In this document: positions 1 through 64,000 of the stretch, one piece after another
Layout: each line of letters begins with the position of its first letter
Numbering within the stretch: position 1 is the first letter of the stretch
DNA from: Thermodesulfovibrionales bacterium
Lineage (GTDB): Bacteria > Nitrospirota > Thermodesulfovibrionia > Thermodesulfovibrionales > CALJEL01
NCBI GenBank assembly: GCA_026417875.1
Contig: JAOACK010000006.1
Location: 1,201-65,200 of the forward strand
Length of the DNA stretch: 64,000 nucleotides
Direction of reading: 5' to 3'
Notes under the pieces: generated by a model
The model's input: only the letters and a program-made list of their open reading frames with translations
Databases searched by the model: none
Told to the model about the DNA's origin: nothing
Position numbers and translations under genes: made by a program

Positions 1-977
1 GGTAATTTTTTATCCATAGCCACATCAAGCATAAGGCCGACAATATCAAGACCTGTAATTAGCTCAGTAACACCATGTTCAACCTGAAGTCTGGTATTCA
101 CCTCAAGAAAATAATATTTCTTTGTATTTGAATCAAAGATAAACTCAACAGTGCCTGCAGAGGTATAATTGATCTCCCTCATAAGTCTTAAAGCAGTAAA
201 ACATATCTCCTGTCTAAGGTTATCATCAAGTGTTGGTGAAGGAGCCTCCTCTATAATCTTCTGGTTTCTTCTCTGAATAGTACATTCCCTTTCGAAAAGA
301 TGCACAATATTTCCATGTCTGTCACCAATAACCTGTACCTCTATATGCCTTCCTCTTTCAATATATTTTTCCACAAGTATGGTATCATCACCAAAGGCCT
401 TTTTTGCCTCTGAACGAGCCTGATTAAAGGCAAGTTCAAGCTGCTCTTCTCTTTCAACCTTTACCATACCCTTTCCACCGCCACCTGCAGCAGCCTTTAT
501 CATTATGGGAAATGCAACGCCTTCATCCTTCATCCACTTTTTAATGGTAGCAACATCTTTGACATCTGTAATACCAGGTATAGTGGGCACATTAGCCTTC
601 TGGGCAATCTTTTTTGCACGTATCTTATCACCCATAAGTCTTATTACCTGGGGCTCTGGACCAATCCATATAAGTCCGGCATCTATAACCATCTGGGCAA
701 AGTCAGGATTTTCAGCAAGAAAACCCCATCCCGGATGAACAGCATTTGAGCCACTTTTTAAAGCTGCCTCTATCATCTTCTCCATATTAAGGTAGGATTC
801 AATAGGTGGAGCTTCACCTATATGGATCGCTGTATCAGCCATAAAGACATGGTGAGCTAATCTATCAGGTGTACTGTAAACAGCTGTGGTCGGTATCTTC
901 CTGTCCCTGCAGGTTAGCATAACCCTAACTGCTGGTACTCCCCTATTTGCGACAAGAACCTTTTTAATTTCAGGCAT
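1..977 (-). CDS. Biotin carboxylase-type ATP-grasp enzyme (acetyl-CoA carboxylase AccC or pyruvate carboxylase subunit A), N-terminal ~325 codons; the C-terminal part lies beyond the window edge
   Basis: Minus-strand frame is open from the window edge to ATG at 977; it is absent from the ORF track because it is truncated. Own translation gives MPEIKKVLVANRG..., VHPGWGFLAEN, FPIMIKAAAGGGGKGM (glycine-rich ATP-grasp loop) and EVNTRLQVEH. AGGAGA Shine-Dalgarno lies 7 nt upstream. Confidence 0.85.
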   Translation of the reverse strand, partial: MPEIKKVLVANRGVPAVRVMLTCRDRKIPTTAVYSTPDRLAHHVFMADTAIHIGEAPPIESYLNMEKMIEAALKSGSNAVHPGWGFLAENPDFAQMVIDAGLIWIGPEPQVIRLMGDKIRAKKIAQKANVPTIPGITDVKDVATIKKWMKDEGVAFPIMIKAAAGGGGKGMVKVEREEQLELAFNQARSEAKKAFGDDTILVEKYIERGRHIEVQVIGDRHGNIVHLFERECTIQRRNQKIIEEAPSPTLDDNLRQEICFTALRLMREINYTSAGTVEFIFDSNTKKYYFLEVNTRLQVEHGVTELITGLDIVGLMLDVAMDKKL

Positions 978-1067
978 AATAAATTCTCCTGTAAATACAA
1001 AAAAATCCTAAAAAATAAATTAATAAACCTTTTTGAAAATTATAGAGACAAAAAGCAAAATACTTAC

Positions 1068-1144
1068 TGGCGGGGTGGACGGGGCTCGAACCCGCGACCT
1101 TCGGCGTGACAGGCCGACGTTCTAACCAGCTGAACTACCACCCC
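1068..1144 (-). tRNA. tRNA-Asp (anticodon GTC), CCA encoded
   Basis: Reverse complement GGGGTGGTAGTTCAGCTGGTTAGAACGTCGGCCTGTCACGCCGAAGGTCGCGGGTTCGAGCCCCGTCCACCCCGCCA folds as a cloverleaf. Acceptor is GGGGTGG/CCACCCC, anticodon loop CTGTCAC, T-loop TTCGAGC. Confidence 0.95.
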
Positions 1145-1152
1145 AGAATATA

Positions 1153-1228
1153 TGGTAGGCGGAACAGGGATCGAACCTGTGACCTCAGCCTTGTAAGGGC
1201 TGCGCTCTCCCAACTGAGCTATCCGCCC
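1153..1228 (-). tRNA. tRNA-Val (anticodon TAC), CCA encoded
   Basis: Reverse complement is GGGCGGATAGCTCAGTTGGGAGAGCGCAGCCCTTACAAGGCTGAGGTCACAGGTTCGATCCCTGTTCCGCCTACCA. D-arm GCTC/GAGC, anticodon stem CAGCC/GGCTG with loop CTTACAA, T-loop TTCGATC. Position 1:72 is a G:T wobble. Confidence 0.93.
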
Positions 1229-1240
1229 GGAGTGTTTTAT

Positions 1241-1269
1241 TTTAACAACAATACTTATGGATTTGTCAA
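1241..1269 (-). promoter_or_regulatory. Candidate sigma-70 promoter for the tRNA-Val/tRNA-Asp pair
   Basis: On the minus strand: TTGACA (1269-1264), 17-nt spacer, GTTAAA (1246-1241; TAAAAT with a 19-nt spacer). It ends about 13 nt upstream of the tRNA-Val 5' end. Confidence 0.4.
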
Positions 1270-1351
1270 TTATAAAATTTTGAAAATAATCGGAAATAGA
1301 TTAACACAATCTATTGTCAACCAGGATATTTCATGTTATCCTTATTTCAGG

Positions 1352-2179
1352 ATGTATTCCAGAATACTCGCCACTGTTAATGAACACCTTACCTCTGAGA
1401 TTGCAGGTCTCTATAGCCTTCATATTGCAAAAGCCTGTAATGCTGTTCTTTACCTGGCCTATATTGCAGAGAAAGGCACCATAGAGTCTGATCTGAAAAA
1501 GGCCGAGTCTGCCTTAAAGAAGCTTTTTTACAATGCAGAAAAATCCGGTCTTAAGGTTGAGGCCATATTTGATACAGGAAATTTCAAACAGAAAATAAAG
1601 GAGATCGCTGAAACAAAAAAAATTGATATTATATTTGCAGCAACAAGCAGAAGCGGCAAAACCGAATATGGCCTTGGTTCTTCAGCAAAAGCTTTGCTCC
1701 GATTACCTTTATCTGTATGCCTCGTACGGGTTGTCCATTTTGGAAAAATTCATCCAGGAAGGATTTTAATTCCTTTGAAATCAAAGATAGATCATATTGA
1801 AGAAAGGGCTTATTTTTCCGCCCTTCTTGCAAAGGCCTTTGGCAGTTCAATCCATTTATTTCATATCACAAGGCCTTCAACAGGATTCTTTCATGGTGAA
1901 ATACACCTTACAGCCTTTGAACTTGAAAAAAGACTGAGCAGGGATATGCTTTCCTTCATAGATAAACTCCAGGAATTAGGTGTAAACTTTGAAAGAAAGT
2001 TGAGCCACGGTGCTCCATCGAAGGACATAACCATTGAGGCAGCCTCAAGGAGATTTGACCTTATAATGATGGGAGCGTCCACAAGAAGCTTTATTGGTTC
2101 TCTTATTGAAAAGAGTCCCCTTGAATATGTTATAGAAAAAACTCCCTGTAATCTCCTTATCTTCAAACCAAAGAGATGA
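1352..2179 (+). CDS. Universal stress protein family protein (two tandem Usp-like halves)
   Basis: ORF-track frame 1106..2179 trimmed to the first ATG (1352) downstream of the opposite-strand tRNAs. Two alpha/beta halves each end in a Usp-like segment (IDIIFAATSRSGK...; DLIMMGASTRSFIGSLIEKSPLEYVIEKTPCNLLIF). The stop overlaps the next start (ATGA). Confidence 0.7.
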   Translation: MYSRILATVNEHLTSEIAGLYSLHIAKACNAVLYLAYIAEKGTIESDLKKAESALKKLFYNAEKSGLKVEAIFDTGNFKQKIKEIAETKKIDIIFAATSRSGKTEYGLGSSAKALLRLPLSVCLVRVVHFGKIHPGRILIPLKSKIDHIEERAYFSALLAKAFGSSIHLFHITRPSTGFFHGEIHLTAFELEKRLSRDMLSFIDKLQELGVNFERKLSHGAPSKDITIEAASRRFDLIMMGASTRSFIGSLIEKSPLEYVIEKTPCNLLIFKPKR

Positions 2180-4803
2180 GAATAAACACTCTTCCAGCAG
2201 ATGAGGTGCTGAGTATTCTTGGAAGCTCTTCTCAAGGTTTAACAGAGGAAGAGGCAAGAAGAAGACTTTCAGAATTTGGCTATAATGAGATAGAGGAGAT
2301 AAGAAGAGAATCTCTTTTAAAAAAATTCTTTGAACAGTTTACCCACTTTCTTGCCCTGCTGCTCTGGATAGCCTCCCTTCTCTGTTTTATATATGAATGT
2401 CTTTATCCCGGTGAAGGTATGCTTAACCTCGGGATAGCCATTGTGTCCGTTATATTTGTCAATGGAGTCTTTACTTTCATTCAGGAATACAGGGCTGAAA
2501 AGGTCCTCAGGATAATGAAGGGTCTTCTTCCATTCAGGGCAAAGGTATTGAGAAATGGAATTTTAAGAGATATTGATGCAAGGGAGATTGTTATTGGTGA
2601 TATTGTTTGCCTTAATGAAGGTGACAGGATACCTGCTGATATGAGACTAATTGAGTCTGCTTCATTAAGGGTGAGTCAGGCAACACTTACAGGAGAATCA
2701 GAGCCAATCATTAAGACTCCTGAACTCTGTGAAAGTGAATTACTGACAAGTCCGAATATCCTTTTTGCAGGCACCTCAGTTATATCAGGTCATGGCAGGG
2801 CTGTGGTATTTGCAACTGGCATGAGAACAGAATTCGGTAAAATCGCCCATCTCGCAGGAACTGTGAGCCCTGGAATAAGCCCTCTTCAGAGGGAGATTAA
2901 GAGGATAACCAGGATAGTAGGTATAATCGCAACACTCATGGGAATTGTCTTTTTCATTACAGGCTTTCTGGTAAAGAGAACCTTTTTTGAAAACTTCCTT
3001 TTTGCTATAGGAATCATAGTTGCAAATGTTCCGGAAGGATTGCTTCCCACAGTTACCCTTTCCCTTGCGATGGGCAGTCAGAGGATGGCAAAAAGAAAGG
3101 CACTCATAAAAACACTCACCTCTGTAGAGACCCTTGGCTCAGTAGATGTAATATGTACTGATAAGACTGGAACCCTTACAATGAACAGGATGGAAGTAAA
3201 AGAGGTCCTGAACCTCAATGAGGGAAATACTGCTCCATATCCATCCCTTTATGATATAGCTCTCCTGTGTAATAATGCAGAAATCATAAACGATGAACTA
3301 AAGGGTGAACCTACAGAAATTGCTCTGTTCCGATGGGCATCAAAAAAAGGCAATCCCTCCAAAATCAGGATAAAGGAGATACCTTTCGATTCAGAAAGAA
3401 AGAGGATGAGTACAGTAAACAAAATACAGGAAAAGATATTTTTACTGACAAAGGGTGCACCAGAAAGCCTCCTCACCATAAGCACCCATTGCCTAATAGG
3501 AGGGGAAATTAAGGAATTAACACCAGCAGAGCGCGGAAAACTTATTGCGATTTACAATTCAATGATGGACAGGGGATTAAGGGTTCTTGCCTTTGGTTTC
3601 AGGGAACTCAATGAAGATGAACTCATTGAGAGTGATATAGAAAAAAAATTAGTACTTGTCGGCCTTATAGGCCTGCAGGACCCTCCAAGGCCTGAGGTAC
3701 CCGAGGCAATCCGAAAATGCAGAGCGGCAGGAATAAAAGTCATAATGATAACAGGCGATAGCTCAAGAACAGCACTATCAATAGCCAGACAGATAGGTCT
3801 TGTAAGGAATACTCCAAAGATAATAGAGGGCAGAGAATTTCACAGCCTCACAGACAGAGACTTAAGGGAGGCAATGAAAAGCGAAGAGATCATCTTTTCA
3901 AGGATGACACCTAAGAATAAACTCAGGATAGTTAACATACTCAAAGAAGAAGGTCACAGAGTGGCTGTAACAGGTGATGGAGTCAACGACGCACCTGCAT
4001 TGAGAAAGGCAGACATTGGCGTTGCAATGGGAAGTGGTACAGATGTGGCTAAGGAGGCAGCAGATATGATTCTTCTTGATGATAACTTTGCCACCATAGT
4101 GAATGCAATTGAAGAAGGAAGGGCTGTTTTTGAGAATATAAGAAATTTCATCACATATATATTTGCATCAAATATTCCGGAGATTGTTCCCTATATTGCC
4201 TATGTATTACTTGGAATACCTCTACCACTCACAATCATGCAGATACTTGCAGTTGATCTCGGAACAGACCTCTTTCCTGCCCTTGCCCTTGGAGCAGAAA
4301 AACCATCTAAGAACCTGATGCAGAAACCTCCAAGACCACCTGAAGAAAGGCTTTTAAACTGGAAGGTTTTATCACGAGCTTATCTCTTTCTCGGTCCAAT
4401 AGAGGCAATAGCAGGACTTTACGGATATTTTTATGTACTTAAATCAGGTGGCTGGCTATGGGGTACAGTGCTGTCATCTAAGGATATTTTATATCTCAAG
4501 GCAACCACTGCCTGTCTTGGAGGAATAATTATAACTCAGATAGCCAATGCCTTTGCCTGCAGGTCATCAGCTGAATCTGTTTTCAGGCTCGGAATATTTT
4601 CAAACAGGCTTTTAATCTTTGCTATCTTCATTGAAATAATAATAGCACTCCTTATTATTTATACAGGAACTGGCAATACCTTCTTTGGAACAGCACCTCT
4701 TGAGCCAGAGGTATGGCTCGTGCTTCTACCCTTCAGCATAATCTTATTTTTTGCTGAGGAGTTAATAAAAAGTCTTTTCACATTCCTGCCAGGAAGGAGA
4801 TAG
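2176..4803 (+). CDS. Cation-translocating P-type ATPase (P2-type, Ca2+/Na+-like)
   Basis: LTGESEP actuator motif, ICTDKTGTLT phosphorylation site, PEGLLPTVT in the M4 helix, MITGDS and TGDGVNDAPALRKADIG hinge, multiple C-terminal TM helices. Confidence 0.9.
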   Translation: MRINTLPADEVLSILGSSSQGLTEEEARRRLSEFGYNEIEEIRRESLLKKFFEQFTHFLALLLWIASLLCFIYECLYPGEGMLNLGIAIVSVIFVNGVFTFIQEYRAEKVLRIMKGLLPFRAKVLRNGILRDIDAREIVIGDIVCLNEGDRIPADMRLIESASLRVSQATLTGESEPIIKTPELCESELLTSPNILFAGTSVISGHGRAVVFATGMRTEFGKIAHLAGTVSPGISPLQREIKRITRIVGIIATLMGIVFFITGFLVKRTFFENFLFAIGIIVANVPEGLLPTVTLSLAMGSQRMAKRKALIKTLTSVETLGSVDVICTDKTGTLTMNRMEVKEVLNLNEGNTAPYPSLYDIALLCNNAEIINDELKGEPTEIALFRWASKKGNPSKIRIKEIPFDSERKRMSTVNKIQEKIFLLTKGAPESLLTISTHCLIGGEIKELTPAERGKLIAIYNSMMDRGLRVLAFGFRELNEDELIESDIEKKLVLVGLIGLQDPPRPEVPEAIRKCRAAGIKVIMITGDSSRTALSIARQIGLVRNTPKIIEGREFHSLTDRDLREAMKSEEIIFSRMTPKNKLRIVNILKEEGHRVAVTGDGVNDAPALRKADIGVAMGSGTDVAKEAADMILLDDNFATIVNAIEEGRAVFENIRNFITYIFASNIPEIVPYIAYVLLGIPLPLTIMQILAVDLGTDLFPALALGAEKPSKNLMQKPPRPPEERLLNWKVLSRAYLFLGPIEAIAGLYGYFYVLKSGGWLWGTVLSSKDILYLKATTACLGGIIITQIANAFACRSSAESVFRLGIFSNRLLIFAIFIEIIIALLIIYTGTGNTFFGTAPLEPEVWLVLLPFSIILFFAEELIKSLFTFLPGRR

Positions 4804-4879
4804 ACCGCAACTATCGGGGCTAAATTTAAGTAGTCGCAGAACTTTTTATATTAGAAAAAAAGTATGTCCGGCATATCCA

Positions 4880-5530
4880 TTAAATACCAGCAATTAGGAC
4901 AAAACCGTCTATAGGGTTACCACTCCTGGTCTTAAATTTCCTTACCTCAAATTCAATAATTTTATACCCAGTGTTTATGACAAGTTCCATAATCTCTTTG
5001 GACTCGAAATGGTGTGCAAGATAGAGTATGTTTCCATCTGAATCCCTGACATAGAATGTGCCCTTCTCTAGCCCACAGCTTATACCCTCTTCATATCTCT
5101 GTCTGTAAAGGGGAATGTTGTAATTCTGTAAAAAATCAGCAATATAAAGTAGCCCATTATTTCTCAGCAAATCTCTTATCCTTCTAAGCACTTCCACTCT
5201 TAAAGCCTCATCCACTAAAGTAGTCATGAAGGCATTCATAATTGCAATATCATAGCAGCCATCAATGTGTGAATTACATATGTCAGCAGTGATAAAGTTT
5301 ACATTCGGCAGCCTGAGTGACTGTGCCTTCTGGTTTGCCCTTTCAATGGCAGATTGATTAATGTCTACTCCTGTAACACTGTAACCTAGTAAACCAAGAG
5401 CCAGAGCAATGTTCCCGTTTCCGCAGCCAACATCAATAATTCTATACTCTGGCTTTAAGTACTTGAATAATAAATAATCTGGTTTTACAGTTGATGGTAT
5501 GCTTGCTGTCTTGCTCCAGAAATTATCCAT
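4880..5530 (-). CDS. Class I SAM-dependent methyltransferase
   Basis: Motif I IIDVGCGNGNIALALG, acidic loop VTGVDIN, post-I ITADI. Own AGGTGG Shine-Dalgarno 4 nt upstream of ATG 5530. A 186-nt gap separates it from the upstream operon. Confidence 0.8.
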   Translation of the reverse strand: MDNFWSKTASIPSTVKPDYLLFKYLKPEYRIIDVGCGNGNIALALGLLGYSVTGVDINQSAIERANQKAQSLRLPNVNFITADICNSHIDGCYDIAIMNAFMTTLVDEALRVEVLRRIRDLLRNNGLLYIADFLQNYNIPLYRQRYEEGISCGLEKGTFYVRDSDGNILYLAHHFESKEIMELVINTGYKIIEFEVRKFKTRSGNPIDGFVLIAGI

Positions 5531-5715
5531 ATGACCACCTAAATTTACTTACACACTATCTGTAATTAATGAATTCTTTTGGAAGACCAATAGATATCCT
5601 TTCACGCCCGAATGCCACAACAGAAAGTTAAAGCTGGAGATATTAAGGTCATTATATTTTTATCTACTTGATAAACAGAATTAAAATCAGAGGCCTGTTA
5701 CCTGCTATTTTTAAA

Positions 5716-6069
5716 TCATTCCGGCACCGGAGTACCGTTAATGAATATCTCTAAAATCTTTGCTATCGAATTTATCTTGCCAGCTAAAATTCTTTTCTGA
5801 TAGTCTGGATGGTTCCTGTCTATTTCCTCAGCAAACCAGTTGAACTTCATCACAAGGTCCTCTATGGAATCCACATAGAGACCTACTGCACAGTTATATG
5901 AAGGACACTCAAGCACAACAGGTTTTGCATCCTTATCTTCAGGAGGATAAATCTCTCTGTCAACACCTTTTGAGAGATAAAGTGCCATCTCTTCAGGTTG
6001 CTCGAAAAATAGAAGCCTGCGTCTCTCATCAGGTGGGTAGAGGCAGCTGTGACATACAGGAGGTTTCAT
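5716..6069 (-). CDS. Hypothetical small protein with CxxC and Cx4C cysteine pairs (possible zinc ribbon) and a helical C-terminus
   Basis: ORF track gives 5716..6084 from a TTG. I prefer ATG at 6069 (MKPPVCHSC...) because a TATAAT hexamer (6081-6076) ends 7 nt upstream and neither start has an SD. Motifs CHSC and CPSYNC. No family recognised. Confidence 0.5.
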   Translation of the reverse strand: MKPPVCHSCLYPPDERRRLLFFEQPEEMALYLSKGVDREIYPPEDKDAKPVVLECPSYNCAVGLYVDSIEDLVMKFNWFAEEIDRNHPDYQKRILAGKINSIAKILEIFINGTPVPE

Positions 6070-6110
6070 GTTATTATTATACAAGATAAGGTTGTTTTTT
6101 ATCTATTTGT

Positions 6111-6593
6111 TCATAAAAAGCTTCTGTGCATAGGGCCCCAAGATTCATATGTTCCGCTAGCCTTATCAAAATGATAAATTGTAACAGATGCATTACTAAA
6201 AACCTCTCCGGTAATTAATGCACCAACAACTGGTCCTCTGTAAAATAGATGAATTCTGTCAGCACCTTTCTCCATGGCTCGGGCTTTGAGTCTGTGCAAT
6301 TCTCTTACAAAATTGTCCAGATCTTCTTTTTTCAACTCTGGAGATGAATATTTTATCAGTTCTGAATTAATACCGTTTTCCTGCAAAAAAAGTCTTACCT
6401 GGTTTTCGCTCTCTCCGGGCCCAAAATCTATAAGGATTGCTACCGGTCTGTTTCCCTTTGCAGCTTCAAGACTCTGAATTAATATCTTCTGTCTCTTCTT
6501 CTGCGTATATATCATCCACCATGAGGATATTACAGGTAAAGAAACAATTATGCCAATGATTATATTTATCCTATCAAGCAGATCCCATAACAT
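6111..6593 (-). CDS. Membrane-anchored protein with a single Rossmann-like SAVED/CARF-like module
   Basis: N-terminal TM helix IIIGIIVSLPVISSWWMIY. It is followed by alternating strand/helix segments: PVAILIDFGPG, then RIHLFYRGPVVGALITGEVF, then VTIYHF. These resemble the conserved hLF..aP.a.a.l.G...v.vY block of SAVED sensor domains. Start lies 4 nt after the SPFH stop. Confidence 0.6.
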   Translation of the reverse strand: MLWDLLDRINIIIGIIVSLPVISSWWMIYTQKKRQKILIQSLEAAKGNRPVAILIDFGPGESENQVRLFLQENGINSELIKYSSPELKKEDLDNFVRELHRLKARAMEKGADRIHLFYRGPVVGALITGEVFSNASVTIYHFDKASGTYESWGPMHRSFL

Positions 6594-6597
6594 ATCC

Positions 6598-7482
6598 TTA
6601 TGACCCTTTATGAAAGATTTCGGAGAAGACCTTTGTTAATTCAATCGGTATTATAAACTTTGTAGATTGAGATGTGCCAATACTCCTTAAAGTCTCAAGA
6701 TACTGAAGGTTCATTGTCTTCTGGTCAATGTCCCGTGCCACTGAGAATATTTTATCAAGGGCAATTGAGTAACCCTCTGCCTCAAGTATCCTTGCCTGAC
6801 GTTCACCCTCTGCTCTTAGTATCTGAGCCTGCTTTATACCCTCTGCCTCAAGTATCTTTGCCTGTTTTTCTCCCTCTGCCTTGAGTATCTGTGATTGCTT
6901 CACTCCTTCTGCCTCTGTTACCATGGCACGCCTGGTCCTTTCAGCTGCCATCTGCTTTGTCATTGCATCCTTTACCTCTTTTGGAGGTGTGATCTCCCTT
7001 ATTTCCACAGCAGTAACCTTAACACCCCACCTGCTTGTAACCTCATCTAGTTTTATTTGCAATTGTTTGTTTATCTCTTCTCTTTTGGAAAGCACATCAT
7101 CAAGAGCTATATCGCCTATCACAGCTCTTAATGTTGTAGTTGCAAGTCCCCTTGCTGCAATTTCGAAATTCTGAACGCTAACTATGGAAATTACAGGATC
7201 TATTACCCTCATATATATTAGAAAATCTATTGATATGGGAGCATTATCCTTTGTTATACAGGTCTGTTCAGGTATATCAATTACAAATTCTCTTAGATCA
7301 ACACGCACAGGCCTATCAATAAGTGGAATAATTAGTGTTATACCTGGTCCCTTTGCTCTTTCAAGAACCCTTCCCAGTCTGAATACAACAATCCTTTCAT
7401 ATTCTTGCGCTATCCTGATAGCCGAAACAAGAAAGAGGATTAAAAAAGTAAGAATTACTACAATTGATATGGACAGATTCAT
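6598..7482 (-). CDS. SPFH/band-7 family protein (stomatin/QmcA-like)
   Basis: N-terminal TM anchor, then EYERIVVFRLGRV, GPGITLIIPLIDR, TLRAVIGDIALDDVLSKREEIN, and a C-terminal AEGxKQAxIL hendecad repeat region. Strong AAGGAGGG SD 6 nt upstream. The start shares one base with the upstream stop (TAATG). Confidence 0.9.
   Translation of the reverse strand: MNLSISIVVILTFLILFLVSAIRIAQEYERIVVFRLGRVLERAKGPGITLIIPLIDRPVRVDLREFVIDIPEQTCITKDNAPISIDFLIYMRVIDPVISIVSVQNFEIAARGLATTTLRAVIGDIALDDVLSKREEINKQLQIKLDEVTSRWGVKVTAVEIREITPPKEVKDAMTKQMAAERTRRAMVTEAEGVKQSQILKAEGEKQAKILEAEGIKQAQILRAEGERQARILEAEGYSIALDKIFSVARDIDQKTMNLQYLETLRSIGTSQSTKFIIPIELTKVFSEIFHKGS
6769..6915 (-). repeat. Coding 33-nt (11-residue) tandem repeats inside the SPFH gene
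   Basis: Protein repeats are ILKAEGEKQAK / ILEAEGIKQAQ / ILRAEGERQAR / ILEAEGYS. At nucleotide level the unit ctgcctcaagtatc(c/t)ttgcctg recurs. This is the typical SPFH C-terminal coiled coil. Confidence 0.7.
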
Positions 7483-7736
7483 TATAGACCCTCCTTTATT
7501 TTTTTGTTTATGTCTCTCAATTCGTCTCTGATATCAATAAAAAGATAAATCAAAAAAGCACCAAGGATTACAGCAGCTATACCGAATACTATAATAATTA
7601 AAAAACTTATAACATTAAATCTGCCAAATCCCGGTATAGATGCCATCAAGTATGCATACAGAATAGTCGTGATTATCCCAAAAATTACCGCAATACCTAC
7701 CAAAGGCTGCCCAATTTTTAAGATAAAGTTTTTCAT
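7482..7736 (-). CDS. Small integral membrane protein (two predicted TM helices, charged C-terminal helix)
   Basis: Hydrophobic stretches LVGIAVIFGIITTILYAYLMA and VISFLIIIVFGIAAVILGAFLIYLFI. GGAGGG SD 6 nt upstream, immediately after the CARF gene stop. Its stop overlaps the SPFH start. Confidence 0.65.
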   Translation of the reverse strand: MKNFILKIGQPLVGIAVIFGIITTILYAYLMASIPGFGRFNVISFLIIIVFGIAAVILGAFLIYLFIDIRDELRDINKKIKEGL

Positions 7737-7750
7737 ACACTTCCCTCCTA

Positions 7751-8905
7751 TTATTCATTAATTTTAATCTTTGTCTTTTCTATCCTAATACCGTACCTAG
7801 TAGCACCATAAATCTTAAATGAGCTTATTTGGCAAAAGGGTAAATATCTTTCATCAATTTCATCTTTGATTGCCTTGTTAATCTTTGTTATATACTGTCT
7901 TAAAGATTCAATACCTATTCCATCCCTCCACTTTTCTTTTAAATCTTCAGCCTTAAATGGCTGACCCCAGTAAATCTTCTTATAATCCTCTGCCATCTTT
8001 TCAAGAGCCTGCCTTGAGGAAAAGTCAATAAGAACAGGAAAACAATCAATACATTCAAGACAATATAATCTTTCAGGATATTTACAATGCTCTGTCTTTT
8101 GTCTGAGAAAGGCTGTATAAATCATTAAGTGCACAGGAATCATTTCTACTGTATGAGAACCAACCATGACAGTCCTTTCCCTGAGGTTTACTTGAAGAAC
8201 TGGCTGGAGCATAGCGATGTCTATTTCTTTCTGGCCTTCTTCAACGAGCTCTTCAAATTCTTTACCATGAAACTCAATTTTACTTCCTAATCTAATAAAA
8301 GGCAATTCAGCAAGTTCAATCTTCGCATTGTCGGTGTTGAGCTCTATAATCTCTCCATCAGACCTTCTGGCTTTAATAATTTTATTTAGCTTTGGCTTAT
8401 AAAAAAACTCTGGATTTGATTCAAACTCTTGACTCACCAGTACATGATAAAGTCTATCCCAGGGTCGTCCAAAAAGCTGAAGCGCTGAACCAAGATAAAA
8501 ACCCATTGTCTTTCTTCCACCAGCCAGGGAACAGTGAAGTCTTGATCTCGTATCTTTAGCCTTATCTCTTATAAAACTGGTAATAAAATTACCAGCTAAT
8601 GTATTATCCTCTTTATCTCTTATATCCTGTAACTCCTCTCCAAAAGCATTCTTTATTACCAATATTGAATCCTTAGTTAGAGGGATCTCAGGAATGCCAT
8701 ATTCTTTCTTAAATTCTTCAAAAATCCTCCTTTCAAAAAAGGCATCTTCAATTGCCTTCTTGCCTGTTGAAGTCGTAATTACAAATATCTCATCTGGATA
8801 GACAGGAGGTTCTTTTGTTACAAGGGCATAAAGGGTTTCTGTAATTATCTGAGGTGTTGCACCTGCAACAAAAATAAAAACCTCTTTAAATTTTTCTTCC
8901 TTCAT
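7751..8905 (-). CDS. CARF-domain protein of the Cas_NE0113/TIGR02584 type fused to an OmpR/PhoB-like winged-helix domain with a 4-Cys insert
   Basis: N-terminal half has VFIFVAGATPQIITETLYAL and LHCSLAGGRKTMGFYLGSALQLFGRPWDRLYHVLV, the family signature blocks as I recall them. C-terminal half: LQVNLRERTVMVGSHTVEMIPVHLMIYTAFL ... LRQYITKINKAIKD ... ISSFKIYGATRYGIRI resembles trans_reg_C. Insert is HC-x7-C-x2-C-x2-C (nt 8042-8086). Confidence 0.75.
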   Translation of the reverse strand: MKEEKFKEVFIFVAGATPQIITETLYALVTKEPPVYPDEIFVITTSTGKKAIEDAFFERRIFEEFKKEYGIPEIPLTKDSILVIKNAFGEELQDIRDKEDNTLAGNFITSFIRDKAKDTRSRLHCSLAGGRKTMGFYLGSALQLFGRPWDRLYHVLVSQEFESNPEFFYKPKLNKIIKARRSDGEIIELNTDNAKIELAELPFIRLGSKIEFHGKEFEELVEEGQKEIDIAMLQPVLQVNLRERTVMVGSHTVEMIPVHLMIYTAFLRQKTEHCKYPERLYCLECIDCFPVLIDFSSRQALEKMAEDYKKIYWGQPFKAEDLKEKWRDGIGIESLRQYITKINKAIKDEIDERYLPFCQISSFKIYGATRYGIRIEKTKIKINE

Positions 8906-8911
8906 GAAAGA

Positions 8912-8940
8912 ATTATAAAAAAATAAATAATCTAAGGCAA
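8912..8940 (-). promoter_or_regulatory. Candidate sigma-70 promoter of the CARF operon; geometry implies a leaderless transcript
   Basis: Minus strand: TTGCCT (8940-8935), 17-nt spacer, TATAAT (8917-8912). ATG at 8905 is 7 nt after the hexamer. No SD. Confidence 0.45.
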
Positions 8941-8945
8941 GGCTA

Positions 8946-8966
8946 GAAATGTTTCAGAAATATTTC
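8946..8966. promoter_or_regulatory. Tandem 11-bp direct repeat GAAATGTTTCa GAAATATTTC (each unit an internal palindrome); candidate operator
   Basis: GAAATGTTTC at 8946-8955 and GAAATATTTC at 8957-8966, with an 11-bp period. It lies 5 nt upstream of the -35 of the CARF promoter. Confidence 0.35.
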
Positions 8967-9153
8967 CAATAATATCATAATCTTATTTGCACTCTGGATA
9001 TCCGGTTCAGGTTCATGAGTCTTTATGAAAAAAAACATATTAAAACCACCATTACTGATAAAGAATAAAGCAACCTTCTTTACTTTTCGATGAAAAAAAG
9101 AGGCGATTCAGCTTAGAAAATGAACCTAGGGACGGTCAAAGCCTTTGCTGATA

Positions 9154-9162
9154 TGTTATTAT
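9154..9162 (+). promoter_or_regulatory. Candidate extended -10 element (TGtTATTAT) for secA
   Basis: TG at 9154-9155, hexamer TATTAT at 9157-9162. secA ATG at 9169 follows 7 nt later. No SD. Confidence 0.35.
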
Positions 9163-9168
9163 ATTAAA

Positions 9169-11850
9169 ATGATTGGATTTTTACTGAAAAAAATCTTTGG
9201 CACCAAGAATGAGAGGGAGCTCAAAAGACTCTGGCCTATTGTCCACAGAATAAACTCCCTTGAACCAGCTGTAGCAGCTCTTTCCGACCTCGAACTCAGA
9301 AAGAAGACCGATGAATTCAGAGAACGACTCATCAATGGTGAGACCCTTGATGACCTCCTTCCTGAAGCCTTTGCTGTTGTAAGGGAGGCAGGAAAAAGAA
9401 CTATCAATATGAGACACTTTGATGTACAGCTCCTGGGAGGTATAGTGCTTCATGAAGGAAAGATAGCAGAGATGAAAACCGGAGAGGGTAAGACCCTTGT
9501 CGCAACCCTTCCCCTTTATCTTAATGCTCTTGAGGGAAAGGGCTGTCATCTCGTTACTGTGAATGATTATCTTGCAAAAAGAGATGCCCAGTGGATGGGT
9601 CCGATTTACAATTTTCTTGGACTTTCTGTAGGTGTGATTCAGCATGACGCCTCCTTTCTCTATGACCCCAATTATCGCTCCACTGACAAGAGATTTGACA
9701 GGCTAAGACCCTGCACCAGAAAAGAGGCCTATCTGGCAGACATAACCTATGGCACAAATAATGAGTTCGGCTTTGACTATCTAAGGGATAATATGAAATA
9801 TGATATAAATGACTACTGTCAGAGAGAGCTTCATTATGCAATAGTGGATGAGGTTGATAGTATACTAATAGACGAAGCAAGGACACCACTCATAATATCA
9901 GGACCTTCAGAGGAATCAACAGGGAAATACTACCATGTTGACAAAGTTGTAAGAAAACTTCAGAAGGACCTTGACTTCACGATTGATGAAAAGGCAAGAA
10001 CTGTTATACTGACAGAGGCAGGAATCCACAGGGTTGAAAAGCTTCTGGGTGTTGATAATCTTTATGATCCATCAAATATAGATCTTGTCCATCATGTCCT
10101 ACAGGCACTAAAGGCCCATCACCTCTTTCACAGAGATGTGGACTATGTTGTAAAGGATGGAAAGGTTATTATAGTTGATGAATTCACAGGTAGGCTCATG
10201 CCGGGAAGGCGTTGGTCAGATGGTCTCCACCAGGCTATTGAAGCAAAAGAGGGATTAAAGATTGAAAGCGAAAACCAGACCCTTGCAACCATAACATTCC
10301 AGAACTACTTCAGAATGTATAAAAAGCTTGCTGGGATGACAGGTACTGCTGATACCGAGGCAGAGGAATTTGCCAAGATATACAATCTTGATGTGGTTAT
10401 AATACCAACCCATAAACCGATGATAAGGGTTGACCATCCAGATCTTATTTATAAGACCGAGAAGGCAAAGTTTGATGCAGTGGTAAAAGAGATTGAGGAA
10501 TGCCATAAAAGAGGTCAGCCTGTCCTAGTAGGAACAATATCAATAGAAAAATCAGAACGACTTAGCCAGATGCTGAAGAAAAGGGGGATACCCCATTCTG
10601 TATTGAATGCCAAGTATCATGAAAAGGAGGCTGAAATAATTGCACAGGCTGGAAGGCTTGGTGCTGTAACCATTGCAACAAATATGGCAGGTCGAGGCAC
10701 GGACATCATTCTCGGTGGAAATCCTGAAGGTCTTGCGAGGATCTGGCTCAGGGAGAAAAAATCCGACTGGACGGACGAAGAATTTCAGGAGGCCTTAAAA
10801 AAGGCAGAGAAGATATGTGCAGAGGAAAGGCAGAAGGTTATAGAAGCTGGAGGGCTTCATATAATAGGAACAGAAAGACATGAGGCAAGGAGAATAGATA
10901 ACCAGCTCAGAGGCCGTTCCGGAAGGCAGGGTGATCCAGGTTCATCAAGGTTCTATCTATCCCTTGAAGATGACCTAATGAGAATCTTTGCCTCGGATAG
11001 AATCTCTGGCCTGATGGATAGGCTCGGCATGGATGAAACAATACCAATTGAAAACAGGCTTGTCACAAAAGCAATAGAGAATGCCCAGAAAAGGGTTGAG
11101 GCACATAATTTTGATATAAGAAAACACCTGCTTGAATACGATGATGTCCTCAACAAACAGAGGACAGAGATATACAGGTTCAGAAGGGAGATACTTGAAA
11201 GCGACAATCTAAAGGATCACATCCAGGGCATGATTGAAGATACAGTGGATGAACTCATAAACCTCTACTGTCCTTCTGAATCCCATTTTGAAGAATGGGA
11301 TCTGAAAGGTCTCAGGGATAATCTCTGGAGTATCTTCTCCTTTAATGAAGAACTTAAACCATCTGAGAATATGAGAGACCAGATAATTGAATCCCTCTTT
11401 GAACTTTACAATAGAAAGGAACAGGAAATAGGCCCTGAATTCATGAGATATCTTGAAAAGGTATTCCTTCTCAGTGTTGTTGACAGTCAGTGGAAGGATC
11501 ATCTTCTTGCCATGGATCATCTTAAGGAAGGGATAGGACTCAGGGGGTATGCTCAGAGGGATCCCCTTGTGGAGTATAAAAGGGAAGCATTCCATATGTT
11601 TGGAGAACTCAAGGAAAGAATAAACAGGGAAGTCCTAACAAGACTCTTCAAGGTAGAAATAAAGAAAGAAGAGAAGGCTCCAACTATTAACCTGAGAAGA
11701 CCTGTTTTTGCTTCAAGCAGCCTGAGCTATAATAAAGATGACGGAAGGGGGCCAAGGGAACCGGTACATGTTAAGAAGATAGGAAGAAATGATCCATGTC
11801 CCTGCGGAAGTGGAAAGAAGTACAAAAAATGCTGTGGAGTGAATGCGTAA
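9169..11850 (+). CDS. secA: Preprotein translocase ATPase SecA
   Basis: [21 protein letters not shown] aligns residue-for-residue with the E. coli SecA N-terminus, so I use ATG 9169 rather than the track TTG 9145. MKTGEGKT Walker [20 protein letters not shown]-terminal zinc motif [14 protein letters not shown]. Confidence 0.97.
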
Positions 11851-13243
11851 AATCATACTCATAGGAAAAAATTCCTCAAGGGATGATTACTGGCAGGTTC
11901 TACGGGAGCTAGGCCAGGAGGTCCTGAGATTTACAGATGTAAAGACTGCATTAAAATTTCTTAATTCCTCTAATAACAATGCAACACTAATAGTGATTGA
12001 CCGCGAAGAAATTAAAAATCCACACCATAGAAAATTTAATTATCTTACAAGAAGCATACCAAGAATAATTTTATATGAAAACAACCAGAAAGGTATTCTC
12101 CAGCATCTAAGGCACTCCTTCACCTTTCCCCTTTACATACCTAAACCAGAAACTCTACTTCAGGTTTCGAAAAACCTGATCAATATAAAAAATATTCATG
12201 AAGAGAATGAATTATTAAGAGCAGAAAACAGAGGTACAAAAAGGGAACTACAGTTTTTTGAAGAGATAAGCAAGATACTGACCTCTTCACTGGAACTTGA
12301 CGAGATGCTTAAATTCATTATGAAAAAGGCTAAGGAGATAACCCGTGCCGATGCCTGGTCAGTACTTCTACTGGATGAAGAAAGCAATGAGCTTATATTC
12401 AAAAATATTGAGGGAAAGAAAAAAAAGGACCTTTACCAGATGAGGGTAAAAATGGGTGAGGGAATAGCCGGATGGGTTGCAAGGGAAAGAGTGCCTGTAA
12501 TAGTTCCAGATGTATCCAAGGATAGCAGATTCTCCTGCAGAATTGATAAGGTTATTCACTTCAGGATAAGATCTCTACTATGTGTGCCAATCATAAGTAA
12601 AGATAAATGCATTGGTGTCATAGAACTTGTCAGCAAGAACAAGGAAAAACCATTCACAAAGGATGATCTTGATTTTATGCTCAAACTCGTTGACCATGCT
12701 GCTCTTGCGATTGAGAGAGCAACCCTCTATCAGAAAATGGCAGAGCTTGTCATAACAGATGACCTCACAAAATTATTCAATACAAGATATCTACACAGAA
12801 CCCTTGATACAGAAATATACAGGTGTGATAGATATAAGACATCGCTTTCTCTTATATTTATGGATGTTGATCACTTCAAACAGATAAATGATACATACGG
12901 ACATCTTGTTGGAAGCAAGCTCCTTGTGGAAATTGCCCAGCTTCTTTTAAAGCATTTAAGGTCAGCGGATATTGTTGCCAGGTACGGTGGAGATGAATAT
13001 GTAATAGTCCTTCCTCAGACACCGCCTGATGCTGCTGCAAGGATAACAGAAAGACTCAGAAAAAACATTGAACAGAACATCTTTTTAAGAAAGGATGGTT
13101 ATTTTATAAAAGTCACAGCTAGCTTTGGAGTTGCCTCCTATCCCGAGAGTGCAAAAACAAAAGAGGAACTTCTCAGACTTGCTGATGAAGCAATGTACCG
13201 GATTAAAAACACGACGAGAAACGGAGTTTATGCAATAATCTGA
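11843..13243 (+). CDS. Pseudo-receiver / GAF / GGDEF diguanylate cyclase
   Basis: The N-terminal REC-like fold lacks the acidic pair (ILIGKNSS). A central GAF domain follows. C-terminal GGDEF domain has [14 protein letters not shown]: an intact RxxD I-site 5 residues before the A-site, with the A-site variant GGDEY. Start overlaps the secA stop by 8 nt. Confidence 0.85.
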
Positions 13244-14181
13244 TGGCCCTATTCAATTACGCTACAAAGGAGATCATCCTCAAGATTGTCTATTACGGTC
13301 CCGGGTTAAGTGGTAAAACCACGAATCTTGAGGTCCTCCATAAATCCTTCTCACCTGAATCGGTGGGAAAGCTCATATCGCTTTCAACAGAGGCAGACAG
13401 GACGCTTTTCTTTGACTTTCTTCCAATAGAACTTGGCAGAATAAAAGATTTTACCCTCAGATTTCAGCTCTATACAGTTCCAGGACAGGTAAGATATAAC
13501 TCAACAAGAAAGCTGGTCCTTAAGGGTGCTGATGCAGTTGTGTTTGTTGCTGACTCCCAGCGGCAGATGAGAGAACAGAACATAGAAAGCTTCCAGAACA
13601 TGAGGGAGAATCTTATTGAAAATAATATTGACCCTGATGATATTCCAGTTGTCCTTCAGTACAATAAAAGAGACCTGCCAGATATATTATCGGTTCAGGA
13701 ACTTAATAATGACCTAAATCTTAGATGGTATCCATACATTGAAGCAGTGGCAATTAATGGAACTGGTGTCAAGGAGACCTTTCAGGCGGTAACAGAACTA
13801 CTCATTAAACACCTTTCAAAAAAATACTCTATTAAAATGAAAGAGGCCGGAATTATAGAAGTAACTCCGCCAGTACAAGCAAAAGAAGGTCCAGCTCTTA
13901 CTGAAGAGAAAAGAGCCCCAGCGATTGATTCCCATTCCATAATAGAAGATATTTATACAGAACTCAAAAGACTGTCTGAGAGGATAGAAAAGATTGAAAA
14001 GATAGTCATTGAAAAAAATCAAAAGGCTCTCACTTCTGAAAGCATCGAGAGTCAATTAATTCAGATACAGAAAAATCTTTCAGAACTTTATAAATCCCAT
14101 AGGGATATGATAATCCAGTTAAGAACTGTATATGACATCCTGAGCAAGGCTAGACTTGAAAAAAAGGGTATATTTTTCTAA
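13243..14181 (+). CDS. mglA: MglA-type Ras-like small GTPase with a ~115-aa coiled-coil C-terminal extension
   Basis: KIVYYGPGLSGKTTNL (P-loop), LISLSTEADRTLFFDFLP, LYTVPGQV, LQYNKRDL. It is near-collinear with Myxococcus MglA over about 195 aa. An extra tail occupies 13828-14181. TGATG overlap with the upstream gene. Confidence 0.85.
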   Translation: MALFNYATKEIILKIVYYGPGLSGKTTNLEVLHKSFSPESVGKLISLSTEADRTLFFDFLPIELGRIKDFTLRFQLYTVPGQVRYNSTRKLVLKGADAVVFVADSQRQMREQNIESFQNMRENLIENNIDPDDIPVVLQYNKRDLPDILSVQELNNDLNLRWYPYIEAVAINGTGVKETFQAVTELLIKHLSKKYSIKMKEAGIIEVTPPVQAKEGPALTEEKRAPAIDSHSIIEDIYTELKRLSERIEKIEKIVIEKNQKALTSESIESQLIQIQKNLSELYKSHRDMIIQLRTVYDILSKARLEKKGIFF

Positions 14182-14183
14182 CC

Positions 14184-15380
14184 ATGGATGTATCAGATTT
14201 TTTCTTAAAACTTCTTGTAATTCTTCTCAGCGCAAAACTATTTGCAGAGTTATTCGCCTTAATGAACCTTCCTACTGTTCTCGGAGAGGTTGTAGCAGGA
14301 ATAATAATAGGGCCGAGCCTTCTTGGAATAATCGTCCCTGATGCAACATTTTATCTCCTTGCTGAAATAGGAATCCTTCTTCTTCTCTTTGAGGTTGGAC
14401 TAGAAACAGATGTAGGTCAACTTGTTAAAGTAGGTCTTCAATCATCGCTCGTTGCTCTTACGGGTGTACTGCTGCCAGCCCTTGCCGGCTTCTGGATAAG
14501 CAATCAAATCTTTCATCTTCCATTTATTGTATCTCTTTTTATCGGAGGAACTCTGGTGGCAACAAGCATCGGTATTACTGTTAGAGTGCTTGTTGATCTT
14601 AAAAAACAACATACAAAGATTGCAAAGATCGTTCTGGGTGCCGCTGTTCTCGATGATATTGCCGGTGTTATAATACTGGCTGTGCTTTATGATTTCGCTG
14701 TCACTGGAAAGATTGAGATTATCAATACTGCAAAGGTAATGGGATTCATTACAGTCTTTTTATTAATTGCACCTTTGTTTACGAAGCTTCTTGTTCCAGT
14801 TATATCAAGACTTTCCTCCATAAGCAGGACAAAGGGTATGATACCAACTATTATCGTCTCCCTGATTCTCGGGCTCGCGGTCATATCCCATGGTGTTGGA
14901 GCTCCTGAAATACTCGGCTCATTTGCAGCAGGAATTGCCCTTGCAAGAAGATTCTTTCTTCCACTTGGTGCTACAATAGAACATTACAGCCATGAGCTTG
15001 CAGAAAGAATAGAGGTGAATATGAAGCCAATTATAGACCTCTTTGTACCTGTGTTTTTTGTAATAGTTGGTGCATCAATTAATTTAAAGGTGATTGACTT
15101 TACATCTCCCCTCTTCTGGCAGATAGCCCTGTTACTTACTCTTGGAGCAGTTACAGGCAAGATGTTGAGCGGCATATGGGTCAGAGGGGGGATCAAAGCA
15201 AAGCTTTCCACCGGAATCGCAATGGTTCCAAGAGGAGAGGTTGGCTTAATATTTGCAGAGGTTGGTAAAAAAAGTGGAATATTTGACGACACCATTTATG
15301 CGGTAATGGTATTCGTGGTTGCCCTGACAACTTTATTTGCACCATTATTATTAAGGTATTCAATGAAAGGAGAGAAATAA
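14184..15380 (+). CDS. Cation:proton antiporter (CPA2/Kef-type Na+/H+ exchanger family), no KTN domain
   Basis: About 12 hydrophobic helices. The N-terminus LLVILLSAKLFAELFALMNLPTVLGEVVAGIIIGPSLLG is typical of the Na_H_Exchanger family. Start lies 2 nt after the mglA stop. Confidence 0.85.
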   Translation: MDVSDFFLKLLVILLSAKLFAELFALMNLPTVLGEVVAGIIIGPSLLGIIVPDATFYLLAEIGILLLLFEVGLETDVGQLVKVGLQSSLVALTGVLLPALAGFWISNQIFHLPFIVSLFIGGTLVATSIGITVRVLVDLKKQHTKIAKIVLGAAVLDDIAGVIILAVLYDFAVTGKIEIINTAKVMGFITVFLLIAPLFTKLLVPVISRLSSISRTKGMIPTIIVSLILGLAVISHGVGAPEILGSFAAGIALARRFFLPLGATIEHYSHELAERIEVNMKPIIDLFVPVFFVIVGASINLKVIDFTSPLFWQIALLLTLGAVTGKMLSGIWVRGGIKAKLSTGIAMVPRGEVGLIFAEVGKKSGIFDDTIYAVMVFVVALTTLFAPLLLRYSMKGEK

Positions 15381-15412
15381 AATTGAATTAAGACAATTTA
15401 ATTTAAATTTTA

Positions 15413-16498
15413 TTAAGAGACCCTGGCTGCTAGATAATGTCTTTCTGAATGCATTATTTCTTGCCTGTAAAAAGCCTTGAGCTTCAGATAAAGTTCTGAT
15501 AGCTCTTTTTCAGGCTCAGAATCCCAGACAATTCCACAGCCAGTATAATAGGATAATCTATCACTGCTACCTATAGCAGTCCTTATAAGGACAGAGAGGA
15601 CAAAATCTCCATCTGACCTGAGCATACCACCGCAGCCACAGTAATAACTCCTTGGATGTGGCTCAAGACACTCTATCACCTCAACAGCCTTTTTCTTAGG
15701 CGCACCAGTGACAGAGGCAGGCGGAAAGGTTGCCTTTATTATATTAATAAAATCGCTTTTTGTAACTGCCTCCACTGTTGAATGCATCTGAAAAAGGGTA
15801 CGGTATTCGGTAATCTTAAAGAGCTCTGTAACCCTGACGCTTCCGGGTTCGGCAATCATGCCAAGGTCATTTCTCATCATATCAGTAATCATTAGGTTTT
15901 CTGCCCTGTCCTTTTCACTATGAATAAGCTCCCGGGCTGAACTGGCTGTACCCTTGATTGGTTTGCTCCTGATGACCTTTTCCTGCTTTTCAAGAAATAA
16001 CTCCATAGATCCTGAAATTATATAGAAATCTCCTGTATGGAGGTAAAATGAATAGGGAACAGGCTGGTTAAGATGAAAATTGTAGAATAATGATTCAGGA
16101 GCTCCATTAAATTTAAAATCAAATCTATTGGTAAGGTTTATCTGGTAAATTGTACCATCTGAAATCAGTTCCTTAATCTTAATAACCCTCTCCTTAAAAG
16201 CATGATCCTCAAGTGTAAGAGAAAGAAGATTTAAAAAATAAGGTGATATAACAGGCAGGACCTCCTCAGGATCACCTATCTCTATAAGTATTATTGGAGG
16301 TAAAATAGATTTTTTTATCTTCAAATCAAGAAGTTCAGATGTAAGGTCATAGGAAATAATTATAAAATACTCTCTTCCCCTGAAAAGCAGTCTTCTTAAT
16401 TCTTCGAGATCTGTCAAAAAAAATATTTTTTTTGCTCTGAGCCTGTAAAAAGTATCACCACTCTTACCGAGCCACCTTCCGTTAACAATCAGGACCAT
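15413..16498 (-). CDS. pabB: Chorismate-binding enzyme, probably aminodeoxychorismate synthase component I
   Basis: Motifs PGSVRVTELF, TFPPASVTGAPKKKAVEVIECLE and RSYYCGCGGML. It overlaps the downstream class IV aminotransferase-fold gene. Confidence 0.7.
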   Translation of the reverse strand: MVLIVNGRWLGKSGDTFYRLRAKKIFFLTDLEELRRLLFRGREYFIIISYDLTSELLDLKIKKSILPPIILIEIGDPEEVLPVISPYFLNLLSLTLEDHAFKERVIKIKELISDGTIYQINLTNRFDFKFNGAPESLFYNFHLNQPVPYSFYLHTGDFYIISGSMELFLEKQEKVIRSKPIKGTASSARELIHSEKDRAENLMITDMMRNDLGMIAEPGSVRVTELFKITEYRTLFQMHSTVEAVTKSDFINIIKATFPPASVTGAPKKKAVEVIECLEPHPRSYYCGCGGMLRSDGDFVLSVLIRTAIGSSDRLSYYTGCGIVWDSEPEKELSELYLKLKAFYRQEIMHSERHYLAARVS

Positions 16499-17250
16499 TC
16501 CCTGTTCTCCTCCTCAATTATCCTGTTGAACTCATCGATTATTTCATGGGCTACCGGAAATTCAATGTCCATAAAACCTGTAACCGGAACGGCACCGGAT
16601 ATGCTGTTTGTAATTATTAGAAAATCAGCATCCATGAGCTCCTGAATGCCAGCTCTGACCTCTTTTATATCAAATCTCTCCATCAATGCACTCAATGTGG
16701 TTCCCCTGAGAAGCCCGCATTCAATGGCAGGTGTCATGAAAATTCCATCTTTTATTATTATAATATTTGAAGATGAACATTCTGTAACTTCATCTCTTTC
16801 ATTTAATATAACAGCATCATCAAATCCCTCTGTTACTGCCTTTCTCTTTACAAGTATATTGAAAAGATAGTTAATGGTTTTGTGATATACAAGCGGATCT
16901 CTTGAATTCCTTCTGAAAGGAGAGAGTGTGAGCCTAACGTTCTTAAGTCTTCTGTATGGCTTTACAATCACCATAATTTTATAATTATCAGGAAGGACAT
17001 CATATCTGGTATCTCCTGAAGAGAAAAGGCAGAATTTCACATAAAGATCTCTTTTTCCGCCTGTCTCTCTTTCTATTTTTTCAAAAAACTCCTCAAAGGA
17101 TGGACAGGGAATCTTTAAAAAATCTGCTGAATTTCTCAGTCTTCTATAGTGTCTCAGAAGTTTTTCTGTCTTTCCTCTCCAGAGGATGGTCTCGAAGACT
17201 CCTTCTCCATAAAGAAGTGTCCTCCACGGTATGGATGAGAGGTCAATCAT
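16489..17250 (-). CDS. pabC: Aminotransferase class IV fold protein, probably aminodeoxychorismate lyase
   Basis: Size and pattern (…ECSSSNIIIIKDGIFMTPAIECGLLRGTTL…) fit the class IV fold. 10-nt overlap with the pabB-like gene. Confidence 0.6.
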   Translation of the reverse strand: MIDLSSIPWRTLLYGEGVFETILWRGKTEKLLRHYRRLRNSADFLKIPCPSFEEFFEKIERETGGKRDLYVKFCLFSSGDTRYDVLPDNYKIMVIVKPYRRLKNVRLTLSPFRRNSRDPLVYHKTINYLFNILVKRKAVTEGFDDAVILNERDEVTECSSSNIIIIKDGIFMTPAIECGLLRGTTLSALMERFDIKEVRAGIQELMDADFLIITNSISGAVPVTGFMDIEFPVAHEIIDEFNRIIEEENREWS

Positions 17251-17969
17251 CCTGTTGCCATCAGGTCAAGAAGAACAAGCCTCAAGGCCTTAAGCGGATC
17301 TTCCTCGCGCATTATAGCCCTGCCAAGAACAATATAGTCTGCTCCGGCCCTGAACGCCTCTCGCGGTGTTACAGTCCTATTCTGATCATCAGGTGGATTC
17401 CATGACATTCTTATTCCAGGGACAACAACAAGAAAATTTTTGCCGCAGTGATTCTTTATAGTTTCTATTTCCTGACCTGAAGCCACTACACCATCAAGTC
17501 CAGCGTTAAAGGCAAGCCTTGAAAGGTGTTTTACATGGGTACGTATGCTGTGGGGTATGCAGAGCTCGTTTCTTACAGCCTCGGGACTCAAACTCGTAAG
17601 AAGGGTTACACCTATTAACCTTGGCCTCGGAAGATTTTCCTTAAGACAGGTTTCAACGACTGTATCCCTTGTCCGCCTCATCATCTCAAGACCGCCTGAT
17701 GCATGCATGTTTAACATAAAAACTCCCAGTCTTGTAGCTATCTTAGCGGTTCTGCTAACAGTATTTGGGATATCATGAAGCTTTAGGTCAAGAAAGACCT
17801 TTTTGCCTCTCTTTATTATGTTCTGAACAATATCCGGTCCTCCTGCAGCAAATAACTCAAGTCCTACCTTAAATATCTCTATATCCTCTGAAAATCTGTC
17901 GACAAGTTGAAGGGCATATTCTGGCTCATAGGTATCTAGGGCAAGTATTATACGCTCTTTAACCAGCAT
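17247..17969 (-). CDS. pyrF: Orotidine 5'-phosphate decarboxylase
   Basis: FLDLKLHDIPNTV active-site motif; IILALD near the N-terminus; length 240 aa. Confidence 0.9.
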   Translation of the reverse strand: MLVKERIILALDTYEPEYALQLVDRFSEDIEIFKVGLELFAAGGPDIVQNIIKRGKKVFLDLKLHDIPNTVSRTAKIATRLGVFMLNMHASGGLEMMRRTRDTVVETCLKENLPRPRLIGVTLLTSLSPEAVRNELCIPHSIRTHVKHLSRLAFNAGLDGVVASGQEIETIKNHCGKNFLVVVPGIRMSWNPPDDQNRTVTPREAFRAGADYIVLGRAIMREEDPLKALRLVLLDLMATG

Positions 17970-17970
17970 A

Positions 17971-18519
17971 TCAGACCTTTGGAAGTGTTATACCTTTCTG
18001 GGACTGGTACTTACCTGTTTTGTCGGCATAGGATACTTCACAGACTTCTATCCCTTTAAGAAATATGAGCTGTGCAATGCCTTCATTGGCATAAATCTTT
18101 GCTGGAAGAGGTGTTGTATTTGATATCTCAATGGTTACATGCCCTTCCCATTCAGGCTCAAGGGGTGTGACATTGACCACAAGACCGCACCTTGCGTATG
18201 TAGATTTTCCAAGACATATTACTATTACATCCCTCGGAATTCTGAAGTACTCAACAGAGTATCCAAGAACAAAAGAATTGGGAGGTATTATGCAAACATC
18301 ACCTTTGAAGTCAACAAGGCTTCTGGAATCAAAATTCTTTGGATCGACAACTGTGGCATTTATGTTTGTGAATATCTTAAATTCATCAGCTATCCTCATG
18401 TCATAACCGTAAGAGCTTATTCCATAAGAGATTACCCCTTCTCTGACCTGTTCAGGGCTGAAGGGTTCTATCATTCCTTTCTTAGCCATCTCCCTTATCC
18501 ATCTGTCGTTCATAACCAT
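17971..18519 (-). CDS. dcd: dCTP deaminase
   Basis: N-terminus [16 protein letters not shown], then SYGYDMRI and [27 protein letters not shown] 7 nt upstream of ATG 18519. Confidence 0.9.
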
Positions 18520-18536
18520 GAAGAATCCTCCAAAAG

Positions 18537-20105
18537 CTATTGTTTTATCTTAAGAAGTTTGTATTCAATGCTATCAACAAGGGCCTGCCAGGATGCCTCA
18601 ATTATATTCTCTGATACACCTACCGTACCCCATCTTTCATGCTCATCACCTGATTCAATGAGGACCCTCACCTTAGCTGCGGTTCCTTTTCCTGGCTGTA
18701 GGACCCTGACCTTGTAATCGTGCAGTTTTACATTTTTTAGGGCTGGATAAAATCTCTCAAGCGCCTTTCTGAGAGCATTGTCAAGGGCGTTTACCGGTCC
18801 ATCTCCTGTTGCAGCTGTATGTTCTATATGACCGGCTACTTTAACCATTATGGTTGCCTCGCTGAAGGGTTCACTTCCATCCTTTCTCTTCTCCACTATT
18901 ACCCTGAATCCAAGTAGTTCAAAAAATTTTCTGTAAAGCCCGAGATGCTTTTTCATAAGGAGTTCAAAGGATGCCTCTGCTGCCTCAAACTGGAATCCCT
19001 GATTCTCAAGCTCCTTGAGTGTTGATAGGAGGTCTTTCAATTCAGGTGAATCAGTATTAAGCCTTATGCCGAATTCCTGTGCCTTTCTTATAATATTGCT
19101 CTTTCCTGCCAGGTCACTGAGAAGCACCCTCTGAGAATTTCCAACAAGCTCTGGCCTTATATGTTCATAGGTCTCAGGATTCTTTAGTATGGCACTTACA
19201 TGAACCCCGGCCTTATGAGCAAAAGCGCTGTCTCCAACAAAGGGCTGACGCTTGAAATGTCTCAAATTGGCTATCTCGTTGACAAATCTTGAGACATCCC
19301 TTAGTTTTCTGAGGTTTTCATCAGAAAGACATCTGTAGCCAAGCTTTATCTGGAGATTGGGTATTACGGAGCAGAGATTGGCATTTCCGCACCTTTCACC
19401 AAGTCCGTTTATCGTTCCCTGAACCTGTACTGCTCCTTCCTGAACAGCAATAATTGAGTTGGAGACAGCACAGTCAGAATCATTATGGGCATGAATTCCA
19501 ATAGGTATTTTTATCTCTTTCTTAACAGCCCTTACGATCTCTGCTATCTCACCAGGAAGGCTGCCTCCATTTGTATCGCACAGTATAATCCTGTCTGCTC
19601 CCGCAGATTCTGCTTCCTTAATACATTTAAGAGCATAATCAGGATTCCTCTTATATCCATCAAAGAAATGTTCTGCATCAAAAAATACAAGTGGCACCCT
19701 TTTTTTAAGATAGCTTATTGAATCAAAAATGAGTTTCAGATTCTCATCTAAAGTGCACCTCAGTGCCTCCTTTACATGGAAATCCCAGGTTTTCCCAAAT
19801 ATGGTAATGACCTCAGTGGAAGCCTCAAGAAGCTCCTTCATAAGGGCATCCTCAGATGGTCTGTGCCTTGGTCTGCAGGTACTTCCAAAGGCAACGAGCT
19901 TTGAATTCTTCAATTTAAGCTTCTTTGCCTTTTTGAAAAACTCTGTCTCTCTGGGATTAGAACCGGGCCAGCCACCTTCAATAAAAGGAATTCCGAATTC
20001 ATCAAGCTTCTCAGTAATACGGAGCTTATCTTCTACAGAAAAGGATACATCCTCAGATTGTGCACCGTCTCTGAGAGTTGTATCGTATATCTCAATCCTC
20101 TTCAT
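18537..20105 (-). CDS. cimA: Citramalate synthase / 2-isopropylmalate synthase family enzyme
   Basis: [15 protein letters not shown]-like motif, [13 protein letters not shown], and a C-terminal LeuA-dimer-like regulatory domain. 522 aa, typical for CimA. Confidence 0.8.
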
Positions 20106-21328
20106 AGGTTCGCTGCCTTTCCTAGCTCAAAGGCTTCATGTAGAACCCTTACAGCAAGCTCTGTATATTTTGCTTCAATAAGACAGGAGACCTTTATTTC
20201 TGATGTACTTATTGCCATTATATTTATACCATGATTTGCTAATGTCTCAAACATCTTTGCCGCTACACCAGAATGTGTTCTCATACCAACTCCCACAATA
20301 GAGACCTTTGCGATATCCTCTCTCATATCAACGCCCTGTGCACCCAGCTCCTTTGCTATACCCTCAGTTATGGCTAGTGCTTTTTTAGCATCTGTTTTGG
20401 GTACGGTAAAGGAAATATCTGCTGCCTTTCCATCACTTGATACATTCTGAACAATCATGTCTACAACTATATTGGCATCTGCTATTGCTTTAAAAAGTTT
20501 TGCTGCAATACCTGGTCTGTCAGGAACAGCCTTAATAGTAATCTTTGATTGATTCTTGTCATAGGCAACGCCTGATACCACAACCTTTTCCATATCTTTA
20601 TCCTCCTTTGTTACAAGTGTCCCAGGATTGTCGTTAAAACTTGACCTAACTACAACAGGCACATTGTATTTCATGGCAAACTCCACAGATCTTGTCTGGA
20701 GCACCTTTGCTCCGAGACTTGCAAGTTCAAGCATCTCTTCATAGGAAATTCTGTCAAGCTTCCTTGCCTCAGGAACTATATTTGGATCAGTTGTGTAAAC
20801 TCCATCAACATCTGTGTATATCTCACAGAGGTCTGCATTGAGTGCAGCAGCAATAGCTACAGCAGTTAGGTCAGAACCACCTCTTCCAAGTGTGGTAACA
20901 TCATCGTTCTCGGTTATCCCTTGGAATCCAGCAACGACCACTATATAACCCTCGTCAAGGGCCTTTTTTGCCCTGTCTGCCTCAATTCTTTCAATCCTTG
21001 CCTTTGTGTGAACCGGCTCTGTTATGATACCCATCTGTCTTCCTGTTAGTGCGATAGCTTTTTTACCTAGCGCCTGGATAGCCATAGCTGTTAGGGCAGT
21101 GGTTATCCTCTCACCGGATGAAAGCAGGAGATCCATCTCTCTATCACTTGGAGAATCAGAGACCTCATGGGCAAGTTTTATGAGCTTGTCTGTCTCACCA
21201 GCCATTGCGGAGACAACCACAACAATCCTGTGTCCCTCATCGGCAGTTCTAACCACTCGCCTGGCCACCGACTTTATCCTTTCAACACTGGCAACAGATG
21301 TTCCGCCATACTTCTGGACAATGAGCAT
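20102..21328 (-). CDS. lysC: Aspartate kinase
   Basis: [12 protein letters not shown] amino-acid-kinase start and two C-terminal ACT repeats. I prefer ATG 21328 (AAGGAG SD 9 nt upstream) over the track GTG 21334, which is only 3 nt from the SD. Confidence 0.92.
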
Positions 21329-21468
21329 ATTCACGTTCTCCTTTTAAAAGAGTTTTATCTATTTTACAATAAATTAATCCAGATAGATAAACACCTTAAG
21401 CCATCCCTTGCCTAATTGTGTTAAGAGGAGGATGTAAAAAGTTTATAATTCCGAAAAGGATAAAAATC

Positions 21469-21678
21469 TTAAATCAAGATAATTCCATAATAGTAGCAGC
21501 AGAGCTCGTTATCGAGGTCATTTATGAAAGTCCGCTCTATACCATCTTCAAAAATGATTCTAACAAAGCAGAATCCACCTTCGAGAATAGAATGTCTTTC
21601 TTCAATGACCTCTCCGACACCCCATTCATGATTCTTTCTGTGTCTTACCCTGTCTCCAACTCTAAGGTACAGTCTCAA
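21469..21678 (-). CDS. Small DUF3553-like protein (stand-alone Tudor-like domain related to the PcrA/UvrD C-terminus)
   Basis: GDRVRHRKNHEWGVGEV resembles GCRVRHPKWGIGVV at the C-terminus of the PcrA gene in this window. TTG start with GGAGG SD 5 nt upstream. Confidence 0.6.
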   Translation of the reverse strand: MRLYLRVGDRVRHRKNHEWGVGEVIEERHSILEGGFCFVRIIFEDGIERTFINDLDNELCCYYYGIILI

Positions 21679-21811
21679 ATAATCCTCCTTCTTAAAAATA
21701 CCATAACAGAGAGACTAAACGCTATACCTGAAAATGGAGCAATATGTTCTTGAGTTTAGAGCATCCCTTTAGATTAGAATTATGGATATCAAACTTTTGA
21801 AACCGAAAGCT

Positions 21812-24172
21812 TCAGATATATGAGATCCTGTCTTTTTTCTTTCTATCAGAATCAGGAGAGGAAGGCTTTTCCTGGAAAGGATTTTTTCTGGTAGTTCTTT
21901 TTAAGCTTTCTATTCTCTTTGATACATCCCTGAAGGAAGAATCTATACCGTAAACTTCCATGAATAAATCATAGGCCTTTTCAGTATCACCATCCTTCTC
22001 ATAAACATCAGCAAGCTCGTATTTCATGGCAAGATATTCCTCTGCCTTTCTGTCAAGCCCTCTTAAAGCCTCCTCAAGGGTCTCTATTGCAAGTTTATTG
22101 AAACCTTTCTCTTTATAACAAAGGGCAAGCATGCTCATGGATGGTATGAACCGTGCAGGATCTCTCCTTGAAAGCTGAAATTCTTTTATTGCATCATCTA
22201 TAAAACCCATCTCCTTATAGGCAATACCAAGATTGTAATGAGTCTCAGAATCCTCTTCCTTAACCTGAGCCTCGAGACCCTTTTTAAACTCTTCAAATAT
22301 ATCCATTACTGAATCTGTAAGCTCTGGTTCTTTCTCTTCAATAATTTCTTCTGGTAATAAAGCCTCTGTCAGATTTATAAGCTCGGGCTCAAGCTCTTGA
22401 GAAAGGGATGGTGCAGAAATAGAAGACTCTTCCTTAATCCCGGGCTTAAAAGAGCTCTGCATCCTGAGGAGACTTTCAATCTTTTCCGCAATTTCCTCAT
22501 CTTCCGGAAAAATGTTCTGCAGTTTTCTGTAAAGCTTAAGAGCTTCATCCATTAGACCCTGTTTTTCATAAAACTCTGCCTCAGTGAAGGCTTCGATATA
22601 TTCATCCCTTAAAGGCTTTTCTCTTTCTACTCTTTCAGCAAGACTTTCTTTAGAAATCTCTTCTTCCAGCTCCGGACTTCCTGTTCCGATAGACTCTGTG
22701 AATACCACCAGTCTTGGATCATCAGGATTAATAGAAAGGGCCTCTCTCCTGTATTCCTCTGCCTCATCCATCATACCCTGCCTTCTATATATCTCACTTA
22801 GGGCAAGACATTCTGTTACAGCCATTTCTCTATCACCGATCTCTATGTAAAGCTGTTTGAGTTTCAGATGCACCTCAGGTTCCTGAGGATACTGAACTTT
22901 AAGTGCCTCCAGCCTCTTTCTTGCCTCTTCATATACTCCAAATTTAAGGTATATATCAGCCTCCTGAAGAAGTTCTTCAAAACCCTTCTCTTCTGTCCTG
23001 ACTTTAATAACCTCAACCTCCTCTGAAGGTGTCTCAATCTCAAGTAGTTTTGTCCTTACATAAGGATCATCGGGCCTGATGGTCTGGGCCTCTCTATAAC
23101 AATTTAAAGCCTCCGCAGTCATGCCAGAACTTAAATAAAAATCACCAAGATTTACAAGCTCCTCAAAGGCTTTATCAATATTTCCTGTGTCTCTGTATAT
23201 AACAATTAATTTTCTCGTGCATTCTGCTGGCTCTATATCTTTAAGTTCTTCAAGAATTGATATTATTCCATTTCTGTCAAAAGAGATTATCTGGTCAAGT
23301 GATGGATATATGAGATTCCATGCCTCTTCCTTGCGGTCCTGTTTAAGATAAAGATTTGCCAGATACTTTTTCGCAATAACATTTGAAGGATCAAGTTCTA
23401 TAAGCTTCTTCAGTTCACCTTCGGCTAATGATACATTGCCACCTTCTACAAGGACATTCACATACTGGGTGAGAAGATTCACATCATCAGGTGAGGTTTC
23501 AAGCAACCTCTTCAGGGTTTCAATCGCACCACGGTAATTACCCTGTTTCTGGTAAATCTCTGAAAGACCGAGATTTGCACCTCTCTCAGAAGGATTAATG
23601 GATATTGCTTTCTCATAATAATCCCTTGCTTTGTTAAGATCACCTGAATCCTGATAAAGCCTTCCTATTACACTGTACTGCTTCGCTGCCTCACCAGATA
23701 GACCCTCTTTATAAAAAAGGTCGGCCACCTTTATCCTCATCTGAAGATTGGAGGGGGAGAGGTTAAGAATTCTCTGATAAACATTAGCAAGCTCATCTCT
23801 CTTTTTTTCCCTGGCGAGCATATCAGCAGCAACTAGATAATACTTAATTGCCTCCGGCGTTAAACCCTTTTCCTCGCTCAGCTCACCAAGGGCGATGGTA
23901 GCCCTGTAATCGGAAGGATTTAGATTGAGTAATTTTTTATAAATTGCTTTAGCCTTATCGTAAAAACCCTGATCTCTGTATATTCTGGCACCGCGATGGT
24001 ATATATCGACTGCTTTTCTTGTATCTCCTTTTTTGAGATAAAGATCTCCGAGCATATTGTAGATATTACCATCTTCTAAATCCAGCAGCTTTTCAAACTC
24101 AGAGATGGCTTTATCTATCTGGCCTTTCGCTAGATGTCTCTGCGCTTCCTTTATAATACCTGATTTATCCAT
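21812..24172 (-). CDS. Large tetratricopeptide-repeat (TPR) protein
   Basis: Repeated 34-residue A/Y/G patterns throughout (e.g. LGDLYLKKGDTRKAVDIYHRGARIY, AKAIYKKLLNLNPSD). Confidence 0.85.
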   Translation of the reverse strand: MDKSGIIKEAQRHLAKGQIDKAISEFEKLLDLEDGNIYNMLGDLYLKKGDTRKAVDIYHRGARIYRDQGFYDKAKAIYKKLLNLNPSDYRATIALGELSEEKGLTPEAIKYYLVAADMLAREKKRDELANVYQRILNLSPSNLQMRIKVADLFYKEGLSGEAAKQYSVIGRLYQDSGDLNKARDYYEKAISINPSERGANLGLSEIYQKQGNYRGAIETLKRLLETSPDDVNLLTQYVNVLVEGGNVSLAEGELKKLIELDPSNVIAKKYLANLYLKQDRKEEAWNLIYPSLDQIISFDRNGIISILEELKDIEPAECTRKLIVIYRDTGNIDKAFEELVNLGDFYLSSGMTAEALNCYREAQTIRPDDPYVRTKLLEIETPSEEVEVIKVRTEEKGFEELLQEADIYLKFGVYEEARKRLEALKVQYPQEPEVHLKLKQLYIEIGDREMAVTECLALSEIYRRQGMMDEAEEYRREALSINPDDPRLVVFTESIGTGSPELEEEISKESLAERVEREKPLRDEYIEAFTEAEFYEKQGLMDEALKLYRKLQNIFPEDEEIAEKIESLLRMQSSFKPGIKEESSISAPSLSQELEPELINLTEALLPEEIIEEKEPELTDSVMDIFEEFKKGLEAQVKEEDSETHYNLGIAYKEMGFIDDAIKEFQLSRRDPARFIPSMSMLALCYKEKGFNKLAIETLEEALRGLDRKAEEYLAMKYELADVYEKDGDTEKAYDLFMEVYGIDSSFRDVSKRIESLKRTTRKNPFQEKPSSPDSDRKKKDRISYI

Positions 24173-24177
24173 TTTTT

Positions 24178-24183
24178 ATAATA
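24178..24183 (-). promoter_or_regulatory. Candidate -10 hexamer (TATTAT) for the TPR gene, leaderless geometry
   Basis: The hexamer ends 6 nt before ATG 24172. No SD. Confidence 0.3.
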
Positions 24184-24240
24184 TATCACATATGCGATCA
24201 TTCTTAAAAGTGCTTCTTGAAAGTTTTATATCTTAATCTG

Positions 24241-24246
24241 CATAAT
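24241..24246 (+). promoter_or_regulatory. Candidate -10 hexamer (CATAAT) for the GAF-GAF gene, leaderless geometry
   Basis: The hexamer ends 6 nt before ATG 24252. TTGAAA at 24216-24221 is a possible -35 (19-nt spacer). No SD. Confidence 0.3.
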
Positions 24247-24251
24247 TAATT

Positions 24252-25790
24252 ATGATAAAGAAGTTACCAGACTTTCTTCCAGAAGGGCTCTATTTTATTG
24301 ATGACGATCTTAGGATAAGATACGCAAATCCTGAGTTTGAAAGGCTAACCGGTTCAAAAAATGTAGTTGGAAAAGAGCTTAAAAGTGATCTAATTAGATA
24401 TCAGGATGAGGCGGGTCACGCCCTGGAACTCTATGAGTTTCCAGCCTTCCTATGCTACCAGACTAAAAAAGAGGTAAGAAAAAATCTTTACATTATATCA
24501 GCTGGTGAAAGGATTCCTGTGGAGGAGAGGTGCAGACCAGTTTTTAAGGGTGAAAAATTAAGGGGTGTACTTTCTATAATAAAAGATCTCAATCAGGTGG
24601 TATCAGTAATTGAAAAAAATCTCTCAGAAAAAAGGCGCCAGAGCCTTATTCCCATCTGTGCATGGTGCAAGAAGGTAAGAACAGGCGATGATTTCTGGGA
24701 AAGCATAGAAAGTTATCTCATAAACTCAGGAGCAGGTAACATCACCCATGGTATTTGCCCTGATTGTGCAGAAAAGATATTTGAAAAAAAGGTCTACCTT
24801 GAAAGCTATCAGGATATATGCAGGGCAATAAGCAGCAGTCTCTCACTTAAGGAAGTCCTAAATCTAATAGTTACAAATGTTGTGAAGGTTCTAAAAGTAA
24901 AGGCCTGCATGCTAAGGCTTCTCAATAAGGAGACCAATAGACTTGAGGTGGCAGCACATTATGGATTGTCTGAAAAGTACATAAATAAAGGTCCGGTGGA
25001 TTTTGACCAGACCATAAAGGAGTCGTTACAGGGTAAAACAATATCAATTTATGATATCACTCGCGATGAACAGGCAAGATACAGAAAAGAGGCAGAGCAA
25101 GAGGGTATAAAAAGCATTATCTCTGTTCCAGTAAAAGCCGGTAAGGAGATTCTTGGTGTACTGAGACTTTATACCTCAGAACCTGTACTATATCTAGAGG
25201 AAGATCTGAGATTCATACCGGCTATTGCCGTACAGGCATCTATTGCAATAGTAAATGCCAGGACTTTTGAACTTTCCCTTACTAAGGCGAAGGAATATCT
25301 GAGGGTATTTGAAGAGGTCACAAAGGCTGTAACATCAAAGCTAGAACTCCAGGATGTTCTCGATACAATTGTTAAAAAATTACCAGCTGTAATGGGTCTA
25401 AGGGCCGCAACGATAAGACTCTTAACTGAAGATGGCTCAAAACTAATACTTGTTGCATCTCATGGATTAAGCAGAAGGTATCTTGAACGAGGTCCTGTAG
25501 ACCTTGAAGAAAATGTAAAAGAAGCACTTCAAGCAAAACCTGTTGCGATATCCGATGTCACGGTTGATCCAAGGGTAAAATATCAAAAAGAAGCTGAAGA
25601 GGAGGGGATAAAAAGCATGCTAACACTACCAATCATTGCCAGGGGCAAGGTTATAGGTATTCTCAGACTTCTGACAGATGTTCAGAGGCAGTTCTCTGAA
25701 GAAGAGATAAATTTTGCTGCATCTCTTGCAGAGGTATGCGGAATTGCTATTGATAATGCAAGGTTTTACAATAAAAAACCTTTACTTTAA
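24252..25790 (+). CDS. Signal-sensing protein: PAS-like N-terminus, Cys4 module, two GAF domains, no recognisable output domain
   Basis: CAWCKKVRTGDDFWESIESYLINSGAGNITHGICPDC (nt 24657-24767). Two GAF-like repeats each end in GIKS(I/M)…P(V/I)…G(K)…(L/I)GVLRLYT / GILRLLT. Confidence 0.8.
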   Translation: MIKKLPDFLPEGLYFIDDDLRIRYANPEFERLTGSKNVVGKELKSDLIRYQDEAGHALELYEFPAFLCYQTKKEVRKNLYIISAGERIPVEERCRPVFKGEKLRGVLSIIKDLNQVVSVIEKNLSEKRRQSLIPICAWCKKVRTGDDFWESIESYLINSGAGNITHGICPDCAEKIFEKKVYLESYQDICRAISSSLSLKEVLNLIVTNVVKVLKVKACMLRLLNKETNRLEVAAHYGLSEKYINKGPVDFDQTIKESLQGKTISIYDITRDEQARYRKEAEQEGIKSIISVPVKAGKEILGVLRLYTSEPVLYLEEDLRFIPAIAVQASIAIVNARTFELSLTKAKEYLRVFEEVTKAVTSKLELQDVLDTIVKKLPAVMGLRAATIRLLTEDGSKLILVASHGLSRRYLERGPVDLEENVKEALQAKPVAISDVTVDPRVKYQKEAEEEGIKSMLTLPIIARGKVIGILRLLTDVQRQFSEEEINFAASLAEVCGIAIDNARFYNKKPLL

Positions 25791-25848
25791 GAGAAGTGAC
25801 TTAACAACAGGTAAAATACCGCTACTGTTCTCTTTGATCACTTCATTC

Positions 25849-25864
25849 TGGCATAATTAATGCT
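25849..25864 (+). promoter_or_regulatory. Weak sigma-54 (-24/-12)-like element TGGCATAATTAATGCT
   Basis: The GG (25850-51) to GC (25862-63) spacing equals that of the consensus TGGCAC-N5-TTGCW. It lies 93 nt upstream of the cytochrome ATG. No enhancer-binding protein gene is adjacent. Confidence 0.25.
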
Positions 25865-25884
25865 AATAAAATAAATTTGCGGTC

Positions 25885-25911
25885 TTGACAGACCTTAACA
25901 TACTGTATTAA
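25885..25911 (+). promoter_or_regulatory. Possible sigma-70 promoter for the cytochrome gene
   Basis: Perfect TTGACA at 25885-25890 and TATTAA at 25906-25911, but the spacer is only 15 nt. Confidence 0.25.
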
Positions 25912-25956
25912 GCTTTTTATGTTTCTGAATCTTAAAAGAAAGGGGGTGAAGAAAAA

Positions 25957-26262
25957 ATGAGAATTATAGCAGTTATTGCAATGCTCGTAATCATAGCCTT
26001 CGCAGGTTTAGCCCTTGCTACACCACCTGGCAAGAATATCGAATATGCTGGAGGTACTGCCGGTAAAGTTATTTTTGATGGAAAAGCTCATGCAGACAAA
26101 GGTGCGAAATGCGCGGACTGCCACCCAAAGATCTTCCAGATGAAAAAAGGTGTAAAAATGACAGTGGCTGATCATGAAGGCGGAAAATTCTGCTTCGAAT
26201 GTCATAACGGTACAAAAGCTTTCGGCAGCAAGGATAACTGTGCAAAGTGCCACAAAAAGTAA
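25957..26262 (+). CDS. Small periplasmic triheme c-type cytochrome (c7/c3 family-like)
   Basis: Signal peptide MRIIAVIAMLVIIAFAGLALA. Three CxxCH motifs (CADCH, CFECH, CAKCH) in a mature part of about 80 aa. GGGGGTG SD upstream. Confidence 0.85.
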   Translation: MRIIAVIAMLVIIAFAGLALATPPGKNIEYAGGTAGKVIFDGKAHADKGAKCADCHPKIFQMKKGVKMTVADHEGGKFCFECHNGTKAFGSKDNCAKCHKK

Positions 26263-26268
26263 TCCTCG

Positions 26269-26293
26269 GGGCCTCCTTCGGGAGGCCCTTTTT
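26269..26293 (+). terminator. Rho-independent terminator
   Basis: GGGCCTCC-ttcg-GGAGGCCC perfect 8-bp GC-rich stem with a tetraloop, followed by TTTTT. It starts 7 nt after the cytochrome stop. Confidence 0.85.
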
Positions 26294-26301
26294 AATTATT
26301 A

Positions 26302-27168
26302 ATGGACCTCTCAGGAAGACTAAAAAAAACCTTTTTTATATCTGCTTCAATATTTCTTGCCGAATGCACCGGTGGCCTGCTCAGTAACAGCCTTGCACTT
26401 CTAAGTGATGCCGGTCATGTCCTTACAGATACCTTTGCCATAGGATTAAGCCTCATAGCAGCCGAAATAGCAAAGAGACCTTCTGACTTCAGAGCAACCT
26501 ACGGTTATCATAGATTCGGACTGATAGCAGCAGTGATAAATGGTGTTAGTCTTGTGGGAATTTCTATCTATATTTTTTATGAATCTTATAGAAGATTTCT
26601 CAATCCCCAGGATATAGAGCTCTACATAATGCTTCCTGTTGCATTTCTGGGACTGTTAGGAAATCTGTCGATGACATTGATTCTTGGAAAAGGGCATGAG
26701 GATCTTAATATAAAAAGTGCCTTGCTTCATGTGTTGGGAGATACATTATCATCAATAGCCGTAATAATCTCCGGCCTGCTGATCCATCTTACTGGATGGA
26801 GGATTGTTGATCCCTTAACAGGCATATTAATAGGTATTATAATAATCTTTGGCGGATTAAGGGTTATTAAAGAGGCACTCCACATATTTCTTGAACTAAC
26901 ACCTCCCGGATTTGAACCAGAAGAGATTGTGAGTGATATAAAAAATATATCAGGAGTCCTTGACATCCATGATGTCCATCTCTGGGCAATTACAAAAGGA
27001 CAGATTGCCTTTTCATGTCATGTCTATGTAAAGGATCAGAAACTGAGCGAACTGGAGTGTCTAAGAAAAGAGATAGAGAAAAGATTAAAAGACAGAGGGA
27101 TATCTCACATAATTATACAGTTTGAGTGTAAAGAATGTGAAGAGGCACAACTTTACTGCAAGTTATAA
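26302..27168 (+). CDS. Cation diffusion facilitator family metal efflux transporter (CzcD/ZitB-like)
   Basis: LLSDAGHVLTD and ALLHVLGD metal-site motifs in TM2/TM5, six TM helices, C-terminal cytoplasmic domain. Confidence 0.9.
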   Translation: MDLSGRLKKTFFISASIFLAECTGGLLSNSLALLSDAGHVLTDTFAIGLSLIAAEIAKRPSDFRATYGYHRFGLIAAVINGVSLVGISIYIFYESYRRFLNPQDIELYIMLPVAFLGLLGNLSMTLILGKGHEDLNIKSALLHVLGDTLSSIAVIISGLLIHLTGWRIVDPLTGILIGIIIIFGGLRVIKEALHIFLELTPPGFEPEEIVSDIKNISGVLDIHDVHLWAITKGQIAFSCHVYVKDQKLSELECLRKEIEKRLKDRGISHIIIQFECKECEEAQLYCKL

Positions 27169-27173
27169 GCTTC

Positions 27174-28184
27174 TCAAGGCATACCTATGCCATCTATTAG
27201 AGTATTGCATTTAAGACATCTTGAGTTCTTCATATTTATCTTTAAAAGGGAAAAACCATATCTATGTATTAATAATTCCTTACAGCTGGGACAATAGGTA
27301 TTCTCTCCTCCTTCTCCAGGAACATTGCCCTCGTAGACATATTTAAGTCCAGCATTAAGACCTATCTCCCTTGCTTTTCTAAGGGTGTTTACAGGTGTGC
27401 GGGGCCTATCAAGCATCTGGTATGTTGGATAAAACTGTGTGACGTGCCAGGGTATACCTGGGTCTATTGATTTTATGAACTCAGCAACCCATCTTAGAAA
27501 TTCCTCTGAATCATTAAGACCTGGAATTATAAGGGTTGTAATCTCCACCCACACACCCAGCTCTTTCATAAGTCTTATTGTATTCAGCACAGGCTCTAAC
27601 TTTGCGCCTGCTATTTTCCTGTAAAAATTATCATCTCCTTTAAGATCAATATTATTTCCATCAAGATAAGGAGCAATTTCTTTTATTGCTTCAGGAGAGG
27701 TATATCCGTTGCTCACAAAGACATTCTTTATACCCTTTTGCTTTGCCAGTCTTGCACAGTCGTAGGCAAATTCAAAGAATACTGTTGGTTCTGTATAGGT
27801 GTAGGAAATACTCTCACATCCATGAATTTCTGCCTCTCTGACGATCTCCTCAGGTGTAAGCTCCTCTCCAGGTATATCTTTATAGACCTTAGGATACTGG
27901 GATATCTCATAATTCTGGCAGTGCAGGCATTTGAAATTGCATCCAACTGTAGCTATAGAATAGGATCTGGAACCAGGATGGAAATGAAAAAGAGGTTTTT
28001 TCTCTATAGGATCAATGTGTCTTGCTATCACCTTACCGTACACTAGACTATAAAGTTTTCCATCTATATTTTCCCTGACAGCGCATATGCCCCTTTTACC
28101 CGGCGAGATGGTGCAGTTATGAGTACAGAGAAAGCACCTTACCTTATTTTCCTTAAGCCGTTCATAAAACATTGCTTCTTTCAT
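27174..28184 (-). CDS. AmmeMemoRadiSam system radical SAM enzyme (AmrS-type)
   Basis: VRCFLCTHNCTISPGKRGICAVR N-terminal Cys cluster and GCNFKCLHCQNY (the CxxxCxxC radical SAM motif). Confidence 0.8.
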   Translation of the reverse strand: MKEAMFYERLKENKVRCFLCTHNCTISPGKRGICAVRENIDGKLYSLVYGKVIARHIDPIEKKPLFHFHPGSRSYSIATVGCNFKCLHCQNYEISQYPKVYKDIPGEELTPEEIVREAEIHGCESISYTYTEPTVFFEFAYDCARLAKQKGIKNVFVSNGYTSPEAIKEIAPYLDGNNIDLKGDDNFYRKIAGAKLEPVLNTIRLMKELGVWVEITTLIIPGLNDSEEFLRWVAEFIKSIDPGIPWHVTQFYPTYQMLDRPRTPVNTLRKAREIGLNAGLKYVYEGNVPGEGGENTYCPSCKELLIHRYGFSLLKINMKNSRCLKCNTLIDGIGMP

Positions 28185-28193
28185 AAGATGCTC

Positions 28194-29537
28194 CTATCCG
28201 CTGATATCAATGTCTCTGAAAAGAATATGAGGACTGCCTGTACTTCCATAAAATTTCAGATCATCTCCAACAGCAATAACCTTATCAAAAAGATCAATTA
28301 CATTCCCGGCGATCATGGTCTCCTTTACAGCGAATGCTGGCTCACCCTTTACAATCCATAATCCCGATACACCAACAGAGAAATCACCTGTTACAGGATT
28401 TCCTGTATGCATTCCCATCACATCAAGTACATAAAGCATCTCACTTTCTGCATTTATTAACTGAGAAAAGGAAAGAGGTCTGGCCTTCTCTGAAGGTGCA
28501 ATAAAAAGATTTGATATGCCAACCGATGGCGGATCCAGATAACCTTTCCTTGATGCATTACCAGTACTTACAGATGAAAGTCTTTTTGCTGTGTAAGTAT
28601 TGTGGAGATATCCTTCGAGGATTCCCTCTTTTATAAGAGGGGTAATTCTTGAGGCAACTCCCTCCCCATCAACTGGTCTCGTGCCCAGTCTCCTGGGAAT
28701 AAGACCATTGTCCACAATATCTATAATTGAACTGAATACCTTCCTGCCAAGCTTATCTTGAAGCATAGACTTTCCCTTTATTATAGAATCTGCCTGAAAG
28801 GATGAGGAGAGAAATCCTAAAAATTCTGAAGCCACAGACTGGTCAAAAAGCAAAGCAGCCTTTCTGGAGGAAAGTTTTCTTGAACCAAGAAGAGAAACAG
28901 CCTTTTTCGCTGCCCTCTGGCCAAGTTCTTTCACAGAAAGGTCACCAAAAAATCTGCTCGCCTCAAACTCCCAGGTACTCTGGCTCTCACCTTTATCCTC
29001 AGCAACAACCATAATCTGTGAAATGGCAGATGTAGAGCTGTAACTTACATTAATACCATAAGAATTAACTATCGATGTTCTCAAGGTAGTAACGCTAAGA
29101 GATGCCTTCCTCGTCTTTTTAATTCTTTTGTCAAAAGAAAGGGCTGATTTTTCCAGCTCCATTACAGTACTGACTAGTAACTCGCTGCTTATATTTTCAA
29201 TAACTGGATCAAATATCTCGAGGCTTTGAGAGAATACCGATGGTTCCGGTATCGTGAGATATTCATCAGGAGCAACAAACCTTGAGAACTCGATTGCCCT
29301 TGCGAGAACGGATTCATAATCTTCTCCTATGGTTGAATAGGCAAAACCGAGCCTGTCACCATGAATTATCCTTATTCCATAACCTGAAAGGTCTGCATCC
29401 TCAATGCCTTCTATTTCCTGATCCTTAACCTCGACGGCTCTACTTCTTCCCTCAAGGATATATACTTCCACCTGGTCAATTCCCTTAGACCTTGCCTTCT
29501 TCAGAATATCCTGTGCAAAAGAAGTATTAATCTTCAT
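28194..29537 (-). CDS. TldD/PmbA family metalloprotease
   Basis: Length 447 aa. The C-terminal pattern GNPVTGDFSVGVSGLWIVKGE…GSPHILFRDIDISG is typical of PmbA/TldD. Confidence 0.8.
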   Translation of the reverse strand: MKINTSFAQDILKKARSKGIDQVEVYILEGRSRAVEVKDQEIEGIEDADLSGYGIRIIHGDRLGFAYSTIGEDYESVLARAIEFSRFVAPDEYLTIPEPSVFSQSLEIFDPVIENISSELLVSTVMELEKSALSFDKRIKKTRKASLSVTTLRTSIVNSYGINVSYSSTSAISQIMVVAEDKGESQSTWEFEASRFFGDLSVKELGQRAAKKAVSLLGSRKLSSRKAALLFDQSVASEFLGFLSSSFQADSIIKGKSMLQDKLGRKVFSSIIDIVDNGLIPRRLGTRPVDGEGVASRITPLIKEGILEGYLHNTYTAKRLSSVSTGNASRKGYLDPPSVGISNLFIAPSEKARPLSFSQLINAESEMLYVLDVMGMHTGNPVTGDFSVGVSGLWIVKGEPAFAVKETMIAGNVIDLFDKVIAVGDDLKFYGSTGSPHILFRDIDISG

Positions 29538-29898
29538 AATAGGTTGCCGATGCTGTATCAGATTCCCAGACTGTCACCGCAGTAACCCTGACGTCATCCC
29601 TGTTTACCTTTTTCTTCATTGAATCGTAAATCCACTTTGCAATATTTTCAGAGGAAGGATTCTTTTCTGTAAAAGGAAAGACATCATTAAGGAATTTATG
29701 GTCAAGCAGTGAAAGAATATCCTTCAGGTGTTCCTTGAGTTCATGGAAATCTATTGCTATATCTATCTCATTAAGCCTTTCGGCAACCACAAAGACCTGA
29801 ACCCTCCAGTTATGACCATGAAGTTTTTCACATTCACCCTGATAACCCCTTAGCTGATGGGCTGCCGAAAAATTATCCTCAATCATGAGCTCATACAT
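29527..29898 (-). CDS. queD: 6-carboxytetrahydropterin synthase (QueD / 6-pyruvoyl-tetrahydropterin synthase family)
   Basis: FSAAHQL and CEKLHGHNWRV zinc/catalytic motifs; 123 aa. Confidence 0.85.
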   Translation of the reverse strand: MYELMIEDNFSAAHQLRGYQGECEKLHGHNWRVQVFVVAERLNEIDIAIDFHELKEHLKDILSLLDHKFLNDVFPFTEKNPSSENIAKWIYDSMKKKVNRDDVRVTAVTVWESDTASATYYED

Positions 29899-29910
29899 AA
29901 GACCTCCCGA

Positions 29911-30438
29911 TTAAAGAGTCTTTCTGAATATTGCTATATAGGGAAGGTTTCTATATTTATTGTCATAATCAAGCCCGTAGCCAACAACATACTCATTTGG
30001 AATAAAAAACCCCCTGTAATCGATCGGCACATCTACAATTCTCCTCTCTTTTTTATCAAGAAAGGCACAGATCTTCAGGCTCTCAGGTGAGCGCTGGAGT
30101 ATCCTCTCCCTTATAAAATTAAGAGTAATACCCGTATCAACAATGTCTTCTATCAGAAGGACATGCCTGTTTTCAAGGGGCTCTCTAACATCATAATATA
30201 CCTTTATCTCTCCGGTTGTCTGAGTCTTAACATAGCTTGAGGCTATTATGAAGTCCACTGTAAGTGGAACCTTTATATGCCTTACAAGATCAGAAAAAAA
30301 TATGAAGGCTCCTTTGAGAATACCTATTGCTAGAATCTCCTTTCCAGCATAATCTCTTGTGATCTCCTCTGCTAAGGCCTTTACCCTTTCCTGAATCTGT
30401 TCTGGTGTAAAAAGGGGCTTTCCGATAACCATCTTCAC
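29911..30438 (-). CDS. hpt: Hypoxanthine phosphoribosyltransferase
   Basis: VLLIEDIVDTGITL PRPP-binding motif, ILKGAFIF, VVGYGLDY. Confidence 0.9.
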   Translation of the reverse strand: MKMVIGKPLFTPEQIQERVKALAEEITRDYAGKEILAIGILKGAFIFFSDLVRHIKVPLTVDFIIASSYVKTQTTGEIKVYYDVREPLENRHVLLIEDIVDTGITLNFIRERILQRSPESLKICAFLDKKERRIVDVPIDYRGFFIPNEYVVGYGLDYDNKYRNLPYIAIFRKTL

Positions 30439-32066
30439 ATCCTTTCTGGTGCCTTAACACCGAGAATTTCAAGTCCTTCTTTAAGAATTATACCAACTAC
30501 CTCTGCAAGACAAAGCCTTGCAAGGGTAAGGTCTCTGTCATCGGTTATAAATCTGTATTTATTGTAATAAGAATGGAAAAGTCCTGCAAGTTCCTGGAGA
30601 TAAAAGGTTATCCTGTGCGGTTCAAGAGTCCTCAGCGCTACTTCAAAAACAAAAGGATAGAAGATCAATTTTTTTATTAATCTTGTCTCTTCCTGAAGAT
30701 CGAGAAGCTCAACCCTTGCCTGGCTGACTCGACTCAGGTCAATTCCCTGTTCCACTGCATACCTGAATATGCTCTTTACCCTTGCGTGGGCGTACTGTAC
30801 ATAATAGACTGGATTTTCAGGGGATTGTCTCTTGGCAACCTCTATATCAAAATCAAGATGGCTATCAGGGCTTCTTGTGAGAAAGATAAATTTTGTAGTA
30901 TCCGTTCCGACCTCATCCATTATCTCCCTTAAAGTGACAAATTCCCCCGCCCTTTTCGACATCTGTACGGGCTTTCCACTCCTCAGGAGATTAACCATCT
31001 GCACCAGATAAACCTTCAGCCTCTCTTCAGGATAATCAAGTGCCCTGAGTACTGCCCTGAGTCTCGGTATATAGCCGTGATGGTCAGCACCCCATATGTT
31101 TATAAGCAGGTCAAATCCCCTGTCAATCTTATTTTTATGATAGGCTATATCAGAGGTAAAATAGGTATAATCTCCATCACTCTTTCTGAGAACCCTATCC
31201 TTATCGTCACCGAACCTTGAAGAAGCAAACCAGAGGGCCCCATCCTTCTCATAGATGTAATGCTTTGACTTGAGGGCATCAAGACTTTTCTGGACATCGC
31301 TCCGTCTGTACAGCTCTGCTTCACTCTGGTAGCTATCAAAAAATACTCCAAAGGCATTCAGGTCTTCTTTTATTCTCTCCATCATCATAGATACAGAGGT
31401 TTTAATAAAGAATTCTGCCACTTCATTAAAAGAGCTATCTCTGTATGCAGGTCCTATGTCTTTTAATATTCTCGAAGCGATATCCTTCACATATTCTCCC
31501 CTGTAACCCTCCTCAGGAAAAGGATATGCTGCTCCGAGGAGTTCCTTGTATCTTGCAAATACACTCTCTCCAAAGAGACTTACCTGTCTGCCAGCATCAT
31601 TTATATAATATTCAGCGGTCACTGAATAGCCAGCTCTCCTCAGAATATTCACAATCGCCATTCCAGTGGCTGCACCCCTTCCGTGACCGAGATGAAGCGG
31701 TCCGGTGGGATTGGCGCTCACAAATTCAACATTAATCTTTTGATAAGAATCTTTCTTTCTTAGTAAGGCTGATTCATCTCCAATTGCCATACGCCTCATC
31801 CAGTTGTATAAATAATCCTTTGAAAATCTCAGATTAATAAAACCTGGACCTGCAATCTCGGCAGATTGAAAAAATCTCGAACTTAATCTTTTTATAATCT
31901 CGGAAGCTATTTCCTTTGGAGGTTTTTTGATGAGCTTTGCAAGAGACATTGCCTGAGGAGTGGCAATGTCCCCCATATTTTCATCAGGTGGTATCTCGAT
32001 CTCAACCGATGAAACTGGTGCTATCTCCTTTATAATCTTTTCTAACTCTTCTATTGCTTCTATCAT
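30435..32066 (-). CDS. argS: Arginine--tRNA ligase
   Basis: SANPTGPLHLGHGRGA (HIGH) and QMSKRAGEF (KMSK-like). The C-terminal anticodon-binding domain ends …GVKAPERM. Confidence 0.95.
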   Translation of the reverse strand: MIEAIEELEKIIKEIAPVSSVEIEIPPDENMGDIATPQAMSLAKLIKKPPKEIASEIIKRLSSRFFQSAEIAGPGFINLRFSKDYLYNWMRRMAIGDESALLRKKDSYQKINVEFVSANPTGPLHLGHGRGAATGMAIVNILRRAGYSVTAEYYINDAGRQVSLFGESVFARYKELLGAAYPFPEEGYRGEYVKDIASRILKDIGPAYRDSSFNEVAEFFIKTSVSMMMERIKEDLNAFGVFFDSYQSEAELYRRSDVQKSLDALKSKHYIYEKDGALWFASSRFGDDKDRVLRKSDGDYTYFTSDIAYHKNKIDRGFDLLINIWGADHHGYIPRLRAVLRALDYPEERLKVYLVQMVNLLRSGKPVQMSKRAGEFVTLREIMDEVGTDTTKFIFLTRSPDSHLDFDIEVAKRQSPENPVYYVQYAHARVKSIFRYAVEQGIDLSRVSQARVELLDLQEETRLIKKLIFYPFVFEVALRTLEPHRITFYLQELAGLFHSYYNKYRFITDDRDLTLARLCLAEVVGIILKEGLEILGVKAPERM

Positions 32067-32069
32067 TAC

Positions 32070-32432
32070 TCATTCCTGTTTAACTTCCACTACCCTGTTT
32101 GAGTCATCAAGTATTAAAACTTTTGGCCTGAAGTTTTTGAGTTCATTCTCATCAAGGTACGCATAGCTGAATATTATAACCCTGTCACCGGGCATGCCCT
32201 TTCTTGCAGTAGGACCATTGAGGGCAATAATACCCGAGCCTCTTTTGCCTTCAATAACATAGGTCTCAAAGCGCTCACCGTTATTAAGATTACTTATCAT
32301 TACCTGTTCATAAGGAATGAGACCAGCCTGGTCCATAATATCCCCATCAATGGTTATACTTCCCTCATAAAAAAGATTACTCTCAGTAACTGTAGCAAGG
32401 TGAATTTTTGACCTCAGGACACAGCGAAGCAT
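32070..32432 (-). CDS. panD: Aspartate 1-decarboxylase (pyruvoyl-dependent)
   Basis: MLRCVLRSKIHLATVT and YEGSITID (Gly-Ser self-cleavage site); 120 aa. Confidence 0.92.
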   Translation of the reverse strand: MLRCVLRSKIHLATVTESNLFYEGSITIDGDIMDQAGLIPYEQVMISNLNNGERFETYVIEGKRGSGIIALNGPTARKGMPGDRVIIFSYAYLDENELKNFRPKVLILDDSNRVVEVKQE

Positions 32433-32436
32433 AAAT

Positions 32437-32724
32437 CTATTCTATTATCCTTGGTACCCTGAAGAAATTATCCACCCTGTCGGGAGCATTCCTTAAAGCA
32501 TCTTCAGATAAAAGGGATGACTCCACCCTGTCATCCCTGAAGACATTTTTAAGTGGAATAACATGGGAGGTCGGTTCTATTTTTGACGTATCAAGCTCAT
32601 TCAGTTTTTCCATATAAGTAAGTATATTGCTGAGCTGAAGGGAAAACCTCTCTTTCTCCTCTTCAGAAAGGGAAAGCCTGGCAAGATGGGCTATGTGGCT
32701 TACTTCCTCAAGCGAAATCTTCAT
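32437..32724 (-). CDS. gatC: Asp-tRNA(Asn)/Glu-tRNA(Gln) amidotransferase subunit C
   Basis: 95 aa. Contains VSHIAHLARLSLSEEEKERF…L…IL.Y…L.ELDT, as in the GatC family. Confidence 0.85.
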   Translation of the reverse strand: MKISLEEVSHIAHLARLSLSEEEKERFSLQLSNILTYMEKLNELDTSKIEPTSHVIPLKNVFRDDRVESSLLSEDALRNAPDRVDNFFRVPRIIE

Positions 32725-34823
32725 CCAAGCCTCTCAAGATTAGCAAATTTCACCGCAAGTCTCTTTATACCAACAGAGGGGAAGTTAACCATAATCTTCT
32801 TGTCATCTCCTTCTCCATAGCAATCTCTAACAACACCGATACCCCACTTTGGATGTCTGACCCTGCAGCCTGCTGGATAGGCTATTTCAGCAATCACTGC
32901 CTCTTTCCTTGGCTGAGCTATCTGTACATCCCTGACCTTCTCGAAAAGATAACAGCAGTTCTTCGGAATCTCACTAACAAATCTTGATGGTTCCTGCTGC
33001 TGAAGTTTAGAATATAGGCGCCTCTGCTTTACCGAGCTTAGTAAAAGCAGATCCTTTGCCCTCGTCATCGCAACATAAAAAAGCCTTCTTTCTTCAGAAA
33101 GATCTTCCGGAGTCTCAGCAACCTTAAAATAAGGAAGTATGCCTTCTTCAAGACCTATAATAAATACCACAGGAAACTCAAGTCCTTTAGCAATATGAAT
33201 TGTCATGAGTGAAACAGCATCCTGAGCTGGCAGGTCATCAAGGTTTGTAAAAAGTGAAACCCTGTCCAGAAAATCCCTTACAGAATATCCCTCTGCAGAT
33301 GCAAGAAGCTCCTCTATATTCTCTAATCTTTCTTCTTCGAGGCCTTCTGTATAGCCAGTTGCATTAATTATAAACCTGAGCGTTTCCTCTGCGCTGCCCT
33401 CTCTGAGAGATGAAAGCTCCTCAACCAGCTTAATAAATTCTATGAGCTTTTCCCTTGAAGTGGATACAAGAATATCAGACCTTGCTACATTTTTTAGAGC
33501 TTCAAAAAGACTTATGCCTTTTTTCTTGGCCTCCTGTTCGATCTTTGAAAGCGTCGCCTGACCTATGCCCCTCTGGGGAACATTTATGATTCTTCTGAGA
33601 CTTATATTATCATTGTTATTAACAGCAAGCTTAATATAAGCAAGGATATCCTTTATCTCCTTTCTCTGATAAAAACTCATTCCACCCACTATCCTGTAAG
33701 GTATACCCTCTGATCTAAAGGCCTCTTCAATTGGCCTCATCAGCACATTCAACCTGTAAAGTACAGCAAAATCGCTGAACTGGTATCTACCTTTAAGGAA
33801 AAGATCCTTTATTGTCTTTGCAACATACTTTGCCTCATCTATCTCATTTGTGAGTCCCGCATAACATACCTTCTCACCTGCACCCCTGTCTGTCCAGAGC
33901 CTCTTTTCCTTTCTGTTTTCATTTTTTGATATTACAGCTCCTGAAACATCAAGGATATTTTGAGTGGAACGGTAATTCTTCTCAAGCTTTATGACCTTTG
34001 CATCGGGAAAATCCTTTTCAAAATTTATAATATTGCCAACATTTGCACCCCTGAATTTATATATGCTCTGATCATCATCACCAACAACACATATATTCCT
34101 GTGTCTTTCAGCAAGAAGTTTTAATAAATTATACTGGGCAATATTGGTATCCTGGAATTCATCTACAAGAATATAAGAAAAAAGTTCCTGATATCTCTGG
34201 AGTATCTTTGGCTCTTCCCTGAATAGCTTTACAGTTAGAAAGATAAGGTCATCAAAATCCAGTGCATTGGCTCTTTTCAATTCCTCCTGGTATCTCCTGT
34301 AAATTTTAGCAAGCCTCTCGTCAAAACCATAACTATCCCCTGATGTAATAAACTCCTCGGGGCTGATCAGGCAGGCCTTGAGATAACTTATCCGGGAGGC
34401 GATACCCCTGTAAAGGGCTTCATACATCCTGAATTCTTTAAGTATCTGCCTTATGAGATGGCACTGATCCTCTTCATCATAAATGCAGAATTCCGGAGTA
34501 TATCCAAGTGCCTTTATCTCCTTTCTCAATATCTTGCTACATTGAGAATGGAAGGTACCTATCCAGGATGATGGACAGTCCGTTTTTAGTATCTCCCTTA
34601 TCCTGGATTTCATTTCATCAGCAGCCTTGTTTGTGAATGTTACCGTGAAGATTGATCCTGCAGGTATTTTTTTGTTCTTTACGAGATAGGCATATTTGTA
34701 GGTTATAACCCTGGTTTTTCCGCTTCCTGCACCTGCCAGAACAAGCAGCGGACCCTTACAATGTAAAAGGGCCTCTTTCTGTTGCAGATTAAGGTCATCA
34801 AGGAATGAAGGCGTCTTAGACAT
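32721..34823 (-). CDS. pcrA: ATP-dependent DNA helicase PcrA/UvrD
   Basis: LNLQQKEAL, AGAGSGKT (Walker A), VDEFQDTN, TIHIAKGLEFPVVF, YVAMTRAK, and a C-terminal Tudor-like GCRVRHPKWGIGVV. Confidence 0.92.
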   Translation of the reverse strand: MSKTPSFLDDLNLQQKEALLHCKGPLLVLAGAGSGKTRVITYKYAYLVKNKKIPAGSIFTVTFTNKAADEMKSRIREILKTDCPSSWIGTFHSQCSKILRKEIKALGYTPEFCIYDEEDQCHLIRQILKEFRMYEALYRGIASRISYLKACLISPEEFITSGDSYGFDERLAKIYRRYQEELKRANALDFDDLIFLTVKLFREEPKILQRYQELFSYILVDEFQDTNIAQYNLLKLLAERHRNICVVGDDDQSIYKFRGANVGNIINFEKDFPDAKVIKLEKNYRSTQNILDVSGAVISKNENRKEKRLWTDRGAGEKVCYAGLTNEIDEAKYVAKTIKDLFLKGRYQFSDFAVLYRLNVLMRPIEEAFRSEGIPYRIVGGMSFYQRKEIKDILAYIKLAVNNNDNISLRRIINVPQRGIGQATLSKIEQEAKKKGISLFEALKNVARSDILVSTSREKLIEFIKLVEELSSLREGSAEETLRFIINATGYTEGLEEERLENIEELLASAEGYSVRDFLDRVSLFTNLDDLPAQDAVSLMTIHIAKGLEFPVVFIIGLEEGILPYFKVAETPEDLSEERRLFYVAMTRAKDLLLLSSVKQRRLYSKLQQQEPSRFVSEIPKNCCYLFEKVRDVQIAQPRKEAVIAEIAYPAGCRVRHPKWGIGVVRDCYGEGDDKKIMVNFPSVGIKRLAVKFANLERLG

Positions 34824-34829
34824 TAATTA

Positions 34830-34838
34830 ATTTTAACA
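34830..34838 (-). promoter_or_regulatory. Candidate extended -10 (TGtTAAAAT) for pcrA, leaderless geometry
   Basis: Minus-strand TGT (34838-34836) plus TAAAAT (34835-34830). ATG 34823 is 7 nt downstream. No SD. Confidence 0.4.
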
Positions 34839-34865
34839 GAATCTTAATCCTTATGGCAAGAAGTA

Positions 34866-34874
34866 TGTTATAAT
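34866..34874 (+). promoter_or_regulatory. Candidate extended -10 (TGtTATAAT) for def-fmt, leaderless geometry
   Basis: Consensus TGnTATAAT at 34866-34874. ATG 34880 is 6 nt downstream. The intervening bases are TTTTT, with no SD. Confidence 0.45.
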
Positions 34875-34879
34875 TTTTT

Positions 34880-35392
34880 ATGGCTATTTTAGAGATAAAG
34901 AAATTCCCTGATGAAGTCCTAAAGAGGAAGGCCCTTCCTGTTGAAGAGATAGATAGCAAGCTCCAGAGACTTATAGATGATATGATAGAGACTATGTATG
35001 CTGCTCCTGGAATTGGCCTTGCTGCCCCTCAGGTAGGAATATCAAGAAGATTAATAATTGTGGATGTAGGCTACAGGAATGGCAGATCCTCTTTGATAAC
35101 TATTATTAATCCTGAATTAACACTTTCGCAGGACCTCATTGATTCAGAGGAAGGTTGTCTCAGCCTGCCGGGTCATGTGGTAAATCTTAAAAGATCTGCC
35201 AGGGTTATAGTAAAGGGTCTTAACAGAGATGGAAAACCAATTGAGCTAGAGGCAGAGGGGTTACTGGCAAGGGCACTGCAGCATGAGATAGACCATCTTG
35301 ATGGAATACTCATTCTAGATAGACTTGGACCATTCAGAAGAGAGCTCCTTAAAAAGAAGATTTTAAGAGAAAGACGGGATTCCAGATTATAA
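34880..35392 (+). CDS. def: Peptide deformylase
   Basis: GIGLAAPQVG, EEGCLSLPG and QHEIDHLDG, the three PDF motifs. Confidence 0.95.
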   Translation: MAILEIKKFPDEVLKRKALPVEEIDSKLQRLIDDMIETMYAAPGIGLAAPQVGISRRLIIVDVGYRNGRSSLITIINPELTLSQDLIDSEEGCLSLPGHVVNLKRSARVIVKGLNRDGKPIELEAEGLLARALQHEIDHLDGILILDRLGPFRRELLKKKILRERRDSRL

Positions 35393-36306
35393 TGGGTTTA
35401 ATTTTTTTTGGAACACCTGAATTTGCTGTTCCTTCGCTGAAGGTCCTTCTTGAAAATGAAATAGTAAGTCTTGTAATAACCCAGCCCCAGAAATTCAGGA
35501 GAGATGGAACGCCCATACCCATTCCTGTCAAGGAACTGGCAATTGAAAGAAATATTCCGGTACTACAGCCTGAAAGGATAAAGAACCCAGAATTTATAAA
35601 TATACTGAAAAGATATCAACCCGAGTTTATCATTGTCGTTGCCTATGGGAAGATACTTCCACCGGAGATTCTCAGAATTCCTGAAAGATATGCCATAAAT
35701 GTCCATGCATCTCTTCTTCCAAAATACAGAGGTGCTGCACCTATTCAATGGTCAATTATTAATGGTGAAAGGATAACAGGAATTACTACAATGGTGATGG
35801 ATGAGGGACTTGATACAGGTAATATACTCCTTCAGGAAAAAATTGAAATAGGAGAGGATGAAGATGCAGTCAGCCTGTCAAAGAGGCTTTCCGAGCTTGG
35901 AGCAGGATTGCTTCTTAAGACAATAAACGAAATAAGAAAAGGTAATATTATTCCAAGACCACAGGTGGGAGAGCCATCCTATGCACCACCGCTAAAAAAA
36001 GAGGATGGACTTATTAACTGGAAGAGATCTGCCAGGGAAATTTATAACCTAATAAGAGGCACACAACCCTGGCCGTGTGCCTATACCTTTCTTGAAGGAG
36101 AAAGACTAATAATAACAAAGGCCTCAGTCATTGAAGGCAAAGGCGAACCAGGCAGGATAGAGTCTACAGAAAAAGCTTTCATAATCGGTACTGGAGAAGG
36201 TCTTCTCAATATTGTTGAAATCAAGCCAGAGGGCAAAAGAGCAATGGATGGAGTGGCATTCCTAAGAGGAAGAAGGCTCCAGAGGGGGGTTATCCTTGGC
36301 AAGTAG
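35392..36306 (+). CDS. fmt: Methionyl-tRNA formyltransferase
   Basis: IFFGTPEFAVPSL and NVHASLLPKYRGAAPIQW. TAATG overlap with def. Confidence 0.93.
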   Translation: MGLIFFGTPEFAVPSLKVLLENEIVSLVITQPQKFRRDGTPIPIPVKELAIERNIPVLQPERIKNPEFINILKRYQPEFIIVVAYGKILPPEILRIPERYAINVHASLLPKYRGAAPIQWSIINGERITGITTMVMDEGLDTGNILLQEKIEIGEDEDAVSLSKRLSELGAGLLLKTINEIRKGNIIPRPQVGEPSYAPPLKKEDGLINWKRSAREIYNLIRGTQPWPCAYTFLEGERLIITKASVIEGKGEPGRIESTEKAFIIGTGEGLLNIVEIKPEGKRAMDGVAFLRGRRLQRGVILGK

Positions 36307-36835
36307 TTACAGGATAATGCGGGGTTTCGTTCTGAAGATGCTATATCCTGTATTCATGTTCATAGGGGTATTTTTTAAGTCAAAAAAGGAATCCCTCCAG
36401 TCACTTATAATAAGATTAAACAACCTGCTTGTACGGTTAGAAAAAATCTCTGCAAAGAAAATATTATTACTGCTTCCCCATTGCATCCAAATAAATGAAT
36501 GTGCTATAAGACTCACCCATAATATAAAACTTTGCAGGGGATGTGGCAGGTGCGAGATAAAAGATCTAATTGAGATTGGAGACAGATATGGTATAAATCT
36601 CTTTGTTGCTACCGGAGGAACACTTGCAAGACGGATTGTCAGGGATGTCATGCCTGAGGCAATAGTGGCTGTTGCCTGCGAAAGGGACCTCTCAAGCGGG
36701 ATGGTTGATACCTACCCTTTACCCGTAATAGGTATTCCAAATGAAAGACCCTTTGGTCCCTGCATGAATACCAGGGTGGATCTCAGCCTTGTAAAAGAAG
36801 CTATAGAATTTTTATCATATAAAAAAGAAAGTTAA
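36296..36835 (+). CDS. DUF116 family protein
   Basis: LLLLPHCIQ…CRGCGRCEIKDL…FVATGGTLARRIV is the DUF116-like pattern. TTG start with a G-rich SD (GAGGGGGG) upstream; alternative ATG at 36317. Confidence 0.7.
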   Translation: MASSYRIMRGFVLKMLYPVFMFIGVFFKSKKESLQSLIIRLNNLLVRLEKISAKKILLLLPHCIQINECAIRLTHNIKLCRGCGRCEIKDLIEIGDRYGINLFVATGGTLARRIVRDVMPEAIVAVACERDLSSGMVDTYPLPVIGIPNERPFGPCMNTRVDLSLVKEAIEFLSYKKES

Positions 36836-36873
36836 ACTGCGTTCTTAAAAAATTTCCTGAAAAAGGTAAGGAT

Positions 36874-37560
36874 ATGGCATTTTCTTTGAGAAATTCAGAA
36901 AGGACTGTAATGATAGCACCTTCTATTCTCAGCGCTAATTTTCTTAAACTTGAAGAAGAACTAACAAAAACAGAAGAGGCAGGGGCTGATATGCTCCATA
37001 TTGATATAATGGATGGTCATTTTGTCCCCAATATTACCATAGGACCTTTCGTGGTAGAATTCATAAGAAAGGCAACAAAACTGCCTCTTGATGTCCATCT
37101 CATGATTGAAGAGCCAGACAGGTATATAAAAGACTTCATATCTGCTGGTGCAGACTGGATTACAGTGCATTATGAAGCCCTTAAACATCTTCACAGAACT
37201 ATAAACTGGATAAGAGACAGTGGAGCCAAACCCGGTGTTTCCCTCAATCCCGCTACGCCTATCTGGAGCCTGAATCATATCCTTCATGATATTGATATGG
37301 TTCTCATCATGTCAGTAAATCCTGGATTTGGTGGTCAGATTTTCATACCTCAGAGTCTTGAAAAGATAAAAATCCTCAAAGAAATGATAAGGGAAAGGGG
37401 ACTCCATACACTTATTGAGGTTGATGGTGGAATAAAGATTGATAATGCAAGAAAGGTTGCTGAAGCAGGTGCTGATATACTTGTAATGGGTTCAGGTTTT
37501 TATAATTCAAAGGATTATAAATCACTGATGAAGGAGTTAAGGGAAGTACTTGAAGGCTGA
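36874..37560 (+). CDS. rpe: Ribulose-phosphate 3-epimerase
   Basis: IAPSILSANF, HIDIMDGHFVPN, MSVNPGFGGQ, EVDGGI. An alternative start at 36910 (MIAPSIL) is possible. Confidence 0.9.
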   Translation: MAFSLRNSERTVMIAPSILSANFLKLEEELTKTEEAGADMLHIDIMDGHFVPNITIGPFVVEFIRKATKLPLDVHLMIEEPDRYIKDFISAGADWITVHYEALKHLHRTINWIRDSGAKPGVSLNPATPIWSLNHILHDIDMVLIMSVNPGFGGQIFIPQSLEKIKILKEMIRERGLHTLIEVDGGIKIDNARKVAEAGADILVMGSGFYNSKDYKSLMKELREVLEG

Positions 37561-38575
37561 AGAAATTTTCAATAAAGCAGAAAAATTAAGAGAACGGGCA
37601 GAATATAAAAAAGCCCTTCAATTATATAAAAAGGCTTTGATAAATTCCACAAAAAAGGGTGATAAAGAGGCAATACTCTCAACAACGCTCTCAATGGCTG
37701 ACACCCTTAGAATGCTCGGTGAATTTAATAAGGCTATTGAATATTACAGAAAAGGTTATGATCTTTCAAAGAAACTTAATGACAGGATAGCTTTGGCTGA
37801 TTCACTCACAGGTAGAGGCCTGAGTCTCAGGGCACTTGGATACTGGAAGGAAAGCATAAAATATTTCAGAAAGGCAAGACTCTTATACAAAAGACTTAAT
37901 GACAGAAATGGCATTGCCTTTACCCTCTGGGCTGAAGGAGTAAGTTTGAGGATAAAAGGTGACCTTGACGGTGCAATGAAACTTCTCAAAAAAAGTCTGA
38001 AGATGTTTACCTCCAAAGAAGCCAGGGCTTACTGTTTAAACAGTCTCGGCGGAACCTCGAGGGTAAAGGGATTTTATGAGCAATCACTGAGATACTACAG
38101 AAAGGCTAATGGTATTTTCAAAAAAACAGAGGATAAATTCGGGCTTGCCTATTCTCACTGCGGAATAGGAAATGCCCTGAGGATGAAGGGAGATTACAAA
38201 AAAGCTATTTCCCATTTTAACAGGGCATTAAGCCTTTACAGAATAATTGGTGACAGGGTAAGCTCAGCCTATACCCACTGGAGTCTTGGTATGGTTTATC
38301 TGTTCAAAAAGAACCTTGAAAAGGCAGAAAAGAATTTTAAAAAGGCAATATCTTTTTTCAGGTCCACAAAGGACAAAAGAGGAATGGTATACGGACTTAC
38401 AGGACTCTGCCAGATAGATATCCTGAAAGGTAGGCTGTCTGGTGCTTTAAAAAAATTGCAGAAGGCCTACGCGCTTACCAGGGAACTGGAAATAAAACTG
38501 GAGGAAGGTTATATCATTTCAATTCTCAAAAAAATGCTTGAACCTGAGGATTACAAACCTCTGGAGATACCCTGA
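37550..38575 (+). CDS. TPR-repeat protein
   Basis: Regular ~40-residue repeats of the type GD..KA…Y.KAL.L.R.L.D (e.g. MKGDYKKAISHFNRALSLYRIIGDR). The TTG start is uncertain. Confidence 0.8.
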   Translation: MKAEEIFNKAEKLRERAEYKKALQLYKKALINSTKKGDKEAILSTTLSMADTLRMLGEFNKAIEYYRKGYDLSKKLNDRIALADSLTGRGLSLRALGYWKESIKYFRKARLLYKRLNDRNGIAFTLWAEGVSLRIKGDLDGAMKLLKKSLKMFTSKEARAYCLNSLGGTSRVKGFYEQSLRYYRKANGIFKKTEDKFGLAYSHCGIGNALRMKGDYKKAISHFNRALSLYRIIGDRVSSAYTHWSLGMVYLFKKNLEKAEKNFKKAISFFRSTKDKRGMVYGLTGLCQIDILKGRLSGALKKLQKAYALTRELEIKLEEGYIISILKKMLEPEDYKPLEIP

Positions 38576-38576
38576 T

Positions 38577-39119
38577 ATGTTCACAATCCCCAATTTCATA
38601 ACCCTTTTAAGAATCTTCCTTGTGCCTTTCTTTGTCATGTCAATTGTCTATAAAAGGTTTGACCTGGGTTTTTATGTTTTCCTGCTAGCCGCTTTAACGG
38701 ATGCCCTTGATGGCCTCATTGCGAGGCTTAAGAACCAGAAGAGCAGACTCGGTGCATTTCTGGATCCCCTTGCAGATAAACTTTTACTCCTCACAGCCTT
38801 TCTATCTCTTACAATCCTTGAGCTCATTCCTAAATGGTTGACCGTGATCATCATAAGCAGAGATCTCATAGTGGTTATTGGATGGATATCCCTTTATATC
38901 CAGACCGGCTCTACAAGGGTTGAGCCTTCCGTTCCGGGAAAACTCTCTAATACATTACAGGTAATAACCATTGTTTCTGTACTGATTAACCTGAATTTCT
39001 CAATATTTAATGAGGTATTAGAGACCCTGTATGTCCTTACATCCTTTTTTGCTATTTTTTCATGTATACATTATATACTGAGAGATATAAAGGCCTATGA
39101 GCAATCAAGTCGTAATTGA
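38577..39119 (+). CDS. pgsA: CDP-diacylglycerol--glycerol-3-phosphate 3-phosphatidyltransferase (CDP-alcohol phosphatidyltransferase family)
   Basis: DALDGLIARLKNQKSRLGAFLDPLADK matches D-x2-DG-x2-AR-x8-G-x3-D-x3-D. Start trimmed to ATG 38577 (MFTIPNFITLLR), 1 nt after the upstream stop. Confidence 0.85.
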   Translation: MFTIPNFITLLRIFLVPFFVMSIVYKRFDLGFYVFLLAALTDALDGLIARLKNQKSRLGAFLDPLADKLLLLTAFLSLTILELIPKWLTVIIISRDLIVVIGWISLYIQTGSTRVEPSVPGKLSNTLQVITIVSVLINLNFSIFNEVLETLYVLTSFFAIFSCIHYILRDIKAYEQSSRN

Positions 39120-40386
39120 AGAAATAGAAGAGAAAAGCCCTGCTGAAAAGGCAGGTCTGAAGAAAGGAGATATCCTTATTTCTATAAACGGCATGAAGAT
39201 AAGGGATGCAATTGATCTTCTCTTTTACGGAAATGAACCGATTTTATATATAAAAGTTAGAAGAAATAATAAAAGTATTGATTTCAACATAGAAAGAAGA
39301 GAAAGAAGGGATCTCGGTATCAAGGTTAATGCCTTTCCTGTCAAAAGGTGCAGAAACAGATGCATCTTTTGTTTTGTTGATCAGCTCCCGAAGGGACTTA
39401 GAAAAACCCTTTACATCAAGGACGACGACTACAGATTATCCTTTCTTTACGGAAACTTCGTAACCCTTACAAATCTGAGTGATGAAGACAGGATAAGGAT
39501 TAAAGAACAACACCTGAGTCCCCTTTATATATCAGTTCACCATACTGATAGAAAAAAAAGAAATATCATGCTGGGCAATCATGATGCGCCTGATATCCTT
39601 AAAGAAATAAGAGATTTTGCAAAGGCAAAGATAAAGATGCACTGCCAGATAGTTCTATGCCCAGGGTACAATGATGGAGAGGAACTGAGAAAGACCGTAC
39701 TGGATCTTACAAGGCTCTATCCCTATGTAAATTCTATAGCTGTGGTACCGGTCGGAATAACAAAGTACAGTAAAAGTTCTCTGAGTCCTGTAAACAAGGA
39801 AGATGCCATTAAAGCAATAGAGATAGTTGAGGCTCTTGACAGGAGATTTAAAAAGAGATACGGAAGACACATTGTTTATGCAGCAGATGAGTTATATATA
39901 AAGGCAGGAGTCCCTCTACCTGATGTAAAAAGATATGAAGAATTTCCCCAGCTTGAAAATGGTGTAGGACTGGTAACCCTTTTCCTGCATAAGGCACGTA
40001 AATTTAAAAAACCTGTACATCATCCTAAAAAAAGGATTATTACCTTTACAGGAGAGGCCTTTTATCCTTTTCTCCGTAACATAATTGAAAAGTTTAAAAC
40101 AGAATGGAGACTCCCAATTGATCTTTTCATGATCAAGAACAGATTCTTTGGTGAAACTGTTACCGTAGCAGGGCTTCTTACAGGAAGGGATATAATAGAA
40201 GGTCTTGCAGATAAAGTTGACAGGGGTGATTACTTACTCATACCTGATGTAACAACAAAGGATGGAGGAGACGAATTCCTTGATGGTCTGACAGTCAGTG
40301 ATATATCAAGAGCATTATCAGTTGATGTATTTAAGATAGACTCCTCGCCAGAAGGTCTTATAAAGGCACTGGAGGTGATAAGATGA
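39097..40386 (+). CDS. PDZ domain / DUF512 radical-SAM-like protein
   Basis: N-terminal PDZ (SPAEKAGLKKGDILISINGMKI), CRNRCIFCFVDQLP cysteine motif, and a DUF512-like C-terminus. Confidence 0.75.
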   Translation: MSNQVVIEEIEEKSPAEKAGLKKGDILISINGMKIRDAIDLLFYGNEPILYIKVRRNNKSIDFNIERRERRDLGIKVNAFPVKRCRNRCIFCFVDQLPKGLRKTLYIKDDDYRLSFLYGNFVTLTNLSDEDRIRIKEQHLSPLYISVHHTDRKKRNIMLGNHDAPDILKEIRDFAKAKIKMHCQIVLCPGYNDGEELRKTVLDLTRLYPYVNSIAVVPVGITKYSKSSLSPVNKEDAIKAIEIVEALDRRFKKRYGRHIVYAADELYIKAGVPLPDVKRYEEFPQLENGVGLVTLFLHKARKFKKPVHHPKKRIITFTGEAFYPFLRNIIEKFKTEWRLPIDLFMIKNRFFGETVTVAGLLTGRDIIEGLADKVDRGDYLLIPDVTTKDGGDEFLDGLTVSDISRALSVDVFKIDSSPEGLIKALEVIR

Positions 40387-41198
40387 CCATTACAGGTAAG
40401 ACAAAGATAACAGGTCTTATTGGCTATCCTGTAGAACACAGCCTTTCACCGCTTATGCACAACAGAGCCTTCCATACCTTGGGGCTCGATTACTGCTATG
40501 TAACCTTTCCAGTTGAACCCTCAAGACTTGAGGATGCTGTCAAGGGTATAAGGGCACTGGGACTTAAAGGTGTTAATGTAACAGTACCTCATAAAGAGGC
40601 AGTGATAAAATTCCTTGACAGTATAGATGACGAAGCAGCTGAGATTGGAGCGGTAAATACAATAGTGAATAAGGAAGGACTTCTCCTTGGATACAACACT
40701 GATGGAAAGGGATTTATGGCATCCCTTAATGAAAATTTTGTTACAGTAAAAGGCCGTAGGGTTTTTCTCGTAGGAGCGGGCGGAGCTGCAAAGGCAGTTG
40801 CTTATTATCTAAGCAAAGAGGCAGAAGAAGTTCTGGTTTATGATATTGACACAAGGAAGGCAGAAGCCCTGGCAGAGGGATTAAAAAAAAATGTTAAGGT
40901 CTCTGAGAATAACTCTGCCATTAAAGATGCCGATATAATAATAAATGCAACACCTCTCGGGCTCAAGCCTGATGATCCTGCACCTGTAGAAACTTCTTTA
41001 TTAAGAAAAGGTCAGGTCGTATGCGATCTCATATATAAAAAAACAAAACTTCTCAAAGAGGCTGAATTAAGAGGCTGTTTAGCTATTGATGGTCTTGGTA
41101 TGTTGTTGTGGCAGGGTGTTTTTGCCTTTGAACTCTGGACAGGCATAAAACCACCTGTTGAGATAATGAGAAAGGCATTACTTGAATCTGCAAATTAA
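40383..41198 (+). CDS. aroE: Shikimate dehydrogenase
   Basis: GYPVEHSLSPLMHN, NVTVPHK, GAGGAAKAV (NADP site), NTDG. Confidence 0.9.
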   Translation: MTITGKTKITGLIGYPVEHSLSPLMHNRAFHTLGLDYCYVTFPVEPSRLEDAVKGIRALGLKGVNVTVPHKEAVIKFLDSIDDEAAEIGAVNTIVNKEGLLLGYNTDGKGFMASLNENFVTVKGRRVFLVGAGGAAKAVAYYLSKEAEEVLVYDIDTRKAEALAEGLKKNVKVSENNSAIKDADIIINATPLGLKPDDPAPVETSLLRKGQVVCDLIYKKTKLLKEAELRGCLAIDGLGMLLWQGVFAFELWTGIKPPVEIMRKALLESAN

Positions 41199-41251
41199 TT
41201 TTTTAGATCTCTTCCTTACACTTTTTCAGTTCGGCAAAAGAAAAATGATCA

Positions 41252-41280
41252 TTACTATTTAAAATCATGTATGCTATAAT
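41252..41280 (+). promoter_or_regulatory. Candidate promoter for the lptC-lptA-lptB-rpoN-hpf cluster
   Basis: TTACTA (41252-57), 17-nt spacer counting the TGc, then extended -10 TGcTATAAT (41272-41280). GTG 41286 is 6 nt downstream. No SD. Confidence 0.4.
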
Positions 41281-41285
41281 TAAAT

Positions 41286-41780
41286 GTGAAGAAGTTAGGT
41301 CTAATCCTGTTCTTTATAATCTCACTAATCATGTGGATTCTTTTTCTTGAAAATCAAAGTACCTTTAAAAATGAACCACTCACTCTACAGGAATTAAGGG
41401 ATGTAAAGATAGATACAGAAGGTCCTTCAGGAAAACTCTGGAGACTTGAAGCAGAAAGGGCTGTTCTGGAGAGCGATGATAGCGCCATTCTCTATGACAT
41501 AAAATTCTTTTCTGATAAAAGAGGCATAGAACTAAAAGCACCTTATGGAAGGTATGAGCTAAATAAAGGGCTGGCTGAGATAAATGGTGGTGTACTCATC
41601 AAGCTTACTGATGGTTCAGAGGCAAGGATAACTTCGCTGAGAATCGAAAAGGGAGTTATTAAAAGTGAAGAGCCGGTTATAATAAGAAAAGGAAACATTA
41701 TACTAAGAGGAAGGGGTATTATATCAGATTCAGATAGTAATATCAGAATCCTGAGAGATGTAAGGCTTGAAATAAAATGA
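41286..41780 (+). CDS. lptC: LptC-like lipopolysaccharide export protein (membrane-anchored)
   Basis: N-terminal TM anchor followed by a beta-rich domain. It sits immediately upstream of lptA-lptB-rpoN-hpf, the classical synteny. Confidence 0.6.
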   Translation: MKKLGLILFFIISLIMWILFLENQSTFKNEPLTLQELRDVKIDTEGPSGKLWRLEAERAVLESDDSAILYDIKFFSDKRGIELKAPYGRYELNKGLAEINGGVLIKLTDGSEARITSLRIEKGVIKSEEPVIIRKGNIILRGRGIISDSDSNIRILRDVRLEIK

Positions 41781-42223
41781 AAGAAATTTTAGGCATATTA
41801 TTAATAATATTTACTTTTTCAATTTCTCAGGCAGCTGAAGAAAAAAAGTCCATAGTAATAACCTCTGAAAGTCTTACCATAAACAAAAAAGAAAATCAGG
41901 CAATATTCAGCGGCAGGGTTATTGCAAAAAAGGATGAACTTACAATTTTTGCTGACACCATGATCGTTTATTATGATAATACAGGCACAAAGGTTGAAAT
42001 AATAGAGGCCACAGGAAACATAAAAGTTTTAAAGGGTACAAGAACAATCCTCTCAGAAAAGGCAGTCTACAAAGCAGAAGAAGACAGCATTACGTTCACA
42101 GGTGAGCCTGTTGCTATGGATGGTAAAAATATTATAAAAGGTGATAAGATAATATATTATATCTCTGAAGACCGTTCTGTTGTTTCTAACAGCAAGGTTT
42201 TTTTAAAGGAATCTGTTCAGTGA
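41777..42223 (+). CDS. lptA: LptA/OstA-like periplasmic LPS transport protein
   Basis: Signal peptide, then ITSESLTINKKENQAIFSGRVIAKKDELTIFADTMIVYYD (OstA_N-like beta-jellyroll pattern). Overlaps both neighbours by 4 nt. Confidence 0.75.
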   Translation: MKEILGILLIIFTFSISQAAEEKKSIVITSESLTINKKENQAIFSGRVIAKKDELTIFADTMIVYYDNTGTKVEIIEATGNIKVLKGTRTILSEKAVYKAEEDSITFTGEPVAMDGKNIIKGDKIIYYISEDRSVVSNSKVFLKESVQ

Positions 42224-42939
42224 TGTTCCAAGCAAAAAATCTGACCAAGAGATACGGTTCAAGACCTGTCGTTATAGACATAAGTCTTCAAGTAAACAGA
42301 GGTGAGATTGTAGGGCTTCTCGGTCCTAATGGAGCAGGAAAAACCACAACATTTTACATGCTTATAGGTGTCATAAAATGTGACAGCGGGGCTGTCCTTC
42401 TTGATGGTGAAGATATAACAGGCTATCCCATGTATTTAAGGGCTAGAAAGGGTATAGGATATCTACCTCAGGAACCTTCAATATTCAGAAAACTTACAGT
42501 TAGAGAGAATATTAAGGCTGTTCTTGAATTCACGGAGGTTGATAAAGAAGGGCTTGATAAAAGAGTTAATGAAATTATTGAAGAGTTCAAATTGAAGGAA
42601 TTTTCCGAAAGGGAAGGTTACAGGCTCTCAGGAGGAGAAAGGAGGAGGACAGAGATTGCAAGGATGCTCAGCCTTTCACCCTCTTATGTGCTCTTTGATG
42701 AACCCTTTGCTGGCATTGACCCCATAACTATAACAGAGCTAAAAAAAATGATAAACTATATCAGGGAAAAAAATGTAGGTATAATAATCACAGATCACAA
42801 TGTAAGAGATACCCTTTCAATAACAGATAGGGCATACATCATAAATGACGGCAGGATACTGGCGCATGGGACTCCTGAGGAATTGATTAAAAATGAGAGT
42901 GTTAAGAAAATCTATCTTGGAGAGGAGTTCAATCTCTGA
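42220..42939 (+). CDS. lptB: LPS export ABC transporter ATP-binding protein LptB
   Basis: GPNGAGKTT Walker A, LSGGERRR signature, VLFDEPFAGIDP Walker B, ITDHNV H-loop. Confidence 0.93.
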   Translation: MMFQAKNLTKRYGSRPVVIDISLQVNRGEIVGLLGPNGAGKTTTFYMLIGVIKCDSGAVLLDGEDITGYPMYLRARKGIGYLPQEPSIFRKLTVRENIKAVLEFTEVDKEGLDKRVNEIIEEFKLKEFSEREGYRLSGGERRRTEIARMLSLSPSYVLFDEPFAGIDPITITELKKMINYIREKNVGIIITDHNVRDTLSITDRAYIINDGRILAHGTPEELIKNESVKKIYLGEEFNL

Positions 42940-44375
42940 TGCCTATTGAGAGCAGGCTTGACATACGGCTTACCCAGAAGCTGATTCTTACGCCCCAGCT
43001 CCAGCAGGCAATAAAACTTCTCCAGATGCAAAAGCTGGAGCTTGTTGAGGCATTAAATCAGGAACTAATTGAAAATCCTTTTCTTGAAGAACTTAATGAA
43101 GTAACTGATGAACCAATATCAGCCGAAGCCCATGATATCACGGCTGAGGAAACAGAAAGTCCTCTTGAGAGGCTATTAGAGTTCAGCGTTGATGAATATT
43201 TTGAAGAGCGAGCAAGTGATGGAAGAGATCTTGGATATTTTAATCCCGGAACAGTAGAGACACCATCCTTTGAGAAATTTGTCAGCAGAAAACCCGATCT
43301 GGCAGAGCATCTTCAGTGGCAGCTCATGCTCTCACATGAATCAGAGGAAGTGAAAAAAGCTGGAGAGATCATTATTGGAAACATAGATGAAAATGGTTAT
43401 CTCAGAGCCTCAATTGAAGAACTTATTGCCCTTTCAGGGCTTCCTGAGGAGGTTGTAAGAAAGGCAGTTGAATTGATCCAGACATTTGATCCTCCAGGTG
43501 TGGGAGCAAGAGATTTAAAAGAATGTCTTCTCATACAGGCAAGGTATCTGGGACTTAAAGATTCCCTTGTAGAAAAGATTATTCTAAATAATCTTGATGA
43601 TCTTGAAAAAAAGAGATTTATCAATATAGCTAAGCAATACAATGTATCTATTGATGAGGTGAATCAGGCTGTAAAAATTATTCAGGGATTTGACCCGAAA
43701 CCAGGCAGGAATTACTCATCACAGGAACCAACTTATGTCGAACCAGATGTATTTATAATTAAAGATGATGAAGAGTACAGGATAATACTTAATGATGATG
43801 GAGTTCCAAGATTCAGGCTTAATGAAAAATACAGGCAATTACTTATGAACAAGGCCCAGCTAACAAAAGAAGAACGTCAGTTTCTTGAGGATAAACTCCG
43901 CTCTGCAATGTGGCTCATAAAAAGTCTTGATCAAAGAAACAGGACGATATACAGGGTAACAGAAAGCATCCTGAATTTTCAGAGAGAATTCTTTGACAGG
44001 GGTGTTGATTATCTCAAACCTTTGACCCTTAGACAGGTAGCTAAGGAACTAGGCATGCACGAAAGTACAATAAGCAGGGTCACATCCAATAAATTTCTCG
44101 CCTGTCCTCATGGTATATTTCCTTTCAGATTTTTCTTCAGCAGCGCATTGCAGGGTGACTCAGGTGAAGTCTCATCTACCAAGGTAAAGGAATTGATAAA
44201 AAAGATAATTTCTGAAGAAGATCCCAGAAATCCTTTGAGTGATCAGCAGATAGTGGAAATATTGAAGAATTCAAATATTCACATAGCTAGAAGGACTGTT
44301 TCAAAATACAGGACAGAATTAAAAATACTTTCTCAGAATCAGAGAAAGATATTAGAAAAAAAGGAGGAGCTATGA
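42939..44375 (+). CDS. rpoN: RNA polymerase sigma-54 factor
   Basis: N-terminal LTPQLQQAIKLLQM, HTH region LRQVAKELGMHESTISR, RpoN box ARRTVSKYR. Confidence 0.95.
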   Translation: MPIESRLDIRLTQKLILTPQLQQAIKLLQMQKLELVEALNQELIENPFLEELNEVTDEPISAEAHDITAEETESPLERLLEFSVDEYFEERASDGRDLGYFNPGTVETPSFEKFVSRKPDLAEHLQWQLMLSHESEEVKKAGEIIIGNIDENGYLRASIEELIALSGLPEEVVRKAVELIQTFDPPGVGARDLKECLLIQARYLGLKDSLVEKIILNNLDDLEKKRFINIAKQYNVSIDEVNQAVKIIQGFDPKPGRNYSSQEPTYVEPDVFIIKDDEEYRIILNDDGVPRFRLNEKYRQLLMNKAQLTKEERQFLEDKLRSAMWLIKSLDQRNRTIYRVTESILNFQREFFDRGVDYLKPLTLRQVAKELGMHESTISRVTSNKFLACPHGIFPFRFFFSSALQGDSGEVSSTKVKELIKKIISEEDPRNPLSDQQIVEILKNSNIHIARRTVSKYRTELKILSQNQRKILEKKEEL

Positions 44376-44893
44376 ACATCATCGTCACCGGTAGGAATCT
44401 TGAAATTACTCCAGCATTGAGAGATTATGCTGAAAAGAAGATTGCAAAGTTTGAACGCTATCTTTCAAACATCACTGAGGCTATCATTACTCTCAGCATC
44501 CAGAAATACCAGCACAAGGCGGAGGTTCTCATTAAGGCGAATGGCTATATGATTCAGGCTGAGGGTGTTACAGGAGAAATCTATTCCTCCATTGATGAAG
44601 TGGTTGAAAAACTTGAAAAACAGATAAAGAAATATAAGGAAAAGATAAATTCTCATAGAAAGGGTGAAAATAAGGCCTCTACAGCTGTCACCGGCTCAGG
44701 TTCAGAAAAAGAGCCAAGGATAATAAAAATAAAAAGATTTGATATAAAACCAATGAGCCCTGAAGAAGCAGCTATGCAGATGGAACTTCTTGATAAAAAT
44801 TTCTTTGTCTTTGAAAATGAAAGAACAGGACAGATGAATGTAATTTACAAAAGAAATGATGGAAATTATGGTCTTATAGAGCCAGCGAAATAA
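44372..44893 (+). CDS. hpf: Ribosome hibernation promoting factor (long HPF)
   Basis: ITGRNLEITPALRDYAEKK S30AE fold plus a C-terminal dimerisation domain (KRFDIKPMSPEEAAMQMELLDKNFFVFEN). Confidence 0.9.
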   Translation: MNIIVTGRNLEITPALRDYAEKKIAKFERYLSNITEAIITLSIQKYQHKAEVLIKANGYMIQAEGVTGEIYSSIDEVVEKLEKQIKKYKEKINSHRKGENKASTAVTGSGSEKEPRIIKIKRFDIKPMSPEEAAMQMELLDKNFFVFENERTGQMNVIYKRNDGNYGLIEPAK

Positions 44894-44902
44894 TCTCTCA
44901 CG

Positions 44903-44930
44903 GGCTGAGGTTTAAAGTTTTGCCTCAGCC
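44903..44930. terminator. Hairpin between convergent hpf and dapB (possible bidirectional terminator)
   Basis: GGCTGAGG (44903-10) pairs with CCTCAGCC (44923-30) across a 12-nt loop. Only a weak T tract (TTAAAA) follows. Confidence 0.45.
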
Positions 44931-44942
44931 TTAAAACAATCT

Positions 44943-45752
44943 TCATCTTAATCCCAGTACATCCTGCATATCATAAAGTCCGGGTGATTTAGAGACCAAC
45001 CACCGTGCTGCCCTCAAAGCTCCCTTAGCAAAGGTATCCCTGCTTGATGCCCTGTGGGTGATCTCTATCCTTTCCCCTATCCCACCAAAAAGGACTGTAT
45101 GTTCACCCACTATATCTCCAGCCCTTACAGTCTGGATGCCGATCTCCTTTTTACTCCTCTCACCTATCATTCCTTTTCTTTCATAAACAGCCACCTCTTC
45201 AATATTTCTTCCAAGTGCATCAGCTATCACCTGAGCCATCTTCATAGCAGTACCGCTTGGTGCGTCTTTTTTTAATCTGTGATGTGCCTCAATAATTTCC
45301 ACATCATATTCATCGCCCAGAACTACTGCCACATCCCTTAGAACTTTTAGCAAAAGATTCACTCCAACACTCATATTTGGAGCCACCACACAGGGTATCT
45401 TAACTGCAAGACTTCTTAATTCCTCCAACTCTTGTTTTGAAAACCCGGTTGTACCTATAACCATTGCCTTTTTAAGCTCCACAGCAAGCCTTAAGTGTTC
45501 CAGTGTTACTGAGGGTGTGGAAAATTCAATAAGTACTTCTGCCTCCTTAATAGCATTCTGTGGCTCATCAGTGAGAAAGACACCTGTTTCTTTAAGTCCC
45601 AGAAGAAGACCTATATCCTTTCCGATGAATTCATGACCTCTCTTTTCAAGGGCTCCCTTTAACACAAAACCTTCTTCCTGAATACCGAGTGTTATTATCC
45701 TGCTGCCCATCCTGCCCAGTGCTCCTGAAACTGCAAAGGAAATCATAACCAT
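44943..45752 (-). CDS. dapB: 4-hydroxy-tetrahydrodipicolinate reductase
   Basis: N-terminal SGALGRMG dinucleotide fold and EAHHRLKKDAPSGTA signature. GGAGGT SD upstream. Confidence 0.9.
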   Translation of the reverse strand: MVMISFAVSGALGRMGSRIITLGIQEEGFVLKGALEKRGHEFIGKDIGLLLGLKETGVFLTDEPQNAIKEAEVLIEFSTPSVTLEHLRLAVELKKAMVIGTTGFSKQELEELRSLAVKIPCVVAPNMSVGVNLLLKVLRDVAVVLGDEYDVEIIEAHHRLKKDAPSGTAMKMAQVIADALGRNIEEVAVYERKGMIGERSKKEIGIQTVRAGDIVGEHTVLFGGIGERIEITHRASSRDTFAKGALRAARWLVSKSPGLYDMQDVLGLR

Positions 45753-45778
45753 ACCTCCTTTAAAATTAATTTCGAAAC

Positions 45779-45988
45779 TTACTTTTCTATTTCTGTCTGT
45801 TGTTCTTCTTCTCCGCTAATCTTCTGCTCGGGCTCCACAGGAACAGATATCCTGTATTCCTCAGATGCCCACCTGCCAAGATCAATAAGTTTGCATCTTT
45901 CAGAACAGAAGGGCCTCCAGGGATTTTCATTCCAGGTAGTAACTATCCTGCATACCGGGCATATAATATTCATATTGAATTTTAACAT
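45779..45988 (-). CDS. yacG: DNA gyrase inhibitor YacG (zinc ribbon)
   Basis: [36 protein letters not shown] is closely similar to E. coli YacG. Alternative start at 45973. Confidence 0.75.
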
Positions 45989-46015
45989 AAAATAATCTAC
46001 CTAAAATAATTTTTA

Positions 46016-46024
46016 TGCTAAAAT
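46016..46024 (+). promoter_or_regulatory. Candidate extended -10 (TGcTAAAAT) for pdxJ, leaderless geometry
   Basis: The hexamer ends at 46024 and ATG 46030 is 6 nt downstream. No SD. Confidence 0.4.
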
Positions 46025-46029
46025 AAATC

Positions 46030-46749
46030 ATGCTACTTGGAGTGAATGTAGATCATGTAGCTACATTAAGGCAGGCAAGGCTTGCCAAGGAGCCTGATCC
46101 TGTTATGGCAGCTACCCTTGCAATACTTGGAGGAGCTGATGGGATAACAGTTCATCTCAGGGAAGACAGAAGACATATTCAGGACAGGGACCTCAGACTT
46201 CTAAGAGAAATTGTAACAGTTGAACTGAACCTTGAGATGGCGGCAACACAGGAGATGCTTAGGATAGCCATAGAGACAAAACCCGATCTTGTCACCATAG
46301 TACCTGAGAAAAGACAGGAACTCACCACAGAAGGGGGGCTCAATGTAAAGGACAATCGTAATGCTCTCAAAGAATTCATAAAAAAGATAAATGAACATGG
46401 TATCCCTGTTAGTCTTTTCATAAATCCATCAACAGAAGACGTTGATATCTCGAAAGAGATTGGTTCTCAGATGGTGGAGATTCATACGGGTATTTATGCT
46501 GATGCATCCTTCAGAAATAAACCTGAGGAATTAAGGAAAATACTAAATGCAGTCCAGAGGGCAAGGTCCGTTGGACTTGAAGTGAATGCAGGTCATGGCC
46601 TTAATTATCACAACGTAAAATCAGTGGCTCAAATCCCTGGTCTGAGAGGACTTTATATAGGCCACAGTATTGTGGCAAGGGCTGTTCTTGTGGGAATGAA
46701 AGAAGCCGTGAGAGAGATGAAGACTCTGATTGAATCAGCTACTAAATAA
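46030..46749 (+). CDS. pdxJ: Pyridoxine 5'-phosphate synthase
   Basis: LGVNVDHVATLRQAR, ITVHLREDRRHI, EVNAGHGL. Confidence 0.93.
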   Translation: MLLGVNVDHVATLRQARLAKEPDPVMAATLAILGGADGITVHLREDRRHIQDRDLRLLREIVTVELNLEMAATQEMLRIAIETKPDLVTIVPEKRQELTTEGGLNVKDNRNALKEFIKKINEHGIPVSLFINPSTEDVDISKEIGSQMVEIHTGIYADASFRNKPEELRKILNAVQRARSVGLEVNAGHGLNYHNVKSVAQIPGLRGLYIGHSIVARAVLVGMKEAVREMKTLIESATK

Positions 46750-46758
46750 AGGTCTTCT

Positions 46759-47112
46759 GTGATAAAAGGAACAGGTATTGATATAGTAAAAATTGATAGA
46801 ATTAAAAAGGCTGTAGAAAAATGGGGGGAAAAATTTCTTTCAAGGATATTCACTCAAAATGAACTAATATACTGTTTTCAGAAGAATCCTCCCTATGAAT
46901 CCCTTGCTGTAAGATTTGCTGCAAAGGAAGCCTTCTTGAAAGCAATAAATAAAAGACTCAGTTTCAGTTCAATTGAGATAAAAAATGAACCATCTGGAAA
47001 ACCTTATATCTCTGTAAAAGATAATCTCCCTGAGAATTTAAGATTTCATATCAGCCTCAGCCATGACACTCAGTATGCAGTTGCCGTAGTAATTGTGGAG
47101 GAGATTTCTTGA
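46759..47112 (+). CDS. acpS: Holo-[acyl-carrier-protein] synthase
   Basis: GTGIDIVKIDRI, FAAKEAFLKA, SLSHD; 117 aa; GTG start. Confidence 0.85.
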   Translation: MIKGTGIDIVKIDRIKKAVEKWGEKFLSRIFTQNELIYCFQKNPPYESLAVRFAAKEAFLKAINKRLSFSSIEIKNEPSGKPYISVKDNLPENLRFHISLSHDTQYAVAVVIVEEIS

Positions 47113-48632
47113 AGATTGTCACGTCTGAAGAGATGCACCTGATTGATAAAAAAACCATTCAAGAATATGGTATTTCTGCTCTTAATCTTATGGAAAGGGC
47201 TGGTAGAGCTGTAGCCCTTAGGATCAAAGAGTTTTTTAAAAAGGGTAATGTCATGGTTATAGCCGGTCCGGGAAATAATGGTGGAGATGGACTCGTTGCT
47301 GCCAGGTATCTTAAAAAATCTGGATTCAATGTAAAGGTCTGCCTTTTATTCGATAAAGATAAACTCAGCCCTGAAGCAAAGATACAACTTGAAAGACTAA
47401 AAAAAGCAAAAATACCCTTTAAAGTAAGCAGGGATTTAAATAAAGATGACCTCAGAAAGGTGATAATAGTGGATGCCCTTTTTGGAACAGGTCTTAAAAG
47501 AGAGATATCCGGTGACCTTGCTCAGCTTGTTGATAAGATTAATTCATCTGGAAATCCTGTGGTAGCAGTGGATATTCCCTCCGGAATATCCTCTGATGAC
47601 GGCTCTGTAATGGGAAAGGCTATCAGGGCTGATCTTACAGTGACCTTTGGTCTTCCAAAAAGAGGGCATATTTTATTCCCTGGTGCAGAATACACAGGGA
47701 AACTTTATGTAGAAAACATAGGATTTCCCGAAGAACTTCTCAATGCACCTTTTATAAAGACAGAACTTCTTACTGAGGATTATATAAGGGCATTGATTCC
47801 TCAGAGAAAGAGATATTCTCACAAAGGGACCTACGGACACGTTCTTATAATTGCAGGCTCAAAGGGAAAGACAGGCGCCTGCCTAATGGCAGCACGTGCC
47901 GCTCTGAGATCAGGGGCAGGCCTTGTAACAATGGGTGTTCCTGAGACATTACTTTCAGTATTCCAGTCAAGGGTTAGTGATGAGATGTGCCTCGGTCTTC
48001 CTGACAGCGGTGATGGCATATTACGCAAAGAGGCATTAAAGGTCATTTCTGACTTTTCAGAAAAAAAGGCACAGGTCATTGCAATTGGTCCAGGTATGGG
48101 TGTAACAGAGGATACAAAGGAAATAATGAAGGGATTGCTGCATTCAATGAATATTCCGCTCGTTATTGATGCTGATGGAATAAATTGTCTGGAAGGTCTT
48201 ACTTTTTTACTTAAAAACAAAAAGCAATGTGTCATAACACCCCATCCAGGAGAATTCTCGAGACTCACAGGTATATCCAGGGAAGAGATTGAGAAAAGAA
48301 GGATAGAGCTCTCTTCAGAATTCTCTCTAAAATATGGTGTTACAACTGTGCTTAAAGGAGTACCAACTGTAATTAGCCATGAGGGTTATTCTTATATAAA
48401 CACTACAGGAAATCCGGGAATGGCAAAGGCAGGAAGTGGTGATGTTCTTACAGGGATAATTGCAGGTCTTATGGCCCAGGGTCTTTCACCGCTCAATGCC
48501 TCTATTCTTGGTGTCTACATGCATGGTCTTGCAGGCGATATAGGCTCAAAAGAAAAAGGCCTGTGGAGCCTTCTTGCCTCTGATATAATTGAATATATAC
48601 CCGGTGCCTTTAAGGAGCTAACCTGTGAATGA
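47109..48632 (+). CDS. nnr: Bifunctional NAD(P)H-hydrate repair enzyme (epimerase / ADP-dependent dehydratase)
   Basis: YjeF_N motif AGPGNNGGDGLVAA. The C-terminal carbohydrate-kinase-like domain has HKGTYGHVLIIAGS and AGSGDVLTGIIAG. Confidence 0.88.
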   Translation: MKIVTSEEMHLIDKKTIQEYGISALNLMERAGRAVALRIKEFFKKGNVMVIAGPGNNGGDGLVAARYLKKSGFNVKVCLLFDKDKLSPEAKIQLERLKKAKIPFKVSRDLNKDDLRKVIIVDALFGTGLKREISGDLAQLVDKINSSGNPVVAVDIPSGISSDDGSVMGKAIRADLTVTFGLPKRGHILFPGAEYTGKLYVENIGFPEELLNAPFIKTELLTEDYIRALIPQRKRYSHKGTYGHVLIIAGSKGKTGACLMAARAALRSGAGLVTMGVPETLLSVFQSRVSDEMCLGLPDSGDGILRKEALKVISDFSEKKAQVIAIGPGMGVTEDTKEIMKGLLHSMNIPLVIDADGINCLEGLTFLLKNKKQCVITPHPGEFSRLTGISREEIEKRRIELSSEFSLKYGVTTVLKGVPTVISHEGYSYINTTGNPGMAKAGSGDVLTGIIAGLMAQGLSPLNASILGVYMHGLAGDIGSKEKGLWSLLASDIIEYIPGAFKELTCE

Positions 48633-49275
48633 CCTCATTGTGCCAGAGATCTTTCCAGAAAATATAAAGGCCTTTTTTACAACAAAGGAAAGCCACGACC
48701 ATATATATCAACTCAGTTACCCAGTATACAAACCAATTCAGAGACATACTTCAGAGGTAATTATCCTTGATGGTATGGAAAGAAGGGTTGCTGATGGAGT
48801 GATTACTGATAGAAAAGGAATAGTCCTTGGAGTAGAGACAGCTGACTGCCTTCCCATTCTTCTCTGTGACCCTTCCATACCTGCTGTAGGTGCAGTACAT
48901 GCAGGATGGAGGGGAACTGCTCAAGGCATAATTAAGAATGCTATAAAAAAATTTAAAGAAGTCTTCTCATCTGATCCATCAAGGATACTGATGGCAACAG
49001 GTCCATCAATAGGTCCTTGCTGCTATGAGGTGGAACAATCTGTAATGGAGGCAGTATCTTCACAGACAGGTTCTTTTTATACAGAAAGAAAGGGTAAGTA
49101 CTATATTGACCTTGTCATGGAAAATATAATACAGGCAGTTTCAGAAGGTCTTAAAAGAGAAAATATCTGGCATTCAGGAGAGTGCACACGATGTTCCAAT
49201 GAGAGATTCTATTCTTACAGATATCACGGAAAACTTGCTGGCAGGCAAGGAGGATTCATCCTTATTGAAATTTAA
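48625..49275 (+). CDS. pgeF: YfiH/PgeF family protein (laccase-domain, purine nucleoside phosphorylase / peptidoglycan editing factor)
   Basis: ETADCLPILL, VHAGWRGTAQG, GPCCYEV, C..C…FYSYR. Confidence 0.85.
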   Translation: MNDLIVPEIFPENIKAFFTTKESHDHIYQLSYPVYKPIQRHTSEVIILDGMERRVADGVITDRKGIVLGVETADCLPILLCDPSIPAVGAVHAGWRGTAQGIIKNAIKKFKEVFSSDPSRILMATGPSIGPCCYEVEQSVMEAVSSQTGSFYTERKGKYYIDLVMENIIQAVSEGLKRENIWHSGECTRCSNERFYSYRYHGKLAGRQGGFILIEI

Positions 49276-49363
49276 TCTCAATTGTGGTAACTTTGAATAA
49301 GAAACCCCTGAGTGCAGGGTTTAATTCTTCAGGCCACTCAATGGTGGCAGAAGGAGGCCCCAA

Positions 49364-49594
49364 TTGAAAGAACAGGAAATAATTGAGCTTCTAAGAAAAG
49401 AAAACGAGGAATTCAGAAGACTCGAACAGGAACACAGAAATCTTGACAATACCCTAAAACAACTGGAATCAAAGAGATATCTAACAAGTGAGGAAGAACT
49501 TGAGATACATAATTTGAAAAAACTAAAACTTTCAAAAAAAGACAGAATGCTTGAGCTTATAGAAGAATACAAAAAGAGCCATTCTTTAAATTAA
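49364..49594 (+). CDS. DUF465 (YdcH-like) coiled-coil protein
   Basis: TTG start with AAGGAGG SD 6 nt upstream. [22 protein letters not shown]…[12 protein letters not shown] is the typical DUF465 pattern. Confidence 0.65.
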
Positions 49595-49640
49595 TTTTTT
49601 ATTTTATATAAAATTTCTAGCTCATAGCGGGAGGATTTTT

Positions 49641-51305
49641 ATGCCTTTAAGAAGTTCACGGATAAAAAAAGGACTTGAAAGGGTTCCCCACAGGGCACTA
49701 CTCTATGCCACGGGCCTTCCTAAATCAGAAATCAACAAACCCTTCATAGGGGTTGCATCAAGTTTTACAGACATCATTCCGGGACATATAGGTATGAGAG
49801 ATCTTGAAAGATTTATTGAAAAGGGTATTCACACTGGAGGAGGCTATCCCTTCTTTTTTGGAATTCCAGGAATATGTGATGGAATAGCCATGGGACACAG
49901 AGGGATGCATTACAGCCTCCCATCAAGAGAATTGATAGCTGATATGGTTGAGACCATAGCAGAGGCCCATCAGTTTGATGGTCTTGTTCTTTTAACTAAT
50001 TGTGACAAGATAACACCAGGTATGCTAATGGCAGCAGCAAGGATAAATATTCCATCAATTGTTATAACAGCAGGACCTATGCACTCAGGGCTTCTTAAAG
50101 GCAAAAGACTCTCCCTTGTTAACGATACCTTTGAGGCGATAGGGAAATTCAAAAAGGGCCTGATATCAGAAAGGGAGCTTGAACAGCTTGAACTCTGTGC
50201 ATGCCCAGGACCGGGTTCCTGTCAGGGAATGTACACAGCAAATACAATGGCCTGTGTAACGGAGGCACTGGGAATGAGCCTTCCAACCTGTGCCACAAGT
50301 CTTGCAATCACCTCCCATAAAAGAAGGATTGCCTTTGAGAGCGGAAGAAGGATTGTGGAGCTTGTAAGGAAAAATATCAGACCGAGGAAGATAATGACAA
50401 GAAAGGCTTTTGAAAATGCTATAAGGGTCGACCTTGCACTTGGCGGTTCAACAAACACAGTTCTTCATATCCCTGCAATAGCCCGTGAAGCAGGAGTTGA
50501 GCTTCCCCTTGAAGTATTTGATGAGCTGAGCCGTACAACCCCTCATATTGCCAATATGCTTCCAGGAGGAGAACATTTCCTTGAAGACCTTGATGCTGCA
50601 GGAGGAATACCTGCTGTGCTTAAAAGACTAGGAAAACTGATTCATAATACAATGACACTCAGCGGCTTTACAACTCACCAGATTGCCGAGAGGGCAGAAA
50701 TCTATGATGAGAATGTAATTAGGCCTCTTGAAAAGGCTTATCATAAAGAAGGTGGTATAGCTATTCTCAGGGGAAATCTGGCACCTGATGGAGCTGTTGT
50801 TAAGCAATCTGCTGTTAGCCCAAAGATGATGGTCTTTGAAGGAGTTGCAAAGGTCTACGATTCAGAAGAAGAAGGCATGAAAGCAATTCTTAATGGAGAG
50901 ATCAAGCCAGGTGATGTTGTTGTGATAAGATATGAGGGTCCGAAAGGAGGTCCTGGCATGAGGGAGATGCTTTCACCAACAGCAACCATAGCAGGTATGG
51001 GACTGAGTGAATCCGTTGCACTTATTACAGATGGCAGGTTCTCAGGTGGAACAAGGGGTCCCTGTATAGGTCATATATCGCCAGAGGCAATGGAGGGAGG
51101 ACCTATTGCAATAATCCAGAATGGAGACAGAATAAAGATCGATATTCCAAAAAGAAAGATTGACCTTCTTCTTTCTGAAGAAGAAATAAAGAAGAGACTT
51201 TCCAAATGGAAACCTCCAAAACCAAAGATAACAAAGGGATGGCTTGCAAGATATGCAAAGCTTGTAACATCTGCAGGCACAGGTGCTGTAATGAAGGAAG
51301 AGTAA
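49641..51305 (+). CDS. ilvD: Dihydroxy-acid dehydratase
   Basis: [41 protein letters not shown] upstream. Confidence 0.95.
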
Positions 51306-51414
51306 GCCTTTATATACCAGAAATATTCACCTATCTTACAAAGAACAGAAATGCCTTGAAATGAAGAATGATAAAATGGAATTACTCAATTATGAGTATA
51401 TTGAATCGTGAAGA

Positions 51415-53028
51415 TTAAAAGAGTCCGAGCTGCCTTTCTTTTTCATATCTATCTGGTAAATAGAGTGTTTCTACAAATTCCTCTTTAATCTCTGATAAAA
51501 AGGAGGAAGGTTTCTGAATCTCTGTCTTACCATATAGCTTTCTTCTTCTTGCCTGAAGAAGGTATAATTCTTCCTTTGCCCTTGTCATGGCTACATAAAG
51601 GAGTCTCCTCTCCTCTTCTAAATTTTCTGGCTCAATAGGAATCAGACCTTCCTCAAGGCCTGAAATAAAGACTACCCTGAATTCAAGACCCTTAGACATA
51701 TGAATTGTAAGAAGCCTCACACCCTCAGCCTGAAGCCTGTCTTCTTCAGGACCCGTAAGTTTAAGCCAGCTTATAAGGTCATCAGTTGAAGATGGAATAT
51801 AATCAGCCATCAGGGAATTTATTATTTTATATTTTTTTCTCAGTTCTGATATAAGCAATTCTAAGGGCTTATCCTTATTTTCTTCAAGATAGAGAATTAT
51901 TTCTTTTATAGAATCTATAAAAGTCCTTCCCATGGCATAACAGGGTATACCTGCCTTTTTTAATTCAGACTCCATTGCTAACACCTGATTATTTGTCCTA
52001 AATAGTACTGCAAAATCGGAGAAAACATAATCACTCCTTTCGGCAACATCCATACCTTTCATAAGGCTGTAATGGCTCATGCCGCCCATCCTTTTTTCTA
52101 TCTCCTTAACAATAAAATCAATCTCAGCCCTGTCATCAGGCAGGGAAACTATCTTCACAGGGAGTCCCTCTCTTTTGATACTCACAATATTTCTAGGTAT
52201 CCTCTCTTTATTATTTTCAATAAATGTTTCTGAAGCCTTAACTATAAAAGGCTGGGATCTGTAGTTTTTATCAAGAACAATTTTTACAGCATGAGGATAT
52301 TCCTTTTCAAAATTGATAAAATTCTCTACATTTGCTCCCCTGAAGCTATAGATTGACTGATCAGGATCACCAACAGCAAATATTTTATCCACAGATAGCA
52401 TCTTTAGCATTTTGAGCTGAAGAGGATTAATATCTTGATACTCATCCACCAGTAGATACCTCATAGTTCTGCTATATCTACTCTTAAAAGATGGATCGCT
52501 CAGTAGCTCTATTGCCCTTATTAAAAGATCATCATAGTCAAGGGCTTTTTTTTCAAGAAGAATTTCATAATAATCGTTAATTATCTTTTTAAGCTTCTCG
52601 TCAGGTTTATCAACGAGATTCTTTACCCTTGATATCCTTTCAAGGATAACTGATGGCTTTCCCGCACCAGATATTCTTTTAATGAGCTCTATCTGTTCTT
52701 CCCTACTGATAATATAAAAATCTTCACCACTAAATTCTCTTAAGAGCCTTAAACCTAAAAGGTGAAAGGTTCCAGCAAACAATCCATTGAGTCCTCCGTA
52801 AAAAGCTCTTATCCGTTGTTTGAGCTCAGAGGCTGCCCTGTTTGTAAAAGTAAGAGCACATATTTCCTCAAAACTTAAGCCCTTTGCTATAAGATAGGCA
52901 ATCCGCCTTACAATTGTAAGGGTCTTACCTGTACCTGGTCCTGCTACAACAAGTACAGGACAATCAGGTGCTGTAACAGCATGTCTCTGGGATTCGTTTA
53001 AACCCTCAAGGATTATTTCTATATCCAT
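51415..53028 (-). CDS. UvrD/Rep-family helicase, short form (537 aa)
   Basis: LNESQRHAV, AGPGTGKT, VDEYQDIN, TIHMSKGLEFRVVF, YVAMTRAK. Its start overlaps the truD 3' end by 23 nt. Confidence 0.85.
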   Translation of the reverse strand: MDIEIILEGLNESQRHAVTAPDCPVLVVAGPGTGKTLTIVRRIAYLIAKGLSFEEICALTFTNRAASELKQRIRAFYGGLNGLFAGTFHLLGLRLLREFSGEDFYIISREEQIELIKRISGAGKPSVILERISRVKNLVDKPDEKLKKIINDYYEILLEKKALDYDDLLIRAIELLSDPSFKSRYSRTMRYLLVDEYQDINPLQLKMLKMLSVDKIFAVGDPDQSIYSFRGANVENFINFEKEYPHAVKIVLDKNYRSQPFIVKASETFIENNKERIPRNIVSIKREGLPVKIVSLPDDRAEIDFIVKEIEKRMGGMSHYSLMKGMDVAERSDYVFSDFAVLFRTNNQVLAMESELKKAGIPCYAMGRTFIDSIKEIILYLEENKDKPLELLISELRKKYKIINSLMADYIPSSTDDLISWLKLTGPEEDRLQAEGVRLLTIHMSKGLEFRVVFISGLEEGLIPIEPENLEEERRLLYVAMTRAKEELYLLQARRRKLYGKTEIQKPSSFLSEIKEEFVETLYLPDRYEKERQLGLF

Positions 53029-54178
53029 CTGCCATCAGTCTCTTTATAAACATTGTTCCATAACTTCCCCTCTTAAGCTCAAAATGAAGATAAAGGGCCT
53101 TTCTGTTTTGATAAACCTCATCATCTCTGATATCATAACCCTTCAGATCAGGTATTACTACAAAGGGTCTCGGTGTTGAACTGAAAAAGGCTGCTCTTAT
53201 TTTTTTAAGATTAAACATTGAAGGCTTGAGTTCCATTTCTTTAAGGATATTATTATAAATCACCTCTGTCAGCTCATCGGGCATCTGTGCTTTATGAGAG
53301 GCTGTCGGGATAATCAAACTTCTGAGATATTCAAAGGACTGAGGTTTTCTGTAAAATAGATAATCCCAGTAATTACCCCTGTATCTAATAATCTCATCAC
53401 CATAAATCATGACTATCCTCTCTGCCATCTTATTCCAGATATAGGATTGAAAGGCTGCGAAGAAAATAGAGAGTTCATATCCCGGGATAGTCTGAATAAT
53501 CTTGAGAAAAGGTTTTTCTTCTTTTTTGCTTAGGATCCTGAATGCCCTTTTTTCAATAGAGGTTTTTGCTTTTTTCAGACACTCATCCCACTTTCCCCAG
53601 TTCTCATAGAAAAACCTCTTTCTCTCTTTTTCCTCCTTCCTGTCCTCTGGATGTACTGCCGTAAGATATATCTTCACTGCACCATTATAATGTTTTTTTA
53701 ATATTTTTTCTGCAATAAATCCCTGTTCTCTGGAAAAACTTCCGAATCTCTGGTCATCAAAGTAATTTGGATATCCATACTGTTTTACCCACTCTATCTC
53801 TCCGAGAGCCTTTTCAGCTTCTTCTTCTTTAAGGTCTCTTACAACGATTTTAAATTCATTTGCCTCAATAAGGTCAGGTCCCATGGGTCTGTCCATGTCA
53901 CCAACGTATTTCAGACTAAAGGATTCTTCTTCTCTCTCTCTCAATGAGGTATCATCAATGGTTATATACTGAGAGGTAAGGCCATATCTATCCTTTTTAC
54001 CTCCATAGGAAAACCTCTGAAAGGAAATACCAAAGGCCTTTGAAAGTTTCAAGAGAAGATCCAGAGTATTGTATCCTTTTTTTGTAAGTATATAAACCTT
54101 GAATCTTCCACCTTTTCTCAATGGTAGCTTTGCCTTCTCCTGAACAACAAAGTCATCCGGTTTCACCTTTATCTTCAT
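53006..54178 (-). CDS. truD: tRNA pseudouridine(13) synthase TruD
   Basis: KVKPDDFVVQE N-terminus, YGGKKDRYGLT (catalytic Asp region), NYFDDQRFG. Confidence 0.85.
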   Translation of the reverse strand: MKIKVKPDDFVVQEKAKLPLRKGGRFKVYILTKKGYNTLDLLLKLSKAFGISFQRFSYGGKKDRYGLTSQYITIDDTSLREREEESFSLKYVGDMDRPMGPDLIEANEFKIVVRDLKEEEAEKALGEIEWVKQYGYPNYFDDQRFGSFSREQGFIAEKILKKHYNGAVKIYLTAVHPEDRKEEKERKRFFYENWGKWDECLKKAKTSIEKRAFRILSKKEEKPFLKIIQTIPGYELSIFFAAFQSYIWNKMAERIVMIYGDEIIRYRGNYWDYLFYRKPQSFEYLRSLIIPTASHKAQMPDELTEVIYNNILKEMELKPSMFNLKKIRAAFFSSTPRPFVVIPDLKGYDIRDDEVYQNRKALYLHFELKRGSYGTMFIKRLMADGYRNNP

Positions 54179-54303
54179 AAATTTTTAGGATAAAAATAGT
54201 AATAAAGATTTTCAAGATACTTTCAAAAATATGGTATGCCTCTTTAAAAAACCCAAGGATTTGAAATTAGGAAAGATTTAGGCACAATCACTTCATTATT
54301 CCT

Positions 54304-55521
54304 TTAACTCTTAACAAGTCTACCGCCCCTGGGAATTACAGCTATTCCTGAATGGTCTATATGACATCTGAACCTGTCTTTTTCAGGCTCAAAACCTATC
54401 CTTTCGCCTTCCTCTATTGTATTAAGTTTATCAACTATCAATCTCTTTAAAGCTGCACCCTTTTTTATAACCACATCATCCATTATTATGCATTCCTCAA
54501 TTGTCACATCGTCTTCTATCACAACCCCGCTCCTTATTACAGAATTTATTATCTTCGCCTTTCCAACTACTGTTCCCTCAGCAATTATACTGTTCATTAT
54601 ATCAGCCTTCAATATTTTTGCCGGTGGAAATTCTGAACTTGATGGATGTATGGGCCAGAGTCTGTTATTCAGTTCAAACAATGGTTTTTCTCCAAGCATA
54701 TCCATATGTGCATTAAAATAAGCCGCTATTGTCCCCACATCGCGCCAGTAACCTTTTTCTTCGTAATCTCTTGTGCCAGGGATTATATTTGTACCAAAGT
54801 CGTAGGCAAATACCTTTTTTGTCTCAACAAGGTCAGGTATAATATGGGCACCGAAATCATGCTGTTTTTTATTCTGAGCCTTGATTAATGATTCAATAAG
54901 TACATCTTTATTGAATATATAATTTCCCATTGACACATAGGCCATCTTCGGATTATCGGGCATAGGTGAAGGTTTTTTAGGCTTTTCCTGAAAGCCGGTG
55001 ATCCTCTTTTCCTGATCAGAAACTATAACACCAAATTGTGAAGCTGTCTCAATGGGAACAGGTCTTGCGGCAACAGTTACAAATGCATCCTTCTCAAGAT
55101 GAAAATCTATCATCTGTCTTATATCCATTCTGTATATATGATCAGCACCAAAGACTATAACAAGTTCAGGATTGAGCTGTTGAATAAGATTGAGATTCTG
55201 AAATACTGCATCAGCAGTTCCCTGAAACCACTCAGGACCCATCCTCATCTGAGGCGGAACCACAGTAATAAAATGTTCCTTAACAAGGGGAGACATCACC
55301 CAGTTTCTTCTGATATGTTCTATCAAAGACTGGGATTTATACTGCACAAGGAGATACACTGAATAAATATGGGAATTAATAAGATTGCTCAATACAAAAT
55401 CCACTATCCTGTAACGACCACCGAAGGGAACAGATGGTTTTGAACGAAAGGCTGTTAGCGGAAAAAGCCTCTCGCCTTTACCACCAGCAAGCACAAAGGC
55501 AAGCACCCTGGGATGGGGCAT
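54304..55521 (-). CDS. glgC: Glucose-1-phosphate adenylyltransferase
   Basis: LAGGKGERLFPLT, FGGRYRIVDF, WFQGTADAV, and a C-terminal left-handed beta-helix repeat. AAGGAG SD. Confidence 0.92.
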   Translation of the reverse strand: MPHPRVLAFVLAGGKGERLFPLTAFRSKPSVPFGGRYRIVDFVLSNLINSHIYSVYLLVQYKSQSLIEHIRRNWVMSPLVKEHFITVVPPQMRMGPEWFQGTADAVFQNLNLIQQLNPELVIVFGADHIYRMDIRQMIDFHLEKDAFVTVAARPVPIETASQFGVIVSDQEKRITGFQEKPKKPSPMPDNPKMAYVSMGNYIFNKDVLIESLIKAQNKKQHDFGAHIIPDLVETKKVFAYDFGTNIIPGTRDYEEKGYWRDVGTIAAYFNAHMDMLGEKPLFELNNRLWPIHPSSSEFPPAKILKADIMNSIIAEGTVVGKAKIINSVIRSGVVIEDDVTIEECIIMDDVVIKKGAALKRLIVDKLNTIEEGERIGFEPEKDRFRCHIDHSGIAVIPRGGRLVKS

Positions 55522-55713
55522 ATTTAACTCCTTTAAGTTTTTTATTATTTATAGCAGAGGTTTAAACATCTGTCAAGTCAGTGCTTCTAATATTTAGAAC
55601 AAAGTGTTCCCTGAGCCTGAAGAAATCGGAGATTTTGGTTGAGGTATTTTCGTTAAGCACATCTTCCCTCTTAAATATTGAACATATGATTTCTATCGTC
55701 AGATAGAAAAGTT

Positions 55714-57909
55714 ATGTTAAAATTATTCATGCAGCAGAAGATAATGGCACTTATTGAAGGAAGATTATCAGATCCCTTTGAAGTCCTCGGTACTCATAAA
55801 AAAGGAGAAAAGATAATCATCAGAACCTATCTTCCACATGTAAAGAATGTCTGGCTTTTGATTGGTAAAAAAAAATACAGATTTAAGGAGATAGAAAAAG
55901 GACTCTTTGAGTTAGAACTTGAAGAACTCAAGGAGAAACATTATAAACTAAAGACTATTGATTATAATAACCTTACAGAAGAGTTTATTGATCCCTATTC
56001 ATTTGATAAACCTATTCTTGGTGACCTTGATCTTCACCTAATTAATGAAGGAACCCATCACAGAATATATGATAAACTTGGTGCCCATATAATGGAGATT
56101 GATGGAATCAGAGGAACTCACTTTGCTGTATGGGCACCAAATGCTGAAAGGGTGAGTGTAATTGGAGATTTCAATAGATGGGATTCAAGAATACACATGA
56201 TGAGACCATTAAAGAGCTCTGGAATTTGGGAGATATTCATACCAGGAGTAAAGGAAGATTCACTTTATAAATACGAAATCAGGTCAAAATACCACAACAA
56301 CATTATCAGAATTAAGTCCGATCCCTTTGCCTATTATTCGGAATTGAGACCAAAGACTGCTTCCATTGTTGTAAATCTAAATTCTTATAAATGGAATGAT
56401 GACGAATGGATGGAGCGAAGAAAGTATTCAAATCCCTACGAATCACCCATCTCAATTTATGAAGTACACGCTGGCTCATGGATGAGAGTTCCTGAGGAAG
56501 GAAATAGATTTCTTAATTATAGAGAACTTGCCCACCATCTCATACCATATGTAAAGGAAATGGGATTTACCCACATTGAGCTGATGCCTATTACAGAACA
56601 TCCCTTTGATGGATCATGGGGTTACCAGACAACGGGTTACTATTCAGCAACAAGTAGATATGGAAGGCCTGAAGACCTGATGTATTTTATAGACCAGTGT
56701 CATCAAAATGGAATAGGTGTAATACTTGACTGGGTTCCATCCCATTTCGCCTCTGATGACCACGGGCTAAGGTTCTTTGATGGAACATGCCTTTATGAGC
56801 ATGAAGACCCGAGAAAGGGATACCATCCTGACTGGTCAAGTCTGGTTTTTAATTATGGAAGAAATGAGGTAAGAAATTTTCTTACAGGAAGTGCACTTTT
56901 CTGGCTAGAAAAATACCATATCGATGGTCTGAGAATAGATGCTGTAGCATCCATGCTCTATCTTGATTATTCAAGAAAAGAAGGAGAATGGATTCCAAAC
57001 ATCTATGGTGGAAGAGAGAATCTTGAGGCGATATCCTTTCTTAAATATCTCAATGAAACGGTTCATCATTATTTCCCGGGAGTTCTCACAATTGCTGAGG
57101 AATCAACTGCATGGCCCATGGTTTCAAGGCCCACTTATATAGGCGGGCTAGGATTCAGCATGAAATGGAATATGGGATGGATGCATGATACCCTTGAGTA
57201 TTTCTCAAAAGACCCTGTTTTCAGAAAATACCATCAGGGAAATCTTACATTTAGCATGCTCTATGCCTTCAGCGAAAATTTTATACTTCCATTAAGCCAT
57301 GATGAAGTAGTCCACGGTAAGGGTTCACTCTTTGGAAAGATGCCAGGAGACGACTGGCAGAGATTTGCAAATCTAAGGCTTCTTTACGGATATATGTTTG
57401 GCCATCCGGGAAAAAAACTCCTATTCATGGGCAGTGAATTCGGGCAGTGGAGGGAATGGGATTACAATTCAAGTATAGACTGGCATCTCCTTCAATATGA
57501 ATCACACAGAGGAATTCAGTTATTAATAAAGGACCTCAATTCACTGCTTAAAAAAGAACCATCACTACATGAGCTTGATTTTCACTGGAATGGCTTTGAA
57601 TGGATTGATTTTCATGACTCTGAAAAGAGTATTATTGCCTTTATTAGAAAGGCAAAAAATCCTGACGACTTTCTTGTCTTTGTTTATAATTTTACTCCCG
57701 TCATCAGATTTAATTACACAATAGGAGTTCCTAGATCTGGCTATTACAGAGAGATACTGAACAGCGATTCAGCAATCTACTGGGGAAGTAATGTAGGGAA
57801 TCGTGGCGGTGTTCATGCTGAAAGAATACCAGCTCACGGAAGACCTTATTCCATCAGTATAACCCTTCCACCTCTTGCTGCACTTGTATTTAAACCACAG
57901 CGAGACTAA
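55714..57909 (+). CDS. glgB: 1,4-alpha-glucan branching enzyme
   Basis: [44 protein letters not shown] (GH13 catalytic motifs). The start may be one of the downstream Met codons (M6/M11). Confidence 0.93.
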
Positions 57910-57925
57910 TTAAATAAATCAAGAA

Positions 57926-58000
57926 TGGTAGGCGCGAAGGGGATCGAACCCTTGGCCTCTTCCGCGTCAAGGAAGCGCTCTCCCACTGAGCTACGCGCCT
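57926..58000 (-). tRNA. tRNA-Val (anticodon GAC), CCA encoded
   Basis: Reverse complement is AGGCGCGTAGCTCAGTGGGAGAGCGCTTCCTTGACGCGGAAGAGGCCAAGGGTTCGATCCCCTTCGCGCCTACCA. Acceptor AGGCGCG/CGCGCCT, anticodon stem CTTCC/GGAAG with loop TTGACGC, T-loop TTCGATC. Confidence 0.93.
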
Positions 58001-58012
58001 TAGGTTATATAA

Positions 58013-58041
58013 ATTAACCTATTACTATACCTTCCTGTCAA
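58013..58041 (-). promoter_or_regulatory. Candidate promoter for tRNA-Val(GAC)
   Basis: Minus strand: TTGACA (58041-58036), 17-nt spacer, GTTAAT (58018-58013). The architecture matches the candidate tRNA promoter at 1241-1269. Confidence 0.35.
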
Positions 58042-58065
58042 GAATCTAAAAAAATTCTTGTGCTG

Positions 58066-58094
58066 TTGACTTTTTCTATACTTTAGCCTAAAAT
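58066..58094 (+). promoter_or_regulatory. Sigma-70 promoter for the response-regulator/valS/nadC unit
   Basis: TTGACT (58066-71), exactly 17 nt, TAAAAT (58089-94). An AGGAGTGAGAGG SD precedes ATG 58119. Confidence 0.55.
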
Positions 58095-58118
58095 TAATAA
58101 AAATTCAGGAGTGAGAGG

Positions 58119-59018
58119 ATGGCAACAAAGGTACTACTTGCAGATGACAGTATTACAATACAGAAGGTTGTTGAGCTCATTCTTACAGAACACGGTTTTG
58201 AGGTTAAAACTGTAAACAATGGTCAGGAAGCCTTAACAACAATGCTTTCTTACACTCCTGATATTGTTCTTGCAGATGCAGAGATGCCCGTGCTTAACGG
58301 TTATCAACTCTGTGAAAGAATTAAAAATAATTCACGAACAAAACACATACCTGTTATACTCCTTGCAGGGGCCTTTGAGCCAATAGATGTGGAACTTGTG
58401 AAAAATGTAAAAGCTGATGGCACTCTCACAAAACCTTTTGAAGCACAGGAACTTCTAAGCAAGATAAATTCCTTTCTGGGCAGAAAAGAGAAAAAAATGG
58501 AAGAAGAGCTCATAGAAGAGCCCTCTCCAGTGACAGCTCTGACAGAAGAGAGTGAAGAGGCAATAATGGTTGAAGAAGAAATATGGGAGGTTGAAGAGCC
58601 CGCGGAACAGATTACTATTGAAGAAAGTCCAGAAGTTATAACCCAGCCAGAACAGAAAATTGTCCCCCTAACAGAAGAAAGATCTTTTACAGTAGAAGAA
58701 AAAACAGCAATCCCAGAACAACCTCTTACAGGAATTTCAAAAGAGTCTTTTGAAAGGGCTATAAGGGATGCTGTAGCAGGAATAATTGCCAGTTCTGACC
58801 TTCCCTCCATCATAAGAGCCGCTGTCAAGGATTCTGTCGAAAAGATGCTTGCAGAAAGACTTCCATACCTTATAGAAGATCTTACAAAGGAGCTCCTGAA
58901 AGGCTCTCTTTCTGGTATTTCCAGTGAGATAGAAAAGGTTCTCTGGGAAACCCTTCCCGAGCTGGCAGAGACACTCATAACAAAGGAGATAGAGAGAATA
59001 AAGGTATCCTTATCCTGA
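58119..59018 (+). CDS. Response regulator receiver protein with acidic linker and uncharacterised helical C-terminal domain
   Basis: CheY-like REC: LLADDS, IVLADAEMPVLNG (phospho-acceptor Asp), LTKPF. It is followed by a Glu-rich low-complexity region and a C-terminal helical domain of about 100 aa. Confidence 0.85.
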   Translation: MATKVLLADDSITIQKVVELILTEHGFEVKTVNNGQEALTTMLSYTPDIVLADAEMPVLNGYQLCERIKNNSRTKHIPVILLAGAFEPIDVELVKNVKADGTLTKPFEAQELLSKINSFLGRKEKKMEEELIEEPSPVTALTEESEEAIMVEEEIWEVEEPAEQITIEESPEVITQPEQKIVPLTEERSFTVEEKTAIPEQPLTGISKESFERAIRDAVAGIIASSDLPSIIRAAVKDSVEKMLAERLPYLIEDLTKELLKGSLSGISSEIEKVLWETLPELAETLITKEIERIKVSLS

Positions 59019-59034
59019 AAAAAATTCCTTCCCT

Positions 59035-61866
59035 ATGAAAGACAGAAAGACCTTTGAACCAAAAGATTGTGAAGAAAAAATTTATAATTTCTGGTTGAGC
59101 CATGAACTCTTCAGGCCCTCAGGTGAAGGTGAACCCTACTGTATTGTAATTCCTCCACCAAATGTCACAGGTTCGCTCCATATGGGTCATGCCCTTAATG
59201 CAACTCTTCAGGACATCCTTATAAGATGGAAGAGGATGCAGGGATTTAAGACACTTTGGTTGCCTGGAACGGACCATGCTGGTATAGCAACACAGAATGT
59301 GGTTGAAAGGCTTCTCCAGAAGGAAAATCTCACGAGACAGATACTTGGCAGGGATGCCTTTATAAAAAGGGTCTGGCAGTGGAAGGAGCTTTCAGGTGGT
59401 CAGATTATCTCTCAGTTAAAAAGGCTTGGAGCTTCATGCGACTGGTCAAGAGAAAGATTCACTATGGATGAAGGCCTCTCAAGAGCTGTAAGAGAAGTTT
59501 TTGTGAGGCTCTTTAATGAAGGACTTATCTACAGGGATTACAGGTTGATCAACTGGTGTCCCAGGTGCCAGACTGCTCTGTCAGACCTGGAGGTTGAATA
59601 CGAGGAGATTGAAGGTAGACTTTATTATATAAGATATCCCTTTTCTGACGGTAAGGGTTATATAACTGTAGCTACAACACGGCCCGAGACCATGCTTGGA
59701 GATACTGCTGTGGCGGTCAACCCCGAGGATGAGAGATATTCATCACTCATTGGAAAAGAGCTAATCCTGCCTCTTACAAACAGAAAAATAAATATTGTTG
59801 GAGATAGCGCCGTATTAAAAGATTTCGGAACAGGAGCTGTTAAGGTTACACCGGCCCATGATTTTGCTGATGAAGAGATAGCAAAAAGACACGGTCTGCC
59901 ATCTCTAATAGTTATTGACAGAAATGCAAAAATGACACCAGAGGCAGGTAAAAAATATGAAGGTCTTGATAGATATGTGGCAAGAAAAGAAATAATCAGT
60001 GATCTGAAGGAACAGGGTCTTCTTGAAAAAGAAGAAAGGTATATTCATTCAGTTGGTCACTGTTATAGATGCAAGACAGCCATTGAACCGCTACCTACGC
60101 TCCAGTGGTATATAAAGATAGAACCCCTTGCAAAACCCGCTATTGAGGCTGTAAGAAATGGAAGGATAAGGATAATCCCTGAAATATGGCTTAATAGCTA
60201 CTATGCCTGGATGGAGAATATCAAGGACTGGTGTATCTCGAGACAGATATGGTGGGGTCACAGGATACCTGTCTGGTACTGTCCTGAGTGCAGGGATTCA
60301 GAAGGAAGAAGACAGGGCGAAAGGATAGTTATTAAACTATCAAAACCCCTGCTTCTAAAAGGTATATCAAAAGAAAAGGCAACATATGTTGAGCTAAAGG
60401 AGGCGGGATTTTCCCATTCAGATATACTCTCCGTTGTTGATTCTGTTGAGATGGATAAGGATATAAAACCCATAGTTTCTATTGATGAACTCAATAAATG
60501 TCCTGAATGTGGTTCAGAACTTCTTCAGGATACTGATGTACTTGATACATGGTTCTCCTCTGCTCTCTGGCCTTTCTCCACACTCGGCTGGCCTGAAGAA
60601 ACAGAGGACCTGAAGACCTTTTATCCAACAAGTGTTCTTGTAACAGCTTTTGATATACTTTTCTTCTGGGTTGCAAGGATGATAATGATGGGTCTTAAAT
60701 TCATGAATGAGGTTCCATTCAGGGATGTCTATATACATGCAATAGTGAGGGATGAGAAAGGTCAGAAGATGTCAAAATCAAAGGGTAATGTTATTGATCC
60801 GCTTGTTATGATTGATAGATACGGTACGGATGCCTTCAGATTTACCCTTGCAGCCTTTGCTGCCCAGGGCCGGGATATAAGATTCTCTGAAGAGAGACTT
60901 GAGGGTTACAGGGCATTTGTGAACAAACTCTGGAATGCCTCAAGATTCATTCTCATGAATACAGAGGATATAAAAGAGATCCCTGATGATGGATATATAG
61001 AAAAAAATAGAAAGGAATTCAATTTACCGACCCGCTGGATTCTTCACAGACTGCAGCTCACAATTCGTATGATCAATGATAGCCTTAATCAGTACAGGTT
61101 TAATGATGCAGCAAGCTCAATCTATCAATTTATATGGCATGAATTCTGCGACTGGTATATAGAATTTTCAAAGATATACCTCTATTCAGAGCAGGATAGC
61201 AGGACTGCTTCCGAAAGAGAAGATGTAAAAAAGGTTCTTGTTTATATCCTTGAAAAGCTTCTGAGACTCCTTCATCCCTTCATGCCATTTGTTACAGAAG
61301 AGATCTGGCAGCATCTGCCTCATAAGGAAATAAGCATCATGATAACTCCCTATCCTGAGAAAATGACTGAAGACCCGGAGGCAGAAGAAAAAATATCCTT
61401 TCTTATTGATACCATAATGACTATTAGAACAATAAGAGGTGAGCTTAACATTCCTCCATCAAAGGAACTGGACTTACTGGTGAAGACCTCTGCCCGGGGA
61501 ATAACAGAGATCCTGAAGACACACCAAGTACATATAAAGAAATTAGCCCGTATCAGGGATATAATCGGTATAGGTGAGGATGTTAAGCGTCCAAAGGGTT
61601 CTGCCATAGCTGTGAGGGAGGGGTTTGAGATATACCTTCCACTTGAAGGTATTATTAATCTTGAACAGGAAATCAACAGACTCAAAAAAGACCTCAATTC
61701 TGTTCTAAAGGAGATGGAATTCATAAATAAAAAACTGCTCAATGAGGACTTTCTCAAAAAGGCACCTCCCCATGTAGTTGAAAAGGAAAGAAGGGAATAT
61801 GAAAGTCTTGTAATAAAAAAACAGAAACTGATTGAAGGTATTGAGAGACTTAAAGAGATGCAATGA
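59035..61866 (+). CDS. valS: Valine--tRNA ligase
   Basis: PPPNVTGSLHMGHALN (HIGH), KMSKSKGN, DVLDTWFSS, C-terminal coiled coil. About 69 aa are inserted between two CPEC pairs (60292-60498). Confidence 0.96.
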   Translation: MKDRKTFEPKDCEEKIYNFWLSHELFRPSGEGEPYCIVIPPPNVTGSLHMGHALNATLQDILIRWKRMQGFKTLWLPGTDHAGIATQNVVERLLQKENLTRQILGRDAFIKRVWQWKELSGGQIISQLKRLGASCDWSRERFTMDEGLSRAVREVFVRLFNEGLIYRDYRLINWCPRCQTALSDLEVEYEEIEGRLYYIRYPFSDGKGYITVATTRPETMLGDTAVAVNPEDERYSSLIGKELILPLTNRKINIVGDSAVLKDFGTGAVKVTPAHDFADEEIAKRHGLPSLIVIDRNAKMTPEAGKKYEGLDRYVARKEIISDLKEQGLLEKEERYIHSVGHCYRCKTAIEPLPTLQWYIKIEPLAKPAIEAVRNGRIRIIPEIWLNSYYAWMENIKDWCISRQIWWGHRIPVWYCPECRDSEGRRQGERIVIKLSKPLLLKGISKEKATYVELKEAGFSHSDILSVVDSVEMDKDIKPIVSIDELNKCPECGSELLQDTDVLDTWFSSALWPFSTLGWPEETEDLKTFYPTSVLVTAFDILFFWVARMIMMGLKFMNEVPFRDVYIHAIVRDEKGQKMSKSKGNVIDPLVMIDRYGTDAFRFTLAAFAAQGRDIRFSEERLEGYRAFVNKLWNASRFILMNTEDIKEIPDDGYIEKNRKEFNLPTRWILHRLQLTIRMINDSLNQYRFNDAASSIYQFIWHEFCDWYIEFSKIYLYSEQDSRTASEREDVKKVLVYILEKLLRLLHPFMPFVTEEIWQHLPHKEISIMITPYPEKMTEDPEAEEKISFLIDTIMTIRTIRGELNIPPSKELDLLVKTSARGITEILKTHQVHIKKLARIRDIIGIGEDVKRPKGSAIAVREGFEIYLPLEGIINLEQEINRLKKDLNSVLKEMEFINKKLLNEDFLKKAPPHVVEKERREYESLVIKKQKLIEGIERLKEMQ

Positions 61867-62714
61867 ATATTCCTCAAGAGATAAAAGAATTTCTGAAAAA
61901 GGCGCTTGAGGAAGACATCCTCCATGGAGATATAACAACAGAACTCACCATCCCATCTGAAAATATCTCAGATGCAATTATAATAGCAAAGTCCAATTTT
62001 ATCCTTGCTGGAATGCCTTTTATTAAAGAGCTTTTTACACTATATGATCCTGATATAGAATTTAATATATTAAAAAAAGATGGCTCACAGATAGAAAGAG
62101 GAGATGTGATTGCAAAGCTTAAGGGCAGAACACATTCAATACTAGCCTGTGAAAGGACAGGATTGAATATACTCCAGAGGCTTTCTGGTATAGCCACACT
62201 TACAGCGAGGTTTGTTCAAGAGATAAAAGGCACAAAGGCAAGGATACTCGATACAAGGAAAACCACTCCCTGCATGCGTTATCTTGAAAAATATGCTGTA
62301 AGGATAGGAGGAGGTTATAATCACAGATTCGGTCTTTATGATGGTATCCTTATAAAGGATAATCATATTAAAGCTGCCGGTGGTATTAAAAAAGCTGTGG
62401 ATAATATAAAAAATAGTAAAGCCTTCCATCATCTTCTAAAGATTGAGGTTGAGGTTAAAGATATTGAGGAGGTTAATGAAGCAGTAGAGGCAGGTGTGGA
62501 TGCAATCATGCTTGACAATATGGATATAGAAGAGATGAAGAAGGCAGTAAAATATATCAGAGAAAAAAAACCAGGAATATTGATAGAAGCTTCGGGTAAT
62601 GTAAATCCTGGGAATGTTAGGGCCATTGCTGAGACAGGTGTTGATTTTATATCAGCAGGAATGCTCACTCACTCTGCTGAAGCAGCGGACATAAGTCTTA
62701 AAATAGTGGATTAG
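61863..62714 (+). CDS. nadC: Nicotinate-nucleotide diphosphorylase (carboxylating)
   Basis: ILDTRKTTPCMR, IKDNHI, MLDNM, EASGN. Confidence 0.92.
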   Translation: MNIPQEIKEFLKKALEEDILHGDITTELTIPSENISDAIIIAKSNFILAGMPFIKELFTLYDPDIEFNILKKDGSQIERGDVIAKLKGRTHSILACERTGLNILQRLSGIATLTARFVQEIKGTKARILDTRKTTPCMRYLEKYAVRIGGGYNHRFGLYDGILIKDNHIKAAGGIKKAVDNIKNSKAFHHLLKIEVEVKDIEEVNEAVEAGVDAIMLDNMDIEEMKKAVKYIREKKPGILIEASGNVNPGNVRAIAETGVDFISAGMLTHSAEAADISLKIVD

Positions 62715-62717
62715 TTT

Positions 62718-63266
62718 TTACCTCACTGAATCCGAATGATAGCGCTCAAGCATGAGAAGCCTTCTTTTCAAATCAAGCCCAAGACTATAACCGCATAAAT
62801 CTCTGCTGCCCACTATTCTGTGGCAGGGAATAACAATAGGAAGTGGATTTCTTTTTAGAGCCTGACCAACTGCCCTCTGTGAAGAGGGCCTGCCAATCTC
62901 TCTGGCAAGCCATCCATAAGTCCTTGTCTCTCCAAAGGGTATAGAGCGAATGGCCTTCCATACCTTTATCTCGAAAGGAGAAAAATATATATTAGCATCA
63001 TCAAGGTCCAGAACTGTTTTCAGTTCAAAGTAAAATCTTTTACCATCAAAATATTCTTGAAACTGTGAAAGGATTCTTTGCGGGATTTTCTTTCTTTTTA
63101 TCACTGATATTAAGCCTCTGAAATAACATGGGAATCTTTTCTCTACAGGTTCGTCAGAAAGAATTGTTGTTATACCATAAAACACATCTTTATCAAAAAG
63201 AATGTAAAAAACTCCAAGAGAGGTCTCTATCTGGTCAAAGAAAAGCACCTTCCCTTCATTCGTCAT
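62718..63266 (-). CDS. ogt: Methylated-DNA--protein-cysteine methyltransferase
   Basis: IPCHRIV active site, FEIKVWKAIRSIPFGETRTYG, AVGQALKRNPLPIVIP. Confidence 0.88.
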   Translation of the reverse strand: MTNEGKVLFFDQIETSLGVFYILFDKDVFYGITTILSDEPVEKRFPCYFRGLISVIKRKKIPQRILSQFQEYFDGKRFYFELKTVLDLDDANIYFSPFEIKVWKAIRSIPFGETRTYGWLAREIGRPSSQRAVGQALKRNPLPIVIPCHRIVGSRDLCGYSLGLDLKRRLLMLERYHSDSVR

Positions 63267-63278
63267 CTCTTGCGTGCT

Positions 63279-64000
63279 TCATACCATCATGGCAGAGGAA
63301 TTATAAACCTCCACCCGGTCACCACCATGCCTGATTGCTTCTTTAAGGGCCTTTTCAGCACACCAGAGAAGCTCTTCAGCTGACTGAGTTTCAAGTGTTG
63401 CAAGACCAACACTTACAGTAATCTTTCCCTTTGGAAGGGTCTCTGCATAAAGGAAAGGATGATTCTTTATAATGGCACTGAATCTGTTTCCAAGTGCCCT
63501 GGCTGCTTCAAAGGATGTATTGGCGAGGATTATGGCAAAGGCATCTCCGCCATATCTTACAACTACATCTGAACCCCTTGTATTCTTCTTGAGAAGTTCT
63601 GCAATCTTTTTGAGCACTATATTCCCGTAAAATTCACCTCTCTCCCTGACATATCTGCCAAAGAAATCTATATCAAGAAGAAGGAGATTCAATGGTAATT
63701 TATACCTGTGTGCCCTCTCCACCTCCTGTGCAAGCCTCAGAACAAGATATCTGTGATTGAAAAGACCTGTTAGTTCATCAACAAGACCGGCCTTTCTCGG
63801 ATAGAGCATCTCCAGTTCCTGAATGTAGGAGATTAAATCCTTGGGTTCAAAGGTATGTTTTTTTATGATTCTCTCAATCTTACCAACAAGTTCAAGCCTC
63901 TCCTCAACAGGTATGTCCTTCTGTGTTAAGAGGAAAAGGGGTATATCCTTGGTAACAGGATTTTCCCTTAGCTGTCTTACCATATCAAATCCTGATATAT
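63279..64000 (-). CDS. Response regulator with GGDEF domain (degenerate GGDAF A-site); N-terminus beyond the window end
   Basis: The frame is open to the window edge. The visible part starts in the last REC helix/strand (…DIPLFLLTQKD). GGDEF domain has RGSD-VVVRY-GGDAF. Confidence 0.8.
   Translation of the reverse strand, partial: ISGFDMVRQLRENPVTKDIPLFLLTQKDIPVEERLELVGKIERIIKKHTFEPKDLISYIQELEMLYPRKAGLVDELTGLFNHRYLVLRLAQEVERAHRYKLPLNLLLLDIDFFGRYVRERGEFYGNIVLKKIAELLKKNTRGSDVVVRYGGDAFAIILANTSFEAARALGNRFSAIIKNHPFLYAETLPKGKITVSVGLATLETQSAEELLWCAEKALKEAIRHGGDRVEVYNSSAMMV

What the first reader, a model, noticed from the sequence alone, without database searches (positions are those of the whole stretch)
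6111..6593. 160-aa membrane-anchored half-SAVED (single CARF-like unit) encoded 4 nt after the SPFH gene
Seen: one N-terminal TM helix is followed by about 130 aa with a beta-alpha-beta pattern: PVAILIDFG, ELIKYSS, RIHLFYRGPVVGALITGEVF, VTIYHF.
The hLFxxxPxxxAxxxG...hxhY block is what I associate with SAVED domains. Canonical SAVED is a fusion of two CARF-like units (about 250 aa), whereas this protein has room for only one.
Inference: it would need to dimerise, like CARF, to form a ligand pocket. With no fused effector, it may work by TM-helix rearrangement inside the SPFH assembly. TM-SAVED effectors are known from CBASS and type III CRISPR contexts, but there they accompany a cyclase, which is missing here.
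Basis: partly seen in the sequence, partly recalled or inferred. Interest (0 to 1): 0.6.

Follow-up and report, generated by a model that had tools for sequence, protein, structure and literature searches.

The report
Membrane-anchored single-unit SAVED sensor, CRISPR-derived
This small membrane protein carries only one half of the usual two-part SAVED signal-sensing domain. It belongs to a large, uncharacterised family normally encoded at the end of type III CRISPR operons, but here it sits in a CRISPR-less operon next to a stomatin-like scaffold gene.

Summary
ORF 6111-6593 (minus strand) encodes 160 aa and starts 4 nt after the SPFH stop codon. It has one N-terminal TM helix followed by about 115 aa.

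That domain passes the curated Pfam and NCBIfam SAVED cut-offs. A confident AlphaFold model (pLDDT 93.7) matches only solved SAVED domains, and only one of their two CARF-like halves.

The upstream gene is a CARF protein (NE0113/CARF5). The 160-aa family has at least 304 clusters at 50% identity, nearly all 160-190 aa. In all nine independent Cas-linked contexts sampled it lies in or beside CRISPR-Cas loci, seven of them with an intact-GGDD Cas10, usually with Card1 and Csx3.

Locus L015 reads NE0113-cas10-csm2-5-halfSAVED-Card1. In the window the csm block is replaced by an 84-aa 2TM gene plus a QmcA-type SPFH gene. That arrangement is conserved in three diverged Thermodesulfovibrionales lineages under purifying selection.

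Most likely this is a cA4-sensing minimal membrane effector that dimerises or stacks. The SPFH link is new but may be incidental, because this SPFH is a ubiquitous housekeeping orthologue.

The family is catalogued but uncharacterised, and the operon is a new variant. Interest is moderate.

The parts
6111..6593 (-). 160-aa protein: one N-terminal TM helix plus one SAVED-type CARF-like unit (the finding)
   Evidence: ORF. SAVED profile matches. AF2 model with pLDDT 93.7. Foldseek top hits are all SAVED domains.
6507..6569 (-). TM helix, residues I9-Y29, followed by KKRQK. G14, P20 and the basic pair at 33/34 are the commonest residues in more than 50% of distant family members. S24 and W25 are nearly invariant only in the close family.
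   Evidence: Hydropathy and positive-inside count. Conservation. AF2 helix 2-44.
6114..6458 (-). Cytoplasmic single CARF-like unit, residues 46-160. Topology is b-a-b-a-b-a-b-b (5 strands, 3 helices, terminal beta-hairpin). Family-wide conserved residues are P50, V66, G110, H115, F117, P121, G129, N134, Y140, Y149 and W152.
   Evidence: Secondary structure. Conservation in the 124 distant members. Structural matches.
6598..7482 (-). QmcA/stomatin-type SPFH protein, 294 aa, with an N-terminal TM helix and a coiled coil built of 11-aa repeats
   Evidence: Pfam Band_7 at 7.7e-38. E. coli QmcA (PDB 8z5g) at 3.7e-58 over the full length. 60-90% identical orthologues in many phyla.
7482..7736 (-). 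84-aa protein with 2 TM helices. Its stop overlaps the SPFH start by 1 nt (TAATG). It is present in L007 and absent in L005.
   Evidence: No NfeD or other family passes a cut-off.
7751..8905 (-). 384-aa CARF protein of the NE0113/CARF5 family, first gene of the operon
   Evidence: Pfam Cas_NE0113 at 1.2e-43. TIGR02584 at 216.8 bits against a cut-off of 80.65. PADLOC CARF5--CARF at 2e-101. Homologues head or adjoin the type III loci L015, L019 and L020.
8912..8940 (-). Promoter-like site (TTGCCT-17-TATAAT, 10 of 12) just upstream of the NE0113 start
   Evidence: This is a consensus match only, and the number of sites is not above the shuffle expectation.
5716..6084 (-). 122-aa ORF with four Cys (CxxC...CxxxC) and no family match. 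It is a conserved neighbour of the module in L007 and L012, but there it lies beyond the methyltransferase on the opposite strand.
4880..5530 (-). Class I SAM methyltransferase, a conserved downstream neighbour (47% identity to L007 and L012). Whether it belongs to the module is uncertain.

Best explanation
What it is. The 160-aa protein belongs to a large family of single-pass inner-membrane proteins. Their cytoplasmic part is one SAVED-type CARF-like unit, that is, half of a canonical SAVED domain. The family is an ancillary component of type III CRISPR-Cas loci.

How it most likely works (inferred). Two copies pair to rebuild a SAVED-like two-unit platform. This platform binds a Cas10-made cyclic oligoadenylate, most likely cA4. 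Ligand-driven pairing or head-to-tail stacking then clusters or re-packs the TM helices, which depolarises or perturbs the membrane and arrests growth. This is the same logic as Cam1, Cap1, Csx23 and the CBASS TM-SAVED effectors.

The situation in this window. The gene sits in a tight four-gene operon: NE0113 CARF, 84-aa 2TM protein, QmcA-type SPFH, half-SAVED. This arrangement looks like a type III-A locus whose cas10-csm5 block was replaced by the SPFH cassette. The module would then depend on a type III system encoded elsewhere in the genome.

Shown versus inferred. Shown here: the architecture, the fold assignment, the cytoplasmic orientation, the CRISPR association of the family, purifying selection, and conservation of the operon. 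Inferred: ligand identity, oligomeric state, membrane activity, supply of signal in trans, and any role for the SPFH protein.
For: Identity:
- SAVED profile hits pass curated cut-offs.
- The best PADLOC models are SAVED4--SAVED_TM and 'CARF, 2 TMs'.
- The AF2 model has pLDDT 93.7.
- Thirteen of the 15 best Foldseek PDB hits, including the top 13, are SAVED domains (Cap4, CalpL, Cap5, 3TM-SAVED). Rmsd is 2.3-3.5 A for most of them over about 115 columns, covering only one half of the target.

Orientation: the positive-inside bias holds across the family.

Family size: at least 304 clusters at 50% identity, nearly all 160-190 aa.

Genomic context (nine independent non-SPFH contexts, all next to cas genes):
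- In seven the gene lies within or at the end of a type III effector operon. Examples are L001/2, L003, L004, L009/10, L015, L020, L021 and L022.
- In the other two it lies next to adaptation genes: L008 beside RT-Cas1 and L019 between NE0113 and Cas1/Cas2.
- Every co-operonic Cas10 keeps the GGDD cyclase motif.

Ligand guess (cA4):
- Card1-type nucleases sit in at least 5 loci and Csx3/Crn3 in at least 7 (same calls).
- Csx3/Crn3 is described as cA4-specific in PMC12409355.
- That Card1 is cA4-activated is from my own knowledge.

Mechanistic analogues:
- Cam1 has one TM helix plus a CARF domain. The dimer binds cA4 and a tetrameric pore is predicted (PMC10808066).
- Cap1 is a tetramer whose pore opens on cA4 binding (bioRxiv 10.1101/2025.11.13.688252).
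- A Csx15 dimer superposes on a SAVED monomer and sandwiches cA4 head-to-tail (PMC13148439).

Functional gene: dN/dS is 0.06-0.17.

The operon is real:
- Gene junctions are 14, -1 and 4 nt.
- The same order is kept in L005/L011, L007 and L012 with dS above 1.
- L007 and L012 keep a Csx3 ring nuclease right after the half-SAVED, so oligoadenylate signalling is still relevant to the Cas10-less module.
Against: - No Cas10, csm/cmr, cas6, cas1/2 or csx3 gene and no CRISPR array is found in the 64-kb window. A signal source for this copy is therefore not shown.
- There is no biochemical evidence for ligand binding or membrane activity in any family member. No solved structure exists for the family (best PDB sequence hit E = 0.033).
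- The TM helix has few polar residues that could line a pore.
- Oligomer modelling could not be run.
- Single-unit relatives such as Csx15 are ring nucleases or sponges rather than effectors (PMC13148439).
Confidence: 0.6

Rival explanations
1. It is a membrane-tethered oligoadenylate sponge or ring nuclease. The single-unit domain dimerises and stacks on cA4 as Csx15 and AcrIII-2 do. Its job would be to remove or buffer the signal near the membrane, not to damage the membrane.
For: - The closest single-unit analogue, Csx15, and the best PDB sequence hit, AcrIII-2 (9R8S), are both cA4 ring nucleases or sponges that act by head-to-tail stacking (PMC13148439; PMC12751052).
- The model has the same 5-strand, 3-helix unit with a terminal hairpin.
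- Conserved His, Tyr and Glu residues are present (H115, Y140, Y149, E150).
- There is no recognisable effector domain.
Against: - The family usually sits beside a dedicated ring nuclease, Csx3. In PMC12409355 this pattern is read as a sign of an effector that lacks intrinsic ring-nuclease activity, as argued there for Cam1.
- In the profile alignment to AcrIII-2, chain position 135 aligns to G60 of this protein. That position is the catalytic H128 if the chain carries a 7-residue numbering offset, which I inferred from S194. The alignment is weak.
- Several TM-region positions are moderately conserved across distant members (G14, P20, the basic pair at 33/34), which a passive anchor would not require.
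Confidence: 0.2
2. The half-SAVED is the sensor subunit of an SPFH-based device. It relays oligoadenylate binding to the QmcA-type cage and the 84-aa protein, or is gated by them. The SPFH assembly would then be the true effector or regulator. This is.
For: - The spacing is tight: 4-7 nt between the SPFH and half-SAVED genes in the window, L005 and L007. The 84-aa and SPFH genes overlap by 1 nt.
- The arrangement is kept in three lineages with dS above 1, and all genes have dN/dS below 0.2.
- Both proteins have an N-terminal anchor with a predicted cytoplasmic bulk.
- From my own knowledge: SPFH cages enclose or regulate membrane partners (HflK/C with FtsH), and stomatins modulate ion channels.
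Against: - This SPFH is a ubiquitous housekeeping orthologue, 60-85% identical across phyla.
- A related SPFH outside the operon (81% global identity; 85% by BLASTP) is a lone gene that merely neighbours a decayed type III-D locus. Proximity may therefore be historical.
- None of the nine other family contexts has an SPFH.
- The 84-aa gene is absent in L005.
- No paper in the searched library links SPFH with CARF or SAVED.
Confidence: 0.15
3. It is the effector of a non-CRISPR cyclic-nucleotide system (CBASS-like or Panoptes-like), using a CD-NTase or minimal CRISPR polymerase rather than Cas10.
For: - TM-SAVED effectors occur in CBASS (PDB 9wq3).
- PMC12657218 reports operons pairing mCpol with 2TM-SAVED or 2TM-CARF proteins.
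- No Cas10 is present in the window.
Against: - No CD-NTase or mCpol match appears in the operon proteins at E up to 1, nor among the 20 other window proteins scanned at E up to 1e-5.
- All nine relatives sampled outside the SPFH operon are Cas-linked, seven of them inside type III loci.
- The operon partners are CRISPR-type: NE0113 in the window, and Csx3 in L007 and L012.
Confidence: 0.04

Closest known systems
Canonical SAVED sensor domains (Cap4, Cap5, CalpL, TIR-SAVED, viral AcrIII-2; Pfam PF18145, NCBIfam NF033611)
   Same: The sequence profile match is above curated cut-offs. The fold of the unit is the same (5 strands, 3 helices). The hLFxxGPxxxAxxxG motif block is present. The family is associated with cyclic-oligonucleotide signalling loci.
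   Different: There is only one CARF-like unit (about 115 aa) rather than two fused units (about 230-260 aa). It aligns to the C-terminal unit only. No enzymatic effector domain is fused; there is only a single TM helix.
Census families PADLOC PDLC02011 'SAVED4--SAVED_TM' and PDLC01160 'CARF, 2 TMs'
   Same: These are the best profile matches (9.4e-23, and 1.9e-21 over the full length of the 172-position model). The family has therefore already been catalogued bioinformatically as a CRISPR-linked sensor with TM segments.
   Different: These are names only. I found no experimental work or explicit description of the single-unit nature in the searchable library. The census paper (Makarova et al. 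2020, NAR 48:8828) was not held, so what it says about this family could not be checked. The window copy has one TM helix, not two.
[quoted passage not shown]
   Same: The architecture and size class match: one N-terminal TM helix plus a cytoplasmic Rossmann-like sensor (206 aa versus 160 aa). Both are encoded in type III loci, frequently alongside ring nucleases. The expected mode of action is the same (dimer binds cA4, TM helices form or perturb a pore).
   Different: This is not a detectable homologue. Cam1 does not appear in the PDB sequence search at E up to 10 or among the top 50 Foldseek hits. Cam1 uses a CARF domain with a strand-swapped dimer. A conserved pore-lining Asp such as Cam1 D17 is not evident here.
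Csx15 ring nuclease/sponge (PMC13148439)
   Same: Csx15 is a single-unit protein of the CARF/SAVED superfamily whose homodimer superposes on one SAVED monomer (AcrIII-2). It has five strands with a beta4-beta5 hairpin and binds cA4 between head-to-tail stacked dimers. It is a precedent for how a half-SAVED could work.
   Different: Csx15 is soluble and acts as an off-switch. No sequence similarity was detected in the searches run here. This protein is membrane-anchored.
QmcA / stomatin SPFH operons (E. coli QmcA, PDB 8z5g; HflK/C-FtsH)
   Same: The neighbouring gene is a full-length QmcA-type SPFH protein (3.7e-58) preceded by a small membrane protein, as in SPFH-NfeD pairs.
   Different: The small partner is not NfeD (no Pfam match). 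The operon is flanked by a CARF gene and a half-SAVED gene. No such combination turned up in the literature searches.

Membership tests
SAVED domain (PF18145 / NF033611) | Significant match to the curated family profiles | tested here: met
   Pfam gives 35.5 bits against a cut-off of 26.2. NCBIfam gives 35.9 bits against a cut-off of 33.
SAVED domain (PF18145 / NF033611) | Two CARF-like pseudo-subunits fused in one chain | tested here: not met
   The soluble part is 115 aa with 5 strands and 3 helices. Matches cover only the C-terminal half of full-length SAVED models and structures.
SAVED domain (PF18145 / NF033611) | Structural similarity of the unit to solved SAVED domains | tested here: met
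   Foldseek probability is 1.00 and E is 1e-4 to 6e-3 for Cap4, CalpL, Cap5 and 3TM-SAVED, which make up 13 of the 15 best hits including the top 13. Rmsd is 2.3-3.5 A for most of them. This rests on a predicted model, not an experimental structure.
SAVED domain (PF18145 / NF033611) | Binds a cyclic oligonucleotide | not testable with these tools
   Needs ITC, thermal shift or co-crystallisation with cA2-cA6 and cyclic di- and trinucleotides.
Type III CRISPR ancillary (oligoadenylate-responsive) protein | Encoded in or next to a type III locus with a cyclase-competent Cas10 | tested here: inconclusive
   Met for the family: all nine sampled non-SPFH contexts adjoin cas genes. Seven of them carry a Cas10, and every one has GGDD. 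Not met for this copy: no cas gene or array is found in 64 kb. The rest of the genome could not be examined.
Cam1 family | Sequence or structural homology to the Cam1 CARF domain | tested here: not met
   Cam1 is absent from the PDB sequence hits at E up to 10 and from the top 50 Foldseek hits.
Cam1-like functional class (TM plus sensor effectors) | N-terminal TM helix with a cytoplasmic nucleotide-sensor domain | tested here: met
Cam1-like functional class (TM plus sensor effectors) | Ligand-triggered membrane depolarisation and growth arrest | not testable with these tools
   Needs an in vivo assay with an active type III system.
CalpL/AcrIII-2-type SAVED ring nuclease | Catalytic His on the lower face (AcrIII-2 H128, CalpL H396) | tested here: inconclusive
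   In the HMM alignment the His at chain position 135 of 9R8S aligns to G60. That position corresponds to H128 if the chain has a 7-residue numbering offset, which I inferred from S194 (PMC12751052). The alignment is weak (E = 0.033).
SPFH-NfeD operon | An NfeD-family partner encoded next to the SPFH gene | tested here: not met
   The 84-aa 2TM protein has no NfeD match. Only sub-threshold hits to LapA_dom and DUF948 were found.
CBASS / Panoptes | Adjacent CD-NTase or mCpol synthase | tested here: not met
   No such family is found among the six operon-region proteins at E up to 1. The 20 other window proteins scanned (at E up to 1e-5) are housekeeping.

The most novel reading that the evidence does not exclude
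A QmcA-type stomatin cage, with a small 2TM partner, may have been recruited as a dedicated component of cyclic-oligoadenylate immune signalling. In this lineage the cas10-csm block of a type III-A locus was swapped for the SPFH cassette. The result would be a stand-alone, trans-activated CARF-SPFH-halfSAVED membrane module in which the SPFH assembly confines, gates or buffers a minimal oligoadenylate-activated membrane effector. That would be the first functional link between SPFH microdomains and CRISPR or cyclic-nucleotide defence.
Probability: 0.2. Interest if true: 0.7.

Novelty: new variant of a known kind. Interest (0 to 1): 0.5.

Why it matters
Membrane-acting type III CRISPR effectors (Cam1, Csx23, Cap1, CorA) are a recent and still small class. 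This family is abundant, with at least 304 clusters at 50% identity. It is tiny, it sits at the very end of csm/cmr operons, and it has no solved structure or assay.

It would be the minimal SAVED-type effector, and a natural test of whether a half-SAVED homodimer rebuilds the SAVED ligand platform. Csx15 suggests this is possible for soluble proteins.

The window adds a Cas10-less, SPFH-containing version that has been maintained under purifying selection. If the SPFH link is functional, it connects stomatin-type scaffolds to cyclic-nucleotide immunity. If it is not, the locus still documents how CRISPR ancillary modules survive and relocate after loss of the effector complex.

Tried and rejected
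Tools and sources that gave nothing:
- Makarova et al. 2020, the CARF/SAVED census, is not held in the library. What the census says about SAVED4/SAVED_TM could not be checked.
- The diverse alignment A2 was too variable for the search for related loci.
- The genome and metagenome scans with A1 gave only 2 and 6 loci, mostly repeats of loci already in hand.
- Literature searches for SPFH together with CARF, SAVED, CRISPR or anti-phage defence found nothing relevant.

Hypotheses considered and rejected:
- Cam1, Cam2, Cam3, Csx23 or Cap1 membership. The architectures or folds differ and no homology was detected.
- Panoptes or CBASS. No mCpol or CD-NTase is present.
- The 84-aa protein as NfeD.
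- The nearby GAF-GGDEF gene (11843-13243) as the signal source. It lies on the opposite strand beyond secA and is absent from the related loci.
- A csx3 or cas remnant in the window. A tblastn search with 19 Cas proteins returned only noise.
- A defence-island setting. The rest of the window is housekeeping.

Not attempted: a fused-dimer structure prediction.
Full report

The minus strand carries an ATG-initiated ORF at 6111..6593 that encodes 160 aa. The upstream gene, 6598..7482, is an SPFH/Band 7 protein (Pfam 7.7e-38). Its TAA stop occupies 6598-6600 and the next ATG is at 6591-6593, so the gap is exactly 4 nt. An AAGGA motif overlaps the stop codon (sequence).

The N-terminus contains one hydrophobic helix, I9-Y29, followed by KKRQK.

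2. What the protein is.

Profile evidence:
- It passes the curated cut-offs of Pfam SAVED (35.5 bits against 26.2, E 1.1e-8) and NCBIfam SAVED (35.9 bits against 33).
- In PADLOC the best models are SAVED4--SAVED_TM (9.4e-23) and PDLC01160 'CARF, 2 TMs' (1.9e-21, covering 11-170 of 172 positions). SAVED-Lon and TIR-SAVED models follow. No CARF1-9 family model matches at E below 0.001; one further 'CARF, 4 TMs' model (PDLC01167) matches weakly at E 0.0073.

Structure evidence:
- An AlphaFold2 model was built on a 138-sequence alignment. It is confident (pLDDT 93.7, pTM 0.78).
- It shows a long N-terminal helix (residues 2-44) and then a b-a-b-a-b-a-b-b domain with five strands and three helices.
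- Foldseek against the PDB returns SAVED domains for 13 of the 15 best hits, including the top 13: Cap4, CalpL, Cap5 and a 3TM-SAVED filament. Probability is 1.00 and rmsd is 2.3-3.5 A for most of them over about 115 columns. Generic Rossmann-like folds only appear at weaker E-values.

Evidence for a single unit:
- The target-normalised TM-scores are only 0.2-0.37.
- The sequence matches fall on NCBIfam positions 162-254 of 261, on chain positions 109-230 of 243 in AcrIII-2 (PDB 9R8S), and on 293-395 of 433 in TIR-SAVED.
- The protein therefore has one CARF-like unit, equivalent to the C-terminal half of a SAVED domain.
- AcrIII-2's own units are described as five-stranded sheets with three helices (PMC12751052), which matches the model.

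3. Orientation.

Among 84 family members with a single predicted TM segment, the 15 residues before the helix carry 0.57 K/R on average and the 15 after it carry 4.27. In 92% of them there are more K/R after the helix than before it. By the positive-inside rule the sensor domain is cytoplasmic. The SPFH protein has the same kind of N-terminal anchor.

4. The family and its usual home.

Sixteen close homologues (49-76% identical, 135-164 aa, counting two truncated sequences) come from Thermodesulfovibrionales and related metagenomes. An exhaustive profile search finds 304 clusters at 50% identity with E up to 1e-3, and 123 with E up to 1e-10. Almost all are 160-190 aa. The short single-unit architecture is therefore the norm for this family, not a truncation.

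Genomic contexts:
- Dissulfurispira thermophila (64% identity): the gene follows the last RAMP gene of a Csx19-type type III locus and precedes a Card1-like CARF gene, csx3, a cas6-like gene, cas2 and an 11-repeat array.
- L003, L004, L009/L010 and L015: the gene follows csm5 and precedes Card1 and Csx3.
- L008: the gene sits beside an RT-Cas1 fusion.
- Four distant members (22-31% identity) were sampled on long contigs. Three lie in type III loci: type III-B in L020 and L021, and type III-D in L022. The fourth (L019) lies between NE0113 and Cas1/Cas2 with no Cas10 in the stretch fetched.
- Every co-operonic Cas10 keeps the GGDD cyclase motif.

This is consistent guilt by association with oligoadenylate signalling. 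The recurrent partners are Card1 and Csx3/Crn3. Csx3/Crn3 is cA4-specific per PMC12409355. That Card1 is cA4-activated is from my own knowledge. Together these make cA4 the most likely ligand.

5. What is different in the window.

The gene is the last of a tight operon:
- NE0113/CARF5 protein, 7751-8905 (Pfam 1.2e-43, PADLOC CARF5 2e-101).
- A 14-nt gap.
- An 84-aa 2TM protein, 7482-7736.
- A 1-nt overlap.
- SPFH, 6598-7482.
- A 4-nt gap.
- The half-SAVED.

The window contains no CRISPR array. A tblastn search with 19 Cas proteins finds no cas gene. The rest of the window is housekeeping: secA, tRNA synthetases, uvrD, leuA, ilvD, glgB, dapB, pdxJ and others.

The same NE0113-(86 aa)-SPFH-halfSAVED order occurs in three further contigs from Thermodesulfovibrionales or related metagenomes: L005/L011, L007 and L012. 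In L007 and L012 the half-SAVED is followed by csx3, a methyltransferase and a 126-aa Cys-rich ORF.

L015 is the informative comparison. It reads NE0113-cas10-csm2-csm3-csm4-csm5-halfSAVED-Card1. The window operon therefore has the two flanks of a type III-A locus, with the effector-complex genes replaced by the 84-aa and SPFH genes. L019 even has NE0113 directly next to the half-SAVED.

Between the three SPFH-linked lineages dS exceeds 1. dN/dS is 0.06-0.17 for the half-SAVED, about 0.04-0.05 for SPFH and 0.05-0.12 for NE0113. The arrangement is therefore old and all its genes are maintained by selection. The NE0113 and 84-aa region has lower GC (0.34) than its surroundings (0.39-0.42).

6. 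Is the SPFH a partner or a bystander?

It is a full-length orthologue of E. coli QmcA (PDB 8z5g, 3.7e-58). It belongs to an extremely conserved and ubiquitous group: 60-85% identity in Bacteroidia, Chloroflexi, Nitrospirae and others, with thousands of hits at E below 1e-40.

A related copy outside the operon (P0197; 85% by BLASTP, 81% global) is a lone gene next to lgt, lspA and ileS. About 1 kb away lies a decayed type III-D locus consisting of Csx19, a RAMP gene, a short Cas2 and a single degenerate repeat. Type III loci and this SPFH gene are thus neighbours in the lineage anyway, which makes a historical explanation plausible.

- Against a bystander role: the translational-coupling distances are conserved over dS above 1.
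- For a bystander role: none of the nine other family contexts includes an SPFH, the 84-aa gene is dispensable (absent in L005), and the 84-aa protein is not NfeD.

No paper in the searchable library connects SPFH with CARF, SAVED or CRISPR. I rate a dedicated functional link at roughly 0.2-0.35.

7. Mechanism.

Shown here:
- A cytoplasmic single SAVED-type unit on a single TM helix.
- Membership of a family embedded in cyclase-competent type III loci.
- Purifying selection.

Inferred:
- Two units pair to rebuild a SAVED-like platform. The precedent is Csx15, a soluble single-unit protein whose dimer superposes on the AcrIII-2 SAVED monomer and sandwiches cA4 between head-to-tail dimers (PMC13148439).
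- Ligand binding drives pairing or stacking that re-packs the TM helices and compromises the membrane. This is how Cam1 works (one TM helix plus CARF; the dimer binds cA4 and a tetrameric pore is predicted; PMC10808066). Cap1 is a tetramer whose pore opens on cA4 binding (bioRxiv 10.1101/2025.11.13.688252). A TM-SAVED filament has also been solved (PDB 9wq3).
- G14, P20 and a basic pair after the helix are the commonest residues at their positions in more than half of the distant members. This hints that the helix is more than an anchor.

In the window the signal would have to come from a type III system elsewhere in the genome. The csx3 retained in L007 and L012 argues that oligoadenylates still matter for the Cas10-less operon.

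The main rival is a membrane-tethered sponge or ring nuclease. The frequent co-occurrence with Csx3 argues against it. So does the apparent replacement of the AcrIII-2 and CalpL catalytic His by Gly, although that rests on a weak alignment and an inferred numbering offset (PMC12751052). Neither point excludes it.

8. Comparison with what is known, and novelty.

The protein works like Cam1 but is not a Cam1 homologue. It matches SAVED profiles but fails the defining two-unit architecture. It is best described as a single-unit SAVED-type (SAVED4-related) TM protein.

The family is already present in profile collections (the PADLOC models) and is annotated by NCBI as 'SAVED domain-containing protein'. 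I found no characterisation of it. It is not among the effector families named in the passages I read of the 2024 bioinformatic survey (PMC11229360). The census paper itself could not be read.

Verdict:
- The protein is a new member of a catalogued but uncharacterised family.
- The SPFH-containing, Cas10-less operon is a new variant of a type III ancillary module.
- Interest is moderate (0.5). The family is a good candidate for a minimal membrane effector, but the most eye-catching element, the SPFH, may be incidental.

Noticed in passing
window 1068-1228 (-) and ORF 1106-2179 (+): tRNA-Asp(GTC) and tRNA-Val(TAC) lie at 1068-1144 and 1153-1228. The GTG-started 357-aa ORF at 1106 overlaps them, and its N-terminus reads like translated tRNA sequence. 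The universal-stress-protein-like gene probably starts further downstream.
   Followed up: partly
window 6772-6915: A 33-nt (66-nt) tandem repeat lies inside the SPFH gene. It encodes the 11-aa AEGxKQAxILx repeats of the coiled-coil region. It is not a regulatory or CRISPR-like repeat.
   Followed up: yes
window 5716-6084 (-); L007 4165-4545 (-); L012 1944-2324 (-): A 122-126-aa ORF with four Cys and no family match is a conserved neighbour of the module (42-44% identity). In the window it lies between the half-SAVED and the methyltransferase on the same strand. In L007 and L012 it lies beyond the methyltransferase on the opposite strand, and a csx3 gene occupies the position after the half-SAVED. 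The window therefore appears to have lost csx3 and rearranged this segment.
   Followed up: partly
window 1106-8905 versus L005 4002-7998: A Usp gene and a P-type ATPase gene neighbour the module in both the window and L005, but on opposite ends of the operon. In the window the half-SAVED end lies nearer the ATPase. In L005 the NE0113 end is next to Usp. This suggests local inversion or relocation of the module.
   Followed up: no
window 7000-9000: GC content dips to 0.34-0.35 over the NE0113 and 84-aa genes, against 0.39-0.42 around them. This is compatible with a foreign origin for that part of the operon.
   Followed up: no
window 11843-14181 (+): A GAF-GGDEF protein (the RYGGDEY motif is visible in the translation) is followed, with a 1-nt overlap, by a 312-aa Ras/Arf-like small GTPase with a long C-terminal extension. 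It is probably unrelated to the SAVED module.
   Followed up: no
L023 375-5915 and L024 (same arrangement): A decayed type III-D locus (Csx19, a 708-aa RAMP fusion, a 67-aa Cas2 fragment, one full and one truncated CRISPR repeat) lies about 1 kb from a lone SPFH gene that is 81-85% identical to the window's SPFH. Next to it are lgt, lspA and ileS.
   Followed up: partly
L001 (Dissulfurispira thermophila) 2221-20486: Two type III systems flank one 11-repeat CRISPR array. The second Cas10 (596 aa, Cmr2-type) has no GGDD motif, whereas the first (524 aa) has one.
   Followed up: no
BFVD hits to model m28cd33277662: Several small uncharacterised phage proteins of 110-135 aa share the single-unit fold at E 3e-5 to 3e-3. 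Examples are A0A8S5LQX9 (Siphoviridae), A0A345MLW9, A0A1S5Y369 (archaeal virus) and a Caulobacter phage CcrColossus protein. They are possible viral oligoadenylate sponges or anti-CRISPRs of the Csx15/AcrIII-2 kind.
   Followed up: no
L004 6600-7209; L003 and L015 (AbiEii at L015 11949-12605): Toxin-antitoxin genes are inserted between the half-SAVED, Card1 and cas6 genes of type III loci. These are VapBC in L004 and an AbiEii-type nucleotidyltransferase in L003 and L015.
   Followed up: no

Follow-up and report, generated by a model that had tools for sequence, protein, structure and literature searches.

A CARF5 family protein with a predicted OmpR-type winged helix as a putative cyclic-oligoadenylate-responsive regulator of type III CRISPR loci

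Results

In the window, by which we mean the whole stretch of 64,000 nucleotides analysed, we identified a gene whose product is probably a cyclic-oligoadenylate (cOA)-responsive transcription factor of the CARF5/NE0113 family. The protein joins an N-terminal CARF sensor domain to a C-terminal half predicted to fold as an OmpR/PhoB-type winged helix, and a palindrome that recurs in front of family genes and of type III CRISPR genes is its candidate operator. The gene and its parts are listed below.

7751..8905, minus strand: regulator gene, CARF5 (NE0113-family) domain plus winged helix, 384 aa, ATG start (ORF list and translation)
8273..8887, minus strand: CARF sensor domain, residues ~7-211 (Pfam, NCBIfam and PADLOC matches; Foldseek)
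8210..8257, minus strand: segment delimited by AF2 secondary structure, in which pLDDT drops to 67-81
7754..8203, minus strand: OmpR/PhoB-type winged helix, residues ~235-384 (AF2, Foldseek, hhalign)
8033..8089, minus strand: Cys4 insert C-x7-C-x2-C-x2-C, residues 273-291, HCKYPERLYCLECIDCFP (α1-α2 connector)
7859..7912, minus strand: predicted recognition helix, residues 332-349, ESLRQYITKINKAIKDEI (AF2 helix)
7787..7828, minus strand: C-terminal beta-hairpin "wing", residues 360-373 (AF2 strands 360-365 and 368-373)

All peptide strings quoted in the original prediction, which had been made from the letters alone, were recovered in the minus-strand translation of 7751..8905. The 384-aa protein has the same sequence as P0001, found in a Thermodesulfovibrionales MAG. 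By its profile matches it is a member of the NE0113/TIGR02584 (CARF5) family, above the curated cut-offs: NCBIfam TIGR02584 matched at 3e-64 (216.8 bits against a cut-off of 80.65), Pfam Cas_NE0113 (PF09623) matched residues 17-211 at 1.2e-43 (149.7 bits against a cut-off of 23) and the PADLOC profile CARF5--CARF covered the full length, residues 7-383, at 2e-101. The same matches bear out the CARF-like half proposed at the outset. Makarova et al. (2014) entered the family as "pfam09623_CARF_RECHTH", with no toxin and with an HTH, and predicted direct transcriptional regulation. The original prediction overstated the novelty: the CARF-HTH family had already been predicted in 2014 and carries a CRISPR-associated annotation, while for the Cys insert of CARF5 regulators we found no description in the literature. 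Our literature search also found no experiment on any member of the CARF5/NE0113 family.

The CARF domain of the regulator contains motif I as GATPQ (G15, T17) and motif II as GGRKT (G129-K132). Residues G15, T17, G129, G130, R131 and K132 were invariant in the homologue alignments, which show that the CARF half retains all the conserved residues of the predicted ligand site. In the Foldseek comparison of the AF2 model, the nearest CARF structures were those of Cad1, Cam1, Csm6 and Crn1 (Sso2081). Profile alignment placed K132 on K106 of TaqCad1, which is essential there for both cA4 binding and ring cleavage. The predicted ligand is a type III second messenger and, judged solely from the gene neighbours, cA4 is the most likely one: the regulator is encoded together with Card1/Can2-like, Csx3/Crn3 and TIGR02710 proteins, among which the Card1/Can2-like effectors and the Csx3/Crn3 ring nuclease belong to families reported to be cA4-linked.

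The AF2 model of the C-terminal half (pLDDT 91.8, pTM 0.86) consists, in this order, of three beta strands, α1, the Cys loop, further helices, the long helix 332-349 and a terminal beta hairpin. OmpR-family DNA-binding domains accounted for 12 of the 13 best Foldseek matches to this half in the PDB, among them CadC, BaeR, ArlR, RpaA, CovR, NsrR, SaeR, VicR, AdeR and OmpR, with target-normalised TM-scores of 0.28-0.61 for the winged helix and weak E-values of 0.026-0.65. Modelling therefore shows residues 235-384 in a predicted OmpR/PhoB winged-helix fold, as the original prediction had read from the layout of the sequence. Profile comparison with hhalign aligned residues 235-269 with the beta-sheet and α1 of the OmpR family (probability 83.6%, P = 8e-6), the LuxR-type control reaching 0.2%; the C-terminal half of the winged-helix domain alone gave P = 0.026, which is not significant, with a consistent global register. 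The comparison profile was composed of seven well-known OmpR-family domain sequences, and no genuine OmpR-type regulators that could have entered it were found in the window or the family loci. In the global register, helix 332-349 lies on α3 of PhoB, RTVDVHIRRLRKAL. Residues R336, K341 and N343 of this helix are conserved, and Y366 and G372 of the wing show no variation among close homologues. A Pfam scan of 62 diverse members, with E-values up to 10, returned neither Trans_reg_C (PF00486) nor any other domain in the C-terminal half, and PDB sequence searches with the single protein and with the family profile matched the Cad1 CARF domain only, the C-terminal half remaining without a match.

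An exhaustive search with the C-terminal domain alone retrieved 113 clusters. In 58 of them the proteins are 300-450 aa long and carry the domain at the C-terminus, in the architecture of the regulator; the remainder are mostly shorter proteins, and no new fusion partner was found among the 113. One hit, P0135 (1515 aa), is a filamin-like repeat protein and spurious.

Between α1 and α2 the predicted winged helix is interrupted by the Cys4 loop, just as had been proposed, with Cys274, Cys282, Cys285 and Cys288 encoded at nt 8086-8042. Conservation of the four cysteines had been suggested as a check: all are invariant in 120 of 120 homologues of at least 52% identity, and when 59 full-length proteins (the regulator and representatives of 50%-identity clusters, down to ~25% identity) were compared, each cysteine occurred in 50-54 of them; about nine of ten distant clusters have the cysteines. 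Five of the 59 have lost all four jointly, and every full-length protein of the 80 genome loci has kept them. Invariance combined with joint loss fits a metal site, so the loop is plausibly metal-binding; the metal is most likely a structural Zn(II) that would stiffen the enlarged α1-α2 region.

Upstream of the gene we located two further features.

8946..8966, no strand assigned: operator-like 21-bp palindrome GAAATGTTTCAGAAATATTTC, GAAAYRTTTC-N-GAAAYRTTTC, two 11-bp repeats
8912..8940, minus strand: sigma-70-like promoter, -35 TTGCCT at 8940-8935, 17-nt spacer, -10 TATAAT at 8917-8912 (scan, 10/12 matches)

The palindrome ends 41 nt upstream of the regulator ATG and is the sole match in the window at up to two mismatches (0.11 expected); in locus L003 it is conserved between divergent flanks. 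In 1.2 Mb comprising the window and the family loci we counted 35 exact copies, 30 with one mismatch and 23 with two, and permuted control motifs of the same composition yielded 0, 0 and 2-5 copies, respectively, in the same 1.2 Mb. Almost all copies are intergenic. They are found 41 nt 5' of the ATG of the family gene, over its stop codon at 46-189 bp 5' of cas10 or cmr1, and either 5' of cas2 or ~80 bp before the first CRISPR repeat. At the regulator promoter the palindrome abuts the -35 element, in the type III loci of the family it adjoins promoters of all three kinds, and the spacing of operator, -35, -10 and ATG is the same in about 20 family loci. With only 6 nt between the -10 element and the ATG, the mRNA is predicted to be leaderless. 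The palindrome is most likely the sequence to which the CARF5 regulator is predicted to bind. Its recurrence at promoters, including a copy within 8906-8970, the very region first put forward for EMSA, strongly favours the original view of the protein as a ligand-gated transcription factor, which we consider very likely from the sequence evidence.

Downstream sequence of 4 kb or more was available for 51 genome loci, and 46 of these have type III effector genes within 6 kb downstream, encoded on the same strand; most family members stand at the head of type III-A or III-B CRISPR operons. Among the genomes retrieved, many bacterial ones and a single archaeal MAG contain loci of this kind. Many of them also encode Csx3, a dedicated ring nuclease.

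Unlike these 46 loci, the window copy adjoins no cas genes: tblastn with 17 cas and ancillary protein clusters detected none in the 64 kb, nor was a CRISPR array present there. The copy is an orphan paralogue that heads its own operon, the genes and neighbours of which are as follows.

7482..7736, minus strand: 84-aa protein with two hydrophobic segments, operon gene 2 (ORF and translation)
6598..7482, minus strand: SPFH/Band-7 membrane-scaffold protein, 294 aa, operon gene 3 (Pfam Band_7, 7.7e-38)
6111..6593, minus strand: TM-SAVED protein, 160 aa, N-terminal transmembrane helix plus SAVED/CARF-like sensor (PADLOC, Pfam)
5716..6084, minus strand: Cys-containing protein, 122 aa, no family assigned, conserved neighbour (comparison with L087)
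4880..5530, minus strand: class I SAM-dependent methyltransferase, conserved module neighbour (Pfam Methyltransf_31 and related families)

With 74-79% protein identity, the orphan operon recurs in no fewer than three further assemblies (L003, L004 and L087). The 84-aa protein gave no family match in our searches and has homologues at the same operon position in L004 and L087; the SPFH/Band-7 orthologues in the same operon of L003 and L087 are 88-89% identical. The 160-aa protein matched the PADLOC profiles "SAVED4--SAVED_TM" (9e-23) and "CARF, 2 TMs" (2e-21) and Pfam SAVED (1e-8), and is likely a cOA-sensing membrane effector. Elsewhere its gene lies inside type III loci, 3' of the effector-complex genes and 5' of a Card1-like gene and csx3. 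The 122-aa protein is 41% identical to a 126-aa protein that adjoins the same module in L087, where the corresponding gene has its own operator 69 bp upstream; the L087 module additionally contains csx3 (cA4 ring nuclease), followed by a methyltransferase 45% identical to that of the window. The MAG that carries L003 also carries a type III-linked paralogue, L010. We found no report in the literature of SPFH/Band-7 proteins paired with type III systems. In our reading, the orphan operon is a satellite module of membrane effectors that is coupled to type III signalling elsewhere in the genome; as the 64 kb contain no type III system, the signal source within the genome is assumed.

Discussion

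In the mechanism we propose, the CARF dimer would bind the type III second messenger and might also cleave it, slowly, and the bound ligand would alter how the two winged helices are seated on the operator. Expression of the regulator gene, of the csm/cmr operon and of the CRISPR array or adaptation genes would then rise during infection, either because the regulator activates the promoters or because it ceases to repress them; the data fit both modes. In the window, a single operator would control the regulator's own leaderless operon.

The protein might instead be mainly a ring nuclease that ends cOA signalling, with a C-terminal domain that serves structure or oligomerisation and binds no specific DNA. 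The NCBI name of TIGR02584, "CRISPR-associated ring nuclease Csm6", points in this direction, as do the degradation of cA4 by TaqCad1, whose CARF is the closest one solved, and the conserved lysine of motif II; name and lysine suggest that the regulator may have some ring-nuclease activity, and the published ring-nuclease survey left out proteins of more than 250 aa. As the main function, however, it appears very unlikely, since it leaves unexplained both the palindrome at fixed promoter spacing (at the family's own gene, cas10/cmr1 and cas2 or the CRISPR leader) and the OmpR-type fold with its conserved recognition helix and wing, and since many loci already possess the dedicated Csx3. Cleavage of the messenger would be compatible with a transcription factor as a self-limiting feature. 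We consider it extremely improbable that the window gene is merely what is left of a lost type III locus, in decay or without function. Such a remnant would account for 64 kb without cas genes or a CRISPR array, but the ORF is intact with every family-invariant residue kept, operator, promoter and their spacing are intact, and the orphan operon is conserved in the three assemblies named above, with csx3 added in one of them.

The nature of the metal is the other point on which readings diverge. Instead of zinc, the cysteines might hold an Fe-S cluster, probably a [4Fe-4S] ligated by the CxxCxxC run and the remote Cys, so that the protein would integrate cOA with redox, oxygen or iron status. 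The invariant cysteines do comprise a ferredoxin-like CxxCxxC run, and the hosts are mostly Thermodesulfovibrionales, Syntrophorhabdus, Desulfobacterota, Aminicenantes, Geobacter and Methanosarcinales, which are anaerobic groups; conversely, the Cys-less relatives in the 2014 alignment include NE0113 of Nitrosomonas europaea, an aerobe. Yet the motif is also carried by MAGs labelled Nitrosomonas (L081) and Nitrospira (L071), genera that are aerobic, which speaks against its restriction to anaerobes, so that the host range does not argue for an oxygen-labile cluster. In medium-chain alcohol dehydrogenases the structural Zn(Cys)4 site has the spacing C-x2-C-x2-C-x7-C, the mirror image of that in the regulator. 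Further points against a cluster are the acidic residues beside the ligands, C-L-[DE]-C-x-[DE]-C, gene neighbourhoods that contain no pointers to redox biology, and the known Fe-S regulators (FNR, IscR, SoxR and WhiB types), which show no similarity to the CARF5 regulator in Pfam, NCBIfam, PDB sequence or fold searches. We therefore regard an Fe-S cluster as rather unlikely and prefer structural zinc. The original suggestion that the domain could also report redox or metal status found no evidence in its favour.

How transcription of type III CRISPR loci is controlled in bacteria has been little explored, and a recent global survey left predicted regulators for future work. For the CARF5 family there is now a candidate operator, together with a promoter layout that is constant and a predicted regulon made up of the family gene, the effector operon and the CRISPR leader or adaptation genes. 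The Cys4 motif in an OmpR-type domain leads one to ask whether the metal is zinc with a structural role or a cluster that senses, and the orphan copy is a hint that cOA-responsive regulators can, once duplicated, take charge of new membrane modules. Two bolder readings, to which we give only a small chance, go further. In the first, the Cys4 site would be Fe-S or otherwise redox-active, and a widespread regulator would tie type III expression to both the cOA alarm and the redox or iron state. In the second, the two-TM peptide, the SPFH/Band-7 protein and TM-SAVED of the orphan operon (with Csx3 in a relative) would form a membrane effector module not described before, driven in trans by type III signalling.

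Within the NE0113 family, which is mostly type III-linked, the regulator shares the predicted HTH and the lack of a toxin domain; the Cys4 insert of the regulator is absent from NE0113 and from other members in proteobacteria. For the 2014 RECHTH label, the HHpred evidence listed consists of a single NarL/LuxR-type match, obtained with a short (~296-aa) member; in contrast, the clade of the regulator is OmpR-type and its profile has no LuxR similarity.

The predicted domain resembles OmpR/PhoB proteins, including the one-component CadC and ToxR, in its beta-sheet, α1, α2, recognition helix and beta-hairpin wing, and the OmpR/PhoB signature "L.ld...r.v...g..i.L.p.Ef.lL" aligns with it. It differs in lacking a Pfam Trans_reg_C match, in ~45 additional residues (the Cys4 loop and two extra helices) and in its fusion to a CARF instead of a receiver domain. 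Pho boxes have the 11-bp tandem periodicity of the regulator operator, but in the latter each repeat is itself palindromic.

Csa3, a transcription factor of archaea and bacteria, is comparable in that its CARF dimer senses cA4 and its C-terminal winged helix binds CRISPR-related promoters, as the regulator is predicted to do. Fold comparison finds a distant resemblance between the two CARF domains (6wxq, E = 0.019), which belong to different CARF clades, and the winged helix of the regulator is OmpR-type with an N-terminal beta-sheet and the Cys4 insert. Csa3 controls type I-A loci and is listed without ring-nuclease activity, whereas CARF5 regulators are predicted to serve type III loci and may have some such activity. 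Cad1, a CARF5 domain fused to adenosine deaminase, has the closest solved CARF by both sequence (E = 0.002) and fold and shares the GG[RY]KT motif; its output is a hexamer-forming deaminase, that of the regulator a predicted DNA-binding domain. The 160-aa protein of the orphan operon, like Cam1 and membrane CARF/SAVED effectors, has an N-terminal TM helix and a small cOA-sensor-like domain and occurs in type III loci; unlike Cam1, its sensor is SAVED-like, spans ~125 residues and is paired with an SPFH/Band-7 protein.

Family membership and domain architecture

The 384-aa ORF with its ATG start (window 7751-8905, minus strand) was confirmed together with the protein strings quoted for it in the original prediction, and its product is identical to P0001, a database protein from a Thermodesulfovibrionales MAG. 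The proposed CARF-like N-terminal half was borne out by matches to Pfam Cas_NE0113 (residues 17-211, 1.2e-43), NCBIfam TIGR02584 (residues 10-210, 3e-64, scoring 217 bits where the cut-off is 81) and PADLOC 'CARF5--CARF' (residues 7-383, the whole protein, 2e-101). In the full-length AF2 model (pLDDT 89.7) this half can be superposed on the CARF domains of Cad1, Cam1 and Csm6 and on that of the ring nuclease Sso2081. Cad1 is the sole solved relative by sequence (E = 0.002, family profile search), and the profile alignment places GGRK(132)T of the regulator on GGYK(106)T of TaqCad1, where K106 is needed for cA4 binding and ring cleavage (PMC12669630). The PADLOC model PDLC01036, 'WYL/Csx1, CARF+WYL C', also matches the whole regulator (1.2e-48); as neither the structural model nor the fold search gave a sign of a WYL domain, this label looks like a naming artefact.

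The C-terminal half had been proposed to follow an OmpR/PhoB-like layout, and structure prediction and fold comparison agree. Modelled alone (pLDDT 91.8, pTM 0.86), the C-terminal 173 residues adopt the following order.

Elements of the C-terminal domain in the AF2 model (regulator residues)
start of the domain: three short strands
257-272: helix α1
273-291: cysteine loop
292-311 and 316-325: two helices
332-349: long helix, followed by a short helix
360-373: beta hairpin, followed by the final strand

The best Foldseek match in the PDB is E. coli CadC (E = 0.026, TM 0.58 on target), followed by BaeR, ArlR, RpaA, CovR, NsrR (TM 0.61), SaeR, VicR, AdeR and OmpR; 12 of the 13 best matches are OmpR/PhoB-type DNA-binding domains, and winged helices of the ArsR/SmtB type appear only lower in the list at much lower probability. 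Over the beta-sheet and α1, the C-terminal profile matched a small OmpR-family profile, built from approximate sequences of PhoB, OmpR, KdpE, ArcA, CpxR, CadC and ToxR, with 83.6% probability (P = 8e-6), compared with 0.2% for a LuxR/NarL control profile; the stretch aligned to PhoB is PVLQVNLRERTVMVGSHTVEMIPVHLMIYTAFLRQ. Global alignment to PhoB kept a sensible register, with ESLRQYITKINKAIKDE on the recognition helix, YGATRYGIRI on the wing and YPER on PhoB HPER in the α1-α2 connector. Pfam Trans_reg_C matched none of 62 diverse family members. The domain is thus described as OmpR-type by predicted fold and distant homology, and not as a member of that Pfam family.

The cysteine loop

The cysteines at positions 274, 282, 285 and 288 (nt 8086-8042) do interrupt the winged-helix layout, as had been claimed, and because the YPER/HPER register places the loop within the α1-α2 connector, it is an elaboration of that connector. 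All four are invariant in the 120 homologues listed (120/120; 52-100% identical). A search of the C-terminal 173 residues alone against 1.84 billion cluster representatives gave 113 clusters, of which 58 share the architecture of the regulator (300-450 aa, domain at the C-terminal end), while most of the others, being shorter proteins, are probably fragments; a match to P0135, a filamin-like repeat protein, was spurious. In the alignment of the regulator with the 58 full-length representatives, cysteine occupies the four positions in 50, 54, 54 and 53 of 59 sequences, C-x2-C-x2-C being fixed and the C1-C2 spacing variable, and five representatives have lost all four together. Such invariance and all-or-none loss are what a metal site looks like, so that metal binding is plausible from the alignments.

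Medium-chain alcohol dehydrogenases hold a structural Zn(Cys)4 site with the spacing C-x2-C-x2-C-x7-C, the mirror image of the C-x7-C-x2-C-x2-C found here, and in the OmpR family the α1-α2 connector points away from DNA. We consider a structural zinc the probable occupant of the loop, which may buttress the two extra helices that come after it. An Fe-S cluster, which the ferredoxin-like CxxCxxC run and the anaerobic habit of the groups to which most hosts belong would suit, appears rather unlikely, since the regulator resembles no Fe-S regulator and the motif is present in all full-length copies of the genome loci, including those of MAGs labelled Nitrosomonas and Nitrospira, both aerobic genera. 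The suggestion that the protein integrates redox status found no support. The remaining probability falls to readings other than zinc and Fe-S.

A putative operator and the promoter

When the upstream region of the regulator gene was compared with that of L003, the locus of a 74%-identical relative, the flanks had diverged and one block was kept, reading GAAATATTTCTGAAACATTTC in the window (strand of the gene) and GAAACCTTTCTGAAATGTTTC in L003. The pattern searched for the candidate operator, GAAANNTTTCNGAAANNTTTC, has a single match at up to 2 mismatches in the window (8946-8966; 0.11 expected). Across 1.2 Mb (window and loci) it matched 35, 30 and 23 times at 0, 1 and 2 mismatches, against 0, 0 and 2-5 for control palindromes of the same composition, and the 35 exact matches lie in 26 of 82 loci. 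Y-R occupies the NN positions almost without exception, so that the operator unit is a 10-bp palindrome, GAAAYRTTTC, with an 11-bp period. Nearly all sites are intergenic and occupy three places.

Places of the putative operator
(i) own promoter: operator end 40-43 nt, usually exactly 41, before the ATG of the family gene; 41 also in the window
(ii) effector operon: operator start in the stop codon of the family gene, 46-56 bp before cas10/csm1 or 139-189 bp before cmr1
(iii) distal: after csx3 or cas6, before cas2
L077 (genome locus) 19438-19458: distal operator, about 80 bp upstream of the first repeat of the CRISPR array at 19539-21028

The third copy in L077 suggests that the regulator also controls pre-crRNA transcription; the repeat of this array is GTAGGAATAGGACCTCTGAATAAGAAGGGATTGCGAC.

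Stacking the 41-nt operator-ATG spacers of 24 loci gave a uniform order of operator, about 5 nt, TTGa (-35), about 17 nt, TAnaaT (-10), 6-7 nt and ATG.

Promoter of the regulator gene in the window (minus strand)
8946-8966: operator, about -61 to -41
8940-8935: TTGCCT, -35
8917-8912: TATAAT, -10
8905: ATG

Some 20 loci of the family share this layout (examples are L008 9931-10003 and L044 9940-10003; window 8903-8966), and the mRNA of the family gene is probably leaderless. The sites argue strongly, albeit indirectly, that the family would bind DNA specifically and control the expression of its own gene, of the effector operon and of crRNA or adaptation functions. The recurring promoter palindrome strengthens the original reading of a transcription factor. 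A tandem period of 11 bp is in keeping with the OmpR family, and the internal two-fold symmetry of the operator fits a symmetric CARF dimer. The operator borders the -35 and leaves it uncovered, in the manner of promoter-proximal OmpR sites, and this position would lean slightly towards activation over repression.

Genomic context of the family

One genome per species was scanned, yielding 222 relatives and 80 loci kept, whose neighbours were clustered and the clusters named. In one arrangement, cas6 and the family gene are followed, sometimes after a four-helix-bundle gene, by cas10/csm1, csm2, csm3, csm4 and csm5, then by a 384-aa gene (cluster 9) and csx3; the cluster 9 gene has no NCBIfam match and takes the position held by a Card1/Can2-like gene in related loci. 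In the other, found for example in Syntrophorhabdus, the family gene precedes cmr1, cas10/cmr2, cmr3, cmr4, cmr5, cmr6 and csx3. Among the 51 loci whose sequence extends 4 kb or more downstream, 46 carry type III effector genes within 6 kb on the same strand. The main hosts are Nitrospirota/Thermodesulfovibrionales, Syntrophorhabdus, Desulfobacterota, Aminicenantes and Geobacter, with one MAG each of Methanosarcinales, Nitrosomonas and Nitrospira.

An orphan operon in the window

No cas homologue (tblastn, 17 clusters of cas and ancillary proteins) and no CRISPR array was found in the window, where the regulator gene is the first of a tightly packed minus-strand operon.

Genes downstream of the regulator (minus strand)
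7482-7736: 84-aa protein with two hydrophobic segments
6598-7482: SPFH/Band-7 protein (Band_7 7.7e-38)
6111-6593: 160-aa protein, a single TM helix at the N-terminus followed by a SAVED/CARF-like domain (PADLOC 'SAVED4--SAVED_TM' 9e-23, 'CARF, 2 TMs' 2e-21)
4880-7736: module with neighbours (L003, 6627-7998; L087, 1596-4545)

A 122-aa cysteine-containing ORF and a methyltransferase follow the TM-SAVED gene as conserved neighbours, and the same module accompanies the closest relatives L003 (74% identical), L004 (79%) and L087 (78%). In L087 the SAVED gene is additionally followed by csx3, which encodes the cA4 ring nuclease Crn3, and a second operator copy stands beside a 126-aa homologue of the cysteine-containing ORF. 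Elsewhere the small TM-SAVED family (16 clusters) occurs inside type III loci (L083-L085), between the effector-complex genes on one side and a Card1-like gene with csx3 on the other; in L084 and L085 it comes directly after csm5. As the window lacks cas genes, the module recurs and TM-SAVED kin lie inside type III loci, we read the operon as a putative satellite of type III signalling, in which the regulator and the membrane sensor, each arisen by duplication, would have been brought together with an SPFH scaffold and placed under the family operator. We found no literature that connects SPFH proteins with type III CRISPR, and the operon may represent an undescribed membrane module linked to cyclic oligoadenylate (cOA). 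Furthermore, in MAG 21H_026.bin.27 the orphan copy L003, accompanied by the SPFH module, coexists with L010, a type III-A-linked paralogue (59% identical to the window protein); since their operators are near-identical, cross-regulation is possible. Within the SPFH gene of the window, a 33/66-bp tandem repeat (6772-6915) encodes a repeated 11-residue A-E-G-E/K-Q-A-x-I-L coiled-coil segment.

Relation to known systems

NE0113 and its relatives were listed as 'pfam09623_CARF_RECHTH, no_toxin, HTH', often with type III-A, and NE0113, like Csa3, was predicted to regulate transcription directly (Makarova et al. 2014, PMC4012209); the HHpred evidence given there for that label is limited to a NarL-type match from a short member, and in the alignment of that study NE0113 itself, unlike the regulator, lacks the cysteine insert. 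The PADLOC label 'CARF5--CARF' gives the C-terminal half no effector domain and the current NCBI family name is 'ring nuclease Csm6'. A 2025 ring-nuclease survey excluded proteins of more than 250 aa, a 2024 survey of type III effectors left transcription factors for later work, and we found no experimental work on the NE0113/CARF5 family in the literature. The novelty claimed for the cysteine insert with respect to CARF regulators such as Csa3 appears to hold, but the kind of protein is known: Csa3 exemplifies the cOA-sensing CARF-wHTH regulators to which this one probably belongs, and the family is already annotated. Four features are new as far as can be told: an OmpR-type assignment for a domain that carries a conserved Cys4 insert, the operator with its promoter architecture, a predicted regulon and the orphan SPFH/TM-SAVED operon. 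The family, unsurprising in kind, is predicted to be a widespread regulator of bacterial type III CRISPR loci, which is now directly testable.

Chromosomal surroundings

The genes divergent from the regulator (9145-15380) have housekeeping or signalling roles; they are secA and the genes of a GAF-GGDEF diguanylate cyclase, a small Ras-like GTPase and a Na+/H+ exchanger. Since the relatives L086 and L003 likewise have secA and a P-type ATPase at their flanks, the orphan module belongs to a conserved stretch of chromosome and not to an obvious mobile element. The plus-strand ORF 1106-2179, which was called mechanically, shares its 5' end with two tRNA genes on the minus strand (1071-1144 and 1156-1228), so that its true start probably lies further downstream.
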